From NCBI GenBank assembly GCA_050250255.1, contig JBFWOZ010000024.1, forward strand, positions 1-44,590: a stretch of DNA of 44,590 nucleotides. Direction: 5' to 3'. The translations under genes were made by a program, and so were the position numbers. The notes under the pieces were generated by a model, which made no database searches, had not been told where the DNA came from, and saw nothing but the letters and a program-made list of their open reading frames with translations. Below, in pieces: positions 1-44,590 of this stretch; the first letter of the stretch is position 1, and every line of letters starts with the position of its first letter. The DNA comes from Bdellovibrionales bacterium (GTDB lineage Bacteria; Bdellovibrionota; Bdellovibrionia; Bdellovibrionales; DASUEL01).

Positions 1-884
1 TCTGAAATCGACAGTTTCTCTTGGTCAGCACGCGAGACTTCAATGTTTTTTGTCGTGCGACTGCCGTGTCCCGAATAGACCATCTTAACCTGCTTCAGAC
101 CGGCCTTTCTTCTTAGAATGGGAACTGTCGCATGACCGTTTAACTGCCCAAGCAAAGGCTTAAGAACAAAAAACTCGTCTGGATCTACGCGCCCGCCGAC
201 AATGTTTTCACCTAAACCATAAGCGCTATTGACCAAAATCACATTTCTGGCGCCCGACTCAGTGTCGAGTGTAAAAATAACTCCAGACGAAGCCAAATCT
301 GAACGCACCATTTGTTGAACACAAATAGAAAGTCGAACTTTTGAATGTTCAAATCCTTTTGTTGATCTGTAGCTGATCGCTCGATCCGTATAGAGGGAGG
401 CAAAACAGTTGGTACACGCAACCAATAAGTCTTCAGGACCTCTAATATTTAAAAATGTTTCTTGCTGGCCGGCAAAGGAAGCATCGGGAAGATCTTCTGC
501 GGTTGCGGACGACCTTACTGCCACATCCAACTCTTCTACTCCAGATCGTTGACACAATTGTGCATAGGCTTCACGAATTTCATTGGCAACTTCTTTAGGA
601 ATTCCGGTGCGTCGAATAAGTGTTCTTATTTCATGCCCAACTTTTGCCAGTTTACCCGTATCTTTTGTATCCAATCTGGATAACAACGAATAAATTTTGT
701 CTGAGATTTGGTTTTGTAAAATCAGAACTGAAAACGCATCCGCCGCCACAGCAAAGCCTGGCGGGATACGAATTCCCTGAGGCGTGAGGGCCTGGAACAT
801 TTCGCCAAGTGAGGCGTTTTTACCACCTACTAACGGAACATCTTTGATCGAAATCTCTTCGAACCATTTTATAAATTTACTCAT
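1..884 (-). CDS. ppsA: Phosphoenolpyruvate synthase, 5' part (runs off the left edge; missing from ORF track)
   Basis: Manual translation from ATG at 884: MSKFIKWFEEISIKDVPLVGGKNASLGEM...DVAVRSSATAEDLPDASFAGQQETFLN...QQMVRSDLASSGVIFTLDTESG...YGLGENIVGGRVDPDEF; these are hallmark PEP synthase motifs. Confidence 0.95.
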   Translation of the reverse strand, partial: MSKFIKWFEEISIKDVPLVGGKNASLGEMFQALTPQGIRIPPGFAVAADAFSVLILQNQISDKIYSLLSRLDTKDTGKLAKVGHEIRTLIRRTGIPKEVANEIREAYAQLCQRSGVEELDVAVRSSATAEDLPDASFAGQQETFLNIRGPEDLLVACTNCFASLYTDRAISYRSTKGFEHSKVRLSICVQQMVRSDLASSGVIFTLDTESGARNVILVNSAYGLGENIVGGRVDPDEFFVLKPLLGQLNGHATVPILRRKAGLKQVKMVYSGHGSRTTKNIEVSRADQEKLSIS

Positions 885-930
885 AAACAGAGCACCCTGA
901 TTTCCTCCGACATTATTATTCATAGTTTTT

Positions 931-1227
931 CTATCTCAGCTGGAGACGGAGAATTTCCAAAGCTCGCTCCATGAAGCGTGAATTATTGCCTGTCTGTTCT
1001 GACTCTTCTAAGCATTCCTCAAGATATTGTTTCAAAATCACAACTTTTAAACTCGTGAGTCCCGAAATTGCGGCTTGTACTTGCTGCATGACTTGAGGCC
1101 CAGGTCTGTGTTCACTGATCATTTTTTCAACACCAATGAGTTGGCCAACAATTTTGTGAACCCTGACAATCTCGGGTATTTGCTGAGATTCTTTGCTCAA
1201 CTTTAGTTTCTTTTTTTTCACTTTCAT
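931..1227 (-). CDS. CsoR/RcnR-family (metal-sensitive repressor) protein with degenerate ligands
   Basis: RVHKIVGQLIGVEKMI...QVMQQVQAAISGL...LEECL matches the family RLxRIEGQxxGIxxM/QLxAxxxAL pattern. Confidence 0.75.
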   Translation of the reverse strand: MKVKKKKLKLSKESQQIPEIVRVHKIVGQLIGVEKMISEHRPGPQVMQQVQAAISGLTSLKVVILKQYLEECLEESEQTGNNSRFMERALEILRLQLR

Positions 1228-1293
1228 CTTTGTGGCTCCATGCCGTATTGCGAAATTTTATTTCACTTCTCCCAAGAGCAAGAGGCGGGCCAA

Positions 1294-1309
1294 TGGCATG
1301 CTCCCTGCT
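1294..1309 (+). promoter_or_regulatory. Putative sigma54 (-24/-12) promoter of the P-type ATPase operon
   Basis: TGGCATGCTCCCTGCT, GG-N10-GC, about 105 nt upstream of ATG 1414. Confidence 0.5.
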
Positions 1310-1413
1310 AGTATGGAGTAGATACTTATGTAATTGAAGCTGACTTGATATGAGAGCTTTGCGGCGAGACAGCTTGACATGGTGTTGAGACTTTTTGTCA
1401 CGTGGAGATTTTG

Positions 1414-4116
1414 ATGAATACACAACATTATTGGCATTCGAGTCAAGTCACCGAGGTCATCGAAGAACTAGATTCAAATCCTCTGACGGGTTTGTCACAG
1501 AACGAGGCAAAAGATCGGCTCATGCGATTCGGAAGAAACACGCTGCCTGAACCGAAGAAGCGCTCACTGATTTCGATTTTCCTTCATCAATTTTTGAGTC
1601 CGTTAATTTACCTTTTGCTCGTGGCGTCTGGTATCGCATTTTTTATTGGCGAAGCCCGCGATGCGATTGTCATACAAGTGGTGGTTTTTTTGAATGCCGT
1701 CATTGGTGCCTTTCAAGAAGGTCGGGCCGAACAGTCACTGGCGGCACTTCGTAAGCTGTCCAAACTAAAAGCTCACCTCATTCGCGGAGGACGAGAGCAA
1801 GTTATTGAGGCGAGTGAGGTTGTGCCAGGCGATCTCCTCGTACTCAGTTCTGGAGATGCAGTTGCTGCTGATGCACGTCTTGTTGAAGTATCTTCCCTCA
1901 CTGTTGCTGAAGCAGCTTTAACTGGCGAGTCTTTGCCCGTAGCGAAATCCATTGCATTCGTTGATGAAAAGACAGTTCTCGCTGATCGACACAATATGAT
2001 TTACGCCGGAACTCACATTACAGCGGGACGTGGCCTGGCAGTTGTAACGGCCACTGGAGTACGAAATGAAATTGGTAAAATTGCTAGTCTTGCAACTTCG
2101 ACCGTCCCATCGAAAACTCAGCTTGAATTGCGCATAAAACAGTTTGGAAGCTATCTTGTTGTCGCTGCACTGATAGTATTTGGACTTGTCATTGCAATTG
2201 GTCTTTGGCGCGGGATTCCTTTTTCTCAAATCTTTATGATTGCAATCAGTCAAATGGTCTCGCTTGTACCTGAAGGACTTCCGGTTGCGATGACCATCGC
2301 ACTCGCCGTTGGCGTGCAGCGAATGGCCCGACGAGGTACAATTGTGCGAAGACTCGCCGCAGTTGAAACACTGGGGTCCACGACTATTATTTGCAGCGAT
2401 AAGACTGGAACACTTACAAGAAATGAAATGGCAGTTACCGCTATTTATCTACCGTCAAATAAACGAGAAATCACAGCCACGGGAGTTGGCTATGCCCCGG
2501 AAGGATATTTCATAGAGAATGGTTATAAGCTCACCAGCCAACCTGACGAGACTCTTCAAAAACTTTTTGCCGCGAGTGTCCTGTGCAATGATGCTCACCT
2601 TTTAGGTCCCGATGCTTCAAGTTCTCAATGGAGAATTATTGGAGACCCGACAGAGGGAGCGCTCCTAACTATGGCTGCCAAGGGCGGTGTTGACCCAATC
2701 TCTCTTCGAAGAGAATTTCAAAGAAAAGCGGAGTTGCCTTTCAATTCAGATACTAAAATGATGGCAACCCAGCACGACGTAAATAAGAAGAGCGTCGTAT
2801 TTATTAAAGGAGCTCCAGAAACGTTACTAAGATACTGTGGCTCAGTATTTCACGAGGGACGTATTGAGAATTTTGATGAAACGACTCTTGCCGAAGTTAA
2901 AAAAACTTCTGAAAAAATGGCGAATTCGGCTCTCCGATTGTTAGCTATTGGCTTTGTTGAGAATGCTTTTATCGATGGCTCAAAAGGTTTTGAGCCATTT
3001 ACCGGCAAGGTCACTTTAATTGGTTTAATCGGTGAACTTGATCCACCAAGAATAGAAGTGGCAGATTCGATCAGTGAATGTAAAACTGCAGGAATTAAAC
3101 CCGTTATGGTTACCGGTGATCATAAGGCTACCGGGCTCGCCATTGCTCGTGCGCTTGGTATCAGTCGAGATGATGATCTCGCGATTGATGGTCAAGAGCT
3201 TGATTTGCTTTCGGATGCCGATCTTGCAGAAAAAATAAATCGCATCAGCGTTTTTGCGCGCGTTCATCCTTCACAAAAACTACGTATCGTTGAAGCGTAT
3301 CAAAAACGAGGTGAAGTCGTGGCAATGACCGGAGATGGAGTCAACGATGCTCCAGCTCTCGTACGCGCTGATGTTGGAGTCGCTATGGGCATCACAGGAA
3401 CCGAAGTTGCCAAAGAAGCAGCAAAGATCGTGATCACCGATGACAACTTCTCAACTATCGTCACGGCGATTGCAGAAGGTCGGCTTGTTTATCAAAATAT
3501 AAAGAAGCTTATTCTCTTTTTATTTGTGACTTCGATTGATGAAGTCATATTACTTTTTTTGGCATTGATTCTTGGCTACCCTCCTCCGTTAGCGGCTGTT
3601 CAAATCCTATGGATCAATTTGGTGGCAGAAGGCACTTTAACTATCAATCTTATCATGGAGCCACCAGAGGGTGATGAGATGAAGCGAGCACCCATCCCAG
3701 TAACGCAACCATTACTAGATCGTGCTCTTCTATCACGGATTCCGCTCATGGTCATCGCAACCGTAATTTCTACATTCGGATGGTTTGCCTATCGCATTTC
3801 GATGGGAGCTTCTTCGGACACTGTGCAAAGCGAAACCTTTACGCTACTTGTCGTTTGTCAGTGGTTCAATGTACTCAATTGTCGTTCAGCTACACACTCA
3901 GCATTGACCTGGGATATTCTCAAAAATCCTTGGCTCTTGGGTGGACTGATCATTAGCAATCTTCTTCAGATAACCGTCATCTATTGGCCACCGCTGAACC
4001 GATTTTTTCATACAGTACCGATCGATACAGCTCAGTTCTTTGCCATCGGAGCTGTCGCAAGTTTGGTCTTATGGGTAGAGGAGCTTCGAAAATTTATTGT
4101 TAGGAATCAAAGGTAA
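1414..4116 (+). CDS. Cation-transporting P-type ATPase (type II, Ca2+/PacL-like)
   Basis: TGES, PEGL, DKTGTLT, KGAPE, TGDGVNDAPAL motifs; ATG at 1414 follows GGAG (ORF track uses GTG 1402). Confidence 0.95.
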   Translation: MNTQHYWHSSQVTEVIEELDSNPLTGLSQNEAKDRLMRFGRNTLPEPKKRSLISIFLHQFLSPLIYLLLVASGIAFFIGEARDAIVIQVVVFLNAVIGAFQEGRAEQSLAALRKLSKLKAHLIRGGREQVIEASEVVPGDLLVLSSGDAVAADARLVEVSSLTVAEAALTGESLPVAKSIAFVDEKTVLADRHNMIYAGTHITAGRGLAVVTATGVRNEIGKIASLATSTVPSKTQLELRIKQFGSYLVVAALIVFGLVIAIGLWRGIPFSQIFMIAISQMVSLVPEGLPVAMTIALAVGVQRMARRGTIVRRLAAVETLGSTTIICSDKTGTLTRNEMAVTAIYLPSNKREITATGVGYAPEGYFIENGYKLTSQPDETLQKLFAASVLCNDAHLLGPDASSSQWRIIGDPTEGALLTMAAKGGVDPISLRREFQRKAELPFNSDTKMMATQHDVNKKSVVFIKGAPETLLRYCGSVFHEGRIENFDETTLAEVKKTSEKMANSALRLLAIGFVENAFIDGSKGFEPFTGKVTLIGLIGELDPPRIEVADSISECKTAGIKPVMVTGDHKATGLAIARALGISRDDDLAIDGQELDLLSDADLAEKINRISVFARVHPSQKLRIVEAYQKRGEVVAMTGDGVNDAPALVRADVGVAMGITGTEVAKEAAKIVITDDNFSTIVTAIAEGRLVYQNIKKLILFLFVTSIDEVILLFLALILGYPPPLAAVQILWINLVAEGTLTINLIMEPPEGDEMKRAPIPVTQPLLDRALLSRIPLMVIATVISTFGWFAYRISMGASSDTVQSETFTLLVVCQWFNVLNCRSATHSALTWDILKNPWLLGGLIISNLLQITVIYWPPLNRFFHTVPIDTAQFFAIGAVASLVLWVEELRKFIVRNQR

Positions 4117-4128
4117 TGGGGTGCTTGT

Positions 4129-5133
4129 TTGGACATTTTTAATTGGCTAAATAAACAATTTCTTAAAATGGAGTGGTTATCTAACGTTGTGAAGTCTTTT
4201 GTTGAAGACATACTTCACTTAAAAGTTTCTACCCCACTGGGTGGGAGCATTCATTTCTTTATCTATGATGTCATAAAAATTTTTATCTTACTTTCGGTAC
4301 TTATTTTTGTTGTCTCATGGATACAGAGCTATTTCCCACCAGAACGTAGCCGTAAAATTCTGAGCAAGATAGACGGTATTGGCGCAAATGTTGCTGGCGC
4401 TCTATTGGGGACAATCACTCCCTTTTGCTCTTGCTCATCAATTCCTCTGTTTATAGGCTTCACCAACGCTGGGCTACCTGTTGGAGTCACCTTCTCATTT
4501 TTGATTTCTTCACCATTGGTTGATCTAGCTTCAATTATACTGCTAGCGAGTGTGTTTAACTGGTCGATTGCAATAGCTTATACGGTTGTTGGGATAATAC
4601 TTGCCGTCATTGGTGGGACAATAATTAGCAAAGCTAAAATGGAAAAATATATCGAGGAGTTTCTTATAAAGAAGAAAATAATAGAGGGCACTGTTGAAAC
4701 TTTATCTTCAAAAGCTAGATTTCATTTTGCAATCGATCAGGTTAAGGACGTTTTTTCGAGAGTATGGTTGTACGTTCTCATTGGCGTGGGAATAGGTGCA
4801 GGTATTCATAACTGGGTACCTGCACATGTTGTTACAAGCCTATTAGGTGACCAAAACTGGTGGTCAGTGCCGGTTGCAACGGTTCTTGGTATTCCGATGT
4901 ATGCAGACATATTCGGAACGCTGCCAATCGCCGAGGCTCTCGTTAATAAAGGAATAGGCATAGGAACCGTGCTCGCATTTATGATGAGCGTGACAGCACT
5001 GTCGCTCCCGTCATTGATCTTATTAAAGAAGGTCATAAAAATGCCTTTGATTGTGATGTTCACGGCAATAGTAGCTTTTGGAATCATTCTGATCGGATAT
5101 TTATTTAATAACATTTCTTATTTATTTGTATAG
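4129..5133 (+). CDS. ArsP/DUF318-family permease
   Basis: TPFCSCSSIPLF, FLISSPLVD, GIPMYA, TALSLP motifs; multi-TM. Confidence 0.9.
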   Translation: MDIFNWLNKQFLKMEWLSNVVKSFVEDILHLKVSTPLGGSIHFFIYDVIKIFILLSVLIFVVSWIQSYFPPERSRKILSKIDGIGANVAGALLGTITPFCSCSSIPLFIGFTNAGLPVGVTFSFLISSPLVDLASIILLASVFNWSIAIAYTVVGIILAVIGGTIISKAKMEKYIEEFLIKKKIIEGTVETLSSKARFHFAIDQVKDVFSRVWLYVLIGVGIGAGIHNWVPAHVVTSLLGDQNWWSVPVATVLGIPMYADIFGTLPIAEALVNKGIGIGTVLAFMMSVTALSLPSLILLKKVIKMPLIVMFTAIVAFGIILIGYLFNNISYLFV

Positions 5134-5142
5134 GGAGAGCAT

Positions 5143-5373
5143 ATGGAAATCAAAATTCTTGGTACGGGCTGTTCTAAATGTAAAAAACTAGAAGAGCTCA
5201 CTAAGCAAACCGCAGATGAGTTGGGAATTCGGTACAATGTCGAGAAAGTAACAGATATCGAAAAAATTATGGAATATTCCGTCATGTCGACACCAGCACT
5301 GGTTGTTAATGGTGTAGTTAAAGTCTCAGGCAGAGTTCCAAGTGCCGAAGAAATAAAAAGGATGCTTTCCTAG
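5143..5373 (+). CDS. Small redox-active disulfide protein (MTH895/thioredoxin-like)
   Basis: MEIKILGTGCSKC...VMSTPALVVNG; CxxC motif; typical ArsP partner. Confidence 0.92.
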   Translation: MEIKILGTGCSKCKKLEELTKQTADELGIRYNVEKVTDIEKIMEYSVMSTPALVVNGVVKVSGRVPSAEEIKRMLS

Positions 5374-5450
5374 ATAAGATCAGAACTTGTGAGCAAAGGT
5401 ACGTCACCACTACATTATCAGGGATGGTAGTTAGGCAAATGTTTGTTTTT

Positions 5451-5825
5451 CTACTTAAGTGAACCTCCAACCCATCCACCAAAAACTATTGCCCCAATAC
5501 AAAGAACTAGGTTCCCGACGATATTCAAAGTTGCCATTCGAAAATCATCATTTCGAATCAATACGAGTGTTTCGAAGCTAAAAGCAGAAAAAGTGGTGAA
5601 TGAACCCAAGAAACCTACGGCCCCTAAAAGAGTTGCTGCAGGTAATAACTGATGCTCTCGAAAGTACTCGAGCAACCCACCTAACGCAAAACATCCTAAG
5701 ACGTTGACTAACATTGTGGCTGCAGGAAATGGATGGCTTATATAAGAGCGAACTACTTGTGAAATTCCAAATCTTGATATTGCACCTAAAAATCCCCCTA
5801 TCCCGACTAACATAAAACTATACAT
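5451..5825 (-). CDS. crcB: Fluoride efflux channel FluC/CrcB
   Basis: GGFLGAISR, NVLGCF, GFLGSFTTFSAF motifs; 124 aa, 4 TM; fluoride riboswitch upstream. Confidence 0.95.
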   Translation of the reverse strand: MYSFMLVGIGGFLGAISRFGISQVVRSYISHPFPAATMLVNVLGCFALGGLLEYFREHQLLPAATLLGAVGFLGSFTTFSAFSFETLVLIRNDDFRMATLNIVGNLVLCIGAIVFGGWVGGSLK

Positions 5826-5849
5826 ACACTCCTCCTGAAGATTAAGTTT

Positions 5850-5912
5850 CAGTAGGAGTCATCAGCGCGACCTCATTTTGAGCGGCGGTTAAAGGCAGAC
5901 TCCATTGCCTCC
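5850..5912 (-). ncRNA. Fluoride (crcB) riboswitch
   Basis: Minus strand reads GGCAATGGAGTCTGCCTTTAACCGCC...GCTGATGACTCCTAC; P1 GGCA/TGCC and pseudoknot GGAGTC/GACTCC; directly upstream of crcB. Confidence 0.92.
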
Positions 5913-5947
5913 ATTTAATATTGGAAGCAATATTCTTTCTCGTCAAT

Positions 5948-6136
5948 TTACTTCATAGGACAAGTATTAAAGCCAATCACTCTGTATAGAGGACAAACTC
6001 CAATCACACCTGTCAAAAGTGGGACAAGGCCCACTAAGCCCCAGGACGTTTGCGGCCCAATGAAGTATAGACTAAGCACCCCTAAGCCTACCATAATCCG
6101 AAGAATTCTATCTAAATGACCCTCATTTGTTTTCAT
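5948..6136 (-). CDS. DUF2892 (YgaP-like) small membrane protein
   Basis: MKTNEGHLDRILR...GLVPLLTG..GVCPLY..IGFNTC signature. Confidence 0.9.
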   Translation of the reverse strand: MKTNEGHLDRILRIMVGLGVLSLYFIGPQTSWGLVGLVPLLTGVIGVCPLYRVIGFNTCPMK

Positions 6137-6190
6137 AGTTGCTCCTTTCGCATACTAATATTCTTGCTGTAACTTCTAAATCTTTTTTTA

Positions 6191-8503
<2,313 letters not shown>

Positions 8504-8570
8504 CTACATGCCTGAGACAGTTTGTCAGAGCCTGCCGACATACTGGCTCAAGAGATCAAGTTAGACTTGG

Positions 8571-9428
8571 TTAACTAATCGGTATGCGCAAATACCGATT
8601 ACCATTATTTGTGGGCTCGGGAAGATGACCTGCATCGATGTTGACCTGGACCGAAGGTAGGAGCAACTTTGGTGCAGCAAGAGTGCGGTCCCGCTCCGTA
8701 CGAAAATGAACAAATTCTTCGAGAGAAGTCTGTTCTTTTAGCTGAATATTATCTCTCTTCTCCTCCGCAATCGTTGCCATAAATTTCAATGGGCGACCAT
8801 TTGGAAGGTAGTCATGGCAAGTGTAAACTTTTGTGCTCTCAGGAAGTTTGTAGAGCCGGTCATGCACCGAGTGGTAGAGTTCGGCGGCACTCCCTGCAGG
8901 AAAGTCACATCGGCCAGTTCCATAATCAGGCATAAACAAGGCATCACCAACAAATACGTTTCCATCGATGTAGTAGGAAGCGCATGCGGGTGTGTGTCCT
9001 GGAGTAAAAAGCGTCTTGATCTTTAATGAGCCAGCTTGAAACTCTTCACCATCCCTTAAGAGTCGATCAAATTGTGAACCATCGGTTTTAAAGTCTTCAG
9101 GTAGACCAAAAACGCCTTTAAAAATTTCCTGTACTTTCGTGATTTTTTCACCAATTGCAATCTGAGCATTTGGAAATTCTTTTTTAATAATTTGTGAACC
9201 ACTCAAGTGATCCGCATGGGCGTGGGTTTCTAGAATAAAATGGAGCTTGAGTTCTTTAGATCGTATAAATTCAATAACTGTTTTTGCTGACTCTTCGCTC
9301 GTCTTGGACGCCGCCGGATCGTAATCCATCAGAGGATCAATAACAACGGCATCTTTGCTTTCCTCATCCCAAACAACGTAAGTGAGAGTCCAAGTGTCCT
9401 TATCGAAAAATTCTTTAATCTGTGTCAT
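8571..9428 (-). CDS. MBL-fold persulfide dioxygenase (ETHE1/Blh-like)
   Basis: LETHAHADHLS, TPGHTPAC, GDALFMPDYGTGRCDFP, CHDY. Confidence 0.92.
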   Translation of the reverse strand: MTQIKEFFDKDTWTLTYVVWDEESKDAVVIDPLMDYDPAASKTSEESAKTVIEFIRSKELKLHFILETHAHADHLSGSQIIKKEFPNAQIAIGEKITKVQEIFKGVFGLPEDFKTDGSQFDRLLRDGEEFQAGSLKIKTLFTPGHTPACASYYIDGNVFVGDALFMPDYGTGRCDFPAGSAAELYHSVHDRLYKLPESTKVYTCHDYLPNGRPLKFMATIAEEKRDNIQLKEQTSLEEFVHFRTERDRTLAAPKLLLPSVQVNIDAGHLPEPTNNGNRYLRIPIS

Positions 9429-9440
9429 GATATTTCTCCT

Positions 9441-10247
9441 TTATTGAAATGAAATATGACGAAGTTGCTCTATTAAAATGACGGTTCCCATGATGAGCAC
9501 AAACCACCCAAAGGCGGTTTTTAGCTTTGCTTCTTTGATCTTGTGTGCAACCGCAGAGCCAACAACAATTCCTACGGCGGCAATAGTTGCAACTGTCACC
9601 AACAAGGACCAATCAACAGTTATTCCTCGCGAGAGATCTCCGACAAAACCAAGAAGCGATTGGAGGGCTATGATCATAAGTGAGGTTCCAATTGCAACTC
9701 TCATCGTAAGGCCTGCTAAAAGAACAAGTGCCGGAATAATAAGAAAACCGCCTCCTGCTCCCACAAAGCCTGCAATCAGTCCAATCACCAAGCCTTCAAG
9801 AGCTATAAGTGCAACACGCTTCAGCGGGTGCGGCGAGATTGGCTTTCGTTCTTTTTTCTTTTTAATCATTGAGTAAGATGCAGCAATCATCAGGGCGGCG
9901 AAGGTGGCCATGATAAGGATTTCTTTTGTTAGAGTGAGACCGTTGACATCAAGTATCACTTCAGGAAGCTTTGGAATAATAAGACCACGCGATAGAGTTA
10001 CCCCAATCACGCTCGGAATCGCAAATACAAGGCCGACTTTAACATCAATGTCTCCTTTGCGAATGTACATGGCGCTTCCAATGAGAGCCGTAACACCAAC
10101 TACAAATAACGAATAGCCAGTGGCCATTGTTGGCGAAATATTAAACAGATAAACCATGATGGGAACAGTGAGGATCGAACCTCCGCCGCCCATAAGGCCC
10201 AGCGTGATTCCCATTGCTAAACTGGCGATGTATCCGAAAGTTTCCAT
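9441..10247 (-). CDS. Sulfite exporter TauE/SafE family
   Basis: GLMGGGGSILTVP and GAGGGFLIIP repeats, AIGTSL. Confidence 0.92.
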   Translation of the reverse strand: METFGYIASLAMGITLGLMGGGGSILTVPIMVYLFNISPTMATGYSLFVVGVTALIGSAMYIRKGDIDVKVGLVFAIPSVIGVTLSRGLIIPKLPEVILDVNGLTLTKEILIMATFAALMIAASYSMIKKKKERKPISPHPLKRVALIALEGLVIGLIAGFVGAGGGFLIIPALVLLAGLTMRVAIGTSLMIIALQSLLGFVGDLSRGITVDWSLLVTVATIAAVGIVVGSAVAHKIKEAKLKTAFGWFVLIMGTVILIEQLRHISFQ

Positions 10248-10248
10248 T

Positions 10249-10689
10249 TTACTCCCGTAACCTTAAATAAGGTTCTGTTTTTTTAAACAACAGCATTCCG
10301 AAAATCATGGCTCCGACAAAAAGAACTGATCGAATGTCGCCAGAGGCAAGCGATGTCAGCGCTGGCCCTGGGCAAAATCCAGCGAGTCCCCAACCGACTC
10401 CAAAAAGAGCTGAACCCAATATCAGGCGAGTCGTGACATCTTTGCGAGTAGGAATATGCCATTTTGTATCGAGAAGAGGAGAGGATCTACGCTTAATGAG
10501 AGGGTAGCTTATTAAATGAACTCCAACAGCTCCTAGCATAACGAAGAGAAGTGACGGGTCCCAGTTCCATGGATCTAAGAAACCAATAACTTTTTGTGGT
10601 TGGGTCATACCTGAGACGGCGAGACCGACTGCAAACAGAAAACCGACTACGAATGAAACAGCATTTTGCTTAGCAAAGTTCGATTTCAT
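10249..10689 (-). CDS. YeeE/YedE-type sulfur transporter subunit
   Basis: LAVSGMTQPQKVIGFLD, WDPSL, GWGLAGFCPGP; start at MKSNF (10689). Confidence 0.9.
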   Translation of the reverse strand: MKSNFAKQNAVSFVVGFLFAVGLAVSGMTQPQKVIGFLDPWNWDPSLLFVMLGAVGVHLISYPLIKRRSSPLLDTKWHIPTRKDVTTRLILGSALFGVGWGLAGFCPGPALTSLASGDIRSVLFVGAMIFGMLLFKKTEPYLRLRE

Positions 10690-10690
10690 A

Positions 10691-11116
10691 TTACCCTCCC
10701 AAGAAGTAACGTACGGCTTGTACGGCAAGAAATCCGAAAAACATAAAAACAATCGTTGCAATTACAGATCTTACTGAAAATCGACTAATCCCACAGACCC
10801 CATGGCCACTCGTGCATCCACTTCCCATCACAGTGCCATAGCCAACTAGAATTCCGGCAACTATTACCAATCCCAAGCCTCTGCCTGAGAGGTTTGCAAA
10901 AAAAACTGGACGCAGTCCATACATGAGAAGGCCGCCGACTATTATTCCAGCTAGAAACATCCAACGCCAAAGCCCCTCTTTACTTGGCTTTGAAAGAGAT
11001 GAGGCAATGATACCGCTGATGCCCGTAACTCTACCATTGAAGAGCAGCATTAACGTTACAGCGACACCTATGAGAGCGCCGCCAGAAAGAGAATAGAGTG
11101 TTGAGCTGAAATCCAT
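10691..11116 (-). CDS. YeeE/YedE-type sulfur transporter subunit
   Basis: GRVTGISGI, GSGCTSGHGVCG motif. Confidence 0.92.
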   Translation of the reverse strand: MDFSSTLYSLSGGALIGVAVTLMLLFNGRVTGISGIIASSLSKPSKEGLWRWMFLAGIIVGGLLMYGLRPVFFANLSGRGLGLVIVAGILVGYGTVMGSGCTSGHGVCGISRFSVRSVIATIVFMFFGFLAVQAVRYFLGG

Positions 11117-11127
11117 CGAATAACTCC

Positions 11128-11487
11128 TTACTTTCGTCTTTCAACCGGATAGTTTCGCTCGTTCCACAGAAGCATGCCGCCTTGGAGATTTACACACTTT
11201 GAAAAACCAAGTGAGCGACCCTGCAAAGTGGCTCGACCTGACCTCGCCCCGCTTCGGCAAACGAAAACAATTTCATCGTCTTTGTCGTGAGCACTAAAAA
11301 AGGCGTCTAAGTCGGGGCCAAGTGTGATGAGCTTTGCTCCATAAATGTGCGAGAGCTCGCCATCAAATTCCTCAGGCCGACGGACGTCTATAAGAGTGAC
11401 TTTGCCAATATGGCCTTTCAATTCATCCGGAGTGATCTCTGGCACGTCATCAACGATTACTGGATTAAAAATTTGTTTGATTCCCAC
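11128..11487 (-). CDS. Single-domain rhodanese
   Basis: LIDVRRPEEF, active-site loop CRSGARS, NLQGGMLLW. Confidence 0.92.
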   Translation of the reverse strand: MGIKQIFNPVIVDDVPEITPDELKGHIGKVTLIDVRRPEEFDGELSHIYGAKLITLGPDLDAFFSAHDKDDEIVFVCRSGARSGRATLQGRSLGFSKCVNLQGGMLLWNERNYPVERRK

Positions 11488-11540
11488 AATTAAGCTCCTA
11501 TTTTCTTGCTCATTAATTTAATATATTATAATATCATAAT

Positions 11541-11855
11541 ATGAAAAGTCAAGGTAAAGCAAAAACATTGGCTCATTTGAGACGACAAAGCGAAGGGGTT
11601 GCTGCGTTACTCAAGCAGCTCTCACATCCCCAACGATTGTTTATCCTTTGCAGCTTGGCGGAGGGCGAAAAATCAGTGGGCGAAATCGAAAAGATCTGTG
11701 GAGCATCACAATCCGCTGTATCTCAATTTTTAAAAGGAATGCGCCTAGAGAGACTGATTGAATCACGCCGTGAAGGTAAGCAAGTTTTTTATAAAATCGT
11801 GGATAAACGAGTTTTGGAATTGATTCGGTCTCTCTATCACATCTTTTGTCGATAG
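11541..11855 (+). CDS. ArsR/SmtB regulator, BigR/SqrR-like persulfide sensor
   Basis: LSHPQRLFILC...SQSAVSQFL...YHIFC; Cys in helix 2 and at the C-terminus; divergent from the sulfur operon. Confidence 0.85.
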   Translation: MKSQGKAKTLAHLRRQSEGVAALLKQLSHPQRLFILCSLAEGEKSVGEIEKICGASQSAVSQFLKGMRLERLIESRREGKQVFYKIVDKRVLELIRSLYHIFCR

Positions 11856-12086
11856 ATTTAGTTGTGAATTTGAAGTGCCTTGAGGCAGGCTGGCACCTGC
11901 ATCCCATAGGCACAACATTGTTATGTTGTCCAAAACAGACTTTCTCTTCTCTCCGCCTTCCTTCCGCTCTTCTCTTCCGCCCCCCCTCCCTATCTCTGTG
12001 TATATAATTCATGTACCAATTCTGCCTGGTACACTTTGTACCAAATATCGTAGCGCTAAAGAAGCGCCACAGATATATTCCGCAAC

Positions 12087-12899
12087 ATGGAAATGACGAA
12101 AAAGAAAAAACAGGAGTTCCGCATCTTTGTACAAGATGAACTTTTGCGACGTTGCCGCGATAATCCTCGCTACTCTTTGCGAGCTTTTGCCAAGGCATTG
12201 GGAATTGTCCCATCGGCACTGTCGGATATTCTCAACGGTAAAAGACCCGTTACGGTAGCGACTCGTGAGCGCCTGGGTCTCGCATTGGGATTAAAGCTCG
12301 AAGAGTTGAACCAGTACGGAATTAGTTCTAAAGCAAATTCGGCAGCTGGTGCGACTTCGATCCGCTCGGAATTTCAGCAAATCACTTTGGATACATATGC
12401 CATCATTTCAGATTGGTACCACTATGCCATTCTGGAATTGATTAAAGTGAAAGGATTTAAACCAGACCCTAAATGGATTGCGAAGTCCCTTAGCATTACA
12501 AAAAATGAAGCCAACTTTGCAATCGAGAGACTCGTAAGGGTTGGTCTGCTTGAGGTTGAACCATCGGGTCAATGGCGGGATCTAACTCAAGATAGTTACG
12601 CCACGAATATTAGCGGCAATCTAACCAGTGAAGCTTCACGTAAGTTACAAAAACAAATTTTAGAGAAATCGATTATCGCCTTGCAGGAAGTGGAACCACA
12701 AGAAAGAAATCACACGTCTATGACAATGGCGATAAATTCGAAATATTTGCCTGAAGCGACAGAAAGAATAAAAAATTTCCGTCGTGAGCTCTGTAAATAC
12801 TTAGAAAACAAACCTGAACCGAATCAAATTTATCACCTGGGTATTTCGTTATATCCAGTTACAAATATTAAGGAGAATTCTAATGAAAAAGATAATTAG
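12087..12899 (+). CDS. TIGR02147/DUF4423-family HTH protein
   Basis: NPRYSLRAFAK, ISDWYHYAILEL, ERNHTSMTMAI, IKNFRREL, YHLGISLYP. Confidence 0.88.
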   Translation: MEMTKKKKQEFRIFVQDELLRRCRDNPRYSLRAFAKALGIVPSALSDILNGKRPVTVATRERLGLALGLKLEELNQYGISSKANSAAGATSIRSEFQQITLDTYAIISDWYHYAILELIKVKGFKPDPKWIAKSLSITKNEANFAIERLVRVGLLEVEPSGQWRDLTQDSYATNISGNLTSEASRKLQKQILEKSIIALQEVEPQERNHTSMTMAINSKYLPEATERIKNFRRELCKYLENKPEPNQIYHLGISLYPVTNIKENSNEKDN

Positions 12900-13896
12900 C
12901 GTCTTAGCTGTTCTAATCTCTACCACCTTCGCGCTCGCCGGAAAAGAAGGCGGAGGAGGCGCCGCAGTTGTTTGTCAAACCTCTTCAGGTGTGACAGCGG
13001 AACTGTTAGATCTTTACAGTTTTGATCCAAATCAAAGCCGCATTGTTAGGACAAATGATCCCGTTGAAACGCAGATTCAGGAAGCGTTGAAGCGGTTGAA
13101 TTTTTTCGACCGCTATGAAGTCGTTGAGATCATCAAAAAAATGAAATTTGATATGCTCCCTCCGAATATCAGAATGTCTAAAGTAAGTGATTTGGGGAAA
13201 AATCCTGTATTTATGCGCGACAACTGCTCTCCTGAATGGGTCGCATTTTACGGTGCAGATGATAGTGTTAAAATCGTATCCAAATATTTTAATTTGATGA
13301 GTCCTACGGATCAAGCCGCACTTTATGTACATGAAGGAATCTATGAGCTTGCGCGAACAACAGCTGGTGACACAGACTCTTCACGTACACGCGCACTTGT
13401 TAACGAGCTCTTTAGTAAACAACCCAACGAAGAGACCATTGAAAAACTATTTGCTCCTTTAAGATATCGATCTGGAAATAAAATATTAGTCGATAAAGAG
13501 GAATTGAATATTGAAGTTCAAGTGACTCGCAAACGAGACAATGTTCAATTTTCCATTGATGATAAAAATGCCGTAATGGCATCACTCTTGTGTGATGGGA
13601 AGGCCATAAAGACAAGTTCAAATTTTAGTACAACACCAGACACAAAGAAAACAACTCAAGTAAAGGCCGTGTATCAAGTAAAAGCTAGTATTCTAGATTG
13701 CCGTGAACTGAACGTGAGTGTCCTCGCTGCATCAGGAGCAGATATACAGCGCGCTTTGTATTCTAACTCTAGACCATATCCGTATGAACGCTCTGAGTTT
13801 ATCCATGTAGTCATTAAAACAAATGGAAAAGTTCTTAGAGATGCCCCTTGGAACAACGCCTGGTCTTCGACATACAGATTTTATTTATCTCCGTAA
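12883..13896 (+). CDS. Secreted hypothetical protein
   Basis: Signal peptide followed by AGKEGGGGAAVVC; QAALYVHEGIY motif; AAGGAG RBS. Confidence 0.8.
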   Translation: MKKIISVLAVLISTTFALAGKEGGGGAAVVCQTSSGVTAELLDLYSFDPNQSRIVRTNDPVETQIQEALKRLNFFDRYEVVEIIKKMKFDMLPPNIRMSKVSDLGKNPVFMRDNCSPEWVAFYGADDSVKIVSKYFNLMSPTDQAALYVHEGIYELARTTAGDTDSSRTRALVNELFSKQPNEETIEKLFAPLRYRSGNKILVDKEELNIEVQVTRKRDNVQFSIDDKNAVMASLLCDGKAIKTSSNFSTTPDTKKTTQVKAVYQVKASILDCRELNVSVLAASGADIQRALYSNSRPYPYERSEFIHVVIKTNGKVLRDAPWNNAWSSTYRFYLSP

Positions 13897-13904
13897 GTAA
13901 TATA

Positions 13905-13940
13905 AAAACTAAACCCACCTACGATGGTGGGTTTAGTTTT
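13905..13940. terminator. Bidirectional intrinsic terminator
   Basis: AAAACTAAACCCACC-N6-GGTGGGTTTAGTTTT between convergent genes. Confidence 0.8.
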
Positions 13941-14101
13941 CGATTAGAAATCAAAGTGATATAAATCCAATAATTTAACAATGATAAAAAGGGATATAAA
14001 CTATCCGACTATATGTGGACTAAAAAGCGGAGTCGGGTCACTTAAAGTAAAAACCTAAAAAGCCCTAGGTGTCGACGAGAGCACCAGTCTGCAAGAGAAA
14101 A

Positions 14102-14920
14102 CTACTTTACCAAAAACCAATCTATATTTAAACACGCAAGCTCCTCTGAGGGAGAAGGGTCAACAATTTTAAAAACGTTCTCTATATTTTCAACCAGAAG
14201 TTCTCGAATAACATGCACATCCTTGACAGATATCGATACTGGGCTAGTAAAAAATAGCTCGGCATCTGAAACTCTATCTATTCGATCAAAAGCCTTTAGT
14301 CTCCAATTGGTATGATGTCGACTCACGAGCTCAGAGCTCGCCTCAAGATGGGTACTCTTCATGGTTGTATTTAACTTGCCATTTTCAAAGGTGCAAAACC
14401 CGTGCTCCAGCAAAAAATTAACCGTCTTTTTCACTGTTGAAAGTGGAAGCTGATGTCTTTCAGCAATAGCCTCTATCGTTTGGTATTTTTCAATGGATGT
14501 GCTTAAACGAATTCCACTGTAATACCACTGCGAATAAAATTTGGCTTTCACATTTTCATTCATCACTTGAGATGGAGGAATGCGGTCCTTTAAGTTTTGC
14601 CCCTTCTCACGAAGGGCGAGCAGTTTTTTTTTCATGCGATTACGAAGAGAGGGAGTTCCTGCTCGCATAAAATGAACTGAAGCTAAAAAGTAATCCACCT
14701 CAAGCTCATTTAATGCAAAGGCCTCACAATAACTATTGGCCTGCTCTAAAGTAAAGTGCCGCTCCTTTTGAAGAACCAAAGTGACAATTGTTGGGCTAGT
14801 GCCAATACTTCGCGCAATCAGAGAAAGTTGGCCATGACCACCTTTAGGACGACTTTTGAGATCAGATATAATAAAATCGCGGTAATCTTCGAAGTTAAAA
14901 AGTGTTGTATCTAACTGCAT
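14102..14920 (-). CDS. TIGR02147/DUF4423-family HTH protein
   Basis: LFNFEDYRDFI, FYSQWYYSGIRL, HHTNWR, LNIDWF. Confidence 0.85.
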   Translation of the reverse strand: MQLDTTLFNFEDYRDFIISDLKSRPKGGHGQLSLIARSIGTSPTIVTLVLQKERHFTLEQANSYCEAFALNELEVDYFLASVHFMRAGTPSLRNRMKKKLLALREKGQNLKDRIPPSQVMNENVKAKFYSQWYYSGIRLSTSIEKYQTIEAIAERHQLPLSTVKKTVNFLLEHGFCTFENGKLNTTMKSTHLEASSELVSRHHTNWRLKAFDRIDRVSDAELFFTSPVSISVKDVHVIRELLVENIENVFKIVDPSPSEELACLNIDWFLVK

Positions 14921-15056
14921 GTACTTAGCAAATCATACTTTTAATAAAAAGTTAAAAATATATGTAAATATTTAACAAAATTTATATATCTATACGCGTT
15001 AAGTACTGGTTTAATGGCTTGAAATTTGAACTCAGCCTAAGGGCTAAGGAGATCAT

Positions 15057-16595
15057 ATGAAACATGTTTTAGTTGGCTTTCTCGCTACTACAATACTGGC
15101 AATGCACGCGAACGCCAATGATCCAGACAAAAACAATTCCCACCCTTACATCGTGAAATCAGCATCAAATACTGTCAAAAAATTTGGTGGTTCTGATCGT
15201 GGCGGTGGAAAGCCAAAAGATGAAGGCATTGGTGTTTGGTATACACAAAAAGCGCAGTCTATTGCCCATGATATGCAACAATCATTGAATAAAAAATTAA
15301 TTAATGCGGTCGATAAAAATGACTTTAAAAAAGCAGAAGAAGCTCTCTTGGAGGGCGCACAAATCGATAGTGCATATCGAGATTACGTTGGAATCAAATT
15401 TTTTAAATGGAAAGACGAATGGGAAGTAACACCCTCACCACTATGGGTTGCCATTCAAAATGAAAACACGGAAATGGTGGAATTCTTAATTCAGCAAGGC
15501 GCCAACGTAAATGCAAAACAATGGGTAGCTAATTGGAGCCCATATTCCATACCACCAAAGACATCACGCGCATCTGACTATACCAATCAATATTATTCAG
15601 TTACTACACCTTTACTTCTTGCATTCAATATTGCTCAATACTCCCCTTCTCCAAAGCCAGCCCATTTTGATATTATCAAGCTTCTTTCAGCAGCAGGCGC
15701 TGATCCCACTATCAAAGCCGTGCAACATTCGTATTTTAAAGGAGGACTTACACATAAAGGTGCACGTCTTCAGCCGCGTATGAAAGCAAGGGAGATACCC
15801 TCAAACTTCTTCACTTGCAAAACTCCGCTCATAGAAGCTCTTGTGAACCCAAATCCAAATATCTCCCAGGAGTTTTTAGATGATCTTTTCGCGAAAGCTG
15901 CGTTGGAGTGTGACGATGAGAGGATGCTGGAAGTTTTAAAACAAAAAGGGGCACGTCTTCCAAAACATGGCTTTTATTTGGTTGATGTTCTGATGAACTA
16001 CGTAACGTCCTACGCGCACCAGAAGCATAAAGTTTGGAACGATCAGCCTCAGAGAATTCTTGCGAGAATAGAGCTCTTGCAGAAATGGGGCTTGAGTGTT
16101 GGAAGCGATTTGAACCCGCTTCTTCATACAGCGGCTAATTTGGGAAAACCTGGATTCGTAGAGTTTTGGATATCAAAAGGTGCAAATACAAAAAGCCTAG
16201 GCCAGAGCAGGGCATCCTTTTCAAGTGGCTACGGAAGTATTAAAGATCTGAATCATGAATATCGACCTGACAGGTATAAAGGCTTCCATACTCTCTTATT
16301 TAATGCCTTATTTTCGCGTGAAGAGTGGGGCAATAAAGCTTTTTGTACAGGTGATCAAGCTCGCCTTCAGACCATTCAGTACTTAGTCAGTGCAGGCGCA
16401 AATTTGAATGCCACAAACTGCCATGCGACATGTTTTTATTTAGACGGTTGCGAAAAGCAGGCGTTGTCACCCCTTTCAACGGTTCTCTCGTTAAAAGAGG
16501 CGTTCTTCTGTAAGGATAGCTCATATCTAAATGAGGCTGAGCAATTGTTACGTTCTCATGGAGCTATTGAGAAAACTGAGCCTTGTATTAAGTAA
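15057..16595 (+). CDS. Secreted ankyrin-repeat protein
   Basis: Signal peptide; repeats SPLWVAIQNENTEMVEFLIQQGANVNA, IIKLLSAAGADP, LLHTAANLG...GAN, YLVSAGANLNA. Confidence 0.82.
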   Translation: MKHVLVGFLATTILAMHANANDPDKNNSHPYIVKSASNTVKKFGGSDRGGGKPKDEGIGVWYTQKAQSIAHDMQQSLNKKLINAVDKNDFKKAEEALLEGAQIDSAYRDYVGIKFFKWKDEWEVTPSPLWVAIQNENTEMVEFLIQQGANVNAKQWVANWSPYSIPPKTSRASDYTNQYYSVTTPLLLAFNIAQYSPSPKPAHFDIIKLLSAAGADPTIKAVQHSYFKGGLTHKGARLQPRMKAREIPSNFFTCKTPLIEALVNPNPNISQEFLDDLFAKAALECDDERMLEVLKQKGARLPKHGFYLVDVLMNYVTSYAHQKHKVWNDQPQRILARIELLQKWGLSVGSDLNPLLHTAANLGKPGFVEFWISKGANTKSLGQSRASFSSGYGSIKDLNHEYRPDRYKGFHTLLFNALFSREEWGNKAFCTGDQARLQTIQYLVSAGANLNATNCHATCFYLDGCEKQALSPLSTVLSLKEAFFCKDSSYLNEAEQLLRSHGAIEKTEPCIK

Positions 16596-16603
16596 CCTGC
16601 TGA

Positions 16604-16731
16604 TCAGATCTCAAGATGGCTTTACACTACGGTCAGATACTTTCGACTCGTGCAAAAACGCAGTCAAGGTGGCAGACGAAAAGCGAAGACATTTGCGACT
16701 TGTACGGAAAAATCAAGACGAAGCCGTTTGA
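16604..16731 (+). pseudogene. Possible C-terminal remnant of a tyrosine recombinase (frameshifted)
   Basis: SDLKMALHYG resembles the GHSxxxMTxxY catalytic-Tyr box; after a frameshift in the A-run it continues NAVKVADEKRRHLRLVRKN; followed by GGGGCAA direct repeats. Confidence 0.4.
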
Positions 16732-16870
16732 CCGCCAGCAATCGCCGGTGGGGCAAATCGGGGCAATTTTTGAATTTTCTCAATCCTCACCGACCAAAAA
16801 CCGATATTGACAAGGTTCCCCACAAGTGATACACTTTATTTTGAATGATCGTCGGAAAAGGAGATATTTT

Positions 16871-17092
16871 ATGCCTACAAAACATCCCCGCCTAAATGTT
16901 GTTTTAGATAACGAACTCTATGAAATGGTCGAAAAAATATCTAAACAAGAAGACAAATCAATGTCTGTTGTTGCTAAAGAGCTTATTGAAGACGCGCTAG
17001 AAAAACATGAAGACTTGCTTTTATCCGAGATCGCAATGAAACGTGAATCTAAATCCAAAAAGACTGTTCCTCATGACAAAGCTTGGAAGTAA
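16871..17092 (+). CDS. Type II antitoxin (RHH/CopG-like)
   Basis: MPTKHPRLNVVLD...SMSVVAKELIEDALE...ED; GGAG RBS; overlaps the toxin gene. Confidence 0.8.
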   Translation: MPTKHPRLNVVLDNELYEMVEKISKQEDKSMSVVAKELIEDALEKHEDLLLSEIAMKRESKSKKTVPHDKAWK

Positions 17093-17357
17093 ACCATTTT
17101 CAATTGAATATCTCGAAACTGTCGTAGACGAAGATATTCCTGCGCTGCCAAAAACCATAAGGGCTCGAGTAAGAAAAGCGATTGAAACTCGTCTGACAGC
17201 CGACCCTGTTGGATTGGGTAGACCGCTTCGTTATAGTTTTATCGGGCATCGGCGAATTCGTGTTGGTGACTACAGGATTGTTTATAGGATCGACATTGAC
17301 CGAAACGCGGTGGTGGTTGTTCTCATTAAACATAGAAAACATGTTTATGAAGAGTGA
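17073..17357 (+). CDS. RelE/ParE-family toxin
   Basis: GRPLRYSFIGHRRIRVGDYRIVY...IKHRKHVY. Confidence 0.9.
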   Translation: MTKLGSKPFSIEYLETVVDEDIPALPKTIRARVRKAIETRLTADPVGLGRPLRYSFIGHRRIRVGDYRIVYRIDIDRNAVVVVLIKHRKHVYEE

Positions 17358-17366
17358 GTACGAGTA

Positions 17367-17539
17367 ATGCGTAAAGAATATAATCTATCAAAGTTAAAGT
17401 GGACCTCACCCAAATACCTTAAGAAATTGAGGCGCTCAGTAGCCAAACAGAATATTCCACTCATGAAATGAAACCTTCGGCCAATTGGCAACGCCTCAAT
17501 AAAAAACCTAGCAACCGTAAAGCAAGCAAAGCACCATAG
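17367..17539 (+). pseudogene. Possible degraded BrnA-type antitoxin
   Basis: MRKEYNLSKLK start resembles the BrnA MRKEYDFS N-terminus; the frame closes after 34 aa. Confidence 0.35.
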
Positions 17540-17580
17540 GGTTTTGGTCGAATTGACCAATTAGAGCGCGATCCTATCCA

Positions 17581-17725
17581 AAATGGTTAGTGAGTTTTAT
17601 GGATTACGACTTGGGGTACTTCGATGAAGAATCAAATCGTGTTGAACCGGGTGAAAACCCTTTTGGATCAAAAGTGTTACCCATGTCTTCGGTATAATCT
17701 GTAACCTATGTGACCGGTACGGACC
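17581..17725 (+). mobile_element. Remnant end of an IS481-like element: transposase C-terminus (17581-17697) plus terminal tandem repeats, abutting tRNA-Met
   Basis: KWLVSFMDYDLGYFDEESNRVEPGENPFGSKVLPMSSV*; 20-bp repeats at 17675-17694 and 17700-17719; 101/125 nt identical to 44466-44590 (inverted). Confidence 0.75.
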
Positions 17726-17734
17726 AGAGAAGTT

Positions 17735-17811
17735 TGGTAGCGAGGGAGGGACTTGAACCCCCGACACGCGGATTATGATTCCGCTGCTCTAACCAGCTGA
17801 GCTACCCCGCC
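17735..17811 (-). tRNA. tRNA-Met(CAT), elongator type
   Basis: GGCGGGGTAGCTCAGCTGGTTAGAGCAGCGGAATCATAATCCGCGTGTCGGGGGTTCAAGTCCCTCCCTCGCTACCA; 77 nt with encoded CCA (Ile2 identity not fully excluded). Confidence 0.95.
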
Positions 17812-17965
17812 ACATTGTGGAAACAAAATGAACGAGGAATGTAGTCAGATTTTCGCTCATGGTCAATATCAATGCCATGAGTCAGGCCCCTAGGATTGAC
17901 TCGACTTAGAGTTAGGTCTCCAATCAGAGAGAACCCCATTGATAGGGCTTCTTAACAGATAGAAT

Positions 17966-19405
17966 GTGGAGGGAATCTTGAAACACTTTCTGAAATTATC
18001 ACTCGTGGCCACAAGCCTTTTTTGGCTCGCTGGCTGTTCTCCGTCACCCCAGAATCCGACAGGGTCAGCGCAACCTATAACACCAAGCTTTGTCCCCAAT
18101 AACCAAATTCAAGTGATCAGCGGTGGCGTACCCGTTGCTCAAGCTAAAATCTTGATCGGCATGGGAAATCAAGGCCGTGATTTTTTAATGACTGATGAAA
18201 ACGGTCTGGTCACGATCCCCGCTTATTGGACAAATGCGGAGCACGTAACAATTGAAGCAAATGGTTTTATTCGCGCCACTTATTTAAACCAAATGCCAAC
18301 CGCAAAAGCATTTACGGTGCATCTCGCAGATATCAAACCCACCATCGAGGTCAAAGGAAACACCACACAGTTCCAACCTTATATTGTGGAAAAAGATGGA
18401 ATCGTGGATTTTGCTCTCGTACTTCCGCTCGTGAGCACAGAAGACATGCTTTTCTTTAATGAAAATTCTGTCCTCAGCACGGAAATGGATTACATCAGCA
18501 TTTTCGGCCAACGCATGGGAATTCCTTCCAATATTTCTGTTCCCGTACAAAAAGAAAAATATGGTCTCTTCACTTTCACTCTCAATAAACCCCTCTTCCG
18601 CTTCAAAGTTGCAAGACCTGGCAACATGAAACTTTTAGCGGCTCGAGGACGCGCTTCTTTAGGCGCACTGAAAGATCGCCTACCTCCAAATGAACTCATC
18701 AACCAAATCACGATTGCAGGTGGTGGAGTTCGCGCGACAACGGTTGCAAGCACCGGTGGGCAAGTGGATATTCCCGTGAACGAACTCAATTTTAATCAGA
18801 AGCTTGCAGTGACCGCACCACAACTTCCTCAAGGAACACATCTGCTCGCGGTTCCGTTGATCGCCGACGGCGCTCTCCGCTACCCTTCTGATGTGAAATC
18901 TTTAAAACCGATGGAATCTCGTCAGTTAACGGTTGCAGCTCAAGGGGCTTCCGAACTTGCGACCATCATCTCTCCACTTGATCGTACTGTGAGCAAAGCA
19001 GCAAGTGCCGCTCTCGTTCCCGTGAGACCCGCATCTCAAGCGCTGAAACACTTAGGGTTACCAGCAGCACCTACTGTCGCAAATAATCAAATCCAATTGT
19101 CATCGCCAACAATTCCTGCGGGGGTTATGGCGACTGGACTTTACATGACAAAGTCAGCGGTCACACTAACGACGGTTGAGGGCGAAACCATTGAGACCAT
19201 AGAGAGGAAATGGGAAGTCTACGGAGAAAAATGGGATACCGCAGTCACACTTCCGGTTCTTCCAGAAACTCACGAAGGTAAATCTCGTTGGGAAGCTTCC
19301 TTCCTCGCTCGAGATCAAGGAGTACGCCCACAAAAAACGGATGACGCTCGCTCTAATCTCTTTAATCAACTGAACTATGTTTCGCGCAATTCAGTGGATC
19401 TATAA
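17966..19405 (+). CDS. Hypothetical lipoprotein
   Basis: 479-aa ORF with lipobox LAGC; beta-rich composition. Confidence 0.8.
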   Translation: MEGILKHFLKLSLVATSLFWLAGCSPSPQNPTGSAQPITPSFVPNNQIQVISGGVPVAQAKILIGMGNQGRDFLMTDENGLVTIPAYWTNAEHVTIEANGFIRATYLNQMPTAKAFTVHLADIKPTIEVKGNTTQFQPYIVEKDGIVDFALVLPLVSTEDMLFFNENSVLSTEMDYISIFGQRMGIPSNISVPVQKEKYGLFTFTLNKPLFRFKVARPGNMKLLAARGRASLGALKDRLPPNELINQITIAGGGVRATTVASTGGQVDIPVNELNFNQKLAVTAPQLPQGTHLLAVPLIADGALRYPSDVKSLKPMESRQLTVAAQGASELATIISPLDRTVSKAASAALVPVRPASQALKHLGLPAAPTVANNQIQLSSPTIPAGVMATGLYMTKSAVTLTTVEGETIETIERKWEVYGEKWDTAVTLPVLPETHEGKSRWEASFLARDQGVRPQKTDDARSNLFNQLNYVSRNSVDL

Positions 19406-19883
19406 TTTCATTTTCATTCTGCTCTTAGGGGGTTGTGTGAACACCCCCGTTTCGGAATTTGAACGCGATTCTGCAGAGCCGGAACAACAAACCTTCTCCG
19501 AAGGCTATGAATCTGTTTGGCGAGCCGTACAGCTCGCCGTTGCCGAATACCCTATCAAAATTAGTAACCAAGATTCCGGCATCCTCGAAACCGAATTTAT
19601 CAAAGGCGATCAAGGCTGGAAAAAACCGGGACAAGCACGTCCACCGTCTGGTGGCCGTCGTTACAAAATCAACATTCGTGTTTTCAAAGCTCAAGGCCAA
19701 GAAGAAACCCGCGTGGTCGTCGCAAAGTATGCTGATGTAAAAAAGAATTTCTTCTCCGAAGTCAAAACTCTTCCTAGCGATGGTTTAGAAGAACTCTCCA
19801 TCATGTATCGCATTGAACGCGAGCTCAACATTGAGAAAGCCCGCCGTACAAACAATCAAGATGATTCTTTAGATATCGATTAA
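19377..19883 (+). CDS. Lipoprotein, BamC/NlpB-like fold
   Basis: Lipobox LGGC; YESVWRAV, DSGILETEF pattern. Confidence 0.6.
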   Translation: MFRAIQWIYNFIFILLLGGCVNTPVSEFERDSAEPEQQTFSEGYESVWRAVQLAVAEYPIKISNQDSGILETEFIKGDQGWKKPGQARPPSGGRRYKINIRVFKAQGQEETRVVVAKYADVKKNFFSEVKTLPSDGLEELSIMYRIERELNIEKARRTNNQDDSLDID

Positions 19884-20632
19884 AGCTGAGTGGGCATTGT
19901 TTCTGCCGCGAGGCTTAGCTGCGCAAAATGTTTTTTCCATAATGCGAGAGCCTTCTTAGGATCTTGATCCATGAATTTGCCCGTCAATCGCTCAAGACCT
20001 CTCATCGCCGGAACGTGAAGAGATTTATCTTTGTCTTCTAAGAGTTTTGCAAACTGACCCTCAGTTCCTCTTTGAGCAAGATCAGAAAGAGCAACAACAA
20101 TTTGTCTACGAATCCAAAGACTTTGTTCTCCGCGGAAATTTTCTGAAGCTTGAAGCTTTTCCCAGAGTAGAGTTTCGCTTGTCGTATCATGTAGATCATG
20201 CAGCACTCTGACCGCCGCCGTTCTTACCACTAGCGCTGGGTCACTCATCAGCTTCTTCGCCCACGCAATGGCTTTTTCGCGATTCACCTTTTCAAGACCC
20301 TTTAAGGCCGCATCACGCATGAACCAATCATTGGATTCAATGGCTCTCTCAAGATCCACGATGGATTCTTTATTTCCAAGCCAAGCCATAGAAATCACCG
20401 CGCGCCAACGTAGTTCATAGGGTTGATTGGTATCAAATGCCAACTGATGTAGTTCACGATAAACCGCCGGGCCTTTAGATCTTAAGGCTACCGTACGCTC
20501 TTCTAACTGAAGTTTTAAAATATCGGTCACGGCCATTGTTGATTTTTTAACAGAAGGGTTTTTAGGAACAGCGGCAAAGCTTGAATAAGTAATGAAGCCG
20601 TTCATTACAAGCACGGCAAGGATTTTTGTCAT
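19880..20632 (-). CDS. HEAT-repeat exported protein
   Basis: WFMRDAALKGL, DPALVVRTAAVRVL repeats; signal peptide from MTKIL. Confidence 0.8.
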   Translation of the reverse strand: MTKILAVLVMNGFITYSSFAAVPKNPSVKKSTMAVTDILKLQLEERTVALRSKGPAVYRELHQLAFDTNQPYELRWRAVISMAWLGNKESIVDLERAIESNDWFMRDAALKGLEKVNREKAIAWAKKLMSDPALVVRTAAVRVLHDLHDTTSETLLWEKLQASENFRGEQSLWIRRQIVVALSDLAQRGTEGQFAKLLEDKDKSLHVPAMRGLERLTGKFMDQDPKKALALWKKHFAQLSLAAETMPTQL

Positions 20633-20636
20633 GGCA

Positions 20637-21749
20637 CTAGCCACCTTTCATGAAATTTTCAAATTCACTAATGAGCTTCGCTCCGCTGTCTTCACTTGGA
20701 GCATTCGGATCTGAAGGAGGAGCATCAGGAAGTTTTTCGGTTTCTGCGAGTAGTTTATCGGTATCGACTTCTCCGATAAGGCTCTCGGCACTTGCTTTAT
20801 CAGGAACTTGCGTGACTGGCTTAGGAGAATCAGGCAGTGGCCCTGTCTGCACCACAATCGGTGGTGTGGTAGGTTCTGCCGCAGGAGCCGCCGTTACCGT
20901 TGCTGCGGGAGCTGCTGTAGGAGCCACTACTACTGGTGTTGGTGCGGGCGCAGCAGCAGGAGGAGTTTCTGGTGCCGCGGCGGCTGCACTCGGAGGACTG
21001 ATAGGAATAGCCACTTCAGGTTCAGCGGCCTTAGAAGTCGCAGGTCCACCAGTCGGCGTTGCGGGTGGCGGAGCCGTCCCGACAAGAGCGGCAAACTTTT
21101 TAACATTGTCTGAAGAGTCTCCGGTTTCAGCCGCTTTTGAACTACTAAATTTCGACTTAAGAGAATCAAGTTCCGACTTCAACTTCTGGTTTTCTTGTTT
21201 ATACGTCGAAAGATTTGCAATATCATCTTCAATAATTTCGTACTCTGCGAGTTTTGCTTGCAGCTCTTTGATTTTTTCTTCGAGAGGTTTTGTGTCGACC
21301 GTCGGTGCTCCTACTGGTGCCGCACTTTGTGCTTTCTTAGCTTCTTCTAAACTTTTTTGAAGTTCCGCTAGCGTCTTTTCTTTGTCCTGCATTTCTCTAC
21401 GCAATCTTTCTAAATCTTGCGCTTGGGCTGCGGCAATTGCGGCTGCTTGAGGGTCCATCGTTGGCGCCGGTGCAGCAGCCGCAATAGGCACTACCGGAAC
21501 TTCGCTATCATGAATCAAGGATGCGGCTTTCTCAACTTCGATAGACGGTTTTGCGTTTGTAGATTCCAAAACTTGGCGTAAGGTTTTTTCAATATCTTTG
21601 AGAGACGAAGCGCTTTCTTCATCCTCTTTGCCGCGCAAAACAGATCGAAACAACACAAAAGACACGCTGGCTAATATTAAAATAATGAGTCCTTCAATAA
21701 GGATCACATTGTGTTTTAAAAACCACCCGAGAAATTGATCTAACGTCAT
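20637..21749 (-). CDS. Membrane-anchored coiled-coil protein with Pro/Ala-rich linker
   Basis: N-terminal TM, coiled coil (KLAEYEIIEDDIANL), PA-rich tract. Confidence 0.8.
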   Translation of the reverse strand: MTLDQFLGWFLKHNVILIEGLIILILASVSFVLFRSVLRGKEDEESASSLKDIEKTLRQVLESTNAKPSIEVEKAASLIHDSEVPVVPIAAAAPAPTMDPQAAAIAAAQAQDLERLRREMQDKEKTLAELQKSLEEAKKAQSAAPVGAPTVDTKPLEEKIKELQAKLAEYEIIEDDIANLSTYKQENQKLKSELDSLKSKFSSSKAAETGDSSDNVKKFAALVGTAPPPATPTGGPATSKAAEPEVAIPISPPSAAAAAPETPPAAAPAPTPVVVAPTAAPAATVTAAPAAEPTTPPIVVQTGPLPDSPKPVTQVPDKASAESLIGEVDTDKLLAETEKLPDAPPSDPNAPSEDSGAKLISEFENFMKGG

Positions 21750-21862
21750 GATTTAATTCTGAAAACGATCCGTCGGAAATGCAAGTTACATGGGCGGGAG
21801 AGAGGGGAACTCGACCTGCAACTGGACCTTCATCTATTTGAAACTTTTCTTTAGGCTAGGTC

Positions 21863-23005
21863 TCAAACTTCAGGCCTCGTGCCGATACAAGTCTTTGAAA
21901 CAAAACCTAAGCTTGTGTTTACGTTTTGAAAACCCATATCTTTCATATAATCTTCCATGGGATTTTCCACATAATGTTTATAAAAGGGCTCGTGGAAATA
22001 CATCGGAAACTGCTCAAGGGATGTATTGGCTGGCGACCAATCATTTTTCTGAAGCGAATCTACAAAAGTAAAAATGCCTCCAGGCTTTAACACGCGAAAA
22101 GCTTCTGCGAGAACTTGTTTCCGCTCTTCAGGTGGGAGTTCATGAAATAAAAAAATCGAAGTCACAACATCAAATTCGCCACTATTCAACGGGAGTTGAG
22201 TGGCATCGGCTTGAAGAAAATCAATACGATCTAAATCTGACAATTGTTTCTGTGCAAATTTCAAATAGGGATAACTAATATCTGTAGCAACAATCTTGGC
22301 TTGAGGAAAAGCGAGGCGCGTAAACCGAGTCGTACGGCCCGTTCCGATAGCGATCTCTAAAATTTTAAGCTTGGTGCCCGCTTGACCTCGAAGTCGTTCC
22401 TTTAATGGGCGAAGAAAAATTCTTCGCATCGCATCTGCAGAACCTGAGAAGAGTGTTTCCACTTGATGCTCATATAGTTCTGCAGACTGTTCGCTCAAAT
22501 AACCATCGGTTTGAAAATGAAAATTTCGCTTGTAATAGGCAGGCATGTCTTCAAGATATTTTTTTGCCTTTGAACTGAAATCTTTTGTTTTATTTCTTTT
22601 GCGACGCCAATAAATTTTAAAACCATCAAAAATTATTTTTGGAAACCTTTGGGCATGTCGATGAGGGGTTTCGGGCGTGAGAACCGAGAATGGGTAAATC
22701 CCTTCTCTCATATTCGTTGCGTCTTGTTTGAAAAGTTCAAAAATTTTCTCTCGAAAAAATGCCACTTCTTCTTTGGTATTTGAAGGTGGTGGCAACATAT
22801 TCTCTCCGCCCGGAAGGCTATGAGAAATCATGCTTAAAACTTTTTGTTGAGTGGCATAGTTCAAAGTTCTTAAAACGGAGTAGCCCAAAATTGGCCAATC
22901 AAGAATATCTTTTAAATTTACATTGCCTAAACTTGAGAAGTGACCTGATGGGGTCCCTTTTGCTTGGGCCTTAGCTTGTAATGATGAGCGCAATTTTTGG
23001 AACAT
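21863..23005 (-). CDS. Class I SAM-dependent methyltransferase (true start probably downstream of 22927)
   Basis: NFHFQTDGYLS, ILEIAIGTGR, FLFHELP, RVLKPGG, FHEPFY. Confidence 0.88.
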   Translation of the reverse strand: MFQKLRSSLQAKAQAKGTPSGHFSSLGNVNLKDILDWPILGYSVLRTLNYATQQKVLSMISHSLPGGENMLPPPSNTKEEVAFFREKIFELFKQDATNMREGIYPFSVLTPETPHRHAQRFPKIIFDGFKIYWRRKRNKTKDFSSKAKKYLEDMPAYYKRNFHFQTDGYLSEQSAELYEHQVETLFSGSADAMRRIFLRPLKERLRGQAGTKLKILEIAIGTGRTTRFTRLAFPQAKIVATDISYPYLKFAQKQLSDLDRIDFLQADATQLPLNSGEFDVVTSIFLFHELPPEERKQVLAEAFRVLKPGGIFTFVDSLQKNDWSPANTSLEQFPMYFHEPFYKHYVENPMEDYMKDMGFQNVNTSLGFVSKTCIGTRPEV

Positions 23006-23835
23006 GTCTTATTATACTCTACTTCTGCGCATGGTGCGCAGACCCAACCGGGATAGTCGCATCGCAAACATTCAATTTTAATAGTCCCAGGTTGGCCACA
23101 ATGCGGGCAAAGTCCACACTGAGTTGTTGGCTGAAGGTTTTGATCTAAAGCTACGCGATGATCAAACACGAAGCATTCACCTTCATAAAGCTCATTTGGA
23201 TAAGCCTCAAGGTAATTGAGGATTCCACCTTCAAGTTGGTAAACGCTCTCATAACCCTGTTTTTTCATTTCTTCGATGGCTTTTTCACAGCGAATGCCAC
23301 CCGTGCAGTAGATCAGATATTTTTTATCCTTTGGTAACGAAGCCTGCTGAAGCTTCTCCGGAAATTCACCAAACTCTTTGAGATCGAGTTCCTGCGCGTT
23401 TTTAAATTTCCCTAAGTTTGTTTCGTAGGTGTTTCGAGTGTCGAGCACAACAACACCTTCTTCTTGAAGCGCCTGATGAAATTTTTCTGGGCTTAAATGA
23501 GAATTGTTTTGAGCGGGCACCGGCATTTCAGGATCACCGATCGTGACGATTTCTTTACGAAGCTGGACTTTGTACCGCTTGAATGGGTGCTTGTGCCAGT
23601 AGCTATCTTTAAACAAAATATCTGTGTATTGCCAGGTCTCAGTGAAAAGCCTTTTAAAGTCCTGGATGGCGCTTTCCGTACCCGACACAGTGAGGTTAAA
23701 TCCCTCTTCAGAAAGGAGGATAAGACCCTGTAAGTTCAGCTGTTCTCCCACTCTTTGGAGGGTCTCTAAATAAGTAGGAACCGACTCCTTCGGAATATGT
23801 CTAAAGCTGTAAAAAGAGGTGATGGTAATGGCCAT
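22927..23835 (-). CDS. trhO: Rhodanese-related tRNA uridine(34) hydroxylase (TrhO/YceA family)
   Basis: EEGFN, DTRNTYE, YCTGGIRCEKA, QLEGGILNY, GECFVFDHR; start MAITITSFY. Confidence 0.85.
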   Translation of the reverse strand: MAITITSFYSFRHIPKESVPTYLETLQRVGEQLNLQGLILLSEEGFNLTVSGTESAIQDFKRLFTETWQYTDILFKDSYWHKHPFKRYKVQLRKEIVTIGDPEMPVPAQNNSHLSPEKFHQALQEEGVVVLDTRNTYETNLGKFKNAQELDLKEFGEFPEKLQQASLPKDKKYLIYCTGGIRCEKAIEEMKKQGYESVYQLEGGILNYLEAYPNELYEGECFVFDHRVALDQNLQPTTQCGLCPHCGQPGTIKIECLRCDYPGWVCAPCAEVEYNKTCSKNCAHHYKLRPKQKGPHQVTSQV

Positions 23836-23945
23836 GACACGGGTAATAAATGAGAGTGGTTTTTGAGTCAAGAAGAACGTCTCAGATTGAAACATTCAGA
23901 GTCCATGAAGTTATAGATTTAAACCCAGGACCCGATAAGTCAGAT

Positions 23946-24917
23946 ATGGGCGAAGAGATGGTCGCAGTTCCCATTAAAGAATTTATTTCGGGTTCAAAAA
24001 TCCCAGTGGATACCTATATTCGTTTGGGAAATACGAAATATGTTTTACTAGCACGCGCTGGTGAAACGATTCAAATGGATCGGCTGACAACTTACGAATC
24101 TAAACAGGTCGACCATCTTTATATTCGAAAAGCAGAATATTCAAAATATCTTGAAAAAAACATGACGATTGCAGGCATCGTCCTCTCCCGTCCTGAGTTT
24201 GATAACCGCAGAAAGGTGGAGGTGCTGGGCACCACTATGATCGGCGTGTTTCAAGAGCTAGAACTTGTGGGCCTCTCAGATCGTACTTTTGAACAAGCAA
24301 AAAGTATTTTTAAAAGCACTATCACTCTTGTAGAGTCCAAGCCAGTACTCGCAGATCTCTTAGAGGCACTCGCACGCCTCTCCGATGACTTACTCGCGCA
24401 CTCTATGGCTGTCTCACTCATCAGTATCGGTGTTGGCGAATGTATGGGATGGACTCAAAGCGTGACTCTCGAAAAGCTCGCACTCGGTGGTCTCTTTCAC
24501 GACATCGGCATGCGACAGCTTCCAAAAGCTTTGATCACAAAACCTTATGCACTTTTAGACTTTGAAGAAATTCAAGCTCTCGAAAGCCACCCGCAAAGGG
24601 GTGTGCAGATCATGCAATCCATGGGGTTCATTCCTGAAGATGTGATTTCTATCATTCATGAACATCAAGAAAACATGGCAGGCCAAGGTTACCCTCGTCG
24701 TCTAAAACATCACCGTGTCCATCCTTTAGCCCGGGTCGTTGCATTAGCTGACGCTTTCAGCGAACATATATTGAAGAGTATGAATAATCCCAATCCTAAA
24801 AATGCCTTAGAAGCTCTCAAGTACATTGTCGAGAACCAGGGACCACTCTTCGCGAAAGAAGCCATCAAAGGGCTCGATCAATTTGTGTTTCAAACGTCAC
24901 GTAAAAAAATAGCCTAA
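23946..24917 (+). CDS. HD-GYP domain protein
   Basis: AHS, FHDIG, HPQRG, HEHQENMAGQGYP, LAD; start uncertain (23850 or 23946). Confidence 0.88.
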   Translation: MGEEMVAVPIKEFISGSKIPVDTYIRLGNTKYVLLARAGETIQMDRLTTYESKQVDHLYIRKAEYSKYLEKNMTIAGIVLSRPEFDNRRKVEVLGTTMIGVFQELELVGLSDRTFEQAKSIFKSTITLVESKPVLADLLEALARLSDDLLAHSMAVSLISIGVGECMGWTQSVTLEKLALGGLFHDIGMRQLPKALITKPYALLDFEEIQALESHPQRGVQIMQSMGFIPEDVISIIHEHQENMAGQGYPRRLKHHRVHPLARVVALADAFSEHILKSMNNPNPKNALEALKYIVENQGPLFAKEAIKGLDQFVFQTSRKKIA

Positions 24918-24928
24918 ACGTTAGGTAG

Positions 24929-25849
24929 GTGGAAACCATGAAGATCTCACAGGGTGTTAAAAGACAGCTGTGGATTTCTTTTTGGGTGGTCTTCGTTTGG
25001 GCTGTCACAACACTCATCGTATTACGCGAACAAATTCAGCAAGTCGTGATGGGAGCAGGCCAAGAGGATGTTGCTCCTGCGGATGCCAAAGAATTTTCAG
25101 AACTGACTTGGGAAATTTTAGTGGTAGATCCTCAGTTGCGAACCAAGCTGTGGGCCAAGTATGAACAATCCAATCTTCAAGAAAAAGAAAATGCTTACAA
25201 AGCGGTCGTCCACATGTTGGAAGGTATTCCTCCCGAACAAGCCCAGCATTTGGTAGAACAAATGCTTGCGAGATCAGGAGATACAAGCTCTCGTTCGCAC
25301 CGACAAAAACTTTATGAAATGCTCGAGAGAATGATCACCCGTCACAAGCCAGTCATTCGCATCATCGCGCATTACGCAACAAAGAATCTGGAATCACATG
25401 TTGCGATCACCAAGAAAATAGATATTAAAAAAATGATGGATAACATTGAGTTTGAAATTCAAGACACCCCCTACAAATATTGTCTCGAAGGAAAGGACGA
25501 AGAGATTGGACGTTGCACTCAACAGCTTGCAAAAGGTCAACATCCTTCTGCCCTGGACCACATTAAGAATTTTTTTAAAGGAGAAAAAACCATTTCTCAA
25601 AGAAGCGAAGTTCTTATTGCACTCGCAAAAAATAAAGTGAGTTATGGCAAAGAGCATATTCCTCATCTTTTAAAGAGCGGAAACCCTATGGAGCTTAAAC
25701 TTGCTCTACGACTCATTCGCGAATACGGCTTAACAGATTATATTGCAGGTTTAAGAGAGCTTCAAAATCGCGCACCGGAAACTATTTCTCAGGATCTCGA
25801 ATCCACCATCAGTTATTTACTCACAACGCGAAAAACAGCTGGCGAATAA
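24929..25849 (+). CDS. Hypothetical membrane-anchored helical protein
   Basis: 306-aa ORF, N-terminal TM, helical-repeat-like C-terminus. Confidence 0.7.
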   Translation: METMKISQGVKRQLWISFWVVFVWAVTTLIVLREQIQQVVMGAGQEDVAPADAKEFSELTWEILVVDPQLRTKLWAKYEQSNLQEKENAYKAVVHMLEGIPPEQAQHLVEQMLARSGDTSSRSHRQKLYEMLERMITRHKPVIRIIAHYATKNLESHVAITKKIDIKKMMDNIEFEIQDTPYKYCLEGKDEEIGRCTQQLAKGQHPSALDHIKNFFKGEKTISQRSEVLIALAKNKVSYGKEHIPHLLKSGNPMELKLALRLIREYGLTDYIAGLRELQNRAPETISQDLESTISYLLTTRKTAGE

Positions 25850-25865
25850 ACTAAATCCACAAAAC

Positions 25866-27491
25866 TTATACAGAACTCGAAGCTGATGGCCTCATAGGCG
25901 GAGACTTCGGTGGTGGCTGTTGTGGGAGCGGCAAGACCGCTTCGGAGAGGCCTACGTTGGCTGGACCATTAATAACTTCCCCATAACAGTTGAAACGAGA
26001 TCCGTGACATGGACAGTCCCAGGTTTTTTCTACCGTATTCCATCGGACCACACCACCCAAGTGAGGGCAGGTCGCTGAAAATGTATGTGTTTCTCCGTCG
26101 GAATCTTTATAAACGGCCACTTTCGACAAACCTTGTGTAATGATGCCGCCCTCTCGAGGTTTAATGTTTTTGACCGAATCAATTCCACCCGCTAGCCAAT
26201 CTCCATATTGTGCCGCCGTATTGATATTTTCTTTGAGATAACTACCGAGCTCTTTCCAATTTTTCCGCCGAGGATCATAAAGTTTCGCCCATTCATTAGT
26301 TTTACCGCAAATTAGATCTTTTAAGAGAAGACCGGCAATTGTTCCATGTGTGAGCCCGTGCCCAGAATCGCCTGTCGCAATAAAAACATTTCGATGATCT
26401 CTGGGATTATGACCGACATATGCGAGTCCGTCTGTCGGCTCAACGATTTGTCCTGACCACTGGCAACTGATCGGATAATCAATTTTTAAAACTTTTTTGG
26501 CCCACAATTTGAGGTTTTTATAAGGCGATTCATTGGCAGGCTTTTGCCCAACACGATGATCTTCTCCGCCAATAATTAAGATATCTTCTTTTTTGTTAGG
26601 ATCGGATTGAAGCCTCACATAATGGTAAGGATCGCTCGCGTCCCAAATTAACATCGGTGGCATCATTCCGTGCGGAACCTTCATACCAATAATATAAGTA
26701 CGATAAGCTGCCTCTTTTGTATGAACAATCACTCGATTATTCATAGGGACATTTGTGGCAACAACACAGTAGTTACAGCTAACAATATGATTATGTGAAG
26801 TTATGACTTGCGCATTTGCTCCACCTTTTACATCGGTCACTTGAGTGTTCCAAAATATTTTTCCACCCAGGCGTAAAACACTCTCAACTAGACCGTACAT
26901 ATACTTTATAGGGTGAAATTGCGCTTGTTGCGGGAACATCAGAGTTTGTCCACTATTGAAAAAACTTACGGGGATTTGAGGAAATAATTCTACGTCTAAA
27001 AATCCTGCTACATGGCAGGCCGTTAATTCTTCAATCAGATGACGCATTTCCTGATTAGGTCCTAAAAATAAATATCCACTTACTCTCGAAAATTCACACG
27101 AAATATTTTCGGCAGTACAAATTTGTTCAATCGTATTGATAGCTGCCGTATGGCTTTCGAAGGCTAATTGACAGCCTCTATCCCCATGCCATTTTCGTAT
27201 ATTGTAATAACCATCATCGAGCGCATTTGAGAGATGGGCAGAAGTCAGTCCGGTTTCATTTCGACCTAAGGAATCCTTATCTAATACTACAACCTCATAA
27301 CCTTCTTTCAACAAAAGATAGGCTGTTGTTAAACCACTGATTCCCGCCCCAACTACAACTACCTGAGCTTTTAAATCCTTATTCAGAGGATTTGAGTCTC
27401 GTGTAGTTGGACCATCAGCACTTAATAATTTTTGCCATAAAGATTCACTCTTTTGATGTGTATGAATGTAAATAGGTTCCATGTGCTTCAC
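25866..27491 (-). CDS. FAD-dependent oxidoreductase with C-terminal Rieske domain (YhfW-like)
   Basis: VVVGAGISG; CPHLG...WDCPCHGSRF. Confidence 0.93.
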   Translation of the reverse strand: MKHMEPIYIHTHQKSESLWQKLLSADGPTTRDSNPLNKDLKAQVVVVGAGISGLTTAYLLLKEGYEVVVLDKDSLGRNETGLTSAHLSNALDDGYYNIRKWHGDRGCQLAFESHTAAINTIEQICTAENISCEFSRVSGYLFLGPNQEMRHLIEELTACHVAGFLDVELFPQIPVSFFNSGQTLMFPQQAQFHPIKYMYGLVESVLRLGGKIFWNTQVTDVKGGANAQVITSHNHIVSCNYCVVATNVPMNNRVIVHTKEAAYRTYIIGMKVPHGMMPPMLIWDASDPYHYVRLQSDPNKKEDILIIGGEDHRVGQKPANESPYKNLKLWAKKVLKIDYPISCQWSGQIVEPTDGLAYVGHNPRDHRNVFIATGDSGHGLTHGTIAGLLLKDLICGKTNEWAKLYDPRRKNWKELGSYLKENINTAAQYGDWLAGGIDSVKNIKPREGGIITQGLSKVAVYKDSDGETHTFSATCPHLGGVVRWNTVEKTWDCPCHGSRFNCYGEVINGPANVGLSEAVLPLPQQPPPKSPPMRPSASSSV

Positions 27492-27498
27492 CCTTTAG

Positions 27499-27813
27499 TT
27501 AGTTATAATAAAAAGTTGTTAACTGAGCCTGTGGTAAAGTTCGGGAACGAATGATACTTCGATGTTTTTTTTGTTCAGGAAAACCGAAGCTAATCATTTG
27601 GCCAAACAAACTCCCAATGACTCCGCCAACACCCGCGCCCGCAAGTGCTGAAACAATAGGGCCTGCAGAAATAAACGGTGCTAAACCTGGAATTGCTAAA
27701 GCTCCGACTCCCGCCAACCATCCGAGAACTCCGCCTATCGCTGCACCTGTAGTCAAACCAGAAGTTTTTTCTTCTGCTGCAACCTTAAAATTCCAATTGT
27801 GCTTATAAGACAT
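27499..27813 (-). CDS. Truncated paralog of the general stress membrane protein at 36101-36709
   Basis: GAAIGGVLGWLAGVGALAIPGLAPFISAGP glycine zipper; lacks both flanking domains. Confidence 0.7.
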   Translation of the reverse strand: MSYKHNWNFKVAAEEKTSGLTTGAAIGGVLGWLAGVGALAIPGLAPFISAGPIVSALAGAGVGGVIGSLFGQMISFGFPEQKKHRSIIRSRTLPQAQLTTFYYN

Positions 27814-27830
27814 ATTCCCTCCCTTTCTTC

Positions 27831-28178
27831 CTATCTGGGATAAGAAGAATTCACTTTTAATTTGTCTAAAATTGCATAGTCCTTTGCAATTTTTTGTACC
27901 GACATAACAACATGCTCCGCTTCATTTGAATCTTCAACATAACCACTCAGGGAAACAAGACCTGATTGGGGAATGGCAATTGTGATATTTTGGGCCTGAA
28001 TTGAAAGCGACTGATCCTGCCACAACTCTGCTCGAAGTTGGCGAATGAGATTTTCTTCAGAAGACAAATGATGATTCATTCGAACCTGAGTCGTTGAAGC
28101 TGTTAGCTTATATGGAAAATCTGCCAACACATTCATGCTTGCTGCTATAAAAATTAACAATGAAACCACGAACAGCAT
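27831..28178 (-). CDS. BON-domain protein
   Basis: Signal peptide; LSIQAQNITI, GLVSLSGYVE. Confidence 0.75.
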   Translation of the reverse strand: MLFVVSLLIFIAASMNVLADFPYKLTASTTQVRMNHHLSSEENLIRQLRAELWQDQSLSIQAQNITIAIPQSGLVSLSGYVEDSNEAEHVVMSVQKIAKDYAILDKLKVNSSYPR

Positions 28179-28219
28179 GGATATCTCCTCTTGAGTTAAA
28201 ACACGACACCCATGATAAG

Positions 28220-28235
28220 TGCTAAAGATATGCCA
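28220..28235 (-). promoter_or_regulatory. Putative sigma54 promoter
   Basis: TGGCATATCTTTAGCA (GG-N10-GC) upstream of 28178. Confidence 0.65.
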
Positions 28236-28325
28236 AAATAAAGTGGCGTCAAATTGCAGATGAAAGGGAGAGGGAGGTAAATTTACACTTTTAAAAAATA
28301 AATGGGGTTTATTTACTTAAAACAG

Positions 28326-28355
28326 AAAAAGATAGGGGCCCCGAAGCCCCTATCT
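28326..28355 (-). terminator. Intrinsic terminator
   Basis: AGATAGGGGC...GCCCCTATCT hairpin with T-run on the minus strand. Confidence 0.75.
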
Positions 28356-28381
28356 AACAGAATAACTTTGTGAAAACAAAG

Positions 28382-28621
28382 TTATTTCCTACGCGACATC
28401 ATTCCGACGGCGATTCCTACAGCTGCACACGCAGCTGCCACGCTGACTGCAATTCTAACGGGGTGTTTCTTAGCGTAATTAACAGAGGTTCCATATACGT
28501 TGGTGAGCGCTTCTTGAGCGGTATGCAAATACTCACCAGCCGCATCAAACACATGAGAGTCAACTGCCTTTAAGCGTGCGCCTGAAGAATGACCTTGGTC
28601 ATGAATAGCATTTTGTTCCAT
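28382..28621 (-). CDS. ElaB/YqjD (DUF883)-like tail-anchored protein
   Basis: VNYAKKHPVRIAV...VGMMSRRK C-terminal TM; GGAGG RBS before ATG 28621. Confidence 0.7.
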   Translation of the reverse strand: MEQNAIHDQGHSSGARLKAVDSHVFDAAGEYLHTAQEALTNVYGTSVNYAKKHPVRIAVSVAAACAAVGIAVGMMSRRK

Positions 28622-28678
28622 GCCTCCTCCTTCCCGTGAAAAAATGTTTTTCTTCCGTATCACATATCCACAAGACTA

Positions 28679-28786
28679 CTACATTTGTGGACGTCCAATT
28701 TCATCTTCAACCGCTCGGTCCCATACACGGCGGATATCACCTTTCACTTCGTTCCACTTACCTTTGATGAGATTTTCATTAATCAT
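28679..28786 (-). CDS. Short CsbD/YjbJ-like protein (35 aa, not in ORF track)
   Basis: MINENLIKGKWNEVKGDIRRVWDRAVEDEIGRPQM; AAGGAG RBS. Confidence 0.65.
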   Translation of the reverse strand: MINENLIKGKWNEVKGDIRRVWDRAVEDEIGRPQM

Positions 28787-28824
28787 GCACTTCTCCTTTA
28801 CTACAGGCCAACGCCCACTCTTGT

Positions 28825-28840
28825 AGCAACGAGTGGGCCA
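28825..28840 (-). promoter_or_regulatory. Putative sigma54 promoter
   Basis: TGGCCCACTCGTTGCT upstream of the CsbD-like ORF. Confidence 0.65.
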
Positions 28841-28961
28841 AGTTCAGAGAGGCATTAATTTCACTTGAGACACTCACAAGATACTGCACGTACATTTTTT
28901 CCCCATCGTAATTTCGAGTGTTGTAAATCTCAAAAAGATCCTTTATTTCCTAGTAGTAAGG

Positions 28962-31700
28962 ATGAAAAAATTAAATCAGCTTTTACACACGACAGAGCCA
29001 GCGCAACTGATGGGGATTTTTGCCTTCGTGTGTTTTTATTCCTTACTTGCTTGGTGGGGCATTTCTTCCTCGATTCGTTCAAACATTGAGTCGCGTCTCG
29101 CGATAGAAGCCGCGCGTATTGAATCTGCCTTTCAAGACCGAATCGAACAACACGTCAATACGCTAGCCTTTACCCAAGCCCATTTTGATGGAATCGCCCC
29201 AACACCCGCAGGCTTTGAAGCTTACATTTCCAAATCAGAAGCTCAAAAACGTCATCCCGGAACTGTAGGCATTGGAATGATTCAAATCGTCACACCTTCC
29301 GAATACTCAGCGGTGACACAGAAAATATTGGCTCGTGTTCCTGTAGCTAAACCCCATAAGCCGGAACCCAAAGACCATTACGCTCTTGTTACCATGATTG
29401 AACCAATGTACTGGAGAAACGAAAAAATTCTTAACCAAGATTTATTTGCGCAATCTGAACTCAAAAAAAGCATTGAGCACTCGATTCAAACGGGTCAGCC
29501 AACAATGAGCACTCCGATTCAACTCGCGGATATGTCTGAGGCAAAAAAATCGGCTTCTTTCTTCATCTTCTTGCCCTTTTATAAAAACTCACGCCAAGAA
29601 ATCTCCACACTCCTCAAAGCTGGTGACTACTCTTCGCTAATTGGTGTTTTGTATCACCAAGTAGGGGCCAGTACTTTGTTTGAAGATATTTTTGGCTCAC
29701 CTTCTTTAAAAAATGACCGGATTAACTTTTATTTCAAATCGACTGACCCACGGAATCCACAAACTTATTATGATCGCTTTGACCTCATGCTCAATGAACA
29801 AATGTTCGACCTTAAAAGCGAAATTAAAAAGGAAATCACAGTTTTTGGGCAAAAGCTTCTTCTTGGCGTAGCCCCTCTTGATCGATTCTACACATTTTCA
29901 GATCTCTACCTCGCTCCCCTTGCAGCTTTTAGTATCTACTTTACCTCCCTTCTCCTCTTTTTCGTTTTGCGGACCAGCCAACGACAAATCCGTTTTGAAT
30001 CTGAGGCAAGAAGATCAGCCCATGAAGTTCAAAAAATCACCATAGAACGTGCCGAAGTACTAAATAAACTTCGCAAGCTTTCAAAAGCGATTTCTCAAGA
30101 GCTCGACATGGATCTCATTATAGACCACTTTATGGAATGCCTAAGGGCCTCAAATGTAGACGTTGCCATCTTGTACTTCAGTGGGCATGAGAACAAATCT
30201 TCAGCGCAGCTTCATAGTTTTTTTGGCGTAAGAGAAAACCAAGTTAATAAAGAAGTTGATAGCTTAGTTGTTCGCGAAGCTCTTGCTGGTGACATCAAAC
30301 TCCTTAAAACTGATTCTCGAAATAAAAATATTTATACAGAAATCTTTGGGAATAATAATCTCGTTGATTGGAGAATTAACTTTATCCCATCAAGAATTGC
30401 CGTAAACAGCGCATTTTTAATAGTTGGAAAACTTCAAGAGCCTGGGTTTAGAGAGATTGAACATGACTTTTTCGACAACGCGATAGCACAGCTAGGAATC
30501 GGTCTCGACAATGCAAAGCTTTACACTAAAGTCGATGAATCCAATAAATCAAAAAGCGCGTTTCTCGCAAATATGAGCCATGAAATTCGCACCCCTTTGA
30601 ATGCCATCATTGGTTTTTCAGAGATTCTCATGACCGAAGATTTAGATGCTCCTCAAAAACAAGCCATCGGCTCTACTCTTCAAAAAAATGGCCATCAGCT
30701 CACAAGAATTATCGACGATATCCTCGATCTTTCAAAAATCGAGGGTGGGAAAATGCATATTGAAAACCATCAAGTACGCTTAACTTCTTTGGTGCGTGAA
30801 CTACAATCCGCTATGACTTTAAGAGCTAAAGATAAAACAATTCAGCTTAATATAGAATGCACCAACCTCATTCCATCAATCATCATGACGGATGAAATCC
30901 GTTTAAAACAAATTCTTATGAACATTGTTGGAAATGCCATTAAATTTACAGATTCCGGTTCGGTAACACTCTCCCTCTCCGCGAGTCGTACCGAAAGTAA
31001 CGAAGTTCTTCTTCGATTCCTTGTGGCTGACACTGGAATTGGTATTTCTGATGAAGCTAAAGAAAACATCTTTAAACCCTTCTCACAAGCCGATAGCTCT
31101 AACACCCGCACCTACGGAGGCTCTGGTCTTGGCTTAGCGCTCAGCCGACGCTTGAGCCGCGAACTAGGAGGAGATGTTGTTCTCGTTAACTCTACAAAAG
31201 GAAAAGGGACAGTTTTCGAAATTTCCATTAACTGTGGCCATGACATCTCTACTGAAGAGTGGACAAAAGCTTCTTTTGATACTCCCTTTGAAAACATGAA
31301 CGATTTTTACGGGAACTCAAACATCAAGCTCAATGGCATTAATTTGCTCCTGGTTGAAGACTCAGAAGACAACCAGGACATATTTAAATATTTTCTTGAA
31401 GAGCGCGGTGCAAATGTTGATATCGTCGATAATGGCCTTGCCGCCGTTGAGCAGGCCTTTGAACACGAATATGATGCCATACTGATGGACATACAATTAC
31501 CTAAGCTGGACGGCAAAGAAGCGACTCGACGGATACGTCAAAGAGGCTTTTGGAGGCCGATCATAGCTTTAACGGCTCACGCCATGTCAGAAGAAAGAGA
31601 AAGCTGCATTCGTGCAGGTTGCAATGGACAGATCACCAAACCCATCTCAGGGACAGAACTTATCGCTCGAGTTGGCGAATACGTAGGGAGGACACAATGA
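28962..31700 (+). CDS. Hybrid sensor histidine kinase (CHASE-like, GAF-like, HisKA, HATPase, REC)
   Basis: FLANMSHEIRTPLN, NAIKFT, DTGIG, GSGLGL, LVEDSEDN, LMDIQLP. Confidence 0.95.
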   Translation: MKKLNQLLHTTEPAQLMGIFAFVCFYSLLAWWGISSSIRSNIESRLAIEAARIESAFQDRIEQHVNTLAFTQAHFDGIAPTPAGFEAYISKSEAQKRHPGTVGIGMIQIVTPSEYSAVTQKILARVPVAKPHKPEPKDHYALVTMIEPMYWRNEKILNQDLFAQSELKKSIEHSIQTGQPTMSTPIQLADMSEAKKSASFFIFLPFYKNSRQEISTLLKAGDYSSLIGVLYHQVGASTLFEDIFGSPSLKNDRINFYFKSTDPRNPQTYYDRFDLMLNEQMFDLKSEIKKEITVFGQKLLLGVAPLDRFYTFSDLYLAPLAAFSIYFTSLLLFFVLRTSQRQIRFESEARRSAHEVQKITIERAEVLNKLRKLSKAISQELDMDLIIDHFMECLRASNVDVAILYFSGHENKSSAQLHSFFGVRENQVNKEVDSLVVREALAGDIKLLKTDSRNKNIYTEIFGNNNLVDWRINFIPSRIAVNSAFLIVGKLQEPGFREIEHDFFDNAIAQLGIGLDNAKLYTKVDESNKSKSAFLANMSHEIRTPLNAIIGFSEILMTEDLDAPQKQAIGSTLQKNGHQLTRIIDDILDLSKIEGGKMHIENHQVRLTSLVRELQSAMTLRAKDKTIQLNIECTNLIPSIIMTDEIRLKQILMNIVGNAIKFTDSGSVTLSLSASRTESNEVLLRFLVADTGIGISDEAKENIFKPFSQADSSNTRTYGGSGLGLALSRRLSRELGGDVVLVNSTKGKGTVFEISINCGHDISTEEWTKASFDTPFENMNDFYGNSNIKLNGINLLLVEDSEDNQDIFKYFLEERGANVDIVDNGLAAVEQAFEHEYDAILMDIQLPKLDGKEATRRIRQRGFWRPIIALTAHAMSEERESCIRAGCNGQITKPISGTELIARVGEYVGRTQ

Positions 31701-31996
31701 TGGAAGATGAAGTTTTTATTCCAAAAGAAGCACGGCTTCAGTATCTAGAACGAAGAAAGAAAGATCTCGTAACACTCAGAGAAAATCTAAATGAGAAAAA
31801 GGATGACGAATTCAAAAGAATTGGCCATCAGCTCAAAGGAAATGCCTCTACGTTTGGATTTCTAGACCTCGAAAAAATCGCCATCAATTTGGAAAAGGTC
31901 GGGGAAAGTAAAAATTGGGCGGAAGCTGAGACCCAGTTAAAACTTTTTGAAAATTGGATCTCTGTAGAGTCTGGGAAAGCCTCTCAATACAAATAG
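31697..31996 (+). CDS. Hpt phosphotransfer protein
   Basis: GHQLKGNASTFGF; ATGA overlap with the kinase stop codon. Confidence 0.9.
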   Translation: MMEDEVFIPKEARLQYLERRKKDLVTLRENLNEKKDDEFKRIGHQLKGNASTFGFLDLEKIAINLEKVGESKNWAEAETQLKLFENWISVESGKASQYK

Positions 31997-32005
31997 AACT
32001 TCATC

Positions 32006-32034
32006 AAAGGGGCGCTTTAAATAACGCCCCTTTT
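32006..32034 (+). terminator. Intrinsic terminator
   Basis: AAAGGGGCG...CGCCCCTTTT. Confidence 0.7.
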
Positions 32035-32134
32035 CATAATCAGTACCAATAAAGTACACACGTACCTAACTGTCCACATTTTCACCCCAACTCCCGTTAT
32101 TTCAGTTTCTATAACCCATAATTTCCATTTTTGT

Positions 32135-32150
32135 TGGCACAAGAACTGCT
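32135..32150 (+). promoter_or_regulatory. Putative sigma54 promoter
   Basis: TGGCACAAGAACTGCT upstream of 32236. Confidence 0.7.
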
Positions 32151-32235
32151 CCTATGTCCTTGAAAGAAGTTTCACACAAATAGAAGTAAACAATCACTTG
32201 CTAGGATAAAGGCAAGAGAACAATGAGGGGGTATT

Positions 32236-32775
32236 ATGAACATGGAAGCTGCTGTACCAAGAATGGATTTAAAATCGATGTACGACTATTTAGGGAGCGG
32301 ACTCTTTGCTGATAATAAGTTTAAATCTATCCTTTTGATTGAGGACGATCCTGATTTTGCTGCCGTTTTAAAATCGCATCTTGAAAGCCAACCTGGCATT
32401 CGAGTGAAAGTGGCTAAGGATCCGTATGAAGCCACTGATGCGCTTACAGAGAAGTGTTATGACCTCGTCATTGCCGACTGGGCCTTACCACCTTTTAACG
32501 CTTCAAATGCGATTCAACAGGCAGATAACTTTTTAAGAATGGATCCTCTTCTCCCATTAAAATGGACGTACCAACGTGTGCCCGTTCTTTTAATTTCAGG
32601 TCAGGATCACACAAAAGAATTAAAGCACTTGAAGCCATTCGAACATTTTGAATTGGTGCAATTTCTCTTAAAGCAATCAGGCATTCGTAAGATTGCAAAC
32701 AAAGTTAAGAGACTACTCGGGCACAAGCGGTTGGGTAAGATTCCAAAGCTTGCTTTGGCTCCTACCACTCACTAG
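32236..32775 (+). CDS. Single-domain response regulator (REC)
   Basis: ILLIEDD, YDLVIADW, VPVLLISG, FLLK. Confidence 0.82.
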   Translation: MNMEAAVPRMDLKSMYDYLGSGLFADNKFKSILLIEDDPDFAAVLKSHLESQPGIRVKVAKDPYEATDALTEKCYDLVIADWALPPFNASNAIQQADNFLRMDPLLPLKWTYQRVPVLLISGQDHTKELKHLKPFEHFELVQFLLKQSGIRKIANKVKRLLGHKRLGKIPKLALAPTTH

Positions 32776-32790
32776 AAAAGGAGTGAAGAT

Positions 32791-33045
32791 ATGAAGGTCT
32801 ATTTTCATAGAAAAGTATTGTGGCGTTTAAATAGAAGAAAACGCCCTTCCGAAGCACAACTCTCCACATGGGAAGGTGAAGGTGGCTGGGTCAACTCCGC
32901 GTCCCAGCAGCAAAGTTTTTTTGAACGAGTAAGCGATTACTTGCGAGTAAAAATAGCAATGCTTTCTAAGATGTATAAGGATTTGGCGTCTGCATGGACC
33001 CCCTCACCCAATCGCAGCATGACATCTCAATCGTACAACCCTTAA
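32791..33045 (+). CDS. Small hypothetical protein
   Basis: AAGGAG RBS; WEGEGG motif; followed by a terminator. Confidence 0.6.
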   Translation: MKVYFHRKVLWRLNRRKRPSEAQLSTWEGEGGWVNSASQQQSFFERVSDYLRVKIAMLSKMYKDLASAWTPSPNRSMTSQSYNP

Positions 33046-33066
33046 TCTTCATCACTTTTTAAAAGT

Positions 33067-33103
33067 AAAATACCTCCATCTTCCTCGATGGGGGTATTTT
33101 TTT
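33067..33103 (+). terminator. Intrinsic terminator
   Basis: AAAATACCTCCATC-N6-GATGGGGGTATTTTTTT. Confidence 0.75.
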
Positions 33104-33123
33104 ATGTGGACATGCTGAGGAAA

Positions 33124-33270
33124 GGTTGGAGGCTTGGGTTTATCGTTTGAGGTTTGTCGTACCGTTAGAGGTTTATAGTTTGGGCTTCCGGTTGAGCATC
33201 GTTGAGGCTTAGACCTCAAACCTTTAAACGGTACCTCGGACCTCAAACGATAAACCCCAAACCTCCAACC
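33124..33270. repeat. 147-bp imperfect palindrome (long hairpin; possible sRNA or MITE/REP-like element)
   Basis: Arm GGTTGGAGGCTTGGGTTTATCGTTTGAGGT...GTACCGTT pairs with AACGGTAC...ACCTCAAACGATAAACCCCAAACCTCCAACC. Confidence 0.8.
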
Positions 33271-33289
33271 ATCATGGCGTAGCTTCTAT

Positions 33290-33322
33290 AAAAAAAGCCG
33301 GTAGGTCTCCCACCGGCTTTTT
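33290..33322. terminator. Bidirectional intrinsic terminator
   Basis: AAAAAAAGCCGGT-N8-ACCGGCTTTTT. Confidence 0.8.
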
Positions 33323-33354
33323 ACTTTTCGCTTAACTACCTGAGAGATTTCCAA

Positions 33355-34752
33355 TTAGTTCAATTGATAATCCTGGACTCGTCGATAAAGAGTTTTTCTA
33401 TCGATCGAAAGATCGCGTGCGGTGCGATCTTTCGCGCCATTATTAATGGTCAAAGCGTATTGAATATACTTATTGATCACTTCATTGAGAGGAAGAATCT
33501 TGTTTTTTGGCAGATTGAAGTTATCTTCATCCGACGCAGAAGATCCTTGGCTCATCAACGTTGGCTCATCAAGGTCCATCGTTAAGTCTTTTTTCTCGAT
33601 AACTCCTGTCGTTGCAAGAACGACGGCGCGTTCAATAACGTTTTGAAGCTCTCGTACGTTCCCCTTCCAAGTATTTTTTAATAAATACTCCATGGCATCC
33701 TTCGAAAATCCTGTCGCTTTTGAATTATTCAAAGCTGCATATTTTCTTAGAAAGAATTCTGAGAGAGGCAAAATATCTTCAATGCGATCCGCCAACGAAG
33801 GAACATGTATAGGAATGACGTTAAGCCGAAAAAATAAATCTTCTCGGAAGCGCTTCTCTAAGACTTCCTTTTTCAAATTTTTATGGGTTGCTGAAATAAC
33901 ACGCACATTAATATCACGATATTGGTTTTCACCAATTCGTTTAATTTTTTGCTCTTGTAAAACACGTAAAAGTTTTGCCTGAAGCGGAAGACTTAAATCA
34001 CCAATCTCATCTAAGAAGATAGTCCCCTTATTTGCCTCCTCAAAAAGACCAATTTTTTTATCAATTGCTCCCGTAAAAGAGCCTTTTGCATAACCAAAAA
34101 GTTCAGATTCGAGAAGATTCTCTGGTATCGCTGTACAGTTAATTGCGACAAACGTAAATTTCTTACGGTTACTCAGTTGGTGAATTGTTTTTGCGATCAC
34201 TTCTTTTCCAGAACCGCTTTGACCTGAAATCAAAATGCTGGAGCTGGAATTTGCTACACGCTTTGCAAGATCCAAAGTTTTTAGAAACTGTGGGCTCTTA
34301 CCTATGATGCCGTCGACACTCGTACCTTCGCTGCTACTAACGACCGCTTTTAAAACATTATTCTCAGCTTGCACTTTATGGAGATAAAGAGCTCTCTCTA
34401 CAGAGACGAGAAGTTGAGGAAAATGAAGAGGCTTCACGACAAAATCATAAGCGCCTGCTTTAATCGCCTCAATCGCCATCTCAGATGTGCGATGAGAGGT
34501 CATCAAAATGATAGGTGCCGTGATCCCTTCTTCCTTAAGAGTTGTTGTTAACTCAAGGCCCGACATATTTGGCAATTTATAATCAGTTAAAATAATATCA
34601 CACGACTGCGGATCTTTTTTGAGCTTGTCTAAAGCATCTTCCGCATCTGTGAAAGCTTTAACTTCATACCCTTTGGGACGGAAAAATCCCACTATGACGT
34701 CTTGAATATCTATATCATCATCAATTACGAACAATCTTGTTTTTGTTTTCAT
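33355..34752 (-). CDS. Sigma54-dependent response regulator (NtrC/AtoC family: REC-AAA+-Fis HTH)
   Basis: GQSGSGKE, ESELFG..KGSFTGA, LDEIG, FREDLFFRL, WKGNVREL, LSIDRKTLYRR; start MKTKT (34752). Confidence 0.96.
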   Translation of the reverse strand: MKTKTRLFVIDDDIDIQDVIVGFFRPKGYEVKAFTDAEDALDKLKKDPQSCDIILTDYKLPNMSGLELTTTLKEEGITAPIILMTSHRTSEMAIEAIKAGAYDFVVKPLHFPQLLVSVERALYLHKVQAENNVLKAVVSSSEGTSVDGIIGKSPQFLKTLDLAKRVANSSSSILISGQSGSGKEVIAKTIHQLSNRKKFTFVAINCTAIPENLLESELFGYAKGSFTGAIDKKIGLFEEANKGTIFLDEIGDLSLPLQAKLLRVLQEQKIKRIGENQYRDINVRVISATHKNLKKEVLEKRFREDLFFRLNVIPIHVPSLADRIEDILPLSEFFLRKYAALNNSKATGFSKDAMEYLLKNTWKGNVRELQNVIERAVVLATTGVIEKKDLTMDLDEPTLMSQGSSASDEDNFNLPKNKILPLNEVINKYIQYALTINNGAKDRTARDLSIDRKTLYRRVQDYQLN

Positions 34753-34883
34753 ACAAATATAACTAGCACCTCCACTTTTATCACACAAGAACTATCTGAG
34801 ACAATTTTCCTCGTTCAAAAATTAAAAATGCCCCAGATTTTTTTTCGAGCGTGGCCAAATGCACCATAGCCATTTTTTAAGAG

Positions 34884-34899
34884 TGGTATATGTTTTGCT
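34884..34899 (+). promoter_or_regulatory. Putative sigma54 promoter
   Basis: TGGTATATGTTTTGCT upstream of the DUF1328 gene. Confidence 0.7.
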
Positions 34900-34939
34900 C
34901 TATTCGTTATCGATTTTAAAATAATCAACTGGAGGTTCT

Positions 34940-35122
34940 ATGTTACAAGCAGCATTAATGTTTTTCGTTTTAGCACTCGTTGCAATTCTTTTTGGCGCAA
35001 CCGGTTTTGCAGGTGTGTCAATGGAAATTGGTCGCACTCTCCTCGTAGTGTTTCTTGTGCTCGCTGCTATTAGCTTTATCGGTAGCCTAATCACTGGGCG
35101 TCGAACGAATTATCTACCGTAG
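34940..35122 (+). CDS. DUF1328 (YtjA/UPF0391) small membrane protein
   Basis: MLQAALMFFVLALVAILFGATG...IGRTLLVVFLVL. Confidence 0.88.
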   Translation: MLQAALMFFVLALVAILFGATGFAGVSMEIGRTLLVVFLVLAAISFIGSLITGRRTNYLP

Positions 35123-35280
35123 TTGTACATAAAAGTTTTCATGGACGTGAGAGGCGGTATCCCCTCATCCCACTGACTCTCACGTCCTTATTTTAGGCCG
35201 CGTCATCCCTCCCGTCTGGGGCATTCTTCCACATATCAACATTTCATTCAAAAATCTCCTCTAGAAGTTTTTTTAAAATG

Positions 35281-35296
35281 TGGCAGTCACTTTGCA
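35281..35296 (+). promoter_or_regulatory. Putative sigma54 promoter
   Basis: TGGCAGTCACTTTGCA upstream of 35360. Confidence 0.7.
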
Positions 35297-35359
35297 ACTA
35301 TGAATACTAACCTATGTTTTAAATTTGATTTAAGGAAATAACAATTTAAGGAGAACAAA

Positions 35360-35671
35360 ATGGCTAATACACAATCTCAAACACCAAATTCGAATAACCA
35401 AAAAAATTATTCATCACAACAAGGGCAACAAAGACAGCGGGGTAAAGACGACTTTTCACAATCTTCGTTATCATCACAATCTTCACAAAGAGATTCATCT
35501 TGGAATAAAAATGACGATGTAGGTTCTGGCAATCAAAAAAGCGCAGGCCAAAAAGGCGATAGAGATATGTCCGCTCAAAAAGGAAAATCACAAACAGATC
35601 GCGAACAAACTCCACGCACTTTTAACGATGACGACGATACAAATCGCGATGCGACTGAGTACATGGGGTAA
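35360..35671 (+). CDS. Hydrophilic low-complexity (Q/S/N/D-rich) protein
   Basis: AAGGAG RBS; almost no hydrophobic residues. Confidence 0.7.
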   Translation: MANTQSQTPNSNNQKNYSSQQGQQRQRGKDDFSQSSLSSQSSQRDSSWNKNDDVGSGNQKSAGQKGDRDMSAQKGKSQTDREQTPRTFNDDDDTNRDATEYMG

Positions 35672-35691
35672 CTAACCAAAGGGAGACCGTT

Positions 35692-36090
35692 ATGGGAGAA
35701 CTTAAAAAAATTGAAATCTTTTTATTAAGCTTATTTATTTTTGTTCTTGCAGCCGTGTCTCACTCTTACGCTGAAGCAGCTTCAAATGGGCAGAGCGTTG
35801 ATTCAGGAAACGGTGGAAGATCGTCAAATGCCAATAGTGGCGCAGACAAAATCGATCCCGCAATGAACGAAACTGATTCCATTATCGTAGAACGAATTCG
35901 ACAAGAAATTTTGAATGAACCTACGCTCTCTGTAACCGCTTTAAACGTAGAGATAGAAAGCTCCAATGGGAAAGTGACCGTTAGGGGTCTTGTCGAATCG
36001 CCTGAAGATAAAATGATAGTTATTGAAAAAGCAAAATCAGTTGCTGGCGCTCAGAACGTAACTGACGAAGTTATGATTCGCTCAGAATAA
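35692..36090 (+). CDS. BON-domain protein
   Basis: DSIIVERIRQEI, LSVTALNVEI, GKVTVRGLV. Confidence 0.88.
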   Translation: MGELKKIEIFLLSLFIFVLAAVSHSYAEAASNGQSVDSGNGGRSSNANSGADKIDPAMNETDSIIVERIRQEILNEPTLSVTALNVEIESSNGKVTVRGLVESPEDKMIVIEKAKSVAGAQNVTDEVMIRSE

Positions 36091-36100
36091 AGGAGATGAT

Positions 36101-36709
36101 ATGAAAGAAAATTACAAAATTGTTTTTGGAATTTATAAGATGAAAGCGGATGCGGAAAGAGCGGTTGATACTTTTAAAGCTGATGGTTTTCGCTCCTCAG
36201 ACATCTCCGTCTTAGTTCCTAACTCTCATTCAGCAGAAGCTCCTCAAATGGTCCACGAAAACAGTACAAAAGCTCCGGAAGGAGCGATCACCGGCGCCGG
36301 AACTGGCGTAGTGATTGGTGGAGCATTAGGTTGGCTCTTAGGTGCAGGAGTTATTGCAATTCCAGGCATAGGTCCACTTTTAGCTGCAGGCCCTCTTGTC
36401 GCGGCTTTGGCTGGTGCTGGGATCGTAGGAACTGTTGGCGGTTTAAGTGGCGCGTTGATTGGTGTTGGTATTCCTGAATATGAAGCTAAGCGCTATGAAG
36501 GTTATCTCAGTAAAGGTGGCGTTTTGCTATCTGTACACGCGGATAATGCAGAATGGGTTTCCAAGGCTAAGCATATTCTAGACATGACTGGTGCGAGTGA
36601 TATTTCTACCAGTCGTGAAGCAGAACCAGAATGGAAAGACGTCTCTGTACCACCCCAGTACAATAGAATTCCTAATACGGGTATTTATCCAAATACTCCG
36701 ATACTTTGA
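36101..36709 (+). CDS. General stress membrane protein (glycine-zipper)
   Basis: GFRSSDISVL, TKAPEGA, IPGIGPLLAAGP, GIPEYEAKRYE, GGVLLSVH. Confidence 0.85.
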   Translation: MKENYKIVFGIYKMKADAERAVDTFKADGFRSSDISVLVPNSHSAEAPQMVHENSTKAPEGAITGAGTGVVIGGALGWLLGAGVIAIPGIGPLLAAGPLVAALAGAGIVGTVGGLSGALIGVGIPEYEAKRYEGYLSKGGVLLSVHADNAEWVSKAKHILDMTGASDISTSREAEPEWKDVSVPPQYNRIPNTGIYPNTPIL

Positions 36710-36722
36710 ATGTAAACGTCAC

Positions 36723-36759
36723 AAAGCCATCTTACGTCAACGTAAGATGGCTTTTTTTT
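36723..36759 (+). terminator. Intrinsic terminator
   Basis: AAAGCCATCTTACG-TCAA-CGTAAGATGGCTTTTTTTT. Confidence 0.8.
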
Positions 36760-36781
36760 AAACAATAAATGGAGGTTCCAA

Positions 36782-37435
36782 ATGTTTAATTTAAAAAAAT
36801 GTCTACTTACTTGCTCTGTTCTACTTGCCGCTACCACAACCTTTGCACAAGAGGCTGGAACTATTGAAGCCAACGCAGAAAGAGAAAGCTCTTCACCGGA
36901 GCGTTTTTTTCGTCGAATCATTGCCGTAGGCTCTCTCACAAATGCCGGATATGAAGGTGGCGACTCTTCACGTTATGAAAAACCAAATGGTTATAACGTG
37001 GGGATCCTCCTTGATCTACTCGGAATGAATAAATTGGTTCTCGAGACCGGCGCTCTGTATAGACAGCTCGGCACAACAATGGAAAACGGTCTTGGCGAAA
37101 ATCACTTAACGGCAAATTATATTTCTGTACCTGCAACGGCGAAATATTATTTTAGTGGTCAAGAAAGAAACTCGCTATACCTAAAGGCTGGGGCCATGGG
37201 GTCAACCCTCGTTTCAAATAACACAGCTTATGTCACATCTAGCACAACAAAAATTGGAGCACGCACGTGGGAAACCGCTCTTATCGGTGGGCTTGGCGCA
37301 AAACTAGTTCTCAATGAAACTACAGATCTTGTTTTGGAAGGCAGTTATACACGGGCTTTAGATAGCGTTTTCGAAGATGTAGAAGTGTATCGCTCAGATT
37401 ATAGCGGTACATTAGGAGTCGCGGTTAATTTGTAA
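36782..37435 (+). CDS. Outer-membrane beta-barrel protein
   Basis: Signal peptide; amphipathic strands (LETGALY, YISVPATAKYY, LEGSY). Confidence 0.75.
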   Translation: MFNLKKCLLTCSVLLAATTTFAQEAGTIEANAERESSSPERFFRRIIAVGSLTNAGYEGGDSSRYEKPNGYNVGILLDLLGMNKLVLETGALYRQLGTTMENGLGENHLTANYISVPATAKYYFSGQERNSLYLKAGAMGSTLVSNNTAYVTSSTTKIGARTWETALIGGLGAKLVLNETTDLVLEGSYTRALDSVFEDVEVYRSDYSGTLGVAVNL

Positions 37436-37451
37436 GCTATATTTCGAGACT

Positions 37452-37489
37452 AAAAAATATCCAAATTCTTTAGAATTTGGATATTTTTT
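37452..37489. terminator. Bidirectional terminator hairpin
   Basis: AAAAAATATCCAAATTCT-TT-AGAATTTGGATATTTTTT between convergent genes. Confidence 0.7.
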
Positions 37490-37853
37490 AAAGATAGTCA
37501 GGAGTTACAGTCATTTCATTATTAACGAGACGTACACCTGGAAGGGCCTCAACGAGACGTACCACTCTTTCCAATTCTGCGTCGCTACGGACTAAGCCAT
37601 TTAAAGTAATCACTCCATCATCAGAGTAAATCTTTAAATTTTGAGCCTGCACTGACAGAGCATCGTCTTTAATAAACTCTCCTCTAATTCTTTCCACAAT
37701 TCCTTCATCATCGTCCACAGAATGTAGAGAGCCGAAATCCGTAGAACTAGATTTCGGAAAAAAAGAACTATGAGAAGAAGCTCCGTAACTTGAATATGAT
37801 ATCAAAGTCGAAAAACTAGTTGCGAGCGCGAACGCATACAAGAACTTAGTCAT
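37488..37853 (-). CDS. BON-domain protein
   Basis: LSVQAQNLKI, GVITLNGLV, PGVRLVNNEMTV; AAGGAG RBS before ATG 37853. Confidence 0.88.
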   Translation of the reverse strand: MTKFLYAFALATSFSTLISYSSYGASSHSSFFPKSSSTDFGSLHSVDDDEGIVERIRGEFIKDDALSVQAQNLKIYSDDGVITLNGLVRSDAELERVVRLVEALPGVRLVNNEMTVTPDYL

Positions 37854-37889
37854 TATTTTCTCCTTGAAAAGAAACTCAAACTTAAAAAT

Positions 37890-37905
37890 TGCTAAATACA
37901 TGCCA
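37890..37905 (-). promoter_or_regulatory. Putative sigma54 promoter
   Basis: TGGCATGTATTTAGCA upstream of 37853. Confidence 0.65.
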
Positions 37906-38025
37906 CCGCTCGTCAGCCGAGGAGGAGAAAGTGTGCGACCTGTCATAGAGTGAGAGGAAAATCGCCCCGACGTTTAATCTCATCCCTCCTAAAAAGGTTC
38001 ATCAGGCCCTAGAAAGACAACAGGA

Positions 38026-38041
38026 TGGCGTTCTTTTTGCT
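38026..38041 (+). promoter_or_regulatory. Putative sigma54 promoter
   Basis: TGGCGTTCTTTTTGCT upstream of 38074. Confidence 0.68.
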
Positions 38042-38073
38042 TCTTAATAAAAACTAATAACAAGGAGGGTTGC

Positions 38074-38667
38074 GTGACAAGAACAACAGAAAGAAAAGTG
38101 GGAGAACAGAATATTATTTCTCTTATTATTGAGCACCACAACATTCTCCGCGAATCTATTGATGTTTTGAAAAATGATGCTTCTTCTTCCGTAGAGAAGA
38201 AAAAACATGCGTTACAATTTACAGCAACATTAAAAGTACATGCGAAAGCAGAGGAAAACACCCTCTACGAACGTATGTTAAAAGATGGAAAACTTCGCAT
38301 GAAAGTTTATGAAGGCGATGAGGAACACAATATCGCAGACCAATTAGTGACAGAGTTGGAACTTCTTAACTTTCCCCTTAACTGGGACGAACAAATAGAA
38401 GCAAAAGCGAAAGTACTTGCGGAAATTGTAGAACATCACATTGACGAAGAAGAGGATGAGGTATTTCCCGCAGTAGCCGATCTCATCGCGGAGTCGGAGC
38501 TTAAAAAATTAGGAGCTGAGTACTTCAAAGAGTGTAGGAACGAAATGGACATTCTTGAAGAAAGCAAACCTTACTCCACTATCTGGAAAGAGGATCTCAC
38601 TCGCTCTCTTTACTCCGGGCTTCTCGGAGATCGCGAGCGTCTGCGCCAACAGGGATTAACTCAGTAG
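38074..38667 (+). CDS. Hemerythrin/HHE cation-binding protein
   Basis: EHH, HAKAEE..LY, EEH, HHIDEEEDEVFP. Confidence 0.9.
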   Translation: MTRTTERKVGEQNIISLIIEHHNILRESIDVLKNDASSSVEKKKHALQFTATLKVHAKAEENTLYERMLKDGKLRMKVYEGDEEHNIADQLVTELELLNFPLNWDEQIEAKAKVLAEIVEHHIDEEEDEVFPAVADLIAESELKKLGAEYFKECRNEMDILEESKPYSTIWKEDLTRSLYSGLLGDRERLRQQGLTQ

Positions 38668-38686
38668 AGCGAAGAGGTAAAAAGAG

Positions 38687-38878
38687 ATGCTTAGAAGAAT
38701 TCGATATGCAATCCTGGGAGTAGGACATATAGCACAAGTAGCCATGCTTCCAGGACGTATTATTGTACTTTCAAGTAAGAAAAATATTGGAGTTGAGTAC
38801 CCTAGACCCTCACAAAAGAAAATTTATAAAGGTGTGGATGAGCCAGAAGTTATTCAAGTTTCCAGCCCACATTCTTAA
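38687..38878 (+). pseudogene. Remnant of a Gfo/Idh/MocA oxidoreductase
   Basis: IRYAILGVGHIAQVAMLP is a Gfo-type Rossmann start, but the ORF is only 63 aa. Confidence 0.6.
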
Positions 38879-38889
38879 AAGTTATAAAA

Positions 38890-39240
38890 CTAAATTGCTC
38901 TAGGCTGTTTACTCATATTTTGAATAAACTCATCGCGCAATTCATTCTCATGAGTTCTTTGACTCAAACGATCAGTGGAAAGCTTAGGATTCACATCTTC
39001 GGTATAAGACGTGCCGATACCAGTTCGTGAAAGAGTTATTCCGTATCCGGTTGCTAAAGCGACTAAACTCATCATGCCGAGAGCCATAAAAGATGTGAGA
39101 TAATTGTTCCAGGTGACGGCACCCATTTCATCTAACTGCAAGGTGATCTCTGCGAGACTCATAATAACGGCGCCACAAAACAACACAGCTCCAATAAAAT
39201 AGCTCGTAGCCGCTAGCATTAATGTTGAAATACGGATCAT
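38890..39240 (-). CDS. Two-TM membrane protein (YqjE-like position)
   Basis: Two hydrophobic helices; directly downstream of an ElaB-like ORF. Confidence 0.6.
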   Translation of the reverse strand: MIRISTLMLAATSYFIGAVLFCGAVIMSLAEITLQLDEMGAVTWNNYLTSFMALGMMSLVALATGYGITLSRTGIGTSYTEDVNPKLSTDRLSQRTHENELRDEFIQNMSKQPRAI

Positions 39241-39261
39241 AACATCGCTCCTTTAGGTTGA

Positions 39262-39429
39262 TTAACTATTTTGGAAAATGAGACCTGCAACAAAACCTAT
39301 CACTGCTAATCCTATCGCTGTAAGGACAGGATGAATGCGGGTAAAACGAGAAGATTTCTTCATTGTTCGATCTGTAACGCGTCGTGCGCTTAAATAATAA
39401 TCATTTAGGTTCATCGTTTGTTCCAACAT
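39262..39429 (-). CDS. Small ElaB/DUF883-like tail-anchored protein (55 aa, not in ORF track)
   Basis: MLEQTMNLNDYY...FTRIHPVLTAIGLAVIGFVAGLIFQNS; AGGAGG RBS. Confidence 0.65.
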   Translation of the reverse strand: MLEQTMNLNDYYLSARRVTDRTMKKSSRFTRIHPVLTAIGLAVIGFVAGLIFQNS

Positions 39430-39455
39430 CTCTACCTCCTTTTCTTTTTATAATG

Positions 39456-39471
39456 TGCAAGGGTGAGACCA
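39456..39471 (-). promoter_or_regulatory. Putative sigma54 promoter
   Basis: TGGTCTCACCCTTGCA upstream of 39429. Confidence 0.65.
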
Positions 39472-39594
39472 CTTACATGCCCTACACGAAGCGACTTAAA
39501 CATCAGAAGTCCCATTTCTACCCAATCCTCTCGAGGCAAAACACCCCGAGCTCCATTTGTGAGACTGTCAGACGCAATTTATTGAGACTGAAGC

Positions 39595-39610
39595 TGGTAC
39601 GCCACTTGCT
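39595..39610 (+). promoter_or_regulatory. Putative sigma54 promoter
   Basis: TGGTACGCCACTTGCT upstream of 39757. Confidence 0.68.
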
Positions 39611-39756
39611 CTATCCCCAAAGCATCAAGCTCATTCACATCACCGAGGGCGTTCCCACCGGATGTTTTGATTATTCAAAAAATCGGGGGTGCGCCCTTTC
39701 CCTTTTTAGGGTGTAGAGAGAGTGAAACAAAAACTATGTTTAAGGAGAACAAACTA

Positions 39757-40320
39757 ATGAAAAAAATTATGGCTTTATCGCTACTCGCTATGGGGTTTTC
39801 TGTTGGATGCAGCTCAACACAACGTGCCGACACAAAATTAGCGGAGACTATGGCTCCCGAAGTAAAAAGTGCAGCCAACGTAACAGATGCGACTTTTGTG
39901 ACTGAAGTGAGCTTCCAAAAAGGTTCATCACAACTAACACCAGCTGCAAAATCCAGAATTAGCGAACTCATTCGTGATGCTCGTGGCTCAGGGGAAATTG
40001 AAGATATAAAAGTGATCTCTTGGGCAGACCAAGAATATCCCTCTGAAGAAGCAAAAAAACTTTCCTCGGAGCAGCGCAACCTCGCCGATGCACGCAACAG
40101 AGAAATTCGCAGACAAATTGCGGCAGTCGATGGTGCCATTGATGTTGATGCCTATAACATGGCAGAACGTCCAAATGCGCTCTCTCGTCTCGTTGGAACA
40201 GAAAACGCGAAGTTGAAAAAATCTTTAGAAGTAGCGGGACTACCAACAACTGCATCGAAGAATAAAGTTGTCTCAGGCAAAGCTTCAAAAGCAATGCTTC
40301 TTGTTATTATGGATATGTAA
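39757..40320 (+). CDS. Lipoprotein with OmpA-like domain
   Basis: Lipobox SVGC; VSFQKGSSQLT, LADARN; AAGGAG RBS. Confidence 0.7.
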   Translation: MKKIMALSLLAMGFSVGCSSTQRADTKLAETMAPEVKSAANVTDATFVTEVSFQKGSSQLTPAAKSRISELIRDARGSGEIEDIKVISWADQEYPSEEAKKLSSEQRNLADARNREIRRQIAAVDGAIDVDAYNMAERPNALSRLVGTENAKLKKSLEVAGLPTTASKNKVVSGKASKAMLLVIMDM

Positions 40321-40474
40321 TTCGGTAATAAGTTAAAAACCTTTGCCCTCTTGCTCTTCCGAGCGGAGGGCAATTTTATTGAAGATGATAGCCGGGGTAA
40401 AAATCTGATTTTACTATAGATTTATCTCCCTCTTAATTGTGTTGAAATCCAAGAAAGAGTGTAGTTTAGATCAA

Positions 40475-42448
40475 ATGATGATTCGGTGGTGGCGTGATCT
40501 TTCTGTAAGTAAGAAGCTTTACAGCGTCGTAGGACTCATGGCGTTTTTAATTGCTATGGAGCTTGTGACTCTAAAGTTTGTGATGAATACCCTCTCAGCC
40601 GTTCGTTCTTTTGTCGGCGGTGAAGGTCTGTGGTCGAAAGCACAAAAAAGCGCCGTTAATAGCCTGCAAAAATATGCTCTCACCGGTGATCAAAAATATT
40701 TTCAAGAGTACCAACAATATCTTTCCGTGACTCTAGGTGATCGCCAAGCTCGATTAGAACTTTTAAAACCAAACTATAATTTTTCGGTTGTAGAAGATGG
40801 TTTTGTAAAAGGCGGAATTCATTCTCATGACGTTCCAGGTCTCGTACGAGTTTTACGCAACCTCTACATGGTCAGCTATATTAAGCGTGCCGTAGAGGTA
40901 TGGACCGCTGCTGACAAGATGGTGGATGACTTAGAAGCTGCCGCCAATACGCTCCATAAAACCATTCGTGCGGGAAAAAGAGGAAGCGCCCAATTTCATG
41001 CAACCTTAAATCGCATTTACAGAATTGATAACCAGCTCACCGTCCTCGAGAACGAATTCTCTTACGTCTTAGGTGAGGGCTCCCGCTGGCTAGAGAGCTT
41101 TCTTATGATAGCTCTGGTGCTTTTTGTTTTAACGGTTGAATCGACTGGTCTTCTCCTCACCTTCTCTTTTAGTCGCAACTTAAATCGGAGTCTCAGTGAA
41201 ATGAACGAAGCGGCCACAGCCGTGGGACAGGGTCACTTTGATCGTTTTATTCCCGTACGATCAAAGGATGAGCTCGGTGAACTAGCTATGGCCATTAACA
41301 AAATGACCGACGACTTGAAAAAGAATATTGGAGAACGTAAACAAGCTGAAAGTGCGAATCAGATTAAAACTCTTTTTTTAGCAAACATGAGTCATGAAAT
41401 CCGCACACCTCTAGGGGTGATTTTAGGGTTGACGGAAATTTTAAAAAATAATGAAATCTCTGCGATGGAGAGAAGACAATATTTAGATATCATTGACCGC
41501 ACAGGGCACAATCTTTCTCAGCTTATTAATGACATTTTAGATATTTCCAAAGTAGAAGCAGGGTATTTAGAAATTGAAGAATCTCAATTTTCTCTACCTG
41601 GGTTTTTAAATGAGCTTTACGAGATGCTTGGCGTACAAGCGAAGTTAAATCGCATTGCTTTTAACGCTCGAGGCGCGTTTCCTCAAGAAGTTGTCACTGA
41701 TAAATCCCGACTTAGACAGATTTTAATTAACCTCCTTAATAATGCACTTAAATTTACCCAAGATGGCACCGTCCAACTGAACTATTGGTCCAGCTCTTCG
41801 GAGCTATGCTTTGAAATTTCAGACAATGGTATTGGGATGTCAGAGGAACAAAAAAAGAACTTATTTAGCATATTTTACCAAGCCGACCCTTCGGTCACAC
41901 GCAAACATGAAGGTACAGGCTTGGGGCTTACGCTTTCAAAACGTTTGGCAAAAGCTTTAGGCGGTGATGTAACGCTTGTCGACAGTAAAGAGCAGAGAGG
42001 CTCGATATTTCTTGTGACCATTCCCCTGGATCATAAAGCTTCCGCTCAAAACTTTTCTCGGCTTGCCAAAGCATCAAACGAAGAATCCTTAAGAGATAAA
42101 AAAATTCTTGTGGTCGAAGACAATAAGGATAACCAACTCCTCATTGGCCTTTTTCTGAACAAAACGGGAGCGCACTTAAGTTATGCCAACAACGGGGAAG
42201 AAGGATACAAACAAGCACTCGCCGATGATTTTGATGCTGTTTTGATGGATATACAAATGCCTGTTACTGACGGATATTCTGCTATAAAACGTTTGAGAAA
42301 AGAAGGTTATAGAAAACCAGTCATTGCCATTACCGCACACGCCATGACCGAAGAAAAATCAAAATGCTTTGAAGTTGGTTTTGATGATTATTTAGCAAAA
42401 CCTTTGACTTCTCACTTGCTAAAAAACACTATTGAGAAGCATGTGTAA
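40475..42448 (+). CDS. Hybrid sensor histidine kinase (HAMP, HisKA, HATPase, REC)
   Basis: SKDELGELA, FLANMSHEIRTPL, NALKFT, GTGLGL, LMDIQMP; start 40439 or 40475. Confidence 0.95.
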   Translation: MMIRWWRDLSVSKKLYSVVGLMAFLIAMELVTLKFVMNTLSAVRSFVGGEGLWSKAQKSAVNSLQKYALTGDQKYFQEYQQYLSVTLGDRQARLELLKPNYNFSVVEDGFVKGGIHSHDVPGLVRVLRNLYMVSYIKRAVEVWTAADKMVDDLEAAANTLHKTIRAGKRGSAQFHATLNRIYRIDNQLTVLENEFSYVLGEGSRWLESFLMIALVLFVLTVESTGLLLTFSFSRNLNRSLSEMNEAATAVGQGHFDRFIPVRSKDELGELAMAINKMTDDLKKNIGERKQAESANQIKTLFLANMSHEIRTPLGVILGLTEILKNNEISAMERRQYLDIIDRTGHNLSQLINDILDISKVEAGYLEIEESQFSLPGFLNELYEMLGVQAKLNRIAFNARGAFPQEVVTDKSRLRQILINLLNNALKFTQDGTVQLNYWSSSSELCFEISDNGIGMSEEQKKNLFSIFYQADPSVTRKHEGTGLGLTLSKRLAKALGGDVTLVDSKEQRGSIFLVTIPLDHKASAQNFSRLAKASNEESLRDKKILVVEDNKDNQLLIGLFLNKTGAHLSYANNGEEGYKQALADDFDAVLMDIQMPVTDGYSAIKRLRKEGYRKPVIAITAHAMTEEKSKCFEVGFDDYLAKPLTSHLLKNTIEKHV

Positions 42449-42465
42449 TTTGCTAAAAGAAGGGA

Positions 42466-42867
42466 ATGAAATTGAGTCAAAAAGATATCCCTTCTGAGGT
42501 GAAGGAATTTCTCACAAAAAACATCGATTCTATCGGTAAACTTGAGATCCTTATATTTTTAGCAACTCATCAAGGAAAAACTTGGACCTCTCACGAAATC
42601 AATCAAGAGCTGAGAGGAAACGATCTTTCCACGGAGAAGCAACTTTCGCAACTCGTAGCGCTTAAAGTTGTAGCTGCTAAACCAACCTCTCCTGTCTCTT
42701 ATATTTACGATGCCTCACCATCCGATCATGTCGTGATCGAAAAGTTGATGGCCGCGTACGGAACATTTCGTACACGTGTGATTACTTTAATTTATGAAAA
42801 ACCGTCTGAAGCATTAAAAACTTTTGCTGACGCCTTCAAATTCAGAAAGGATCCAGAAGATGGCTGA
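42466..42867 (+). CDS. Conserved hypothetical wHTH-like protein
   Basis: IDSIGKLEILIFL...RVITLIY..P...FADAFKFRK. Confidence 0.75.
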   Translation: MKLSQKDIPSEVKEFLTKNIDSIGKLEILIFLATHQGKTWTSHEINQELRGNDLSTEKQLSQLVALKVVAAKPTSPVSYIYDASPSDHVVIEKLMAAYGTFRTRVITLIYEKPSEALKTFADAFKFRKDPEDG

Positions 42868-43117
42868 AATTGTTTATCTTCTTTGCTTTGGCACCAGCTC
42901 CCTCTGTGCCTTATTGCTTTTTCGTGCTTATCGTAAAAGCCAAACTCGACTCCTTTTTTGGAGTTCACTTTGTTTTTCAGGTTTTGCACTCAACAATGGA
43001 TTTTTATTTTTAGATATTGTCGTCTTTCCAGAAGTGTATTTATCTGTTTGGCGGCTCGTACCCGCTCTTTTGGGTGTAAGTGCCTTAATCTATGGCTTGA
43101 TTAGAAAGGATGCATAA
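42860..43117 (+). CDS. Small 3-TM membrane protein (DUF5985-like)
   Basis: VYLLCFGTS..CALLL.RAY...RLLFWSSLCF...NN. Confidence 0.75.
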   Translation: MAEIVYLLCFGTSSLCALLLFRAYRKSQTRLLFWSSLCFSGFALNNGFLFLDIVVFPEVYLSVWRLVPALLGVSALIYGLIRKDA

Positions 43118-43376
43118 TATGTTGCCGGTTTATATTTCTGGCGCAGTGACAATGGGCTGCTGGATTGTTGCGCTTTTCTTTTACCAATTCTGGTCAGAGT
43201 CTAAAGATCGACTTTTCGCAATTTTTGCGTGGGCTTTTGTAATCATGGGGCTAGAACGTGTTGCACTTTTGATTTTAGTCGAGAACGAACGCCATGCCGC
43301 TTTTTATCTTCCTAGACTCCTTGCTTTTCTCCTCATCATTTGTGCGATCGTGGATAAAAATCGCGCCAAGCAATGA
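43110..43376 (+). CDS. Small 3-TM membrane protein (DUF5985-like)
   Basis: ALFFYQFW..SKDRLF..FAWAF, RLLAF...IVDKNR. Confidence 0.75.
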   Translation: MHNMLPVYISGAVTMGCWIVALFFYQFWSESKDRLFAIFAWAFVIMGLERVALLILVENERHAAFYLPRLLAFLLIICAIVDKNRAKQ

Positions 43377-43442
43377 AGCACTAACGCGGACCTGGACTTT
43401 TTGCCTGTGTATTTATGAAACAACAAGGCCGAAAGGAAGGGC

Positions 43443-44054
43443 ATGACCACACCATTTAAAATATTTTTTCTCTCGTTGGCCGTACTTTCACTCTCCCCTA
43501 AACCCTCCTTTGGAGAAGGTGGCTCCTCTTCTTCAGGAAGCATTTTGGTCGATTTTAACGGCTTCTATTTTTCTGATGCAGCTACTATTTCAAGTACAAA
43601 TTCTGCAAGCACTCGCATGTTTTACGATGCAAGCCTTATGGTGAGAATTACGAAAAAGGGTGAGCTCTATATGGGCTGGAATTATGGCGGTTATGACACA
43701 ACCGTTACGACAGGGTCCGACACCGAGACCTATGCCTCTTCCCAAATGGGACCTAGATTTTTATGGTTCATGAATAAGGGACGCAATTGGAGCTTAGCTG
43801 CAGCTTATAATCTTGTGACGACGGCCGCATATAAGGCAGGCTCTGCAGGCACAGCCCTCAAGTGGCGTGGGACCGCAATCAAAGCGGATATTGGTTATGT
43901 TTCTTGGCTCAACGACACGTTCGCCATTGGCGGTAAGGTGAACTACAACTCCGCAAGTTACATTGAGTCTTCAGAGGACGGAAATACCTACATTCAAGCT
44001 ACAAATACCCGAGTACATATTTACCCGAGTATTTATTTAGGATTTCAGTTTTAA
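43443..44054 (+). CDS. Predicted outer-membrane beta-barrel protein
   Basis: Signal peptide; C-terminal YLGFQF beta-signal. Confidence 0.7.
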   Translation: MTTPFKIFFLSLAVLSLSPKPSFGEGGSSSSGSILVDFNGFYFSDAATISSTNSASTRMFYDASLMVRITKKGELYMGWNYGGYDTTVTTGSDTETYASSQMGPRFLWFMNKGRNWSLAAAYNLVTTAAYKAGSAGTALKWRGTAIKADIGYVSWLNDTFAIGGKVNYNSASYIESSEDGNTYIQATNTRVHIYPSIYLGFQF

Positions 44055-44269
44055 GATTTGTGATCTTCGTGTTTACAACCACAAGATTTTGTCGCGCCTT
44101 TAGCGTCTTTTGCACCGCAAGCACAACCTTTGTTATCTTTTCCGCAAGAACATGAATGCTCTTTTTTCGTCTCATTCGCAGACACCTTATTAGATTTGTC
44201 ACAGGCAAGAGCCCCTGTCGTAACCATCAAACCACCAGCAAGCACCACAGAACCAAATATTTTCATCAT
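44051..44269 (-). CDS. Small exported Cys/His-rich protein
   Basis: Signal peptide; CSC, CAC, CGC motifs; AAGGAG RBS. Confidence 0.7.
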   Translation of the reverse strand: MMKIFGSVVLAGGLMVTTGALACDKSNKVSANETKKEHSCSCGKDNKGCACGAKDAKGATKSCGCKHEDHKS

Positions 44270-44378
44270 AGTTCGCTCCTTTTAAGCTCTATTATCGTCA
44301 AAAAGCAGCCTTAAGTTAAGGTCTTTTCGGTTGACCCTAGCAGTCCGTCGGGAGTACTGTGCCTTACTTATCTCTTGT

Positions 44379-44460
<82 letters not shown>

Positions 44461-44465
44461 CGATA

Positions 44466-44590
44466 GGTCCGTACCGGACACATGGGTAACAGTTTATTCC
44501 GATGACATAGGTAACACTTTCGAGAGGAACGGGTTTTGTCCCGCTTCGACTCGATCTGATTCATCATCAAAGTATCCTAAGTCGTAATTC
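44466..44590 (-). mobile_element. End of an IS481-like element: transposase C-terminus (stop 44494-44496) plus tandem repeats, abutting tRNA-fMet; continues beyond the window
   Basis: Minus strand encodes NYDLGYFDDESDRVEAGQNPFLSKVLPMSSE*; 20-bp repeats at 44472-44491 and 44497-44516. Confidence 0.75.

Follow-up and report, generated by a model that had tools for sequence, protein, structure and literature searches.

The window, a 44,590-nucleotide stretch of a Bdellovibrionales genome, holds a cluster of small stress-type and envelope genes around an NtrC-family activator (Table 1). The first-pass annotation had named BON/OsmY, CsbD, DUF1328, ElaB-like, hemerythrin and YhfW-like genes here. 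Pfam confirmed the BON (three genes in the cluster, one of them weak, E 0.001), DUF1328, hemerythrin and YhfW-like labels. CsbD was found as a 35-codon remnant and not as an intact gene, and the ElaB-like label was not confirmed: the 28382..28621 protein had no match in Pfam or NCBIfam, and its likeness to ElaB/YqjD is our presumption, as is the ElaB-like name of the short protein within 38890..39429. The YflT-like Pfam match in the 35360..36709 unit was below the cut-off. Besides csbD, the glycine-zipper gene is broken, and so is a dehydrogenase fragment. Assignment of the hemerythrin to the NCBIfam PA2171 family was rejected (58 bits against a cut-off of 190). An Rfam scan of 25000-44590 returned a tRNA as its sole match.

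Table 1 Features of the cluster and stress-type genes elsewhere in the genome. Site centres are given in bp relative to the sigma-54 motif; last six rows, contig and position.
Feature	Position	Strand	Evidence
YhfW-like FAD oxidoreductase with Rieske domain, last gene of the unit predicted from 28235	25866..27491	-	Pfam DAO E 1e-43, Rieske 4e-13
Truncated glycine-zipper protein, 104 aa vs ~200, resembles part of YflT-like family	27499..27813	-	phmmer to full-length relatives E 1e-23
BON-domain protein (weak)	27831..28178	-	Pfam BON E 0.0011; clusters with other BON proteins
Sigma-54 motif TGGCATATCTTTAGCA, 41 nt before BON gene	28220..28235	-	17.7 bits
Candidate activator site, centre -46 from 28235 motif	28273..28289	.	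9.9 bits
Small protein, C-terminal hydrophobic anchor	28382..28621	-	cluster of 20 relatives
CsbD remnant, 35 codons, then two TAG codons	28679..28786	-	Pfam E 6e-4, below cut-off
Sigma-54 motif TGGCCCACTCGTTGCT, 38 nt before csbD remnant	28825..28840	-	16.9 bits
Candidate activator site, centre -57	28889..28905	.	11.9 bits
Hybrid sensor kinase CHASE-HisKA-HATPase-REC, candidate input	28962..31700	+	Pfam
Stand-alone Hpt protein, GHQLKG motif, candidate phospho-donor	31697..31996	+	Pfam Hpt E 3e-9
Weak palindrome, centre -56	32071-32087		4.9 bits
Sigma-54 motif TGGCACAAGAACTGCT, before single-domain receiver gene	32135..32150	+
Single-domain receiver protein, may act in feedback or as phosphate sink	32236..32775	+	Pfam Response_reg E 4e-10
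NtrC-family activator, 465 aa	33355..34752	-	Pfam REC-Sigma54_activat-HTH_8
Three candidate activator sites between activator and DUF1328	34797..34866	.	12.9, 7.6, 12.9 bits
Sigma-54 motif TGGTATATGTTTTGCT, 40 nt before DUF1328	34884..34899	+	17.7 bits
DUF1328 (YtjA-like) small membrane protein, head-to-head with activator	34940..35122	+	Pfam E 6e-9
Candidate activator site, centre -56	35217..35233	.	15.2 bits
Sigma-54 motif TGGCAGTCACTTTGCA, 63 nt before three-gene unit	35281..35296	+	14.3 bits
Hydrophilic 103-aa protein, BON protein, YflT-like glycine-zipper protein	35360..36709	+	Pfam
Terminator of three-gene unit	36723-36754
Outer-membrane beta-barrel, behind terminator, without own motif	36782..37435	+
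BON-domain protein	37488..37853	-	Pfam E 1e-14
Sigma-54 motif TGGCATGTATTTAGCA	37890..37905	-	16.1 bits
Single palindrome, centred at -56 and -65 from the divergent promoters on either side	37953..37969	.	16.6 bits
Sigma-54 motif TGGCGTTCTTTTTGCT	38026..38041	+	14.1 bits
Hemerythrin/HHE protein	38074..38667	+	Pfam E 6e-12
Short ElaB-like protein (presumed) and membrane protein	38890..39429	-	phmmer to relatives E 1e-5 to 1e-3
Sigma-54 motif TGGTCTCACCCTTGCA	39456..39471	-	11.8 bits
Weak and strong palindromes between two divergent promoters	39508..39548	.	6.7 and 14.8 bits
Sigma-54 motif TGGTACGCCACTTGCT, 146 nt before lipoprotein gene, structured leader	39595..39610	+
OmpA-like lipoprotein	39757..40320	+	Pfam OmpA E 0.004
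CsbD-like, intact, without promoter and palindrome pair	C47:6000
BON, without promoter and palindrome pair	C6:61266
ElaB-like, without promoter and palindrome pair	C49:13236
Dps, without promoter and palindrome pair	C6:67783
YihY, without promoter and palindrome pair	C6:57577
Hemerythrin, without promoter and palindrome pair	C27:20082

Sigma-54 promoter motifs in the cluster

Nine TGG-N10-GC(A/T) motifs, mostly 30-90 nt before a start codon, had been proposed as sigma-54 promoters in the first-pass annotation. All nine are present at the positions and on the strands then reported, with GG and GC exactly 10 nt apart in a TGGCAC-N5-TTGCW-like context, and each is oriented to a gene start 26-146 nt downstream (seven of nine within 30-90 nt, the last two at 26 and 146 nt). 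The motif occurs in 9/13 intergenic upstream regions of the cluster vs a mean of 0.78 expected from 2000 dinucleotide shuffles of these regions (shuffle maximum 5). Spacers of 8, 9, 11 or 12 instead of 10 occurred in 0/13, and matches on the opposite strand, found in 5/13, coincide in position with promoters of head-to-head neighbours. A matrix derived from 89 sites on other contigs gave the nine motifs 11.8-17.7 bits.

The genome has one rpoN match (contig C61, E 6e-65), four HU/IHF genes, 13 sigma-54 activators and a large sigma-54 regulon, with 134 sites genome-wide by matrix. Sigma-54 promoters are not special to the cluster, because 95/1795 other upstream regions have strong sites vs 10.6 expected; within 12 kb, the cluster packs more such sites (nine) than any other part of the genome (the runner-up, on contig C6, has eight). 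Proteins behind many of the other sigma-54 promoters have signal-peptide-like starts. Motif statistics, the presence of rpoN and conservation upstream of orthologues support the prediction that the nine motifs are sigma-54 promoters.

A phased palindrome upstream of the promoters

A palindrome of 15-17 bp, GNGGMAAWTTKCCNC, lies 46-79 bp upstream of eight of the nine cluster promoters. Its matrix, built exclusively from 116 promoters in relatives, marked at >=8 bits 8/9 window promoters vs 15/125 other sigma-54 promoters of the genome (P 9e-6); the independent count is 6/7, because two promoter pairs share one site each. The spacing between palindrome and promoter keeps helical phase (R 0.77, n=84, with a period of 10.3 bp). 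Loci of other orders that had been held out showed the palindrome at 32/54 promoters (R 0.55), vs 1/54 equal stretches further upstream and 17/166 promoters elsewhere in the source genome. Each such promoter would have an upstream site on a fixed helical face, and the palindrome is the predicted binding site. The 32135 promoter is exceptional in having only a weak palindrome, and it serves a single-domain receiver and not a stress effector. The three sites within 34797..34866 are centred at -79, -57 and -26 from the 34884 motif, and the strong palindrome of 39508..39548 lies at -69 and -55 from its two promoters. A motif search of the 150 remaining sigma-54 promoters of the genome gave A/T-tract patterns only and no second palindrome.

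The broken genes and the four ECF-type factors of the genome would fit a decaying cluster whose motifs are remnants or poised sites and whose genes are silent or rely on a sigma-70-family factor. We give this very little credence, as the sequence, spacing and phase of both motif and palindrome have been kept across orders, and sigma-70 consensus matches were not above chance (22 vs 26.9 expected). Among the 13 cluster upstream regions, judged by consensus sequences, there was no EcfG-, RpoS- or FliA-type motif (EcfG-type GGAAC-N16/17-CGTT in 0/13) and one loose SigB-like match.

The activator and its recurrence in relatives

The activator had been described as a local REC-AAA+ protein with GSFTGA, and its REC, AAA+ and HTH motifs are all intact. 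As read from the sequence, the receiver has D57, T85 and K107; the AAA+ domain has Walker A at 177-184, GSFTGA at 224-229 and Walker B at 246-249, with the arginine finger region and sensor II also located; and the HTH contains DRKTLYR. A phospho-Asp REC, a Sigma54_activat domain and an HTH place it in the NtrC type (group I). GSFTGA is listed among variants compatible with activation in PMC4641369. The clade uses GAFTGA in 32/56 members and GSFTGA in 24/56, and the recognition helix DRKTLY is invariant in 35 aligned members. The activator is the genome's only member of this conserved clade, whose presence per genome was called with an HTH profile; a full-length search scoring six candidates per genome missed clade members. 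It fell below every NCBIfam cut-off of the named families AtoC, NtrC, ZraR, LuxO, PrsR and NtrX, the best score being that for AtoC (416 of 714 bits; LuxO, 351 of 800).

The predicted wiring recurs in many relatives; family-level genome searches returned the source genome alone. The activator lies <=8 kb from DUF1328 in 29/69 genomes, head-to-head in 22, and stays linked to its targets across orders. A sigma-54 motif precedes DUF1328 in 31/36 loci with the clade activator. Unlinked DUF1328 genes carry the motif in 15/28 cases where the clade is present vs 1/22 where it was not found, a contrast confounded by DUF1328 subtype and kinship; 13/28 have no motif despite the clade in the genome. The 31 DUF1328 genes without the motif showed no common promoter motif by eye. 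The 56 activator loci hold an Hpt gene in 35, a kinase directly before Hpt in only 6, a beta-barrel relative in 27 and an OmpA-like lipoprotein relative in 22. The palindrome occurs <=260 nt from the activator start in 39/56 loci (base rate 197/2820), and a sigma-54 motif upstream of the activator gene in 1/56; autoregulation is not separable here from a target-promoter role, because the activator upstream region is often common to a target promoter. The shared phased palindrome, conserved synteny, the palindrome before its own gene and clade uniqueness all point to the local activator as the probable driver, as the first-pass annotation had suggested.

We think it quite improbable that a different one of the 13 activators is the main or an additional driver of the promoters; the most plausible would be the one on contig C52 (a low-oxygen-type regulon). 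Near relatives of the sister-clade activator are found on contig C52 of the same genome, and the C52 activator is a REC-AAA+-HTH protein adjoining USP and CBS genes. The sister clade has a related palindrome, TGAGACAAnTTGtCtCa; 10/28 of its promoters also score >=9 with the cluster matrix, and the sister matrix gives 17.1 to the -79 site before DUF1328, which has one sister-type half (TGAGAC), and 17.2 to the Ku promoter. A strict palindrome and promoter pattern (not matrix-based), counted over 251 genomes with 14 grey-zone genomes set aside, did not separate clade-positive from clade-negative genomes (excess per genome 1.58 in 123 vs 1.21 in 113, P 0.19). However, window half-sites carry the clade-type G in 13/16 and not the sister clade's A, while sister-clade sites are mostly A or C at this position (G in 4/38). 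The linkage of the local activator to its targets also argues against the C52 protein, as do the sister-clade loci, in which inspection by eye showed CBS, USP-like and PAS-kinase genes and not the stress module.

Predicted general-stress role

BON/OsmY, YflT, YhfW and the SRPBCC-dehydrogenase operon are target families of stress sigma factors. No RpoS, SigB, NepR or PhyR was found in the genome (99.2% complete): NepR had 0 matches and PhyR_sigma2 none over cut-off. Of seven sigma-70-family genes, six were scanned with NCBIfam (RpoD, FliA/WhiG, sigma-32 and three ECF-type), and none reached the RpoS or SigB/F/G cut-offs; the seventh is a short ECF-like frame. The first-pass annotation had spoken of a general stress or dormancy regulon. 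Gene content and the absence of these regulators favour the stress part, while dormancy found no direct support.

Outside the cluster, the palindrome was also present at Ku-LigD and cyanophycin synthetase and in a second stress cluster, which lies on C6. All three are predicted trans members of the regulon, together with an SRPBCC-Zn dehydrogenase-SDR operon and an OmpA protein. Six stress-type genes elsewhere in the genome had no full promoter and palindrome pair (Table 1). General-stress marker genes are thus present, but as a partial set, since Dps and some markers lie outside the candidate regulon.

The same promoters and activator might run, instead of a multi-stress response, a life-cycle or envelope programme (end of prey-bound growth, prey starvation, or a form that is resting or attached to a surface). 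The most conserved module members (DUF1328, beta-barrel, OmpA-like lipoprotein and a small secreted protein) are envelope or secreted proteins, which favours such a programme, as do the signal-peptide-like starts behind other sigma-54 promoters and the position of Dps and the intact CsbD-like gene outside the regulon. The two readings overlap, since RpoS and SigB act in starvation too. We nevertheless regard the life-cycle programme as unlikely: Ku-LigD, the SRPBCC-dehydrogenase operon, cyanophycin synthetase, BON, CsbD, YflT-like proteins and hemerythrin form a set seen under stress sigma factors, in part as described in PMC5437024 and PMC7083833.

Proposed mechanism

Since the genome has no recognisable stress sigma factor and the cluster has nine sigma-54 motifs with a shared palindrome, the stress genes are probably switched on through the neighbouring activator. 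We consider it likely, from sequence comparison, that the activator binds the palindrome and turns on small envelope and survival genes, the bacterium's likely general-stress programme. Sigma-54 holoenzyme would wait at the cluster promoters. A stress signal would reach D57 of the activator, most likely from at least one hybrid kinase via the stand-alone Hpt; the nearest candidate is the CHASE kinase at 28962, whose gene has no sigma-54 motif upstream, and other candidate hybrid kinases are a HAMP type at 40439 and a PAS-GAF type on contig C6. The phosphorylated activator would oligomerise on the palindrome and open the promoter through GSFTGA, and a lone palindrome between head-to-head promoters may serve both. 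Autoregulation could arise from the palindrome that precedes the non-sigma-54 promoter of the activator gene itself, and feedback from the sigma-54-driven single receiver. The regulon would fill the role played elsewhere by RpoS, SigB or EcfG.

To a wider joint reading we give, as a whole, an even chance: the general stress (and resting-state) response of Bdellovibrionota would be a fourth architecture, with a phosphorelay-controlled, ATP-driven sigma-54 activator clade as the master switch replacing RpoS, SigB or EcfG. This reading includes a defined palindrome read at some 20-25 promoters, among them Ku-LigD and cyanophycin storage, and a receiver-less copy, alone in some Bdellovibrio-like genomes, that would uncouple the response from phosphorylation. 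If true, sigma-54 would be the hub of a broad survival programme, gated by ATP and phosphorylation and with a very tight off state. The activator clade, binding-site matrix and target list make the hypothesis testable in a culturable clade-bearing member.

Comparison with known systems

The system is like NtrC, AtoC and ZraR in its order of domains, its -24/-12 promoters with an upstream dyad site, and its Walker and GAFTGA-type motifs, and the best PDB matches of the activator are Aquifex NtrC1/NtrC4-type structures (1ny5, 4l4u, 3dzd). It differs in the helix DRKTLY, the palindrome, the many scattered stress-type targets and the lack of an orthodox cognate kinase in most activator loci. The Vibrio LuxU-LuxO phosphorelay also joins a hybrid kinase, a stand-alone Hpt and a sigma-54 activator, a likeness known here from co-location, and the LuxO structure 5ep0 is a PDB match of the activator; the targets here are stress-type proteins, unlike the Qrr RNAs there. 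In P. aeruginosa, algB presumably adjoins PA5482, a parallel on which we found no paper.

General stress responses are ascribed to the alternative sigma-70-family factors RpoS, SigB and EcfG, and Bacillus SigB governs one such regulon. DUF1328 and CsbD are under RpoS control in Salmonella (PMC5437024), and csbD and ku-ligD are EcfG targets in Sphingopyxis (PMC7083833, EcfG-NepR-PhyR); the candidate regulon here resembles both regulons in its CsbD, DUF1328/YtjA and Ku-LigD targets. Unlike RpoS, EcfG and SigB regulons, it has sigma-54 motifs with an activator palindrome, no such sigma factor or partner switch was found, and Dps and some stress genes lie outside. The B. bacteriovorus sigma inventory, as given in PMC11209729, comprises RpoD, an RpoD homologue, FliA, RpoN and two RpoE-like factors, none of them RpoS, SigB or EcfG. 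No description of stress genes wired via a sigma-54 activator was found in the literature searched.

According to PMC11841059, NmpRSTU of Myxococcus xanthus has tandem GCGCA-N5-TGCGC NmpR sites and oxygen-use targets. Its multi-component phosphorelay, NtrC-like regulator, 15-bp dyad and multi-operon sigma-54 regulon with hemerythrin are similar to the present system; unlike it, the learnt motif here is GNGGMAAWTTKCCNC, and the targets include no oxidase or haem-synthesis genes. Compared by gene content only, NmpR as described there resembles the USP/CBS sister clade more than the local activator clade.

Predicted sigma-54 promoters of the cluster

The first-pass annotation had claimed nine -24/-12 motifs around an NtrC-family activator (33355..34752, minus strand), and all nine were found where it had placed them (28220..39610). 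TGG-N10-GCW in gene direction was present in 9/13 upstream intergenic regions of this cluster, versus a mean of 0.78 and a maximum of 5 in 2000 dinucleotide shuffles, and 0/13 regions carried TGG and GCW at other spacer lengths. The nine motifs scored 11.8-17.7 bits with a matrix built from 89 sites that lie on contigs other than that of the window. The genome (3.09 Mb, 95 contigs, 99.2% complete; no other genome of the family in a family-level search) contained a single rpoN in a profile search of its contigs, 13 strong matches to the Sigma54_activat domain and four HU/IHF genes. The window takes up all of contig C24. Protein relatives with a name belong to Bdellovibrionales, and the genome is accordingly assigned to Bdellovibrionota. 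Its 2884 genes come from a simple caller, so gene starts are approximate. The cluster was the densest 12 kb for sigma-54 sites in the genome (9 sites; the runner-up, on contig C6, has 8). Sigma-54 dependence of the cluster is highly probable. Outside the cluster, strong sites occurred in 95/1795 upstream regions (10.6 expected); the sigma-54 regulon is thus large, and the motif alone is uninformative on which activator acts. Many of these roughly 95 motifs precede proteins with signal-peptide-like starts.

Pfam confirmed DUF1328, BON, hemerythrin, DAO plus Rieske, a CHASE hybrid kinase, Hpt, a single receiver and the REC-AAA+-HTH protein in the cluster. Of the proposed gene labels, BON, DUF1328, hemerythrin and YhfW-like (DAO plus Rieske) stood, but csbD was a 35-codon remnant and the ElaB-like protein, so labelled by resemblance, had no family match.

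A palindrome accompanies the promoters

The palindrome GgGGaAaatTtCCcC, a candidate activator site, was learnt by expectation-maximisation from 116 promoter regions, all of relatives, with the window left out. At 8 bits or more it was present at 8/9 window promoters versus 15/125 other promoters of the genome (P 9e-6, overstated, as are all palindrome P values, because kin are not independent); as each of two head-to-head pairs has a single common site, this corresponds to 6/7 independent regions. Its centres, counted from the T of TGG, clustered at -46, -57, -68, -78 and -89, with a best period of 10.3 bp (R 0.77, 84 sites). In 18 loci of other orders, outside the training set, the palindrome was found at 32/54 sigma-54 promoters, versus 1/54 equal stretches further upstream (often coding, hence an imperfect control) and 17/166 promoters of our genome outside the cluster.

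The local activator and its clade

The local activator has D57, T85, K107, Walker A and B motifs, GSFTGA and an HTH ending DRKTLYR. A tree of 107 activators grouped it with a clade supported at 0.888 (FastTree), and DRKTLY is common to the aligned members of that clade; it was the sole clade member in its genome. The clade loop was GAFTGA in 32/56 and GSFTGA in 24/56; GSFTGA is among the functional variants listed in PMC4641369. The palindrome lay within 260 nt of the activator start in 39/56 loci (base rate 197/2820), which fits autoregulation, although a target often shares this region; a sigma-54 motif lay there in 1/56. When DUF1328 was fetched regardless of the activator, the motif was found in 15/28 cases from clade-positive genomes and 1/22 where the clade was not found, a contrast confounded by DUF1328 subtype and kinship, with six grey-zone genomes and one motif-less clade-negative gene (genome G024) left out and four loci lacking a gene call. 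Clade-positive and clade-negative genomes were not told apart by a strict composite pattern counted across 251 genomes (excess 1.58 clade-positive versus 1.21 clade-negative, P 0.19); the related sister-clade palindrome described below may explain this after the fact. We consider it probable that the local activator drives the cluster promoters. In genus g29, a receiver-less AAA+-HTH paralogue of about 320 aa with the same DRKTLY helix stands beside a DUF1328 or ElaB-like gene, and in several of these genomes it was the sole clade member found.

DUF1328 was present in 153/251 genomes of the order. Among the matches listed (149 for DUF1328, 116 for the activator, activator E up to 2.5e-137), both occurred in at least 69 genomes, within 8 kb of each other in 29/69 and head-to-head in 22. 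The 56 activator loci contained a receiver-type protein (41), Hpt (35), CsbD (34), DUF1328 (33, inflated because about half the loci were chosen for an adjacent DUF1328), a beta-barrel (27), a small secreted protein (24) and an OmpA-like lipoprotein (22), and a sigma-54 motif preceded DUF1328 in 31/36 cases in loci holding a clade activator. The module was found again in other orders of the phylum. DUF1328 proteins had two types of start, MLRAA and ML(N/S/Y)W (upstream regions of loci L076-L134 compared); the latter type almost never had a sigma-54 motif upstream.

By enhancer-binding-protein biology, D57 would be phosphorylated, the activator would oligomerise on the palindrome, and ATP-driven opening of poised sigma-54 holoenzyme would follow; more tentatively, hybrid kinases may feed the stand-alone Hpt. 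A kinase was present in 25/56 activator loci and directly before Hpt in only 6/56; the inputs may thus be several and dispersed, as would be expected if the response is a general one.

Candidate targets outside the window and possible cross-talk

Promoter and palindrome occurred together at further genes (see table). In Salmonella, RpoS controls DUF1328/YtjA and CsbD/YjbJ (PMC5437024), and EcfG targets in Sphingopyxis include csbD and ku-ligD (PMC7083833). Our genome has seven sigma-70-family genes (RpoD, FliA/WhiG, sigma-32 and four ECF-type). Six of them were scanned and reached no cut-off for RpoS or SigB, the seventh being a short ECF-like frame; NepR and PhyR were not found in this 99.2% complete assembly. 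The full pair was not found at six stress-type genes; an intact CsbD-like gene and Dps are among them. The regulon therefore covers only part of the stress set. We regard the cluster as a conserved sigma-54 regulon, real and well supported, for which there is a candidate binding site; its general-stress role is likely. The whole explanation, in which local activator, sigma-54 and palindrome make up a general-stress programme, is favoured with some reserve. A literature search, mostly outside subscription papers, returned no report of a sigma-54 general-stress regulon or of the local activator in Bdellovibrionota. In 11 term-searched supplementary files of PMC12316311, Bdellovibrionota appeared solely in an RpoN domain table, and a 2026 review (PMC13689555) mentions neither RpoN nor NtrC; related literature includes PMC11841059, PMC4676750, PMC11209729 and PMC13041383.

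The sister clade has the helix INRRTLYR, CBS, USP-like and PAS-kinase neighbours, and the palindrome TGAGACAAnTTGtCtCa, related to GgGGaAaatTtCCcC. At the discriminating position, module half-sites had G 116 and A 12 of 178 (partly so by construction), sister half-sites G 4 and A 18 of 38, and window half-sites G 13 and A 1 of 16. Both matrices fitted the -79 site upstream of DUF1328 as well as the Ku promoter, and some cross-talk is therefore possible. The activator on C52, together with the USP and CBS genes there, probably represents a low-oxygen-type regulon.

Locations of features in the window (W), other contigs of the genome (C) and loci of relatives (L)
Location	Feature	Remark
C6:2524	Ku-LigD	promoter + palindrome
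C6:61900-65500	YflT-like (by eye), small secreted, YqcI/YcgG cluster	promoter + palindrome
C47:7728	SRPBCC-zinc dehydrogenase-SDR operon	promoter + palindrome
C27:17133	cyanophycin synthetase	promoter + palindrome
C27:17133-21592	cyanophycin synthetase facing hemerythrin + cyanophycinase genes	head-to-head
C10	464-aa OmpA protein	promoter + palindrome
C49:12496	ElaB-like gene	promoter + palindrome
C19	CHASE2 kinase	promoter + palindrome
C52:425-9548	second activator	with USP and CBS genes
W 931-1227	gene	sigma-54 motif, sister-type TG(A/T)GAC/TGACA site
W 1414-4116, W 6191-8392	KatG and cation ATPase genes	sigma-54 motif at both; sister-type TG(A/T)GAC/TGACA site at KatG
W 8571-11855	MBL hydrolase, TSUP/TauE-like, two YeeE/YedE-like, rhodanese, ArsR-like	sulfur-handling cluster (labels by eye)
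W 27499	glycine-zipper protein	truncated
W 32791-33045	84-aa ORF, WEGEGG motif	absent from gene calls
W 33100-33285	long hairpin (z -10.4)	between two convergent terminators
W 38687-38878	gene fragment	one phmmer match, E 0.007
W 39621-39740	135-nt leader of OmpA-like lipoprotein	hairpin, then T-rich run
W 40439-43376	HAMP hybrid kinase, 133-aa protein, two DUF5985 genes	directly past cluster
W 44379-44452	tRNA
L104:4245-5231	receiver-less AAA+-HTH paralogue
L128:4159-5259	receiver-less AAA+-HTH paralogue
L129:2987-3958	receiver-less AAA+-HTH paralogue
L131:4179-5153	receiver-less AAA+-HTH paralogue
L206:7345-8301	receiver-less AAA+-HTH paralogue
L207:7070-8026	receiver-less AAA+-HTH paralogue

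Other features of the window

The gene fragment, which we take to resemble the start of a Gfo/Idh/MocA-type oxidoreductase, is a further sign of local gene decay. The leader of the OmpA-like lipoprotein had no Rfam match; its fold was more stable than those of 200 shuffled sequences (z -3.7), and it is possibly an attenuator or small RNA. The 84-aa ORF has four relatives in activator loci. The hairpin is a repeated, REP/MITE-like element, and about seven other contigs carry copies related to it.
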